Under the pieces are notes generated by a model. The model searched no databases and was not told the DNA's origin. It worked only from the letters and a program-made list of their open reading frames with translations. A stretch of DNA of 63,166 nucleotides, counting the filler, from Collodictyon triciliatum (lineage: Eukaryota), in the NCBI GenBank assembly GCA_043381765.1. It is 4 parts of 4 records of this genome, joined end to end, with 100 filler letters (N's around TTAATTAATTAA, not from the genome) between each part and the next. Parts side by side here need not be neighbours in the genome. Positions count along the whole stretch, not along the records: positions 21,982 to 43,855 come from JBHJMP010001169.1; 3 more parts are not named here. One strand, given 5' to 3'. Of this stretch, positions 1 through 63,166 are shown in pieces; position 1 is the first letter of the stretch, and each line of letters starts with the position of its first letter. Both the position numbers and the translations under genes were made by a program.

Positions 1-13
1 AACGATAAATGAA

Positions 14-105
14 AAATGAAAAATGAAAAATGAAAAATGAAAAATGAAAAATGAAAAATGAAAAATGAAAAATGAAAAATGAAAAATGAAAAATGAAAAA
101 TGAAA
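14..105. repeat. (AAAATG)n microsatellite
   Basis: Perfect 6-bp tandem repeat read directly. Confidence 0.95.
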
Positions 106-714
106 CGCTTCTTGAAGATTGTATAAAATTATGATTATACAAAGGAGCTGCAGCCTCCGGCTATCCGTCCTCGGCCACCAGCCTTGGCGCAGTCGAAAAG
201 CCAGCTCATGCCTTCGCCCCAACCCAGTCCTGTGGCAACGTTCCCGCACCAAACTTCTGGGATTCAGCAGTATATCCAACCCGGCTTCAGCAGGACTTCT
301 CTGTACAACTACAACTGGAGTTCACAAGTGCGGTTTGAACTGCCTTCTTCTAATTGCCTTTTTTCTGCAACGAGCTTGTATGGATTTGGTCGTCGGTCTG
401 ACAAATGTTTCTCATGCAACCGAGGGAAAGACGACCTTGACTTATTTTACCGACTCATTCTCTTTCCACTATGGACGCTCCTCTTATCAGAGCACAGCAG
501 ATGACCGATGTCTGCATACATCGCCTCAGCGACCAAAAGGTGAACCGGCACGGCGTAGCCAGGCGCTTATCAATCGAGCATCCGAGATAGTGTCCAAGTC
601 AAACCAAAAGTAATTCATACAAAGTCCAAACTACCCCAACCATATTCCTGAATATTTTTTTTAGGGAACTTTGTTTTCTGTTTGTTTCTTGTTTTGCATT
701 TAATTCAAACAAGG

Positions 715-2642
715 ATGGTCAATAGGAAGTTGCAGCAAAAAGCCCTGCACACAAAGTACGAACCTCCTGATGTCAACGATGACCGCGAGGAAGACGCTTG
801 TTTGGCATTTCGTCTCTTTTTTCCCCCACCCAGCATTTTTTGAAATAGCTACTTGAAAGTTTTCATGTTTCCGGGAAATTGCTATGTTACTATATCAATA
901 TAGTTTGTTCAGTGTCGTAGTTTCTCATGGCGAGCATTGTATGTGAGACTTTCCCTCTATACTGACTTTTTTGTATGTTGTGCCAGTATACGCTGAATCC
1001 GAACCGAAGCAGTCTCGTCCCCAATCTTCATCAAGCACCGCACTCATACGGGCTACATCCAGCAATAATGTTGTTCCCCAAGATAGATTTTTAGCAGAAA
1101 CTCCAAGACAGAATCAAAAACAGAGATACAATCTTGGTCTTGGACAGAGCAGGTGCGTTCATAAATAATCTCTGTCACATAATTTCCCACTTTTGGCTTC
1201 TTTTATTTTTTCCCTTTTCGTTTTCGTTTTCTTTTTCTTTTTTTCTTTTTTTTCTTTTTTGTTTTTGTTTTCATTATCGTTTTCTTTTTCTTTTTTCACG
1301 ATGGAGGAATCCTTGCTTATTTAAGAGGCAGGTATTTCAAACAATGATTTCTTGCAGAAGCGCTTGTTTTGCCCTTGAGATGTCGGTACAAGAACGACTG
1401 CGCGATGCAGGAGCAAGGTCGCACGGTCCGTGTCCCATCCGATTGCAAGTAATGAACTGGGCAACTGTTGCTCTATCCAAATCTATCTACATATATTCCC
1501 TCGGGGATAATTCTTGTGTATACCAATAAAAAAAATTAAAAAAATAATCAAGGTATACAGGGAGGCGTTAGACGAAGTTGCAGAGAAATATTCTATGTAC
1601 GGACACCTTTTGAAACAGATCAAAGCCGAGTATGAGGCTGCAGGAGTTCCCATGCAGGACGGAGGACTCCATATTATGTATAATGACCTCGTTCTGCTAC
1701 ACAGCCAGCTGAAGCATGAGTACGAGCAGCTTGTAATTCAGCACAAGGAGGAGATGCAGAGAACACGCAAACTGATGATTGAGAATGAATCAATAAAGAA
1801 GATGATAGGTTTGTGACAACCCTTTTAATTTGCAATTGATATTTCTTTGAATCGAATAAAGGAAAAAATAATTTGCAATTGATATTTCCAAAAGCCTCTA
1901 CTGAATATGAATTTTCTATGAATACCTTACTTTTCAAGCTCCTCATTTTACACTTTGTTATATTCTCTCAACTCTCTCCTTTCAGAGTCCAGGAACGCCG
2001 AGTTGGAGCAGTTGAAGCAACGAGCGCTTTCTTACGACCCTAGCTGGCAGCAGCAGCAAAGAATTCAATCGAAGATTGAAAATATCGAGGTTCCAACGTT
2101 TCTTTTTTTTTTTTTCCTTCAACGAAAAACTTGCTGTTTAATATCTGCGAATGCGTCTTGACGAAAATGGTACTCCCGTTTATCTTTGTATTACTTATGC
2201 CCTCCAACAATCCTTCTTTATTTCCTCATGTTGGTCATTCAGAGAGACGATGCCTTTGAAACATTGACAAATCCGAACGGGTTCACGCAAAACACACTAG
2301 GTATGTTCCATAATAGATTAAACGAAGATACCTTTCGCTTAGTCACGGTACCACTTTTTCTGTTTTGGACACAATACCAAAGATGCTCGGGCTGTGTGGG
2401 GCCATAACCAAATTCTGGACAAGAAATTGATGAATATGACGCACGAGCATACACAGGTTGATGAGCATTCATGTTATTTCTTCTTCAATCATTAGCTTTT
2501 CTATTTCTGTAAATAATTCGTACATGTCGTTCACGCTTTTCAATCATGGAATCTGGATTAGGCCCAGCAGAAAGAACGTGAAACAAGTTATCGCATCAAT
2601 CACATAGCGGAAGACTTGGCAGCTGATATCCTTCATGACTAA
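715..2642 (+). CDS. Multi-exon coiled-coil protein with TSNAXIP1_N-like domain (TSNAXIP1/CLHC1-type, cilia-associated)
   Basis: Exons ~1358-1448 and ~1553-1808 splice to ...RLQ|VYREALDEVAEKYSMYGHLLKQIKAEYE, resembling the TSNAXIP1_N motif. Candidate ATG at 715; last exon AQQKERETSYRINHIAEDLAADILHD-TAA ends at 2642. Exon model approximate. Confidence 0.55.
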
Positions 2643-3897
2643 TTGCAGAGTTCTAATGGCAGAGAAAGTCCACGCCACTATCATCCACCTCAGACTTTGG
2701 CATTCCGAATCAGGAGCCGGGTGCTGCAAGTTCTCTGGTTGAGTGGGGCGAGGGTACTCTACCGTTTTGTATTTTATTTCGCATGTTCTGATACTTCTGC
2801 GTTGGCCAAAGAAATGGATGTATCAACAATAATTTCCACAGCTGGGCTCTTTGTCGCGAACGCAGACTTGGTTTTGAAAACAGTACTCACGAGATGTCAT
2901 GTAGAGAGCGGAATCTGTTTTTTTTTTTTTTTTGCCTGCCCTTTTTTTTCTTTGGTGCGCTGTAAACCAGCAGACATCGCAACAACCCGCCTTTGGTTTC
3001 TTGATCAAATGCCTAGCTTTCTTATTTCGTTACTATATGATGTTACACCGCAAAAGAAAATAGACAAATGTGTTGAAATGAAATTCCCCGCATTCCATTC
3101 ACGGGTAAAAATAATAATCATAAAAATTAACTAATAATTTGAAAACGTTGAGAGGTTAGTTACGATTACAGAAATACTGCTTTTATATTTCTTTTCAACT
3201 TCCCTTTTTCTTTAGTTTTTTTTTTAATTTATAAAAATCAAGTAGCTGCTATTTTCCGTTTAGGGTTCACATCGCTTACAATTATAAATGATATTATTAC
3301 ATATGAAGCGTTTGTGAGCTGTGTGGTGAAGGAAAGGCGGAGCGAACAAGAAGAAATAAGAGATACAAAGAATAATTTTCAAGCAAAGTTTCATGCCCCT
3401 TGCCATTTTATTTTGTATCAAATATGTATTTTGGCTGCTACCCAGCTAGCTTTTTGACCATCTCGCTTCATAAATATGTAATGCTGACAACTGTGTGCTC
3501 CCTTCAACCCCTCGCAGAGTATGGCACAATCCTCCTCGCCTGTTTGATTTCTTGGAGCACATGCTCTTGTATGCCTGGCGCTGGCTTCTCGTCATGCGGT
3601 GCTTGGTGAGTGAGGCGGATGTTTCCCCTCCCATGTTAATGGTAGTTGGTTGTGGCCTGGTATCTACTAGAATGCAAGATATCTTGTCTTTAAACTCCCC
3701 CTTTTTCTCTATCTTTTTCCGTCTCTGTGCACAAGCGCATTATTCACGCCGCAACAGTATTACGATGCTCAGCTATTTGAAATGGATATTTTCTCATAAA
3801 GAACGTTGATATGTCATGCGAGCATAACATTGAGCCCACCAACACATGATTCTTTCATCGATTTTTTTCTCTCCTGCTTCAGTCTGTTGTGCGTGGC

Positions 3898-5541
3898 CTA
3901 TGAGTAAATCATTAAAAGCACAAGAGTAGCCAATATGCAAAAGTTCGACCATAGGAACAGGAGGGTTCTATTCATCGGTTTCCATTCTTGTGAACTGCTC
4001 TTTTTGATTAGACCTCTGCGCATTTCAAATGAAAGGATGGCGATATCAGAAATGAGCTCAAATACAGACTGAATAAGAATTTGATAGATGCATTCCTTGA
4101 ATGATGTGACTGGCTGTAACCTGGCATCTTGGACGAGGGGATGGGCAAAATAAACCAGTAAAGGTGCAAAAATAATAGAGTAGACTTCAGATATCATAGA
4201 GTCGTACAGGTACCTAGCTCTGAACTCCATAGCTTCTTGAATGTAAGCTTCCTCACCCACAGAAGCGGGTTGATTATCTGGGTCTTCCTGTTGTTGCTGT
4301 TGCTGCTGTTGCCTGTGGTGGGGATTTTGCACATTCTCGCCAGGTTCAATCGGAGTCAGCTTTCTCGATTTCAAAGCAGATTTTATGATGAAATAGCACA
4401 TCGACAAAGTGCTCTGCAATTTGAACACTAACTTTACTCTATGCTTGAATGTCATCGCAGAAAGAACTTCGATGAGAGCTGATGCAAAGTTCACCAGGAT
4501 AAATCCGTAGGATAGTGCGCTCTCAGTCGATAAATTTGAAACCATGACCCTTCCAAGCAACTGGATGTAGTGATTACAAACTTTGTTCAAAATCATTCTC
4601 TCGTCCATGTGTTCTTTGGACAAACCATGAATCAGCTTCATCTGAATCCAATTAGATAGACTCAAGCACGTCGGAAAAATGATAATGCGAAATACCATTT
4701 GCGTGAAAAATGATGAATCAAGGTATATGTTCAGGATATTAAGGAAAAAGAAGACCATCAATATGTAAAATGTGACTATACCCTTGAGTAGTGCCGAGGC
4801 AGAGCCATCTTTTGTCCATTTGAAGTATAACTCTTGTTCACCAGACATATTTCCATGTTTGTTTGATTTGTAAACTATGAACAAACCTATCCCAATCCAG
4901 AGCGATTGGTTCAAGAACCCAAAGTTATTGACCATATCATCAGACTCGGACAGGATGTTAAAAACATTCTCCAGCATATAGCCAGGAAAAAAAGCAATCA
5001 TGAATGCCTTTCTGGAGAAATGGAAGCTGAAAATCTCCGAAAATGCAATACCTATGGACACCCAGAACGAGGATGACCTGAGAAAGTCTCTCATTCTTTC
5101 ATAGATAAATGCTTGGGTGGAGGAAAGTAGCTTAGGTGGAAGGAGAATGGCTGGCAAGAAGTATATCCAGACTAGTAACAAGTTTGCTAAAAGGACGGGT
5201 GCGATTTTGAACACCGTTCCAAACCAGACGGTGAATGCCTGTTTGCCTGTCTCTGTCCAAGTAGTTTGACCATCTTTGTTCATTTTTTCTTTGTCGAGTG
5301 TACTAGCTCCCTCATTTTTTGTCCTGGACTCTATCCCTTCGCCAGCATTACAATCACCCTCACACATTTCTCTCGGGAAGTCATCAGCTTTTTTGTAATA
5401 GTTAGGCGATGAGGTATTTTTTTGTCCTTTCTGTGTATCGATTGCGATGTGGTTGCTGCTCTCGCCTTCGATAGCTTGGAGTGACTGCCCAGGGAGTTGT
5501 CGGGGGCCAAAGTGGATCATACTGAACTCTTCAGCTGCCAT
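3898..5541 (-). CDS. Intronless multi-pass membrane protein of unknown function
   Basis: Long open frame from MAAEEF (ATG 5541): hydrophilic N-terminus, many hydrophobic segments, poly-Q loop. The upstream part of ORF 3898..6105 is poly-T and gap artefact. Confidence 0.7.
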   Translation of the reverse strand: MAAEEFSMIHFGPRQLPGQSLQAIEGESSNHIAIDTQKGQKNTSSPNYYKKADDFPREMCEGDCNAGEGIESRTKNEGASTLDKEKMNKDGQTTWTETGKQAFTVWFGTVFKIAPVLLANLLLVWIYFLPAILLPPKLLSSTQAFIYERMRDFLRSSSFWVSIGIAFSEIFSFHFSRKAFMIAFFPGYMLENVFNILSESDDMVNNFGFLNQSLWIGIGLFIVYKSNKHGNMSGEQELYFKWTKDGSASALLKGIVTFYILMVFFFLNILNIYLDSSFFTQMVFRIIIFPTCLSLSNWIQMKLIHGLSKEHMDERMILNKVCNHYIQLLGRVMVSNLSTESALSYGFILVNFASALIEVLSAMTFKHRVKLVFKLQSTLSMCYFIIKSALKSRKLTPIEPGENVQNPHHRQQQQQQQQEDPDNQPASVGEEAYIQEAMEFRARYLYDSMISEVYSIIFAPLLVYFAHPLVQDARLQPVTSFKECIYQILIQSVFELISDIAILSFEMRRGLIKKSSSQEWKPMNRTLLFLWSNFCILATLVLLMIYS

Positions 5542-5693
5542 CCTTGCTTCTCTGAAAAGACCTGTGCTCCCTTTCCGTTCGTTGGAAGAATACGAGCAAC
5601 AGAATAAAAAAAACCTTTTAATTTCTTTCTTCCGTTTTTTCCTTTTTTTTTCCCATTTTTTTCTTTTTTTCCTTTTTTTTTTCCTTTTTTTTT

Positions 5694-6061
5694 NNNNNNN
5701 NNNNNNNNNNNNNNNNNNNNNNNNNNNNNNNNNNNNNNNNNNNNNNNNNNNNNNNNNNNNNNNNNNNNNNNNNNNNNNNNNNNNNNNNNNNNNNNNNNNN
5801 NNNNNNNNNNNNNNNNNNNNNNNNNNNNNNNNNNNNNNNNNNNNNNNNNNNNNNNNNNNNNNNNNNNNNNNNNNNNNNNNNNNNNNNNNNNNNNNNNNNN
5901 NNNNNNNNNNNNNNNNNNNNNNNNNNNNNNNNNNNNNNNNNNNNNNNNNNNNNNNNNNNNNNNNNNNNNNNNNNNNNNNNNNNNNNNNNNNNNNNNNNNN
6001 NNNNNNNNNNNNNNNNNNNNNNNNNNNNNNNNNNNNNNNNNNNNNNNNNNNNNNNNNNNNN
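5694..6061. other. Scaffold gap (N run)
   Basis: Run of N flanked by homopolymers. Confidence 0.99.
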
Positions 6062-6131
6062 AAAAAAAAACTCATAAAAACCTCGCTTAAAAAGTATTCA
6101 CCCAATCCTTACCGCCCAGAGTTGCGCATCG

Positions 6132-12360
<6,229 letters not shown>

Positions 12361-13148
12361 AAACAGTGCTCTTGCCAACCACTGGTTCTGAATCAAAGAG
12401 AGAATGTATTCAAGCCCGACTTGTCCTTGCCTTCCGCTTGCTTTCGTACTTTCCCCCCGATGTTTCTCCCAATATCCCTCTCTCTTTCTCTCATACCCTT
12501 TTTTTTCCCCTTCGCTTATTCACCTTTCTTTCGCTTATTCACCTTTCTTTCTCACGTGAGGATGTCTCTTTTGGTATCCACCAAGACAATCTGTGATAGC
12601 TGCTTTGTGTTTCTTTTATGGATACAACAAAAAAAAAAAAAAAACTTTGAGTGAATGATGCAGCCCTAAATCGACGTGTTTGAAAGGCTAACACCAGGCC
12701 AAGGAAAAAGAGGGAATGTTGGTTTTGAAGAGGGAACAGTACTACAAGCCGTTTGCGGGTTTGGGATTGTTTAGCTTTCAACATGAGAATGTATACTTCT
12801 TTTTAATGCAGCAGTATTAAAAAAAAAAAAAAAAAGGTAAGAAAGAAAGAAGATAATCAAAAGTGTGGGGAGGAAAAGAGAGCCGCACCAGCATCCCAGT
12901 CAAAAGTGGGAGAAAAAAATGAGGGAGAGAGGTGAAGAAAAAATTAACTAAAAGGGTGCCTTTTTTTTTTTTGTTTTTTTTTTTTGTTTGCGATTGCAGG
13001 AAGCGGTGTGCATCGCCAATATTCTTTTCAGACCCTTTTCCTCTTACTGATATAATCCTTACTGGATGAAGTGGCGGCGCTCCTTAGGCATCGAAGCAGA
13101 GAATGAGAGAATGAGAGAATGAGATAGAGGGAGAAAGTGCGATACGCA

Positions 13149-13944
13149 TCAGGGAATCTCCTCGATCAAAAATCCATCCACCGTGACGTCCTTCGGCTGG
13201 GTGTTGGGTGAAGGAGATGCAGCCGAGGGCTGGTGCTGACGAAGGACAGATGACGCCTGCAGAGACGGGATGTTTGTGGGCCGGACAAAGGCCAGGTCTG
13301 CAAAGCGGAGAAGGAAGATGCCGGGGAGAACAGAGACAACGACGCGGAGGGGCGTGACGTAGAGCTCGGGCTTTGGATCCAGCACAAAGTCGAGGGCAGA
13401 GGAGCCTGCGAGGCGGTGCGTGACAGACTCATCTGCGGGGGCGGGATTGAGCGGCGCATTGGGAGAAGATGCAGAGGCTGAAGGGCGCAGAGAGAGTTTC
13501 CTGCAGAGGAGCGGCGCATCCGGATTGTGCATGTCGAAGCCGGCAATGACAAAGCACGAGGGATGGCGATGCAGTCGCAGACAATGGCCCACGCGCAGGA
13601 GGCAGCCTTTGTGCAGAAGCATGCGCGGATGCGGCGGCAGCGAGTCGAAGCGGTGATGCACATGCGGGATGATCTGCACGCGCGCCTCCATCACTTCGGC
13701 ACAGAGGGCAAAGCGCGTCGGGGTTGGGAGTGCGGCTTGTGAAGGAGCGGAAAGGGCGATGGAGGCCGGAACAGCAGCAGACGTGGATATATGTGCTGTG
13801 GGAGACCGCATCGGCGATGTGGCTAATCGGCCTTTCGCCTCGCCGCTGTGTTTGACATTTGCTCCCTGCGGCCGGGTGTGACCTTCATATTCATCATCGT
13901 CTTGATCGTCGTTTTCATCATCATCACCATCATCGTTGTCATCG

Positions 13945-13975
<31 letters not shown>

Positions 13976-14750
13976 AATGATCGTCGTTGTGGCGGTGTTC
14001 GCTGCGGTCATCATGTGACATCGCCTCCGAGTCGCCGGGCGAGCGCAGGTCCTCATCGTCATCGCCGCGATTACGGCTGTCGTCGCCGTCGTGATCATCA
14101 TTCTCGCTGCTGCGGCTTGGGCTGGTTGGTGCGCGTCCGCGTCCCTGAGCAAAGCCAGAGCTGCGGTGGACTCCGTGTGTGGACAGAGTCTGTGTTTGCC
14201 GGCGCAAGGCTGCTTGACCTGCTTCGCCAATGGCTCTGCTATTGCTGTTCATGCCACTACCGCTGCTGGTCTCGTTGTCATCTCCATCATCATTTCTGTT
14301 CTCGTTGCTGCTGTTGCTTTCGGCATCGCTTCTGCTGTCGGCTTCGCTTTGGCGGTCTTCTGCGGAATGTGCTGCGTTTCGCAGTTTGCGGGCCGGTCCT
14401 GGGCGACTCCGGGCTGGCGAGGAGGAGCCGGTCGAATCCGAATCTTGCTGAACGCGGCCGGCTTTTCTGGTCTGCGGCTCGGGTTTCTGCAGAGGAAAGA
14501 GGGACGCGGTTATCGCCTGGTATGTTCTTTGAGGAGCGGGAAAAAGGTAGATGAAGGTTTTTTTCCTCCTCTTTTTCTGTTTTTTTTTTTCGCTATTTTT
14601 CTCTCTCTCTTTTGTCTGTGTATGTCATTGCGTGGTATTCTGCAGCATACTGCGACGTAGCGACGGGCTTTGGCCACACGCCCGGCTGATCGGCGATCTC
14701 CTCCGCGGTACATCTGTGCGCAGAGTCCGTTGCTTACTTTGTACCTCTAC
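13149..14750 (-). CDS. Hypothetical protein with long disordered/acidic (poly-D) region and globular C-terminus
   Basis: Large exon ~14517-13149 (AITASLFPLQKP...MNSNSR...FLIEEIP-stop), preceded by a probable exon ~14750-14651 across a GT..AG intron. 5' end not resolved. Confidence 0.55.
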
Positions 14751-14913
14751 ATTGTAAATCAGTAGGAGGAAAATGAGAGAGAAGAGAGAGAAGGGGAAAA
14801 TGCTGTGAGCCTTTTTTTTTTCTTTAGTTCGCTTCGAGTGTAATATGTATTTGAAAGGATCTGAGCTTCCTGCGCCTCCTTCTTCGTCCCTTGTGCTTCT
14901 TTCCAGATCCGAT

Positions 14914-14965
14914 CGATCTGATTGATCTGATTGATCTGATTGATCTGATTGATCTGATTGATCTG
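14914..14965. repeat. 9-bp tandem repeat (GATCTGATT)n
   Basis: Read directly. Confidence 0.9.
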
Positions 14966-15312
14966 GTTCGTCCACATTTGGGACAAGCTGCGCAGGACGG
15001 TTTCCATCTGCAGAAGCATTCCATCCCCTTCAGAAGCAAACAAACAACAAAGAAAGACGCTGTCACGCACAACGACACATACCACCAAAACGCAACAAAC
15101 ACGCGCCACGGCTTATCATGATTGCAACAACTGCTGATGAGCACAAAGACAAAGACAAAGACAAAGACATACTTTGTACAAACAAATGAGACGGAATCTA
15201 GTGACTGCGCGAATAGATAACGAGATAACGAGGAGCTGACTTTGATAACGCTGAATATGACCAGGATAGAAAGGAGAAAGGAGAAAGGAGAAAGAAGGGA
15301 AGACGCCGAGGC

Positions 15313-16478
15313 ATGGACGCAAGCGAGTTCTTCCGCGACATCATGCCGACACCGTCACAGGCAGCGCGACCGACGCCGTGCTCTGTGGCGCAGCAGCAGC
15401 TCCTGGCTGAGGCGGACGAGAAGGCGACGACGGACGGAGAAGGCGACCACGAGGCGGAGGAGGTGCGCGTGTGGCGGGAGGTGCGGAGGATGAGCGCGCT
15501 GTCTGCGGCGCAGGAGCCGGAGCTGCTGGGGCGGTATCTGCAGCGGACGATTCTGGACGCGCCGACTCTGGAGGCTGCGGTTGGGCGGCTGCTTGCGGAG
15601 CGGCTGGGGTCTGAGCACGGGCTGCTCAGCACGAGCGGGCTGGAGGCACTGTTTGCCTCTGTGTGTGAGTCTGTGTCTGTGTCTGTGTCTGCGTCTGTGT
15701 CTGTGTCTATGCCGGGGCGAGTCGGCGCGCAGAAGGAGCGAGCCGGAGCGAGCCGGAGAGAGCTCTCTGCACCTGGCGAGCTCCCTGCACTTGGCGAGCT
15801 CTTTGCGGCAGACATCCGGGCGGTGGAGGAGCGGGACCCCGCGTGCAAAGGGTGCGGCGGGTCTGCGCTGCTCTTCTTCAAAGGGCTGCACGCGCTGTGC
15901 CTGCATCGCTTTGCGCATGTGCTGCTCGTGCGCGAGAATCGCCGGCCGCTGGCGCTGGCGCTGCAGTCGCTCGGGGCGCGCCACTTTGCCGTGGACATCC
16001 ACCCGGCCGCACGCATCGGCCGCGGCGTCCTCCTCGACCACGCAACCGGCGTCGTCATTGGCGAGACCGCCGTCCTCGGCGACGCCTGCACCCTCATGCA
16101 CTCCGTCACCCTCGGCGGCAACGGCAAGGACCAGGGCGACCGCCACCCCAAGGTCGGCCGCGGCGTCTTCATCGGCGCAGGCGCAAAGGTCTTTGGCCGC
16201 GTTGTTGTCGGCGACTATGCAAAGATTGCGGGTGCTGCTTCATCTTTTTTTCTCTTTTTTCTTTTTTTTTTTTTAATTCCAAAGATATCTGTGGAAGTGG
16301 CGTTGGTGAATGGGCTTTGTGTTTTGGTAACATGGTGGCGGTCATTGCAGGCGGCTCTGTTGTTCTCAGGGATGTGCCGCCGAGGTCCACTGCCGCCGGT
16401 GTCCCTGCCCGCATCGTTGGTCGTCCTGTTGATGAGCTGCCTGCAAGTGCCATGAACAATGCCATCGAGGGCGTGTAA
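15313..16478 (+). CDS. cysE: Serine O-acetyltransferase (CysE/SAT), one intron ~16232-16350
   Basis: DIRAVEERDPAC, FFKGLHAL, VDIHPAARIGRGVLLDHATGVVIGETA, GDRHPKVGRGVFIGAGAKV. Splicing gives KIAG|GSVVLRDVPPRSTAAGVPARIV; TAA at 16478. Confidence 0.93.
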
Positions 16479-16534
16479 CTTCAAGCGGTCTGCTCGCTCC
16501 TTTCTTTCCTTCCTTTTCTCTTTTGATTACTTCC

Positions 16535-16573
<39 letters not shown>

Positions 16574-17191
16574 ATCTTTTATCTTTGATTTGATGTATGT
16601 ACTACACATCCCTATCGCACCATTTGCCCCCTTCTATCACGCTCCAATCACCGCACAAAACATGATGTCTTTTCTCATTTCTCCATTTCTCTCTCTCTCT
16701 TCCCCTTTTTTTTTTTTAATCTGGGAATGTGTTTCTTGAGTAAGAGTTTTTATGCCTCTTTATCGCCCCAATCCCCATCCCATCCAAACACACGGATTTT
16801 ATTCATCCCTATCGAACTAAACACTAAAGGAATATATACACAAACATGAGTTTAGTTTAGTTGCTTCTTATTTGAGTTGTAGTTGTTTTTGTTTTTTTTA
16901 GGTGCATCGTTCAATCAGTCTTTCGTATATTTTCATTCTGTTCCTATCACAAACTTCTTTTTTTTTTTTTCCGTTTTCTTTTTACTGAGTTTAAATGCCT
17001 GTGTCTGAAGAAAACCAATCTCAGTTGCGTTGCGTGGCTGGGCTGCGGATTACACGCAGAGCGCAGGTGTGTTGGTGAAAGGTTGCGAGGAGTCGAGGCA
17101 AGGAAAGAACTGTCAGAGCGTAGAAACAGGTGCGGGAGAGAGGGAGAGAGATGATATTCGCGATGCAAAGAGACGGCCTTGCCTCCTTTCC

Positions 17192-17495
17192 TTAATACCC
17201 TGGCAGCGGGAAGCGGCGAGAGAACTTCTCAACGTCGGCCTTGAGTCCCTTGAGGTCGCTGTTCGATTCCCACGACTTGAGGGTAGCCTCGTAATCCTTG
17301 AGCTTCGTTCCTGCAGTGGCAGCACAAACAATCGGCATCAAAACAAGACCAAAAAATTAAATAATTTGCAATGATTTTTCAGATAATTTTGATATTCAAT
17401 CTGCCGTACAATGAGTCATTCCGCGCGTATATGTAATTTTTACATACTTTTCTCTTTCTTTCTTTCTTTTTTTTTTTTTTTTTTTTTTTTTATGG

Positions 17496-17551
<56 letters not shown>

Positions 17552-19409
17552 GAAGGGAACATTTTGCTTGTTTCAAGGAGAATACCATGGGGATAGATAG
17601 GCGGCAACGATACAGAGTCGAGTCGGAGGGAAAGGAAAAAAGGAAAGAAAAAGAGAGGCTTTTATTTTACCAGAGGCGTTTTTGATGGCCAGAGCAATCT
17701 TGATTCCGCGGTCGATGAAGTCGCCAATCGAACGGAAGTCATCCTGGTTCAATCCACGGGTGGTCAGCGCAGGAGAGCCTATGTCGTGGTGGGATTGCGT
17801 TGATTATTTATATATAAATAGTTAGTATTTTTTTTTTTTTTTTAGAGACCAGGGTTGCTGTGTGTTCATGGATGCATCAATCAACCGCACCGATTCGAAT
17901 TCCTCCGGGGACGAAAGGCTTTGTGTCGCCAGGCACAGCATTCTTGTTGACTGTGATGTGGACAGCCTCCAAGAGCTTCTCTACTCGGGCTCCATCGATG
18001 TTCTGGAGACGGCCATAAGCAGTGCAGAAAAGGGATTATGTCAAAGCATGGAATGAAGGAATCAAACCCAAGATGTGTGGGCTTTGGTTAATGACGCCAT
18101 ATGCACCGCACTTTGGCGATAGGATGTATTTTTTTTTGTTTTTTGTTTTTGTTTTTTTCCTTCTTTTTCTTTCGTGTTTTAATGAATAAGATGCTCGAAT
18201 ATTGTTGCAGGAAATGCTGTAGCACCTTCGACGACAATAGATATCTGCCAGAATTCGAAAAGTTACCTGTGGGCGGAGGTCAAGCAGAAGGAGGTGATTG
18301 TCGGTTCCTCCAGAGACAAGGGTATATCCTGTATGGGGCGATGTTATGCCGTATTAGCGTTCCTTTCTTGAGTTTTTAAAAAAAGAAAAGAAAAGAAAAG
18401 AAAAAGGTCTGTTTGTGTCCCACCGAGCTCCTTGAATCGGTCAGCAAGTGCAGAGATGTTTTTCTTCACTTGGGTCTGGTAATGTTTGAACTCGGGTGTG
18501 CTTGCCTGGGGGTGGAATAGTGTCTCAGGTTAAGCATGACACATTGTCGAATGAACAGAAGATTTGTAATATATGATGCATTAAGTTTTTATACACTATT
18601 TGGAACATGGTTCTGGATAAGTTAATTAGAAAAAAAAAAAAACCTCTTTCAAGCAAACAGCGAGGGCACCAATCACGTTGTTGTGGGGGCCTCCTTGAAG
18701 TCCGGGGAAAATGGCACCGTTGATGCGGTCCTCCAGTTCGTATAGGGTCTCTAAAGCGCCATAGTCCGGTTCAGTCATGCAATTCACACGTATCCATTCG
18801 TGTTTGAACAGCGGTAAAAAGAAGAATGGGAAGTAACTGTGTTTAAAATCTTCCTTCTCTTTCTCTTTTTCTTTTTTTTTTTTTCGTGTTTGTAATCGAA
18901 GCTCATACTTTCACCCTTGTCGTTGACAGACTTTACTCCACGCCGGTAGAAAATCATACCGCCTCGAGGGCCTTTGAGTGATAAAGTGAGTATTCGCTGA
19001 GAAAATTATTGTGCTGATTTGATGTTTTCATCCTAATTACACTATTTAAAAAAAGAAGAGAGAAGGAAAGGGACAGCGGGATAGTATACCTCGCAGGGTT
19101 TTGTGGGTTGTAGTTGTGACGATATCAGAGTGTTCAAAGGGGTCGTTGTGTAATTCAGCCGCTACCAGACCACTGGTGTTATATAGTAAGTTTAGGTGAA
19201 AAACGGAATCCACAAAGATGATGCATGCTTGATTGGGAATAGGGAGAGATACGTATGAATAACTTGCACCAGATCTTCTGATTCGAAGGAAAACTCTGCG
19301 TAAAATTTATTGATACGACATATCAAGGGAATATGATTTTGATGAACTAATTACCTGATGTGAGCCATGTCAGTCATGAGGTATGAATTCGTTTTATCAG
19401 CAATCTAGG

Positions 19410-19486
<77 letters not shown>

Positions 19487-28741: not shown

Positions 28742-29155
28742 ATGAGAAACTCGACTACATTAGAAAGTAAGATACTTGCCAGAATTATCCGCAAGAAATC
28801 TAACGTATTTCTACGGGATGACTTTCTAGATTTGGGCGGATACGATCAAGTAGGCAGAGCGTTAAAGCATCTGGCTGAAAAAGGAAAGTTAGTCAGGATT
28901 GGTTATGGCCTCTATGCAAAGGCTAAAATTTCTTCTTTAAATGGTGAAATAGTACCTACTGCACCGTTACCTAAACTTGGTAAAGAGGCTTTGAATCGAC
29001 TAAAAGTAGAAACAGCTCCCACAAAGGCCGAACTGGCATATAGAGAAGGGCGATCAACCCAAGTGCCAACTGGCCGCATGATAGCCGTAAAAGGGCGTAT
29101 TTGCCGTAAAATTGGCTATAAAGGAGCATATATAGCATATGAGCATGTCTCTTAA
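28742..29155 (+). CDS. AbiEi-like antitoxin (DUF6088-type wHTH)
   Basis: VFLRDDFLDLGGYDQVGRALKHL..KGKLVRIGYGLYAK and STQVP motifs; overlaps the downstream toxin gene. Confidence 0.85.
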   Translation: MRNSTTLESKILARIIRKKSNVFLRDDFLDLGGYDQVGRALKHLAEKGKLVRIGYGLYAKAKISSLNGEIVPTAPLPKLGKEALNRLKVETAPTKAELAYREGRSTQVPTGRMIAVKGRICRKIGYKGAYIAYEHVS

Positions 29156-30056
29156 TAGAAAATTACTTAAAGAAGTAGCATTAGTAAAACCAGGAATCAG
29201 CGAAGCTTTTATAGAAAAAGATTGGTTTGTAACTAAAGTAATCAAAATACTAGCTGAACATCAGTATCTTGATTACACAATAGTATTTACAGGCGGGACT
29301 TCTCTTTCCAAAGCACATAAATTAATTGAGCGATTTTCTGAGGATATAGATTTTAGGCTGATAGCCCCAAGCATTGAAGGGGAGGGGGTATCCAAGGTTA
29401 GAAAAGCTTTATCCGATTTCAAAACCCATGTAACCAGCTTACTTAAGAGAGAATTTGAAATTTTGAAAGTTGATGCCAGAGATAATAACCGGTATATAAT
29501 GATAAATCTGGGTTATCCTAGTGTATGTGAGCCTGCCGAAGTGTTGCGACCTCATATAAAGCTTGAATTTACGCTTTCCAAGCTTCAACTCCCCAGTATT
29601 GAATTGCCTATTTCCTCATTCATAAATGAGGAAACCAAGCAAGCCCCTGAAGTTGCTAAAATACCCTGTATAAACCCAGTTGAAAATGCTGCTGATAAAC
29701 TTAGTGCCCTAGTTTGGCGAATACCTTCGAGAGTAAGGGAAAAAAATGATAAGCAACCAGATGTAGTCAGGCATTTGCATGATCTGGCGAAACTAAGCGA
29801 TTACACAATTAAAAATCCACAATTTATAGAATTGGCTAAAAGTACGATAGAACAAGACAGTAACCGAGCTGATGAAATAAAAGATTTAAGTACAAAGGAA
29901 AAGCTTTCTAAAGTTATTGAGATTTTAGAAAGTGACCCAAAATACCCGCAAGAATACGATACTTATGTGAGGGAAATGGTATATAATCATGATATCCCTG
30001 TACCAAAGTTTGAGGAAGCTCTGGATAAACTTAAAGCTCTTATTGCGAGCGTTTAG
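29139..30056 (+). CDS. AbiEii/AbiGii-family nucleotidyltransferase toxin (type IV TA)
   Basis: IEKDWFV, FTGGTSLSKAHKLIERFSEDIDF, ADKLSAL, RHLHDL. Confidence 0.92.
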   Translation: MSMSLNRKLLKEVALVKPGISEAFIEKDWFVTKVIKILAEHQYLDYTIVFTGGTSLSKAHKLIERFSEDIDFRLIAPSIEGEGVSKVRKALSDFKTHVTSLLKREFEILKVDARDNNRYIMINLGYPSVCEPAEVLRPHIKLEFTLSKLQLPSIELPISSFINEETKQAPEVAKIPCINPVENAADKLSALVWRIPSRVREKNDKQPDVVRHLHDLAKLSDYTIKNPQFIELAKSTIEQDSNRADEIKDLSTKEKLSKVIEILESDPKYPQEYDTYVREMVYNHDIPVPKFEEALDKLKALIASV

Positions 30057-30093
30057 TAATATAAAGAACCACACATAGAACTGAGTTGATAAT

Positions 30094-31896
30094 TTACTCC
30101 CTAATATCTCTCTTAAATAACATCTTATCAGGTGTATCTTCTATCTCTAATATCTTTTTATCATTAAAGATAAAATTAAATTGTCCATATAAATCTCGCT
30201 TATTAGTAGGTACTTCAATTTCATCTTCACTAAAAGTAACAATATACTGAAAATCCCTACCTACTTCTGTTTTCAATAAAATATGTTTATTATAAATATA
30301 ATTAAGTAAATTAACCATTGTCTTATGAGACATATCATGAAAAACACCATCATGAATGAGAAAATCAGGCAACTCTCTTTTCTCATTAATAGCATTAAAA
30401 AAAATCATCAAATCATAAGTTAAGGTTTTTAGTACCTCTTGACCCATTGAACCAGATTTTGGAACATTAATATCAAGTTTAAATGGTAAAGTCGTCTTTT
30501 TACCTTTCACATTAATTAAAATATCAAAATAACCATTTGAATTCTTCTCATCTACAAAAATTGCTGAATTCAGAATTTCCATAAAAAGTGATCTTAACTT
30601 ATTCAGCGATTGTTGTACTTGCTGTAAGTCTTGTATAACATCTCTTCTTACTTCGCTTAACTCAATATCTTTTGTAGCAATAGTCTCATTGTATTGGTCA
30701 ATTTGTAATAGCATTTGGCTTTGTCTTTCTAGTGAAGATTTTTCTAGAATCAAAGCTTCATAAGTATTTTCCAATCTACTCAATATACCTTTTTCACTGA
30801 CTTGCTTCATGATGTTACTTCTTTGAAGTTCTAAATCAGTCAACTCAGTCAAAACTTTTTCAATTGCAACCTCAATTTCTGATTCCTTTTTAAATAAGAA
30901 CTTATTCCTATTCTCGATTATATCGTTCTTGAATTGTAAAATATCATCCAATGATTTTCTAACTAAGTTACCAAAATTCTCAATAACTTCATTGTAAATT
31001 TTTTGTATATGCTTAGTATCAATATCTACCTCAGATTGATAAGAAGCTTTAATATTTTTCAGTTTATTACTTAGAGTGTGAAAGCTCTTTGACTTCTCAT
31101 TGATTTTCTCAACTATCGAAGCTAACCTTGATTCTATCTCAATATGTGAATGTTTGAAATTATAGCTTTCAATTTGCTTTCGTAAAACCGATATATTATC
31201 TTCTATTTTTAATCTTTCTGTTTTATATTCTTCTAATGACTTGCCCGTTTCCTCTCGAAGTTTTTCTTCAAGCATTTTTTTAGTATTCGACTGACTATTA
31301 TATTCAATATTTACTTCATTAAACTTAAATAAATTACGAACAGGCAAACCAAGTAAATAAAAATTGAGAATAGATTTCTCAACAGCAGGAGCATTATAAT
31401 TAAAGAAGTTAGTAGCGTCTTTCCTAGTTTTACTTTGTATATCATCCTTAATATAAAACTGCATTAAAGTTCTATATCGATTACCCTCAATAAAAAGTTT
31501 GTTATCTTCTGCTGGAAAAAACAATCCCCAAAAAATATCTATTAATTCTTGTCTTGTATACTCAGATAACGAATAAGGAGTATAACCAAACTCTATTAGG
31601 TTATTATTTTCAAAACTTCTTCTAATAGTAGCTCTTTTATGGTTTATATCAAACTCTAAAGTTAAAGTATGAGCATTATCTCGAAGAAAGTCATATTTAC
31701 TCTTATTAAACTCCCGTTCTGCCGTATCACTTAATAACATATAATCAATCAATCTAATAAGTGATGACTTTCCTATTCCATTGATACCTCTGGCTTCTTT
31801 GTCAACAGAATATTTCCCATAGACAATATTTATGCCTGGATGAAAAATTACATTTTCAACTAGCAATCCTGTATCTGAAAATAGCCTGTGTAACAT
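30094..31896 (-). CDS. Lamassu/ABC-3C SMC-like ABC ATPase (DUF2326-type, LmuB-like)
   Basis: Walker A NGIGKSS, central coiled coil, signature-like GSMG, Walker B FLIHDG, FQYIVT. Confidence 0.85.
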   Translation of the reverse strand: MLHRLFSDTGLLVENVIFHPGINIVYGKYSVDKEARGINGIGKSSLIRLIDYMLLSDTAEREFNKSKYDFLRDNAHTLTLEFDINHKRATIRRSFENNNLIEFGYTPYSLSEYTRQELIDIFWGLFFPAEDNKLFIEGNRYRTLMQFYIKDDIQSKTRKDATNFFNYNAPAVEKSILNFYLLGLPVRNLFKFNEVNIEYNSQSNTKKMLEEKLREETGKSLEEYKTERLKIEDNISVLRKQIESYNFKHSHIEIESRLASIVEKINEKSKSFHTLSNKLKNIKASYQSEVDIDTKHIQKIYNEVIENFGNLVRKSLDDILQFKNDIIENRNKFLFKKESEIEVAIEKVLTELTDLELQRSNIMKQVSEKGILSRLENTYEALILEKSSLERQSQMLLQIDQYNETIATKDIELSEVRRDVIQDLQQVQQSLNKLRSLFMEILNSAIFVDEKNSNGYFDILINVKGKKTTLPFKLDINVPKSGSMGQEVLKTLTYDLMIFFNAINEKRELPDFLIHDGVFHDMSHKTMVNLLNYIYNKHILLKTEVGRDFQYIVTFSEDEIEVPTNKRDLYGQFNFIFNDKKILEIEDTPDKMLFKRDIRE

Positions 31897-32165
31897 TACT
31901 TTGACAATTCGTTTATTTCTTCCTTAGTCAGTAACTTGATTTTATATCCTTTATAATCAATTATACCCATCGAATACAAAAAAGTTATACAGTATATAAA
32001 AAGATCTGGTGTTCTTCTTGGATCTACCTTTAAAAAATCAGTCATCAGTTTTTCTAAAAGCACAAATGAATCTTTATGTTTTTTAGAGTTCAGAATCTCA
32101 ATCAATTCTGCTCCCAAAACCATTATATTCATTTTCATCTCACTTTCTGGATGCGGAATAATCAT
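31896..32165 (-). CDS. ABC-3C middle component (LmuC-like)
   Basis: 89 aa, MIIP start, C-terminal ITFLYSMGIID; coupled to neighbours by ATGA and TAATG overlaps. Confidence 0.8.
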   Translation of the reverse strand: MIIPHPESEMKMNIMVLGAELIEILNSKKHKDSFVLLEKLMTDFLKVDPRRTPDLFIYCITFLYSMGIIDYKGYKIKLLTKEEINELSK

Positions 32166-33085
32166 ACACTTGCATTTTCTGGTTTAATAGGTTTTGTTCC
32201 AATCATACACTGCTCAAAACAATAAACTAATAACGCCTTCGTATAATATTCAAAATCATCGTCTTGTGCATTAGCATAAGTGGTTTGATAAGCTTCTACC
32301 AATGATGCTACTTTATCTTTGAAGCTCCCTGCATACTGATTAAAATTCTTTTTGATTCTCATCTTAATAGAATTTATTTCTTCTGATTCATATGTAGAGA
32401 ACGCGTCCTTTATCTTATTTAATGTTCCATCTATTACAAATTCTTCATATTCTTCTAAAGCTAGATTTCTATCTTCTTCAGAATAGTTAAGTTGAATTTT
32501 ATCTTCTATGTCTATCCTATTCTTATAAGTTATATTTTCACTAACCACACCTACACCTCGTATTAAATCATCAAGTATTGTCTTTATATAATCAAAAATC
32601 ATGAGATCTTTACTAACGCCTAAATACTCACCTAAAAGTCGAATTTTTCTATTGCTGAATTCAGTTTCAATATAGTGAATTATTTGCTCAATTCCATGTA
32701 CTTTTACTGAGCAATTATGACCTTTCTTCTTAGCTTTTTCTATTAGGTTATCACAATATTTTATCTGGGCAGGCGCTAGCGAATTATTATAATATATTCG
32801 CCAATTACTATGTTTATCAACCCACTTATTTAAATACATATCGAAATCTTCATCAGCTTTCTTTTTGTATTTAGTTTCATCATAAGTATCAGGGCCATAA
32901 GAGGCAACTACTGTATTACTGACTAATATTATTCCATCAGCTCCATCATCTTTTCTTTCCCTTGTACAGTAGTAATCATTTTGCCCGTATCTCACTAAAT
33001 GCATTTTATTTACAAAGGCTTCGAACTCGAAACCTCTCTTTGATTTAATCTGAATTTCAAATGCTGCCTTTAGTGTTCTATCCAT
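32162..33085 (-). CDS. ABC-3C/Lamassu effector (LmuA-like): restriction-endonuclease-like N-domain plus C-terminal domain
   Basis: GFEFEAFV...DDGADG...SYGP...K..DF; C-terminal IEDKIQLN and LVYCFEQCMIG typical of ABC-3C C-terminal domains. Confidence 0.78.
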   Translation of the reverse strand: MDRTLKAAFEIQIKSKRGFEFEAFVNKMHLVRYGQNDYYCTRERKDDGADGIILVSNTVVASYGPDTYDETKYKKKADEDFDMYLNKWVDKHSNWRIYYNNSLAPAQIKYCDNLIEKAKKKGHNCSVKVHGIEQIIHYIETEFSNRKIRLLGEYLGVSKDLMIFDYIKTILDDLIRGVGVVSENITYKNRIDIEDKIQLNYSEEDRNLALEEYEEFVIDGTLNKIKDAFSTYESEEINSIKMRIKKNFNQYAGSFKDKVASLVEAYQTTYANAQDDDFEYYTKALLVYCFEQCMIGTKPIKPENASV

Positions 33086-33176
33086 TTTTAATTACTCTTT
33101 TTAAATGAGAATATATGGTCGCCTCAAAGCAAAATATTAATCAATTGGCTATCAACAACTTAGTATATAAATAAAA

Positions 33177-33833
33177 TTATTCGACTAATCTACTGATTGT
33201 TTTTTTTGTAAATAACTTGCCATTTGCAGTTCTGAAGCCATTTTCGTTAAGATGAAATGATATCTGACTTAAGCTCATACCTTTTTCTCGGCAAACACGG
33301 ATTAGAGCGGTAGCCCGTTGATTGTTTTGGTTTGCTTTAGCCTTACTACTTCTTGCCGCTCCGCCTGCCAGACGACCTTCTTGGGTTAAATTTGATAGGC
33401 TACCAAGTTTTGCCCCTTGCTTCTTCTTTGCTAGAAGAGCCTGACGGGTACGGATACTGATAAGCTCCCGTTCTCGTTGTGCGATCCCGGCATAAATAGA
33501 AAGGGTCAATGCGTCAGTAGTTGGCAGATCACAGCTTTTAAAAAGAGACCCAAGCTGTTTTTGTATTTTGAAGATATGTTCTACATCCCGGCTCAAGCGG
33601 TCGAGCTTGGCCACCACTAAAATACATTTATTGGACTGAGCAAAGTGGATAGCTTCTCTAAGGATCGGACGGTTTTCTATATCCTTACCGCTTTCAGTCT
33701 CAATAAACTCTTTTATGACATCAGCATGGTCGATTTGGGCATAGTACTCTATGATCGCTTTCTGAGCGTCAAACGATAAGCCGCTGCGTTCCTGGCCTTT
33801 GGTGCTGACACGGATATAGGAAATGTACTTCAT
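33177..33833 (-). CDS. Serine recombinase (resolvase family)
   Basis: YIRVST, ETESG, RPIL, VAKLDRLSRD, ERELISIRT, C-terminal HTH. ATG at 33833. Confidence 0.93.
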   Translation of the reverse strand: MKYISYIRVSTKGQERSGLSFDAQKAIIEYYAQIDHADVIKEFIETESGKDIENRPILREAIHFAQSNKCILVVAKLDRLSRDVEHIFKIQKQLGSLFKSCDLPTTDALTLSIYAGIAQRERELISIRTRQALLAKKKQGAKLGSLSNLTQEGRLAGGAARSSKAKANQNNQRATALIRVCREKGMSLSQISFHLNENGFRTANGKLFTKKTISRLVE

Positions 33834-33852
33834 TGCGGCAATATAATACAAA

Positions 33853-33947
33853 GGTGGCAAAGCTGCAACGCTCGTTCCTGTTTTGTCACCCTTCTAAATT
33901 TAAAACAAAAGTTACCAGTCTGCAACGGTCGTCCCTGGTTTGTAACC
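33853..33947. promoter_or_regulatory. res-like site: two related imperfect palindromes upstream of the resolvase
   Basis: CTGCAACGCTCGTTCCTGTTTTGTCACC (33863-33890) and CTGCAACGGTCGTCCCTGGTTTGTAACC (33920-33947), 57 bp apart. Confidence 0.65.
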
Positions 33948-34100
33948 TTATTTCTAACTTTTTTTCAGGTGGCAATCAATTATTAATAATCAGTCCTTAT
34001 GGTATTTCTCCCTAGTTTAATACTTTTAGAAAGTGGTTAGTAATTAATATATCAATACGTCATTAGAAAAATAGATGATATATACTCTTAATACTATTGT

Positions 34101-35081
34101 ATGAAGCAGTTAAATATACTACTTCTTATCTTTATAGGCAGTGCTGTTAATGTCTACGGATGGAGAATTGAAAAAAATGTTTTAATAATTGAGAAAGGAG
34201 ATAATCTAGCAGCAATTTCCCATTCCCTACTTGGTAGCAGTAATAAGTATAATTTAATTTGGAAAAGATGCATTGATACTTTAATAAGTAAAGATCCAAA
34301 TTTAATTCATGAAGGAATGAGGTTCTCTATTGACTCACTGGCAGTCAATAAAAGTACGCCATCTTCATCAACACATATTATTATTTATGAGCCAAAACCA
34401 GAAGAAGAATCTCATTTTTGGGATGCAGTTACAGCAGTTATTACATTGTTAAGTGTAATTCTTGCAGCTATTCTAGCGGATTATTATTTTAACAGAAATG
34501 AAAGAAGAAAAATTGCTTTCGATTTATTTTCAGAATTCAATGCTGCTGAAATGCATTCTCATAGGGTAAGAGCAGATGGTGTGCTGGCAAAAAATTTAGT
34601 ATTAGAAAAAGAACTAGAAAATTTTACTAGCGACGAAAAAAAGGTGCATCCTGAATATTTTCGAGATTTTGACGAATTGGATTCAAAACAAATTGAAGAT
34701 AAAAGGTCTTTATATATGGTTCTTAATTTTTACAAGAGAATTGAATTACTCAGAATTGCTAAAAGAATTGACACTACTTTAATTCCCATTTTGTTTGGGG
34801 AGATATTTAATTATTGGTGGGATCATTGCTTCAATAAATATGGAGTAAATAGCGATTGGGAAGTTTTTAAATTAGTTAGAAGCCTCAATACATGGCTTAA
34901 CACTAAAGCTACTGATAATCAAAAAGAATATTGGAAAAAAGCTAACCAATATACATCACCTAAACTAGTAAAACCTCATAAAGAAGCGATAAATATTAAA
35001 TTAAATTTAGAAGAGATTGATACACATATCAAAACTATTGTAAAAGAGATATTAAGTCAAAAAAAACAAAAAAATAATTAG
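34101..35081 (+). CDS. Signal peptide-LysM-like-TM-cytoplasmic domain (DUF4760-like) protein
   Basis: IEKGDNLAAIS...DPNLIHEGMRFSI (LysM pattern), TM FWDAVTAVITLLSVILAAILA, then helical domain with VLNFYKRI. Confidence 0.65.
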   Translation: MKQLNILLLIFIGSAVNVYGWRIEKNVLIIEKGDNLAAISHSLLGSSNKYNLIWKRCIDTLISKDPNLIHEGMRFSIDSLAVNKSTPSSSTHIIIYEPKPEEESHFWDAVTAVITLLSVILAAILADYYFNRNERRKIAFDLFSEFNAAEMHSHRVRADGVLAKNLVLEKELENFTSDEKKVHPEYFRDFDELDSKQIEDKRSLYMVLNFYKRIELLRIAKRIDTTLIPILFGEIFNYWWDHCFNKYGVNSDWEVFKLVRSLNTWLNTKATDNQKEYWKKANQYTSPKLVKPHKEAINIKLNLEEIDTHIKTIVKEILSQKKQKNN

Positions 35082-35127
35082 TTTTTTATAATTTTTACAA
35101 TATATAATAAATTTTTAGTAAATTAAA

Positions 35128-35922
35128 TCAGATATTTTGGGATGATCGTTTATTACGCTTAGGTTTCACAATAGGTTTATAATTTGAAGGTTCTTCGCTG
35201 TTTAATTCTTTAAATAATGCATACATTTCTTTTTCTCCTTTACATATTTCTTTTTTTAATGAAATAACTGGCTTATAATATCCTTCACTCATCTTAATAA
35301 AAAAACTATTATCCGATTGGTGGAAAATAAAATGCTTTTCTAAAATATTACCATAACTTCTTATGAATGTTATCATTAAGCCTTTAACTAATTTTTTATT
35401 AATTAAATTTTGGTCATAAAGCCTTGCGACAGCATTTAATAAGTCATAAACTGCTTCATATGTATAATAATCATCTTGATTTTTTTCATATAATTTTTTT
35501 AAATCTATTTTATGTTTATCGGCTTTTTGCTCGTTTAGAATTTGCCAGAATCTACGTCTTGAACTTAACATATAGTCAGTATTCCAGTATTCATAAATTT
35601 TAAAGAATGTAGACCTTTTTTCAGCTTCGGTATTAAATTTTATCGGAAGATAAATTGCTAGAGCTGATATTAAAAGTGCCAAAATGGCAATTTTAGTAGG
35701 GTTATCTATATCTTCATCAATTTCTTTAAATCTCAAATAATCGTCTTTATGCTGTTTAATATATAAAATCGAGTCTTTTCTGGCAGCTTTGGAAGATTCT
35801 AAAGAATCAATAGGAGTAACTATTATTAATTCCCGGCTTGTCTGTTTTAAGCTATTAGGCTTTTGCCCAATAGTTTCGATCGTTATTAAATAAAAAACAA
35901 AAACAATTAATAACCTTGTCAT
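35128..35922 (-). CDS. Signal peptide-TM-cytoplasmic domain (DUF4760-like) protein
   Basis: Signal MTRLLIVFVFYLI, TM IAILALLISALAIYL, then KRSTFFKIYEYWN..M..SR. ATG at 35922. Confidence 0.6.
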   Translation of the reverse strand: MTRLLIVFVFYLITIETIGQKPNSLKQTSRELIIVTPIDSLESSKAARKDSILYIKQHKDDYLRFKEIDEDIDNPTKIAILALLISALAIYLPIKFNTEAEKRSTFFKIYEYWNTDYMLSSRRRFWQILNEQKADKHKIDLKKLYEKNQDDYYTYEAVYDLLNAVARLYDQNLINKKLVKGLMITFIRSYGNILEKHFIFHQSDNSFFIKMSEGYYKPVISLKKEICKGEKEMYALFKELNSEEPSNYKPIVKPKRNKRSSQNI

Positions 35923-35933
35923 ATATATATATA

Positions 35934-37601
35934 TCAAAGTCTAATACCTTTAAATAATAAATATGTTTTGTTTAAAATTTTATCTTCACTAGTAACAGAA
36001 AAATGCCGACTTGCGTTAAAACCAAAACGTTCAAAAGTTAATTGATATCTTTTCTTTTCATTAGGAGGTACAATAATACCGCCTTCAAAAGTTTGATTCT
36101 TTTTTAAATTAATTATTTCAATACTGTCACTTAAAGCAATTCCTGTGAAATACTTCAGTACTCTTGCCGAAGTTTTTCTTGCTTCAATTTTTATTGATCG
36201 TTGGTCATCTGGTAATAAAAATGGGAATTTTAATGTATCACTGCTATTATTACTTACTTCAAAGGTAAGTAATGTCGAGAATAGCTTTCCTTCTATAGAC
36301 ATCAACTCAAATTCAGTATCATTAGGAGCTACAGATGATTTAAGTTCTATAGTGTCTGAGCTATATTTTGATAATTCGTATGCACCATAGGCAATTAAAA
36401 TAATAAAACAACAAAATGAACCAAATGTATAAAAAGCAATTAAAAGGTTTTCCATTAAGGTGTTATTTGTCTTAGCTTTACTTGATTTATTACTCCTTTT
36501 TATATCATAATTAGTTGAAAATTTTTTTTTATTATAATTTTCTATCTTCGCCTTGGGTACCATTTCAGCAGAACCAAGTACAGGTTTAATCTGCGACTCA
36601 GTTTCATTACTAACATTTTCAGGGAATGATGCGATATTAAATGTTTCTGAATTCTGAAAAACACTTTCTGCAATATCAATGCCTGTATTTTCAGTGTTTT
36701 TACTCTCTATAATTTTCTTTTGCTTCATCAAATACGACATATCATATTCATTATCAACCATATCCAGTACAGTATCTCGAATTTTTCTGATAATCGCGAA
36801 TTCTTCAACCATTAAGCAAAATCCACTAAATGCCAAACAGAGGCTGCTAAATGCATGGCAGCCAACTAAAATGATTAATGGAATTAGTATTGCGCTTATT
36901 CCATCTTCAAAACTTATATCAGATAAGAAGTCACGAATTAAATAAACTGTCGAAAAACCAAATGCAAATATCGCCGCTATTATACCTATAGGAATTAATC
37001 CATTTAGTAATTGTTTAATTATAAACTCTCTCGGCTCAAAATAAGCCCTGATGAGTTGCTCATCTACTTTATGACCAAAAAATTTTGTCCCAATTTTTTC
37101 TGCATATTTATCTTTTTCAATTGAGTCCCCTCTATAATATGAGTACTTATAAACATCGTTTTCTGAGTATGAATAAATTTGTTTAAAATGCTTATATGCT
37201 TTTGATAATGTTTTTATTAGTGATATTGAAAAGCTATTCCAAGGAAGTAATAGAATCAAGACAGTCACTATAGCCATGTGCAGACGTTCATCTTTTATCT
37301 TTTCTATCTCAGTAGGTTCTTTATAGTAACTGGGTATATCATCCAGATTAACCAAGAAATAAATAACAGAGAAACAAATATATATATAAAAACTTACTGA
37401 AATAATTGTTGCTGCCGGTGAAAAAGCCCGTTCTCCCATATTTTCCCGTAGCCGTAAACGGGCAGGTATGGCAGCTGCACTTACACCCGAATAAAAAAAT
37501 GTTACCAGGCTATGGATAAACCCGGTTCCTTTGCCATTAAAGCTGTAAAGACCACTGGCAGCATTTAAGCTATCAACTTTATTGAAAGAACCTTGAAGCA
37601 T
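35934..37601 (-). CDS. Polytopic membrane protein with C-terminal extracytoplasmic beta-rich domain
   Basis: Several TM segments in the N-terminal ~270 aa, a linker, another TM, then a beta-rich tail. Starts 14 nt downstream of the coupling ATPase gene. Confidence 0.75.
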   Translation of the reverse strand: MLQGSFNKVDSLNAASGLYSFNGKGTGFIHSLVTFFYSGVSAAAIPARLRLRENMGERAFSPAATIISVSFYIYICFSVIYFLVNLDDIPSYYKEPTEIEKIKDERLHMAIVTVLILLLPWNSFSISLIKTLSKAYKHFKQIYSYSENDVYKYSYYRGDSIEKDKYAEKIGTKFFGHKVDEQLIRAYFEPREFIIKQLLNGLIPIGIIAAIFAFGFSTVYLIRDFLSDISFEDGISAILIPLIILVGCHAFSSLCLAFSGFCLMVEEFAIIRKIRDTVLDMVDNEYDMSYLMKQKKIIESKNTENTGIDIAESVFQNSETFNIASFPENVSNETESQIKPVLGSAEMVPKAKIENYNKKKFSTNYDIKRSNKSSKAKTNNTLMENLLIAFYTFGSFCCFIILIAYGAYELSKYSSDTIELKSSVAPNDTEFELMSIEGKLFSTLLTFEVSNNSSDTLKFPFLLPDDQRSIKIEARKTSARVLKYFTGIALSDSIEIINLKKNQTFEGGIIVPPNEKKRYQLTFERFGFNASRHFSVTSEDKILNKTYLLFKGIRL

Positions 37602-37615
37602 TGAAGCATTTGTTT

Positions 37616-39052
37616 TTAGATTTTCTGTGAAAATGCTCGTAGGGCAAAGTTTCTCTTATCAGCTCCCCAATCCTTCCCGGTAATCGTTACCACTGCCTCT
37701 ACTATGTAATTATTATCCTTACCGCCACTTTTAAGCTGTGTAAAAACCCTTGGCTCTACCTGCCAATTAAACTGCTGCGATAGCCCTGCTGATGTTTGTT
37801 GCCCTCCAATATTATTCATCGAAGAAACATTCTTATAGGATTGGCCGATGGTTTTAGCTGCCCATTCATTGGTCACGTAATCATTATTAGCATGAAATAT
37901 CTTGGTAGATAGGTTTCCAAGTAGGCTGTTTACCTTCGCTTCGGGGTTGTTACCTCCTAATACAGCATAATAGTTACTGATATTCTGGGTTAGAAATACC
38001 GTACAGGCCATACTGCTCCGGGCGGTCGTCTGAAACAGCATATCATACTCATTCACAAAATACTGGCTTTCATCCACCCATAAGAAAACAGGATTTGATG
38101 ATGAAGTTACTTTTCTCCGCTCGGTCGCCTGCTGCCAGACTAATTTAAAGATGCCTTGTGCATAAATACCAGCTTCCAGATACTTCTTTACTGGAAAATC
38201 TAAAATCACAATTTTACCTTCATGAGTAATTTCAGGCAGGATATTTAGCCCTTGGGCGAAGTGATCGGCAAGCAACCCGCTCAAGAAAGGCTCGGCTAAC
38301 CCTCTGAACATTTCCTGAATGGTTGTACGTGTTTCAGGATAGAGCCTGGGCATTTCCTCCATAAAATAGCTGTCTACCAAATAATAATCTCGTATGGAGC
38401 GCGAATCCCCCTCTTCAAGTAACGTATATGCTGTATGTAAGCAACGTAGACAATAGTTATCTTCGGCATGCTTTTTTACCCCTTCTTCGTCCAATTTACT
38501 AATAACATTTGCTTCTTCGGCATCCGGCATTGAAGCAACGATCTCGACCATATTGTAAATGCTAAGCTCTTCATGGGATAACTTGATTAAATCAATAACC
38601 CGGTTCAAACAGCGTTTTAATGATGCTTCCCAAAAGCGTTCTCCTTCTTTAGGTTCTCCGCCATTGATCCGCTGCCCAAGCTTGTATAGGTTCAGAAACA
38701 AAGTAGATAGGTTCGAGGTCAACCCGCCGCCTTCATCGGTACGGCTGCGTTCATACTCCAGCGGGTTAAAGAAATAATCTGAACCTTCCCTAAAGTGAAT
38801 AATGTCTTTAAGCCTGCCCGTTTGCTTCGCGTACTCGATCCAGGTCTCCGCTTCATCCGGCTTACCGCATAGCACAATGCCGCCAAAGCCATTCATTAAA
38901 AAGCTTTTGGCGATCCATTTTCCTGAACCGCTGGTTTTGCCTGACCCTATCCCTCCAAATATTTGTACCCCTCTGACCGCATCAACTACTTTAAACGATT
39001 CCATACCCGCTTGATCGAAGTGAAAAAGCGTTTTATTCAATATAGCTTCCAT
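37616..39052 (-). CDS. TraD/VirD4-like type IV coupling ATPase lacking an N-terminal membrane anchor
   Basis: Walker A GGIGSGKT near the N-terminus, FNPL, ERFW, Walker B LWVDESQ, ARS...LTQN, LLGNL. Likely ATG at 39052. Confidence 0.85.
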   Translation of the reverse strand: MEAILNKTLFHFDQAGMESFKVVDAVRGVQIFGGIGSGKTSGSGKWIAKSFLMNGFGGIVLCGKPDEAETWIEYAKQTGRLKDIIHFREGSDYFFNPLEYERSRTDEGGGLTSNLSTLFLNLYKLGQRINGGEPKEGERFWEASLKRCLNRVIDLIKLSHEELSIYNMVEIVASMPDAEEANVISKLDEEGVKKHAEDNYCLRCLHTAYTLLEEGDSRSIRDYYLVDSYFMEEMPRLYPETRTTIQEMFRGLAEPFLSGLLADHFAQGLNILPEITHEGKIVILDFPVKKYLEAGIYAQGIFKLVWQQATERRKVTSSSNPVFLWVDESQYFVNEYDMLFQTTARSSMACTVFLTQNISNYYAVLGGNNPEAKVNSLLGNLSTKIFHANNDYVTNEWAAKTIGQSYKNVSSMNNIGGQQTSAGLSQQFNWQVEPRVFTQLKSGGKDNNYIVEAVVTITGKDWGADKRNFALRAFSQKI

Positions 39053-39068
39053 AATAAGCAGTAATATA

Positions 39069-39380
39069 TTATTTACGTGGGCCTTTGGGTGGAGTTGGTG
39101 GTGGAGTCTTCGGTTTAATGCGCTCAGTAAACTTGGCCGGTTTCTGCTCAATTTTAGAAGTTGGTGCTTTAGGTTGCTGTTCTACTCTTGTAGCACCTGT
39201 TGCCGTTTTAGCTGCTACTTTGGGGACGTTTTCGCCGGGCATCGAAGTTGAAGCCGGCTTCAAATCACTAAGGCTTTTGTGTAAACCCTGCTTATTATGA
39301 TCGTCAAAATTAGCTTTAGAGCCTTTTACCTTATCTCGCCAAGTCGTTTTTGGTTCCTCCGGAGTTTTATTATTGCTCAT
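39069..39380 (-). CDS. Small basic, disordered K/P/T-rich protein
   Basis: 103-aa ORF ending PKTPPPTPPKGPRK, immediately upstream of the ATPase gene. Confidence 0.6.
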   Translation of the reverse strand: MSNNKTPEEPKTTWRDKVKGSKANFDDHNKQGLHKSLSDLKPASTSMPGENVPKVAAKTATGATRVEQQPKAPTSKIEQKPAKFTERIKPKTPPPTPPKGPRK

Positions 39381-39423
39381 AACGTACTATTTTAGTATAG
39401 TGAAAGAAAGAGAAGAGTGTACT

Positions 39424-39804
39424 ATGTTGATGGACAGCGATTTATTGCCAATATATGAAAAAGCATTGAATAATGATCCTGAAGCTATTTTAAAATTTGC
39501 TGAAATCCTTCAAAATGGAAAAGGTATCATTAATGACGGTTATAAAGCTGCCGAATGGTACGAAAAGCTTCTTTCATTTAAAAAGAAATTCAACTTTGTA
39601 GATTACGCACTATTATATTATTGGGGAGCTATTGCGGCCTGGAATCGTAAAGAAACTAAGTTGGCACTCAAACGCCTAAAGAAATCATATATCCTTTTCT
39701 GTGAAAAATATCCAGATCAGGACGAACTGGAAGATGAACTGAATGACCATAAATTTTATTCATGGTATGGCTATATGGCCATCAATAAAGATTTTCATAA
39801 ATAG
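39424..39804 (+). CDS. Sel1/TPR-like small protein
   Basis: ALNNDPEAILKFAEILQNGKGIINDGYKAAEWYEK matches a Sel1 repeat. ATG at 39424. Confidence 0.65.
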   Translation: MLMDSDLLPIYEKALNNDPEAILKFAEILQNGKGIINDGYKAAEWYEKLLSFKKKFNFVDYALLYYWGAIAAWNRKETKLALKRLKKSYILFCEKYPDQDELEDELNDHKFYSWYGYMAINKDFHK

Positions 39805-40006
39805 CCATACCATTCTCTCATTAACGCATTAAATATTTCCCTGGCCGACTCTACGGCATTTTGTAGCGTTGCTACATTTCAAAACTTAACCTTAGCCCTC
39901 TAAGGGAAGATGTCTGTGTAAATCTATAAAAACTTTCTTTATCTTTACGGTTGTGTCTGCTATTTATTTTTGTAACTGATAGTTGTTACCGCTTAACCGA
40001 TTTTTC

Positions 40007-42877
40007 ATGCTGAGAATCACTCCAAATAACTCTGCCGATGGTGCCGCCCGTTACTATGATGAAGGACTGGCCCGACAGGATTATTATGCTGAAAAAGGAG
40101 AAATAATTGGACGATGGGGGGGCAAAGCCGCTGAAAATTTAAATCTTTCTCACCAGATCAATCGGGACGATTTTGTTGCTTTATGCAATAATATCAACCC
40201 TGAAACAGGAGAGCGGCTTACAGCACGTAACAATGAAACAAGAACCGTTGGGTATGATTTTACTTTCAGCGTTCCCAAATCAATTTCTATCGCCTATGGC
40301 ATAACGGGGGATGAAAAAATCCTCGAAGCCTTCCGGGCTTCGGTCAGTGATACCATGAAGCACCTGGAAATGGATGCGGCCACCAGAGTTAGAAAAAACG
40401 GGCTGGACGAAAACCGCCAAACGGGTAATCTTGCGTGGGCGGAATTCATTCACACTACATCAAGACCGATAGACGGGATACCTGACCCACATCTGCACGC
40501 CCATTGTTTTACCTTCAATGCGACCTATGACCCGCAGGAACAGCAATGGAAGGCCGGGCAATTTCGGGACCTGAAAGCAAATGCCCCTTACTACGAAGCC
40601 TATTTTAATTCCCTGCTGGCCGCAAACCTGCAAAAAGCGGGGTTTGAGCCGGAACGTAACAGAATCAACTTTGAACTCGCCGGGTTCTCGCGAAATACCA
40701 TTGAGAAATTTTCCAATCGAACACAGGAGATTGAAAAACTGGCCGAGGAAAAAGGCATTACCAATGCAAAAACCCTCGATGGCCTTGGAGCCAGAACAAG
40801 GGAGTTCAAAAATAAAGGGTTTTCTAACGAGCAACTAAGAGAAATCTGGATAAACAGGATCACAGAAGGGGATGATGAAAAAAAATTTTCCGGCTTCGCC
40901 GGAAAGGGGTTTGCTGATGAAAAGAAAAAAGAAGGTGTTGAGTTGTTAGAGGATAAAAAGCTTACTCCTGATGAATGTATTGACCATGCACTTTCTCATT
41001 GTCTGGAACGAAAATCAGTTGTTCAGGACAAACAACTGCTTACCGAAGCCTATAAAAGGGGATTTACCTCCTTTGCTCCGGATGAGATCAAAAAAGCGTA
41101 TCAAAATAGAACAGACTTGATTCATGGGCAGCACGAATCGAATCATTTTGTAACAACCAAGGAAGCCATTGCCGAAGAAAACCACCTTATTAACGCCTGT
41201 ATTGAAACAAAAGGCCGTTTTAAGCCTCTCAATGATAATTATCTGTTCAAAAATCAAACACTCAACTTTGAACAGCGGAAAGCCATTACCCATACCCTCA
41301 ACTCAACAGATGGAATTATTGCCATTGAAGGGGGGGCCGGGACCGGTAAAACGACCCTGATGAGCGAAGTAAAGAATGGTATTGAGGAATCAGGCCGCAA
41401 AATATTTGCTTTTGCGCCTTCTTCAGAAGCATCCCGTGGGGTGCTGCGCGGTGAAGGATACCATGAAGCTGATACATTGGCTTCCCTGTTGGTTAATAAA
41501 CAACTTCAGGAGCAAACCAAAGGCGGGGTACTTTGGATTGATGAAGCCGGGATGGTAGGCAACAAGACCATGAACAGCCTCGTAAAACTGGCCAAAGCAA
41601 ACAATAACCGAATCATATTGACCGGTGATACCAAACAACACAACAGCGTAGAACGTGGAGATGCTTTCCGTACCATGCAGGAAAAAGGCGGTTTAAAAGC
41701 CGTTCGGGTAAATGAGGTGGTACGGCAGCAGAATGCCAAAGCCTACAAAGCCGCCATGGAAAATATCTCCAAAGGGGCTTTTGAAAAAGGATATGAACAG
41801 CTTGATAAAGCAGGTTCTATCCGGGAAATTGCCGATAAGGACCAACGGTTGAAAGAAATTGCCTCTGAATACCTACAGGGTATCTCAGAGCGAAAAGGCA
41901 AAGGCTTTAAAGAAGTGTTGGTGGTTGCCCCTACCCACAGGGAAGGAGAAATGGTAACAGACCAAATAAGGCAAACGCTCCGTTCTGCGGGTAAGATCGG
42001 GGAAACCGATCATAAACTAACCCGGCTGAAAAACCTGAACCTCACCGAAGCTGAACGGCGGGATTCTATACATTACCAAGCTGGCCAAATCGTAGAATTC
42101 AACCAAAATGTGAAAGGATTCAGGGCAGGTGAAAAAATCCACGTGCTGGGCCGGGATGAAAAAGGCAATGTGTTGGTAAAGAACGGAGAGAAAGAAATGG
42201 TGTTGCCCTCCAATGAAGCAGATAAATTTCAGGTGTACACGAAACAGGAAGTACCGTTTGCCGCAGGGGATAAGATCCGAATCACCAAAAACGGGAAAGC
42301 CCTGGAAGGGACAAAACTCAATAACGGCCAAATATATCACGTGGCCGGTTTTGATAAGACGGGCAATATCAAATTAAGTAACGGCACTACGTTAAATAAA
42401 GATTTTGGCCATTTTACGCATGGCTACGCTGTAACCTCGAATACTTCACAGGGCAAGACGGTAGATAAAGTGATCGTGGCGCAAAGCTCACACTCTTTCG
42501 GGGCTTCCACCAAAGAACAGTTCTATGTATCTGTTTCTAGGGGGAAAGAAGCCGTTTCGGTTTATACTGATAATAAACAGGAATTGCAAAACATCGTGTG
42601 CAACCGCAGTTCTGAACGGCTGGCCGCCAATTCCATTGCAGGACAGGAAAATAACCTACAGCAACAGGCCGTTTTAGTGAACCGTTTACAATCACTTAAA
42701 GAAGCATATGCAACATGGCGGGATAATGTAGCCAATATAAGCCGTAAAGCGGTTGAGCGTGTGGTAAGCAATGCGGCAGGCAAAGCAGCCAATACCCCTT
42801 TAACCACTCTTACACAGAACCAGAAACCTATTATCAACCAAAGCAATGGGCCTCAAAGAACAGCTCCAAAGAGATAA
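40007..42877 (+). CDS. MOBF (TrwC/TraI-type) relaxase-helicase
   Basis: Tyrosine pairs RYY and DYY, YDFTFSVPKS, H..SR...DPHLHAH; SF1B helicase motifs GGAGTGKT, IDEAGM, GDTKQH, HGYAVTS..SQGKTVD, FYVSVSRG. ATG at 40007. Confidence 0.96.
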   Translation: MLRITPNNSADGAARYYDEGLARQDYYAEKGEIIGRWGGKAAENLNLSHQINRDDFVALCNNINPETGERLTARNNETRTVGYDFTFSVPKSISIAYGITGDEKILEAFRASVSDTMKHLEMDAATRVRKNGLDENRQTGNLAWAEFIHTTSRPIDGIPDPHLHAHCFTFNATYDPQEQQWKAGQFRDLKANAPYYEAYFNSLLAANLQKAGFEPERNRINFELAGFSRNTIEKFSNRTQEIEKLAEEKGITNAKTLDGLGARTREFKNKGFSNEQLREIWINRITEGDDEKKFSGFAGKGFADEKKKEGVELLEDKKLTPDECIDHALSHCLERKSVVQDKQLLTEAYKRGFTSFAPDEIKKAYQNRTDLIHGQHESNHFVTTKEAIAEENHLINACIETKGRFKPLNDNYLFKNQTLNFEQRKAITHTLNSTDGIIAIEGGAGTGKTTLMSEVKNGIEESGRKIFAFAPSSEASRGVLRGEGYHEADTLASLLVNKQLQEQTKGGVLWIDEAGMVGNKTMNSLVKLAKANNNRIILTGDTKQHNSVERGDAFRTMQEKGGLKAVRVNEVVRQQNAKAYKAAMENISKGAFEKGYEQLDKAGSIREIADKDQRLKEIASEYLQGISERKGKGFKEVLVVAPTHREGEMVTDQIRQTLRSAGKIGETDHKLTRLKNLNLTEAERRDSIHYQAGQIVEFNQNVKGFRAGEKIHVLGRDEKGNVLVKNGEKEMVLPSNEADKFQVYTKQEVPFAAGDKIRITKNGKALEGTKLNNGQIYHVAGFDKTGNIKLSNGTTLNKDFGHFTHGYAVTSNTSQGKTVDKVIVAQSSHSFGASTKEQFYVSVSRGKEAVSVYTDNKQELQNIVCNRSSERLAANSIAGQENNLQQQAVLVNRLQSLKEAYATWRDNVANISRKAVERVVSNAAGKAANTPLTTLTQNQKPIINQSNGPQRTAPKR

Positions 42878-43262
42878 GGAAAAAATGTCAGCATTAGCAA
42901 AACCGCAACCGGTTTACAGGGATGAGGAAGAACAATCCGATGACAGCGGCAGTATTTTCTGGGGTAGAGAGAGATCATCCAACCGCCGGGCGGTGATGCT
43001 TGACCTGCATTTGAAAAATGGGGAGTATATTTCTTTACCATACTCCTACATGACCAAGATCAAATTTAACCCTTCGATTGGTTTAGAGCTTTACATTTCA
43101 GGAAATTACATCAAAATATCAGGGCGGAACCTGCATGAGATATATAATTATCTCTGCCGCCATGGCGTGACCTTTATCATGGCTAATCCCAATGATAAGG
43201 ATATGACGGATGAACAGCAAACCTATGTTAAGGATATTGAGGTAACTGAAAGTGATTCGTAA
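42846..43262 (+). CDS. Hypothetical protein coupled to the relaxase
   Basis: 138 aa, overlaps the relaxase 3' end by 32 nt; beta-rich core MLDLHLKNG...LPYSY...FNPS.G...ISGRNL. Confidence 0.75.
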   Translation: MGLKEQLQRDKEKMSALAKPQPVYRDEEEQSDDSGSIFWGRERSSNRRAVMLDLHLKNGEYISLPYSYMTKIKFNPSIGLELYISGNYIKISGRNLHEIYNYLCRHGVTFIMANPNDKDMTDEQQTYVKDIEVTESDS

Positions 43263-43301
43263 AGAAGCAGTGCTACATCTAAGAAACACTTACCTATCTC
43301 T

Positions 43302-43855
43302 TCATTTAGTGTAGTTACCCTGCCTTCCTTTTCGTTCTATTAAGCCTTCATACAAAAGATAGCGTAAATACTCCTTAGCCTCTATGTCAGATACGATAAA
43401 ATCAATTTTCTTTAAGATCGTAAATAAATCATGTAACGAATTTACTCGCTGATTTAACTCTTTGAGAATTTTATCAGAATATTGGCGTAGCTCGTTTTGC
43501 TTTAGATTTTTTACCTTATTTTCAATAAAAGATCTAACTTCATCAGGTGATTTTATTTCACCTATAGTTTTAGCATCCTCATACATTTCTTTTTCTCTTT
43601 CTACATAATTCGAAAGAGAAGCTAATTTTTCTATTGCCTTCTCCGGCGTTAAAGCATGGCTAATCGCAGAAAGGTCAGACCTTAAGTTACTAGGTTTAAT
43701 ATATATACCTTCTTCATTATCTTCTCCTTCACCATATACTATGGATGCTACACCAGAAAATCTCAAAGCTTCTCTCCTGATTTCATCATTTGAAAGCTCA
43801 ATCATGTATTTCATACTTCCTACGTTATCAATTAATCTTTGATCTATCTTTTCAA
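43302..43855 (-). CDS. Hypothetical protein, 3' part of the gene spanning the circle junction (see 21982-22787)
   Basis: Same reading frame through the 106-bp overlap. Confidence 0.85.
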
Positions 43856-43955
43856 NNNNNNNNNNNNNNNNNNNNNNNNNNNNNNNNNNNNNNNNNNNNT
43901 TAATTAATTAANNNNNNNNNNNNNNNNNNNNNNNNNNNNNNNNNNNNNNNNNNNN
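43856..43955. other. Artificial contig-joining spacer
   Basis: N44-TTAATTAATTAA (43900-43911)-N44. Confidence 0.97.
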
Positions 43956-44052
43956 AAAAAAATACTTTTATTTTTTTGGTTTTAAAAAAAAAAAAAAACT
44001 AAAAAAAAAAAAAACCATTTAAAAAAAAAAAAAAAAAAAAAAAAATACACAG

Positions 44053-45283
44053 TAACCTGAGGCACCCTAATATCATAACATTCCTGGGCGCATGTATATA
44101 TGTCCCAAACATATCCATCTGCTTGGAATATATGGAAAGACACAGTCTCTACGATGTTTTGCACAGTGATGTAAGAAAATTTCTTGTATTTGCTCCACTA
44201 TTTTTGACTTTTAAAATCTTTACTTTGCAGTTATATGAAGAGTGTATACGCAGTAGGTAAGATACCCTTTATCACCATAATACATATAGCCCGGAGACAC
44301 CCTTGTATGGGACGTAATCTTAAAGCTAGCCCAGGATGCTGCTCGTGGCATGAACTTTTTACACTGCTCCAAACCTCCTATCATCCATAGAGATTTGAAA
44401 AGCCACAACCTGTTGGTGAGTGGATTGCGTATTGCGTCATGGCTGTCCATTTCAATGGAGCCAATCCTTAAATTGTATTATTGCTGAATCGCCTTATAAC
44501 AACTGCCTTTATGGATTTTATACTTTCCAAAACGATATTTCAATCAAGAAGAAAATCGTGTGGTTTCTCCGGCTTATAGCATAAACAATTTAGGTTGATA
44601 AAAATTGGAATGTAAAGGTCACTGATTTTGGAAGTGCGCGAATGAAGCAGCATTTTGCTTACACAATGACCTGTATTGGCACGCCTCAATGGTTCGTTTC
44701 CATATGATATATATTATCGCAGATCTATCTTATTTTTTTCTCTTTATAAAACCACACGATATCATAGCATCGAAAAACACTCTACATTTTGCCCCAGAAG
44801 CCGTCTCAAAAGCAGCCACTAAATATCTCTCTGATATCCACAGGATGGCCCCGGAGGTCATCCGCGGGGAAAAGTACACAGAGAAATGTGATATTTACAG
44901 CTTCGGAGTGGTTAGTAATTGCATAATTCTCCATCATCGATATAGATGTAATTTTAAATTTGTAAGACTCAACGAACTGTGTGCTAAATGACGACCCCAT
45001 ATCGTCCCAGGTATTATGGGAGCTTATTTCAAGAGATGACCCACATAAGGGCATGAACCCTATCCAGGTTGCAACAGCCGTGGCCTTTCGAGACCTTCGC
45101 CCTCCAATACCCCCTAACTGCCCAGCACACTACGCCACGTTATTCACAGAATGCTGGGATTCTAATCCAAAAAGCAGACCGGCATTCCGCGAGGTGCTCG
45201 CCCGGATTACCAAGATGATGGCCACCGCGTCCATCGAAAGTCCGAGGATTGGGTCCCCACGGTTATCAAAATCAAGTCAATAG
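44053..45283 (+). CDS. Tyrosine-kinase-like (TKL) protein kinase, 3' exons only
   Basis: [62 protein letters not shown]; 5' end cut by the contig edge. Confidence 0.93.
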
Positions 45284-45437
45284 AGAGCCATACAAATTCA
45301 TCATACACCTTTCCATCCACCTCTTCATGAAGCCCCACTTGCCCCCACCTCCAAACCCTTTTGCTATAGTGCAGAAGATTTTATCTCCTTTAATCCACCA
45401 TAAACAAACCATTAATTTGCAGCATTCCTACCAACAA

Positions 45438-45516
<79 letters not shown>

Positions 45517-45879
45517 CAAAAGCAAGATGAAACATATCAATAACTTGCGATTTTTCAGAAACCCTATGGCAGCTTCAAAATACTCAAATCAAGAAGAAAA
45601 AAAGCCACCTTTTTCTTCACCTCGAGATGGTGTTTCTTGATTTTGATTATTATTTTCCCATTTCTTGCACATTTATTTGCTTCGTTATGCTATACAGTCG
45701 CAGGAAGAGAGATAAGGGTATGCCATTTAAGATTTAAATCAACAGACTTTCGAAAGAAAAAAAAAGAGGAAAGCGATTGGAGTAGTTTAAATAAAGCCAT
45801 AATAAGAATAATAAAAATGAAAATAAATTGCGTTTGTAAACAGAGGAGGAAGATGTGCCTCAAAGATTGATTTAAAGGG

Positions 45880-47862
45880 TCATTCCTTTTTCGGGTGTAT
45901 TTTCCACAAAGCAAACTTTGACATGAGCGTTTGATGCCTATCATCTGATTCGCTTGTTCTTTCGTCCGACCCATTTCTCCCTTCCATTACAGAGATGCTC
46001 GATTCCCTCAAAACCTTCTTCGGGGAATTAGGCGTATCCCGAGATGGTGCTTTCGGATCAACTGCTAAGCCACGGGGTTCTTCGTTGTCTTTGCTCTTTT
46101 TGAACTTTGCAAAAAATCTCTTCTTCAGGTCAGGGGACTCGGTTTTGGTTCCTTTTTTGCTCTCCCTACCACTTGCTTTTGATTTTGGGGTGTCGCCTGA
46201 CTTGGGCTTTGATTTTGATTTTTTGGGTTTTGCTGCATTTTCTTCGTCCTCAGACGGGCGGCCCTTTTCCTGGTGCGGGTCAGGCACATTGGGAGAGTTA
46301 TTTCGGTGGCTAAACGCGGAGTACTGTCCGTACCCACGGTCGAATGAAAGGTTTGAATCATCAATAACCTCCTCTGACACCTTTCTAGGGGAGCCATTCG
46401 GCCTAATTAACTTCGTGGGTGAGAAACTACCTGATTTCTCTCTCTTTTGGGGTTCATGTTGTTGTAATTTTGAATCAGAAAACGTCACTTTTTTCATTGG
46501 GGGTTGGAGCTTGGAGCTGGATTCTGAACTCATTGAGTCTCGAATCTTTGAGACAGAAACAAGAGAAGATGACGCAGCAAGTGAAACGGTCGCAGAGCCA
46601 GGTCTACTGTCCGGTGCCTGATGTCGTTCAGGCTCTGGTTTGGACTCTGCCTTGGACTCTGCCTTGGACTCTGCCTTGGACTCTGCCTTGGACTCTGCCT
46701 TGGACTCTGCCTTGGACTCTGCCTTGGACTCTGCCTTGGACTGTTGGCCAGGTCTTCTTCTTGGATTACTCCTACTTCTGCGAGGCTGTGTCCTGATACT
46801 AGTGTTTACAATTACATCTTCACCAGGCGTATCGCCCATGTCAAGTACCTGCCTTACGCGGTGGATTCTTGAACGGAGAATTTGCCCCGATTCTGAACGA
46901 TTAGGGACGGCTTTTAGAGCACGGTAGTAGTCCATTTCAGCCATTACATAATCTCTTTGGGTTTCGTAGATTTCTCCCCGGGCAACAAGTGCAGGAATGA
47001 ATTGTGGTTCCTTTTGGAGAATATTTGTCAGCTCCTTCAGTGCTTTGTCTGCGTAGCCATTTTGGAAGAATAATGCAGCTCGGTTGGTTTGTGTGGAAAG
47101 GCAGTCTGGATGGTGAGATAATCCCTGGACATGCATAATGAAGAGCCGTTTTGAGGAGGAATTAATGCGAAATAAACTAAAATGAAAGATTTCCATCATT
47201 CTTTTAGACTTTATTAACATGCAAACAATTTTTTTACTTTATTTTAATCCAAAAAATTATCATGAATATATTTTAGTTATATCCTTTGAAGCATATATTC
47301 TGTTTAATTATAGATTCTCTTCCTTTTAAAAACCATTACAATTAACACACTTGCACAGGTAATGACATCATCACTCTCATGGAATAAATGCAAGATATTC
47401 ATTTTTCCTTGGATAGATCCAAATATTCGTTTATCTTATAATGATATTCAATATATATAAAGATATAAAGATAAAAAGATAAAAAGATAAAAATTGAGAT
47501 TAAGAAGCAAATAAAAAGCACAGAGAAAGATGAGAAAACGAACGCTGGGCAACCTGCTCAATACTGCGAAACGCCAGGTCAAAGCACCCCATGTCTGCGT
47601 GTATGCGCGCTCGCAGGTTGAAAAGGCGAGAGCTTTGCGGCTGGGCTGCTTCGTAGCGTTCCAACTCACGCAGCGCGAGACGGCAGTGCCCTTGTTCATG
47701 AAGAGCCACAGCCTGCGCATAGAAGAGATCGGCGCGTTCGGTAAAGATCAGTGGCTGCGCAGGATTCGTCAGCGGGTGGGCGGCTTCGGAGGCTGTGCTT
47801 TGGGGATGAAGAATCGTGGTGAAGAAGAAGGTTGGCCCGGTGAAAGGCGCGTGCGGCTGCAT
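45880..47862 (-). CDS. TPR-repeat protein with long disordered C-terminus
   Basis: Exon 1 (~47862-47555) TPR helices FYAQAVALHEQG...LFNLRARIHADMG; exon 2 TPRs RAALFFQNG...ALVARGEIYE...AEMDY, then an S/K/P-rich tail. Confidence 0.75.
46640..46742. repeat. 12-bp coding tandem repeat (TTGGACTCTGCC)x8, encoding SKAE
   Basis: Read directly. Confidence 0.95.
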
Positions 47863-48299
47863 CCCTTTGTTTCCTGTTGCGAATTGTGTTATTCAAGCAA
47901 ACAGTTAGCAGCTTTGATCGTCTCGGGCTCGTTTCTTCTCTGCCTTCCATTCGTTTGCCTTGGGTTTGCATGCTGTTTTATTATATTTCACGAGAATCTG
48001 TGTGCACCAGGCACAGAAAAAAGGTGGTGGGGAAGGCTGCCTAGCAGACGGATGGGATGCGAAGAAGCTTTTCAAAGGTCTCTTCTGCGACGCCTGCCCA
48101 GGCGAACTCGGGAACAAAGTCGGCAAAGGCGATGCATAGCTCTGCGCTTTCGCGTTGGATGTAGAAGAGTGTGGCATTCTGGTTGCGCGCAGAATGAAGG
48201 GAGCGACACGTTTAAAAAAAGAAAAAATAGAAAGGAACAAAAAGAAAGAAATAATTGTGAACTTTGCAGTCAAGTCAACAGCGAATTACACCACGACAA

Positions 48300-50588
48300 A
48301 TATGTAAATACCTGGAGGTGGGTGTAGGATTCCGTAAACTTATGGCCAAGTAAGACATTTTGTGAGGATTGAAGGGATTTTCGGGTGTTTGCATAGAATG
48401 TGTGAAGAAGCATTCGCACTCGAGCTGCGTCTGGTAGAGGACCTCTTAGTTGCGAGCGGCTTGCACTCAAGGGTGTTTCAGGGAAAAAAGAGTAGAAGAA
48501 CCGGGGGTCGAGATTGAGATATACGAAGCTACAAGTGTATGAAAATCGCATGATTCATCTTGTAGTTGGTGTTCTTGGTCTGGGTTATTGGAAAGGAAAG
48601 ATGAAACTTGTACATTATTTGCTTTATTTCATATCGAATACAATATTCAGTAAAAGCATTCTTATGGCTAAGTTCAATATATTAGCATTTAGAAAGGCTG
48701 TACGGAGCATATGTCCTGAGTGAACATGTGATTATGTACGAAGAAAACAAAACCCTATAACACCAGCATCAAATACTAAAGATGGAGGGATTCCGGCCTC
48801 CGCATAATCTAGCGATGAGCGAATCAGGGGCAGCTGGGGAACAAATATTTTCTCCAGAATCTGTTGACAAAAAGACATGTTATAGTAACCACTACAGCAT
48901 CAAAGGTGTAAAAAAAAATTATAATTTTCAAGAGTCCCATGCAACCTCATGTTGCTTTTTTCTTTCGGAAAAAAAAAGGAGTTATTTCGAATAGATATTG
49001 GCAAAGAAGTTTAACCCCCTTTATGTTATCTGACATTCTACCTTGTTCTGGATTTTGTTCAAGTCTGGCTCAGGTCCGCAGAGGAGAACCAGCTCCACAT
49101 GGGGGACAAACAAGAATGTCATAAACCGAAAGGGCACCTGTACGGAAGAAACTGCTTATAGATTCACAACTAGTGTAGACGTTCAGCATCAAATTGTGCG
49201 AGGAAGAAGTAGATCAAAAGATAAGAATGCTACCTTGGGATTTGTATGAGGCAAATAAACAGGAATGTCTCTGGATGTTGCCGGAGGAAACGATTTGAGC
49301 AGTAGTGAGAGAAGTGTAAGTTCTTGAGGATGCAGCGACCACCTTAATATACAATAAATATTGAGCTGAATAATGTCCTCTATTGTCAGATTACTGAGTA
49401 TTGCTTCATTTCTTGTAGTACATATCGTTCATATTTTGTCAGTTTTGATACCAGTCAGGCGTTGCAGCGGCTATTTTCCCCTCGATGTAAAGGCACACGT
49501 GCGATGCGCTTGTAGTAGTGGCAAATTCTTGAACAGCAGTGCGAAGGCGAAGAGGAACATCAATTGTGGTTTCTTGCTGATAGTTCGTTTGATTGGTGTG
49601 GGATGCCACCACGATTAACATCGTGGTTTGTGAAAATAACGTTGTGATACGATTCTTAACACGTTCATGGAGAATAATTCAATAGACACATTGTTTGTCT
49701 GGATTTTTTTTTTAAAAAAAAAAAGGAAGAAAATGTAACCTCAATCACGTTGCCCAAGACCAAAACTTCGGGTGCATGCAAACAAGTTGATATGGGGAGC
49801 TGATCGACGCGAAGAAACAAGTCCAGAAGATCGTAAGAAGCCTTAAAGCGTTTAAAAAAAAGAAAATGTCAATTACTTTTTTTGTAGGGATATGACTTGG
49901 ATCGCATTTGAAAATCTTGCTAATTCGTTACACGATACTTTTAGGCTCTTCTTCAGTAAATCGGCATTCTGGGCTTCCGTTATTCCTTTGAGGCCCACCA
50001 TCATCACCATCGAGTGGAAAACTAACTCCAGCAACTCTGGCCGAACAATCGTGCTGGATGTTGTCAGAACGAGGAGGATGCTATCATGGAATGATTGGAA
50101 GAGCATCCGGGAGTCTCTTGTCCTACACAAGGTTCAATTTTATTTTATATCCAGACGCAAAGAACGCCTCATTCTAACACATGACTATGCCAGTGTGGAA
50201 TTTGGAGGGAATATTATGGTTTGCAAGGAGAGCATCATTATTCACACACAAAGAGAAACTGCCCCACCGAGGAAGAGCCCAAAAAACGACAACATATAGA
50301 ACGGCTTATGTGCCTTTTTCTGTCTTCGGTCTTACAATATGCTCCAACGAAACGAAAGAAGTGAACACATATAAATGTGACTTGAGAAAGAATAAATAGA
50401 GAATAATATAGGAAGGAAAAGGCAAGGCGAACAAACTTTATTTCTTTGAGTGGCGTGTCGAACTGCTTGCTGGTGTGGAGGAGTGCGTGGTACAGGCCAA
50501 GGTGAGCGAACTCAGAACTTGGAACTCCGTTTGCTCGGCCGATAAGCGGGACGCCGTTGCTGTCTATCACGGCCAGAGATGCGACCAT
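48300..50588 (-). CDS. Fuzzy-like (CPLANE) longin-domain protein, multi-exon
   Basis: N-terminus LAVIDSNGVPLIGR, and LVFHSMVMMVGLKGITEAQNADLLKKSLK|ASYDLLDLF, resemble animal Fuzzy longin 1. 3' end uncertain. Confidence 0.65.
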
Positions 50589-51038
50589 GTCCTCCGAGGT
50601 CTTGACAGTTCTCGGACGTTGCTGGTTGTTTGCTTTTTCTCCATGAAACTGTCTGCTGCGGAGGTTGATTCACAGAACTGCGCACAACAAGAGCAATTTC
50701 GCCGCTCTGGTGTTTTCATAGTCCGGATTCATGGAGTGCTAGACTTTTGGACTCCAGTTGGGTTGACCTCTAATAATATATCCACATTAGGCATCCAACC
50801 CATTTCGTCGCACAAACACATATTACAAAGATAATTATATTTTTGTGAGCTCGACAATTAAACTGACTTTCACAAAACTAGCCATCGCGATGCTCTGCAT
50901 GCGCACTCTCAAAGACCCAAACACAATTACTCCCACACAACAGTTCATGTCCGAAGTTAGTAATTTTTTTTATTCTCATTTCGACCGGTTCATATCCGAT
51001 GCAGACGTTCTGCATATGCACTAAACTTCTGAAACAGA

Positions 51039-52290
51039 ATGTATCACGGGCAGCCTTCTCCTGCCTGCGAGGCTTGGACACCCGAGCAGGTTCACCAATA
51101 CCTCCGGGACCATGAGTTTGACGAGCAGTCGTGCAGCTCCTTTCTTGCTCGCCGTATCGAAGGGAGGCAGCTCGCTCGTCTTCTGCTATCTGACCTTTGC
51201 CCGCCTCTTTTCATGGGAGACCCAGCCTCTCGAGATCGCTTGTTTGGGCTTATCCAGCAGCTAGCTCAAGGCCAGTTGGTGTATCCTCCACGGAGCTACC
51301 CTCAACAATATGGACAACCCGTGCAACAATACGGACAGCCTGTGCAACAATATGGACAGCCTATGCAACAATACGGACAGCCTGTGCAGCAATACGGACA
51401 GCCTGTGCAACAATACGGACAGCCTGTGCAGCAATACGGACAGCCTGTGCAACAATATGGACAGCCTATGCAACAACAAACTGTTGTTGTTGTCGCCGTC
51501 CAGCCCCAATTGTTGGAAGATGTCAATGAGCGCTCTGACTGGGGCCATCTGACAATTAGCAGAACTTCTGGGTCTTTTTTCCCGTAAGATTTTATCGCGA
51601 TGAGATGGATTTGGAAGCCGACAAACCACTCAATGGTGTTGCAATACATGTAAATAAATACCTATTCATACTGCTCCCGAAAGTTTAAGATGCATAAATG
51701 TCCTGACTACTTTTTCTTTAGGAATTGGTCCAGCAAGCGCTTCATCACGATTCCAATAGTTTTTTTTATCATCGTAGCCGTGATTATCATTAACCTTGTT
51801 ACATCAGACTTTATTTATCCAGTCATTATACCAGCTGCTTTCTTGGTCTTTTATGTTACTTACATCTGCGTGTATGTCAAAAAGATTCACACATTTTGGT
51901 TCGAACCCAGTAAGGTATTCACTACTTCTTTTCAAAGGTTATACATAAGTGTACCTAATTTTGCATGGTTTCATTTATTTTCCTAGATACTCTTGTCCAT
52001 CAACAAAATAAATTTCACAGTTCCGATGCAAGAATATATTTGGTTCGTACCATGAGTTTAACAGCTCTGATATCCAAAGCGTGTTTGCCTGCGAGATGGT
52101 CAGTCGAAGCAAAAACAGGTCTTATATCATCGGCTACAAGCTCCGCATCCGCCTTAAAGTACCTAGCTACTCGAATCATCTGGACGTCGACATGCCTATC
52201 AACCCGCCTGAAAGAGCAATTGAAATGGCTCGTCTGCTCGCCTCGCTTCTGAATGCCCCGTTTGTGAGCGAAATCCAAAGAGAAAATTAA
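51039..52290 (+). CDS. SAM domain + (QQYGQPV/M)x8 + two-TM protein, three exons
   Basis: SAM-like WTPEQVHQYL...IEGRQLARL..SDL. Exons ~51039-51583, ~51722-51909 (two hydrophobic helices) and ~51987-52290. Confidence 0.7.
51303..51470 (+). repeat. 21-bp coding tandem repeat x8
   Basis: Encodes QQYGQP(V/M), with synonymous variation between units. Confidence 0.93.
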
Positions 52291-53381
52291 CCAAGCACTG
52301 ACCTACTTGTCGATGAGAAATTACTCAGCAACTCACGCTGGTGGTGCAAATTGGATTAATTTGCATACACAAGCGCGCCCACCAGCAGTTGAAAGCGCTG
52401 GCTGTGGTTGAGAATAAATCACAGAAACACCAATATCGATATAAAAAAAAATGTGGATGCGCCATATTGGTGATGCGAAGCCATCCACGTCGTATGTCTA
52501 ATCCCTGCTTGTGGGATATCTTTGTTACTGTTTCTTGTGTTGTGATTCTACAACAAACAAAAAAATATTTTCCAAAGCGAGCTCGGGTATATACATGTGG
52601 AAGATTATTTTTTTTTTATTCTTCCTTTCAATTTTGTGCAGGATAGTGGAGATGTTGGCTTTGGTTCGCTAGCCATCGTATATACATGTGGAAGATATTA
52701 ATTTTATACATAAATGGCACACTTGAGCTGATTTAGAACAAAGGGGAACTTCAAGGATATTAACATATTAGTACTATTATGATCTAGTTTTCATTCTGGG
52801 TTCTGTCCATATTGGTTCATTCAACAAGAGTTTTGGCGCGTTTAAGTGATTGAATTCAAACATATTCCCTCTTCTTCGGTGTCTTTTGCTTTTTCTAAGC
52901 GTTCAATCAATTGATCCGCTCAAAGAAAACACTCGTGGTCTGTGGCAGAGCTGTGGTGCGCGTGGTGTTCTCTCAATTAAGGGCCTCATATAAGAGTTTT
53001 ATGCAATTCGCACCCAAGCAAATGAAGCGAGGAGAATGCCACAGACGCAGACTTCCTGCCGAGGCGGAATCGCTGTTCTCGCTTGAGAGTTCATGATTAT
53101 TTTGTTTTTGTTTTTGTTTTTGTTTTGGCTTATGGAAAGCTCCATTTTCTCTTTCTCTGAGTTGTTGCTCTTCGTGCTCTTCTGCTTGCTTTCTAATGAC
53201 TGGAGCTTTGATTTGAGTGAGTTCCCCCTCTCAGAAGCCTTTCTCACACTGACTTTATTATGTTGGCAGACAGGACTTTCAGAATATGAGCTACGTTGAT
53301 CCAGGTAAAAAAACAAAAAACAAAAAACAAAAAACAAAAAACAAAAAACAAAAAACAAAAAACAAAAAACAAAAAACAAAA

Positions 53382-53481
53382 NNNNNNNNNNNNNNNNNNN
53401 NNNNNNNNNNNNNNNNNNNNNNNNNTTAATTAATTAANNNNNNNNNNNNNNNNNNNNNNNNNNNNNNNNNNNNNNNNNNNN
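53382..53481. other. Artificial contig-joining spacer
   Basis: N44-TTAATTAATTAA (53426-53437)-N44. Confidence 0.97.
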
Positions 53482-53583
53482 AAAGCATAAAAGCATAAAA
53501 GCATAAAAGCATAAAAGCATAAAAGCATAAAAGCATAAAAGCATAAAAGCATAAAAGCATAAAAGCATAAAAGCATAAAAGCA
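53482..53583. repeat. (AAAAGCAT)n microsatellite at contig edge
   Basis: Read directly. Confidence 0.93.
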
Positions 53584-54089
53584 GAAAGGCGGGAAAGCGT
53601 AAATGAATACAAGCGGAGGAAAGGTGGGTTTAAAGCTTGACAGAGATCGCGGATGTGTTTCAACTCCGTCTCGCCTCAATTAGGATATTCACTGTGAATT
53701 ATATGACTGACACCTTTATTTGGATTATGCGTGAGTATTTTACTTCAATTGTCTATCTTTGATATGATTCAGGAACATGTATAAATATGGAATAATTAAC
53801 AAATGTTTCTGAAAAATAATGCAAAACTTGAAGTCCCAGATGTAAACAATCTAAAAAAAGAGTTTGGTATGATTACATCCTTTGGTTGGCCACCACCCAA
53901 AGACACCAAAGCAAAGCAAAAAAGAGGCACGGCGGATACGAGGATGATGGCGGAGGGAGAATTCGTACGCTGGGTCAAACAACGACATGGGGCTGTATCC
54001 TTTTTTATTCGAATACTATAGAATTATTCTGGATTTTCTTGGGGTCTCCTTGAAAAAGGTTCTTTTCCTTTTCCAATTTTTGGCGTGTG

Positions 54090-60420
<6,331 letters not shown>

Positions 60421-63166
60421 TGTAAATAGTGCACAATAAAGGATTTGAAAATGGAACATAAACACAAAGTAATTCGATCGTGTCCAAATTAACAAGTTAC
60501 CATATCTTGGATAGCTCTGGGTAGTCTTTGTCGTGAAACGCGTGCATATTGACCTCTGATTGATCGCCTACTCCCCTCTTCAACAGCCATAGTCAATCTA
60601 TGGGGCCATATGTGTTTATTAGCTACATAAACAGAGATTAACGGAACAAACCCCAGTTTCTATATCTAGACATACGAGTACATAATTCTATTAAATAGTT
60701 TATAAAAATTACGATTTATGAACGACTCGACGAAAATCAAAGCATTCAGGTTGTATTTCAGATAAATCATATCCAACACAATTGAATGGGATGCTGTCGA
60801 ACTAGAGAATTGAAAAAGAAGCGAAGTTTCTATACATGTTTTCCCCTTGTTTTCTATATATTGTATTAAATCAATCATATCCTGGAAAGAATTGAACCTC
60901 CGGGGGATTATGTATGGCCTAGAGGATTATTTTTTTTTTTAAAAAAAAACTAAGCAAGGTCATCATAACTAACGTAAATTGTATATTAGAAAATACCTTT
61001 AATTGGTCCAAGTAGCTTTTTGGTCCAAAAGGATGAGCGAATCCTTCAAAAGTTTTATGAATAACTGCCCTTGAGGACGAGTCGGCAGTCAATATTCGGT
61101 AGAGTTCAGAGTCATGTTGCTTAATAATTAAAGACCTGCATATAGAAACTAATGTTAAACTATTGTCCGTTTTCATTTTCATTTTAAAAATTGAGGACAA
61201 TGAATTCAAAATAACTAGCCTGTCATTTTTCTGGTCCATCAACATAAAAATATTGTTTTTTATGTTCTCAGAGAATATTTCACAGTCCTCAGAGCTAAGT
61301 CAGTGAGAATCCAAAGGAATTAAGTAAGTCAATGCATATCTATCCGAAAATGTGATTTAGAATTAACATATGTCTTACTTTTTTATAATGATTTTTTTCC
61401 TATTGATCAATAGAGTCGCGTTGATTGAAGTTTCCTCCTTTATAGTAAGAAAGGTGGATTGCAACATGAGTAACTCGTAAGATTGTCTGCCTTAAAAAAA
61501 CAAAAAAAAGTTGAAAGAAAATAAAAGAAACGAGTACTACACTTTGAAAGGAAAAAAAGGGGATCTATTTCATGTCAATTTCTTCGATGAAATATATATA
61601 TATATTGAGTACGACATTTAGCCCATGTCAAAGGAATTCAAAGTAGCTAAAAATCATGCTTTTTTTTTTCATGCATTATTTTTCTTTTAAGAAAATTCAA
61701 ACATGCAGCAATTCAATTGTGAACTGAGGTTCTTTGATGAGCAGATATGCCGAAAGATCCTCAACGAATGACCCCTTTCGAGTTACTGAATTTCTTATTT
61801 CAGACGGAGGTTGTGCTGAATCTTGATTAAATAATGGAGATGATGAAAATGTCGTTGAAAATCTCTTGGACGGCTCTCTCATTGAACGGTTTCCTAGGAT
61901 ACAATGGCGAGCAAGAAGGTAAACATTACATAATTTAAATAGAAAAGGGCATATGAACAGCAGAAAATTCACGAGTTTTTTTTTTTTTTTTGTGATCAAG
62001 TTTTAATAAAACCTTGGTCGGGTTTCAGTTTTCTGGTATTTCTGTCCGGCTGTTGATAAACACTACGAATGTAATGCATTTTCGATGATGTTGCGAAACG
62101 ATGTAATGACGAGAGCGAATGTATTTTTTTTTTTTTTTATGGAAACCGTGAAACAATAAAATAAACACACATATCAAACAGTGCTTACCCAGGTATAGAA
62201 TCCTGCGAAACACTTCTATTTTTCAGGGGCAGAGGTGATTCCTTCCCCGGAGAAAAGAATGAAAAAGTGTCAAAGATGGATGTTGGGCGAATGTGATCTC
62301 TTGCTGATGTATGCGATTTTTGCGCCAACTCAAAAGCGTTTTCATGAAGTCCGACATGAATTATATCCCGAAGAGTTTGGGGAAGAGTCTTAAAGCAATT
62401 GTGTAAGTACTTTATGAGTATTTCTTTCGGGTTAAAGGGTATTTTCACAATTTATGAAATATATTAGAATTTTTTAAAAAAAAAGTAGTGTAAAATTCAT
62501 AGCTAACTACCAAATTAGTTGGGAGGGAATCATCCCGTGACCGAACCCAAAAAGTGGGTATCCTGTTTGTCATGCGATAAATCTGTAGATACGGAATTTG
62601 TTTCCTAACAATCCCATGATTCAATACTTTAGTGACTGGTAGAATACACCTAAGAGTAATCAGAAGGAGATATATATAGCTATGCACTTTGTATGTAAGT
62701 TGAGAAATTGGAAAGTTATATTTGCCGTACAAAAGGGTAGTCTTTTGGCATAACTCCGAGACCAAAACTTCTTCGTATCCATTTGTGATAATAAGATCAC
62801 TCTCCATATCAGTAATGTTACTAATTTTGACAATGGAGCATATTAGCCAAATATCCGAATATGATATTGTTTTCTTTCTTTCTTTTGTTCGATTTTGTTA
62901 CTTTATTTTACCATTCCTTTGGCAAGCTGTCAAGAAATTCTGATATGAATGTCCCGATACTGGTATAGCCGTTGTATGGAAAATTCATAGCAATATTCCA
63001 AGAGGAGTGACAAAACAAAACATGAATGTTCATAGCCCCTTTGATTGTCTGTTTCAATATGAAGTTAGAATGGGCAGAATTTCCTCCATTTACATTTGAA
63101 GTACCAATAAATATCCTTGAGTCAATCAAAAAAAAAAAAAAAAAAAAAAAAAAACTTGGGATTAAA

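What the first reader, a model, noticed from the sequence alone, without database searches (positions are those of the whole stretch)
35934..43262. MOBF transfer module with an anchor-less coupling ATPase, a separate membrane partner and no T4SS
Seen: two divergent units. Rightward: relaxase-helicase plus an overlapping 138-aa beta-rich protein. Leftward: a small basic protein, a TraD/VirD4-like ATPase whose Walker A lies ~33 aa from the start (no TM anchor), and a polytopic membrane protein (RENMGERAF, YSYYRGDS, FEP, LDMVD). Because the plasmid is closed, the lack of recognisable VirB4/TraG or other mating-pair genes and of a TrwA/TraY-type accessory is not a truncation effect. Known: canonical coupling proteins (TrwB, TraD, VirD4) are N-terminally anchored and feed a T4SS. 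Inference: a split coupling protein that hijacks foreign T4SSs, or a minimal stand-alone DNA-transfer system. From memory, not verified, similar gene sets occur in Planctomycetota and Verrucomicrobiota. This is the best candidate for an undescribed system in the window.
Basis: partly seen in the sequence, partly recalled or inferred. Interest (0 to 1): 0.8.

Follow-up and report, generated by a model that had tools for sequence, protein, structure and literature searches.

The report
Mobilisation module with split coupling ATPase
A small closed bacterial plasmid carries a DNA-transfer gene set whose motor ATPase has no membrane anchor and is instead paired with a separate, previously unnamed membrane protein, a set that recurs widely in Bacteroidota and related phyla with no secretion channel beside it in all but one case.

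Summary
Window 35934-43262 carries two divergent units. One is a candidate oriT, a MOBF relaxase-helicase and an overlapping 138-aa beta protein. The other is a small basic protein, an anchor-less T4CP-like ATPase (Walker A at residue 33) and a polytopic membrane protein.

The window is a pseudomolecule. The bacterial contig 21982-43854 has a 105-nt terminal overlap, so it is a closed 21,768-bp plasmid. None of its examined ORFs matches a T4SS family.

The linkage is conserved. In 87 loci the membrane-protein family lies directly downstream of the ATPase in 68. A MOBF or MOBQ relaxase is present in 71. 63 of 67 p138-family ORFs directly follow a relaxase. A VirB4-like gene lies nearby in 1 of 87.

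Neither the membrane partner (2,657 representative clusters) nor p138 matches a Pfam family or a solved fold.

Best reading (0.6): a mobilisation module with a two-gene coupling protein that docks on a helper T4SS. VirB4 genes occur in 7 of 15 carrier Bacteroidota genomes against 21 of 301 in a class sample. None was found in 5 of 5 PVC carriers, so a T4SS-independent route is not excluded.

The concept has precedents: pIP501 TraJ/TraI, R27 TraG/TraJ and CloDF13 MobB. This is a new variant of a known kind.

The parts
21982..43854 (.). The bacterial contig that holds the module: a closed circular plasmid of 21,768 bp, GC 36.2%. It is bounded in the pseudomolecule by N44-TTAATTAATTAA-N44 linkers.
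   Evidence: The first 105 nt are identical to the last 105 nt. Backbone genes: RepA_C, ParA, Toprim, AbiEi/AbiEii and a resolvase.
39890..39917 (+). Candidate oriT. An inverted repeat, CCTTAG (39890-39895) and CTAAGG (39900-39905), is followed at once by the conserved core GGAAGATGTCTGT.
   Evidence: The same hairpin plus core is found upstream of the MOBF gene in 27 of 54 loci with a full-length relaxase. The stem shows compensatory changes, for example CCTAAA/TTTAGG in L080 and CCTAAG/CTTAGG in L023. The position of the nick is inferred and not shown.
39424..39804 (+). 126-aa protein upstream of the relaxase (the ORF is open from the TTG at 39373). Unknown family; possibly a relaxosome accessory.
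   Evidence: No Pfam or NCBIfam hit. Homologues occur in 29 of 87 loci, all Bacteroidota, at variable positions.
40007..42877 (+). MOBF relaxase-helicase (TrwC/TraI type). The ORF is open from the TTG at 39983, but the profile matches begin at residue 9, the ATG at 40007.
   Evidence: TrwC E 4.9e-70, AAA_30 E 2.6e-48, NF041492 MobF 197.5 bits (cut-off 100). The paired tyrosines near the N-terminus and the DPHLHAH motif are visible.
42846..43262 (+). p138, a small beta-rich protein overlapping the relaxase 3' end. Proposed adaptor between the relaxase and the ATPase.
   Evidence: AF2 pLDDT 83.6, with 92-97 in the 10-residue blocks from residue 51 to 130. No PDB match at E <= 0.001. No Pfam family hit by more than 1 of 22 members. 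63 of 67 family ORFs lie directly after a MOBF or MOBQ relaxase gene. It is also found after a MOBP relaxase in L006.
39069..39380 (-). Small basic, proline-rich protein (103 aa) and first gene of the leftward unit. Function unknown.
   Evidence: 22 K+R, 10 D+E and 15 P in 103 aa. No family hit. Homologues in only 5 of 87 loci.
37616..39052 (-). Anchor-less T4CP-like ATPase, 478 aa. Walker A is GGIGSGKT at residues 33-40 and the Walker B-like LWVDES starts at residue 324.
   Evidence: TraG-D_C 27 bits (cut-off 22) in 19 of 19 family members. TrwB_AAD_bind in 17 of 19. No TM segment. 91% identical to a Spirosoma terrae protein.
35934..37601 (-). Membrane partner, 555 aa. The conserved N-terminal 4-TM domain covers about residues 25-300. 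A lineage-specific extension follows: a disordered linker, a fifth TM helix and a C-terminal beta-sandwich.
   Evidence: It starts 15 nt after the ATPase stop. The family lies directly downstream of the ATPase in 68 of 87 loci. AF2 block-mean pLDDT is mostly 80-96 across residues 30-300, with dips to 54-73. The only PDB hits are to the C-terminal beta-sandwich, for example FlaF and YjhA. No Pfam family.

Best explanation
This is the transfer (Dtr plus coupling) module of a mobilisable plasmid from a Spirosoma-like Bacteroidota bacterium.

Proposed mechanism:
1. The MOBF relaxase nicks the hairpin-plus-core oriT just upstream of its own gene and stays bound to the 5' end.
2. p138, whose gene overlaps the relaxase 3' end and may be translated with it, hands the relaxase-DNA complex to the ATPase.
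3. The ATPase is a T4CP-family motor that has lost, or never had, the N-terminal membrane domain.
4. It is held at the inner membrane by the product of the next gene. That product is a 4-TM protein whose conserved motifs all lie on the predicted cytoplasmic face.
5. Together the two proteins act as a two-gene coupling protein. It docks on the T4SS channel of a co-resident conjugative element and replaces that element's own coupling protein.

Shown: the gene content, the missing anchor, the closure of the plasmid, the absence of T4SS genes, the conserved synteny and the conserved oriT-like element.

Inferred: the physical ATPase-partner and p138-ATPase contacts, the nick site, and the dependence on a helper.
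For: 1. The ATPase matches T4CP profiles over threshold in 19 of 19 members and has Walker A and B motifs.
2. No N-terminal TM segment occurs in any of 87 maximal ORFs.
3. The membrane-partner family lies directly downstream in 68 of 87 loci, and 63 of those 68 are within 20 nt. Three more loci have another small protein with at least 2 TM segments there. In L083 a 4-TM domain is fused to the ATPase C-terminus.
4. The positive-inside pattern places the partner's conserved motifs in the cytoplasm.
5. A relaxase lies within 10 kb in 71 of 87 loci: 59 MOBF and 12 MOBQ. A further locus has an annotated MOBP relaxase.
6. p138 follows the relaxase whatever its MOB family.
7. The conserved neighbours are typical of transferred DNA: SSB in 30 loci, Toprim in 32, ArdC in 13 and RadC in 11.
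8. No T4SS gene is on the closed plasmid. A VirB4-like gene is in the flanks of 1 of 87 loci.
9. Bacteroidetes-type VirB4 (TIGR03783) is present elsewhere in 7 of 15 carrier genomes against 21 of 301 in a class-wide sample. The odds ratio is 11.6 and Fisher p is 8e-5.
10. Precedents for each element of the model are given in PMC7434980 and PMC5704250.
Against: - 8 of 15 Bacteroidota carriers show no VirB4-type gene by TIGR03783; PF03135 also found none in the 5 of them searched with it. 5 of 5 Verrucomicrobiota/Planctomycetota carriers, including one complete chromosome, show none by PF03135 or PF19044.
- The Planctomycetes preprint reports no complete MPF in 83 chromosomes although MOBF plus T4CP is common there.
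- The 15 carriers were picked by me as isolates or long assemblies out of 80 loci. They are larger than the background genomes, and relatedness was not corrected for, so the enrichment may be inflated.
- T4CP membership rests on marginal profile scores: 27 and 21.5 bits, and only DotL at E 0.06 among solved structures.
- The closest plasmid relative, Runella pSP2_3, has no membrane partner next to its shorter 441-aa ATPase.
Confidence: 0.6

Rival explanations
1. A T4SS-independent transfer system. The ATPase hexamer on the 4-TM partner is itself the inner-membrane ssDNA translocon. The relaxase-DNA complex then leaves the cell by some route other than a VirB4-type channel, for example another envelope machine or vesicles.
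For: 13 of the 20 carrier genomes searched have no VirB4-family gene found, including 5 of 5 PVC genomes. The module is stable and widespread without MPF genes: 86 of 87 neighbourhoods and 2,657 partner clusters. In Planctomycetes, MOBF plus T4CP is common while complete MPF systems were not found in chromosomes. The partner is larger and more conserved than a simple anchor needs to be.
Against: No gene in the conserved set could span the periplasm and outer membrane of these diderm hosts. Mobilisable plasmids are commonly found in cells without a helper, so absence in the present host says little. Many of the genomes are MAGs or drafts. VirB4 is enriched among Bacteroidota carriers.
Confidence: 0.15
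2. The ATPase-partner pair serves something other than export from the donor. It could act in the recipient (establishment or entry), in exclusion, or in plasmid maintenance, being linked to relaxases only because both travel on mobile elements.
For: Neither the partner nor p138 has a known family or fold. 15 of 87 loci show no relaxase in the fetched DNA.
Against: The linkage to relaxases of three MOB families is tight, and p138 bridges the two units. At least 6 of the relaxase-less loci are cut at the contig end next to the ATPase. The ATPase matches T4CP profiles and nothing else.
Confidence: 0.1
3. A decayed remnant of a conjugative plasmid that lost its MPF genes and is now inert or on the way to loss.
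For: Plasmids that keep a relaxase and a T4CP without an MPF are discussed as decay products in the literature on plasmid mobility. This is recalled for PMC9185392, of which I saw only the search listing.
Against: All genes are intact here. The same four-gene set without MPF recurs in 80 species-level genomes of at least three phyla, with strong sequence conservation (63% mean column identity in the ATPase alignment) and a conserved oriT. That pattern indicates selection on this configuration.
Confidence: 0.05

Closest known systems
TMD-less T4CP with a separate small membrane protein: TraJ/TraI of pIP501
   Same: The coupling ATPase has no transmembrane domain. A neighbouring gene encodes a membrane protein thought to recruit it to the membrane (PMC7434980, passages read).
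   Different: pIP501 is a self-transmissible Gram-positive plasmid with its own T4SS. Here there is no T4SS, the hosts are diderm Bacteroidota or PVC bacteria, the partner is a conserved 4-TM protein of about 300 aa, and the relaxase is MOBF or MOBQ. Homology to TraJ or TraI was not tested because no sequence was at hand.
TraG-TraJ pairs of IncH plasmids (R27)
   Same: The T4CP needs a polytopic membrane protein encoded next to it, about 200 aa with up to five TM helices (PMC7434980).
   Different: R27 TraG keeps its own TMD and belongs to a complete conjugative system. Homology was not tested.
[quoted passage not shown]
   Same: A relaxase plus a dedicated coupling protein with no MPF. The element's T4CP replaces that of the helper T4SS (PMC7431656; PMC5704250).
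   Different: CloDF13 has a MOBC relaxase, and MobB carries a three-helix TMD that is essential. Here the relaxase is MOBF, the ATPase is anchor-less, and the partner is a separate protein. The 2017 IME review states that no IME then known encoded a MobF relaxase.
MOBF plus T4CP without MPF in Planctomycetes
   Same: [quoted passage not shown] Plasmid pK2D_1 has the module.
   Different: The passages I read do not mention the missing anchor, the membrane partner or the p138 family. The preprint's supplementary tables could not be opened and may list these proteins.
Canonical T4CPs (TrwB R388, TraD F, VirD4, DotL)
   Same: A P-loop NBD with matches to the TraG-D_C and TrwB_AAD_bind profiles, and genetic linkage to a relaxase.
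   Different: There is no N-terminal TMD. The sequence relationship is very remote: DotL at E 0.06 is the only PDB hit. The protein is about 480 aa.

Membership tests
Type IV coupling protein (VirD4/TraD/TrwB) | P-loop nucleotide-binding domain with Walker A and Walker B | tested here: met
   GGIGSGKT at residues 33-40 and LWVDES at residue 324. Both are invariant or nearly invariant in 19 aligned members.
Type IV coupling protein (VirD4/TraD/TrwB) | Profile match to curated T4CP families above threshold | tested here: met
   TraG-D_C scores 27 bits against a cut-off of 22, in 19 of 19 members. TrwB_AAD_bind scores 21.5 against 20.5, in 17 of 19. T4SS-DNA_transf is hit in 2 of 19. These are marginal scores. 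NCBIfam SXT_TraD reaches only 19.5 bits against a cut-off of 366.
Type IV coupling protein (VirD4/TraD/TrwB) | N-terminal transmembrane domain | tested here: not met
   No hydrophobic segment in the window protein. No N-terminal segment in any of 87 maximal ORFs; 6 have a single borderline internal segment and 1 has a C-terminal 4-TM fusion.
Type IV coupling protein (VirD4/TraD/TrwB) | All-alpha domain inserted in the NBD, and a hexameric ring | not tested
A roughly 200-residue insert with a conserved CxxC lies between Walker A and Walker B, but its fold was not modelled.
Type IV coupling protein (VirD4/TraD/TrwB) | Works with a T4SS channel | not testable with these tools
   There is no T4SS on the plasmid. 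VirB4 is present elsewhere in 7 of 15 Bacteroidota carriers and 0 of 5 PVC carriers.
MOBF relaxase (TrwC/TraI) | TrwC relaxase domain over threshold, with an SF1B helicase domain | tested here: met
   PF08751 E 4.9e-70. NF041492 MobF 197.5 bits against a cut-off of 100. AAA_30 E 2.6e-48.
MOBF relaxase (TrwC/TraI) | oriT with a hairpin 5' of the nick site next to the gene | tested here: inconclusive
   A conserved hairpin-plus-core element with compensatory stem changes occurs in 27 of 54 loci. Nicking is not shown. The likeness of the GTCT core to the R388 nick region is recalled, not tested.
Self-transmissible (conjugative) plasmid | VirB4-family ATPase and MPF genes | tested here: not met
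   No such family was hit in the 21 plasmid ORFs scanned, which covers all ORFs of at least 120 aa outside the relaxase gene.
Mobilisable plasmid with its own T4CP (MOBC1 / CloDF13 type) | Relaxase plus T4CP and no MPF | tested here: met
Mobilisable plasmid with its own T4CP (MOBC1 / CloDF13 type) | MOBC relaxase and a T4CP with its own TMD | tested here: not met
   The relaxase is MOBF and the ATPase has no TMD.
TMD-less T4CP plus membrane partner (pIP501 TraJ/TraI type) | An anchor-less T4CP with an adjacent membrane-protein gene | tested here: met
   68 of 87 loci.
TMD-less T4CP plus membrane partner (pIP501 TraJ/TraI type) | Sequence homology to TraJ or TraI of pIP501, and location inside a T4SS operon | not tested
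There is no T4SS operon here, so the second half of the feature is not met.

The most novel reading that the evidence does not exclude
The anchor-less ATPase and its conserved 4-TM partner, together with the relaxase and p138, form a minimal ssDNA export apparatus that needs no VirB4-type T4SS. That would explain why the module is common in Planctomycetota, Verrucomicrobiota and many Bacteroidota genomes in which no T4SS can be found.
Probability: 0.13. Interest if true: 0.9.

Novelty: new variant of a known kind. Interest (0 to 1): 0.58.

Why it matters
Gene flow by conjugation in environmental Bacteroidota and the PVC phyla is poorly understood. This module is widespread there:
- at least 1,559 ATPase relatives among the 7,998 candidates scored;
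- 2,657 representative clusters of the membrane partner;
- 125 confirmed stretches in the collection of one genome per species, of which the best 80 were kept.

Two of its four core proteins belong to no named family.

If the split-coupling-protein reading is right, it gives a clean natural system for asking what the T4CP membrane domain does, since that domain is a separate polypeptide here. It also means that tools which type plasmids by T4CP and MPF profiles mislabel these elements. PLSDB/MOB-suite calls relatives 'non-mobilizable' in 5 of 8 records and 'conjugative' in 1.

If carriers in T4SS-free phyla do transfer, a new DNA export route would be in play.

Tried and rejected
- **Complex prediction.** Complex prediction on the ATPase plus partner residues 1-310 returned 'no answer' (score 0.00, alignments not used). 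It counts neither for nor against binding.
- **Plasmid search with the partner.** tblastn of the membrane protein against PLSDB found nothing at E 1e-5. Iterative profile searches on fetched loci were needed.
- **Wasted homology search.** The last homologous-protein search was sent with lengths 'shorter'. That looked only at proteins of 30-121 aa and found nothing, so source names for partner homologues were not obtained.
- **ESM Atlas.** The partner gave only hits below 0.9. p138 gave unnamed clusters of Planctomycetota and Bacteroidota.
- **Earlier findings.** The search of earlier findings returned nothing.
- **Window's own genome.** The genome search 'own' failed because no genome is held for the window.
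- **AAA_10 (PF12846).** It gave only sub-threshold hits in 850-900-aa ORFs in 5 of 5 genomes. I did not count these as VirB4.
- **L083 fusion.** The C-terminal TM domain fused to the L083 ATPase does not match the partner HMM. It is an analogue, not a proven homologue, and a single MAG contig could carry an assembly error.
- **'The whole window is the plasmid'.** Rejected.
- **'Eukaryotic HGT island'.** Rejected, because the bacterial block is exactly bounded by contig linkers and closes on itself.
Full report
**1. What the window is**

The 63,166-base window is not one replicon. It holds 1,009 N in eight runs. Three pairs of 44-N runs flank the string TTAATTAATTAA, at 21882-21981, 43856-43955 and 53382-53481. 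This is a six-frame stop linker of the kind used to concatenate contigs.

The stretches outside 21982-43854 have few long ORFs and homopolymer A/T runs of up to 94 nt. They also hold fragments of eukaryote-type genes: a protein kinase split over two frames, a SAM domain, a PI3/PI4 kinase and a serine acetyltransferase.

The contig 21982-43854 is densely coding and bacterial. Its first 105 nt are identical to its last 105 nt, so it closes into a circle of 21,768 bp with GC 36.2%.

**2. Gene content of the plasmid**

The backbone genes are as follows.
- A Toprim protein at 22869-23840.
- RepA_C at 24298-25242, with five iteron-like repeats at 24000-24233.
- ParA at 25777-26469.
- AbiEi/AbiEii at 28742-30056.
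- A DUF2326 protein at 30094-31896.
- A serine recombinase at 33177-33860.
- Two membrane proteins with no family match above threshold, at 34101-35081 and 35128-35937.

One 417-aa ORF runs across the circular junction.

None of the 21 ORFs examined matches a VirB4, VirB6, VirB8-11, TraG-type or other MPF family. These are all ORFs of at least 120 aa outside the relaxase gene, plus the 103-aa one.

**3. The module itself (35934-43262)**

Rightward unit:
- A 126-aa protein of unknown family at 39424-39804.
- A 178-nt spacer.
- The relaxase-helicase. The ORF runs 39983-42877 and the conserved start is the ATG at 40007. TrwC scores E 4.9e-70, the NCBIfam MobF equivalog scores 197.5 bits against a cut-off of 100, and AAA_30 scores E 2.6e-48.
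- p138 at 42846-43262, overlapping the relaxase by 32 nt.

Leftward unit:
- A basic, proline-rich 103-aa protein at 39069-39380.
- The ATPase. Its maximal ORF starts at a TTG at 39151, but the alignment with 18 homologues shows that conservation begins at the ATG at 39052. From there Walker A (GGIGSGKT) is at residues 33-40 and the Walker B-like LWVDES at residue 324.
- The 555-aa membrane protein, which starts 15 nt after the ATPase stop.

The ATPase matches TraG-D_C (27 bits, cut-off 22) and TrwB_AAD_bind (21.5 bits, cut-off 20.5). The former is matched by 19 of 19 aligned family members and the latter by 17 of 19. Among solved structures only the T4CP DotL appears, at E 0.06. The protein is therefore a remote member of the coupling-protein superfamily.

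A Kyte-Doolittle scan finds no hydrophobic segment in it. No N-terminal segment is found in any of the 87 maximal homologue ORFs examined. Six have one borderline internal segment, and one has a C-terminal TM domain.

**4. Is the linkage conserved?**

The ATPase family is large. 1,559 proteins reach E <= 0.001 among the 7,998 candidates scored, nearly all are 470-550 aa, and the best is 91% identical, from Spirosoma terrae.

In PLSDB, tblastn finds 8 records. I fetched six of them.
- Runella pSP2_3 (11.3 kb) has ATPase <-> MobF + p138 on a RepA/Toprim backbone like the window's.
- Planctomycetes pK2D_1 has TraI + a 133-aa p138 relative <-> ATPase + a 341-aa protein.
- Acuticoccus, two Skermanella plasmids and Nitrosospira multiformis plasmid 1 have the ATPase followed by a 124-195-aa protein with TM segments. 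Four of the six plasmids carry MOBQ or MOBP relaxases, and in three of those four the relaxase gene is followed by a p138 relative.

A pattern scan of one genome per species gave 125 confirmed stretches, of which the best 80 were kept. By record title most are Bacteroidota (Saprospiraceae, Spirosomataceae, Chitinophagaceae, Flavobacteriales). Six are Verrucomicrobiota, three are Planctomycetota and one is Victivallales. A few MAGs carry other labels.

I called six-frame ORFs in these 80 loci, the 6 PLSDB loci and the circularised plasmid, giving 87 loci. I then searched them iteratively with the window's proteins.

Results:
- **Membrane partner.** jackhmmer finds it in 63 of 87 loci. An HMM built from 66 members finds it directly downstream of the ATPase, on the same strand, in 68 of 87. 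In 63 of those 68 the gap is 20 nt or less. Of the other 19 loci, 3 have a different small protein with at least 2 TM segments there, 1 is cut by the contig end, and 15 have none by my criteria. One of those 15 (L010) has the partner gene upstream instead. Two (L002, L004) have a short hydrophobic protein that my rule counted as a single segment.
- **Relaxase.** MOBF is in 59 loci and MobA/MobL (MOBQ) in 12 others, giving 71 of 87. One further locus has an annotated MOBP relaxase. At least 6 of the rest are cut close to the ATPase.
- **p138.** It is found in 64 of 87 loci. 63 of 67 family ORFs lie directly after a MOBF or MOBQ relaxase gene.
- **Other proteins.** The 126-aa protein is in 29 loci and the basic protein in only 5.

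The would-be refutation 'no conserved linkage of the partner genes' therefore fails. The linkage is strong.

**5. What else travels with the module**

I clustered all ORFs of at least 80 aa after removing shadow ORFs. The recurrent neighbours are a Toprim protein (32 loci), SSB (30), ParA (24), a serine recombinase (22), ArdC (13), RadC (11) and a tyrosine integrase (8). These are genes typical of plasmids, integrated mobile elements and the leading regions of transferred DNA.

No large ATPase or other MPF-sized family recurs. A phmmer search with two Bacteroidetes-type VirB4 proteins hits one ORF in 87 loci, in L083. Pfam confirms this hit as a TraG P-loop domain.

L083, a Victivallales MAG, is also the one locus where the ATPase ORF continues into four C-terminal TM segments (610 aa). 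That domain does not match the partner HMM.

**6. The two unknown proteins**

*Membrane partner.* The family's typical length is about 300 aa, with a median of 299. Only 3 of 68 are 450 aa or longer, the window's among them.

The conserved positions, in window numbering, are R52, G56 and R58; S154 and G158; E189 and P190; and D280 and D283.

The AF2 model has block-mean pLDDT mostly 80-96 across residues 30-300, with dips to 54-73. It has four long membrane helices plus amphipathic cytoplasmic helices. A disordered linker, a fifth TM helix (380-412) and a beta-sandwich follow.

Foldseek hits in the PDB, such as the FlaF soluble domain and YjhA, align to 116-187-residue beta-sandwich chains, so I take them to cover only the partner's C-terminal sandwich. 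No helical membrane protein appears among the listed hits.

Charge counts fit an N-in topology. The N-terminal segment, the 131-192 loop and the segment after TM4 hold 6, 12 and 18 K+R. The short 224-232 loop has none. On that topology every conserved motif faces the cytoplasm. This is what a docking surface for a cytoplasmic ATPase would need, but it remains an inference.

No Pfam family is matched by more than 1 of 26 members. A profile search of 1.84 billion representatives finds 2,657 clusters at E <= 0.001 and 1,570 at E <= 1e-10.

*p138.* The AF2 model is confident, with mean pLDDT 83.6 and block means of 92-97 from residue 51 to 130. It has eight strands and two helices. No PDB chain reaches E <= 0.001. 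No Pfam family is matched by more than 1 of 22 members. The ESM Atlas returns only unnamed clusters from Planctomycetota and Bacteroidota.

p138 keeps its place after relaxases of three MOB families wherever the ATPase is present. I therefore propose it as the adaptor between the relaxase and the ATPase. That is inference from synteny only.

**7. A candidate oriT**

An inverted repeat, CCTTAG-N4-CTAAGG, lies 82 nt upstream of the relaxase ORF. It is followed at once by GGAAGATGTCTGT (39890-39917).

The same hairpin-plus-core occurs upstream of the MOBF gene in 27 of 54 loci with a full-length relaxase. The stem changes in a compensatory way, for example CCTAAA/TTTAGG, CCTAAG/CTTAGG and CCTTAT/ATAAGG.

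A hairpin just 5' of the nick site is the usual MOBF arrangement. The likeness of the GTCT core to the R388 nick region is from memory and was not tested.

**8. Helper T4SS or not?**

I searched the genomes behind 15 Bacteroidota loci for the Bacteroidetes VirB4 equivalog TIGR03783. I chose these 15 of the 80 because they are isolates or long or complete assemblies.
- 7 of 15 have it, always on another contig or megabases away from the module.
- PF03135 found none in the 5 genomes searched with it, and PF12846 gave nothing over its cut-off in the same 5.
- A class-wide sample gave 21 of 301 over the cut-off.
- Fisher's test of 7/15 against 21/300 gives an odds ratio of 11.6 and p = 8e-5.

This fits dependence on a helper. 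However, my carriers were hand-picked, they are larger than average, and relatedness is uncorrected.

Against a helper: 8 of the 15 have no VirB4 found. In addition, 5 of 5 Verrucomicrobiota or Planctomycetota carriers, one of them a complete 3.9-Mb chromosome, have none by PF03135 or PF19044. The Planctomycetes plasmidome preprint likewise reports MOBF relaxases in 21 of 83 chromosomes, 'often' with a T4CP, and no complete MPF in any chromosome.

Absence from the present host is common for mobilisable elements, and many of these genomes are drafts. This does not refute the helper model, but it keeps a T4SS-independent route open.

**9. Comparison with what is known**

All of the following rests on passages read; no paper was read in full.
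- The T4CP review PMC7434980 lists a subfamily 'T4CP lacking TMD' that works with small membrane proteins (TraJ/TraI of pIP501). [quoted passage not shown]
- PMC7431656 shows that the TMD of CloDF13 MobB is essential.
- The IME review PMC5704250 states that elements with their own VirD4-type CP probably replace the helper's CP. It also states that known mobilisable plasmids with their own CP encode MobC relaxases, and that no IME then known encoded MobF.

Each idea in the model therefore has a precedent. What I did not find is this combination: an anchor-less T4CP relative, a conserved 4-TM partner family, the p138 family, and MOBF or MOBQ relaxases on MPF-less plasmids and integrated elements of Bacteroidota and PVC bacteria. 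Five full-text searches turned up no description of it.

**10. Verdict**

The interpretation 'split coupling protein on a mobilisable element' is the best-supported mechanism, at confidence 0.6. The stand-alone reading is possible but unsupported, at about 0.13-0.15.

The concept is known. The protein families and their distribution are not described, so I rate this as a new variant of a known kind.

Noticed in passing
window 21882-21981, 43856-43955, 53382-53481; also N runs at 5694-6061 and 20412-20788: The window is a pseudomolecule. Contigs are joined by N44-TTAATTAATTAA-N44 linkers, so neighbouring blocks need not be physically linked. The bacterial plasmid sits between eukaryote-like contigs and is probably from an associated or contaminating bacterium.
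   Followed up: partly
window 44689-45283, 51039-51587, 54157-54840, 15313-16455: The flanking contigs carry eukaryote-type gene fragments: a Tyr/Ser-Thr kinase domain split over two frames as if by an intron, a SAM domain followed by a 21-nt tandem repeat, a PI3/PI4 kinase and a serine acetyltransferase. Poly-A/T tracts reach 94 nt.
   Followed up: partly
window 24000-24233, 25298-25340, 26604-26646: There are five iteron-like direct repeats with the core AAAACGTACCAAACTTCACGTGGTTTT just upstream of the RepA_C gene, and single copies near the ParA gene. This is the likely replication origin and partition sites.
   Followed up: no
window 28742-33085: An AbiEi/AbiEii toxin-antitoxin pair lies next to a 600-aa DUF2326 protein and a 307-aa protein of no family. 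This may be a small defence or stability island on the plasmid.
   Followed up: no
window 34101-35081 and 35128-35937: Two membrane proteins, 326 aa (weak sub-threshold DUF4760 match) and 269 aa (no Pfam hit), lie just beyond the module. The 269-aa gene abuts the partner's stop codon and may belong to the same operon. Neither recurs in the other 86 loci.
   Followed up: partly
L083:9986-11818 and L083:56-2893: In a Victivallales MAG the ATPase ORF is fused to four C-terminal TM segments. A VirB4-like ORF with a TraG P-loop domain lies 7 kb upstream. This is the only one of 87 loci with a T4SS marker nearby.
   Followed up: partly
L002, L004, L005, L006 (proteobacterial plasmids): In Proteobacteria the ATPase is followed by a 124-195-aa protein with TM segments that ends in a shared 'LPxxLxxL' motif. 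In two of these plasmids (L002, L006) it is preceded by a small protein with a 'WFGR' motif. A similar 'FWG' motif sits in the N-terminal tail of the window's p138.
   Followed up: no
L007:11444-13102 compared with window 35934-37601: The Spirosoma terrae partner is only 48% identical to the window's overall, while the adjacent ATPases are 91% identical. The first 60 residues are nearly the same, so most of the divergence must lie further along the protein; which part was not checked.
   Followed up: no
PLSDB records: MOB-suite typing as given by PLSDB of the 8 plasmids with this ATPase 'non-mobilizable'. It calls the Nitrosospira plasmid 'conjugative, MPF_T', although no MPF gene is annotated in the 11.3 kb of that 18.9-kb record that I fetched. 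I take these to be typing artefacts caused by this T4CP-like family.
   Followed up: partly
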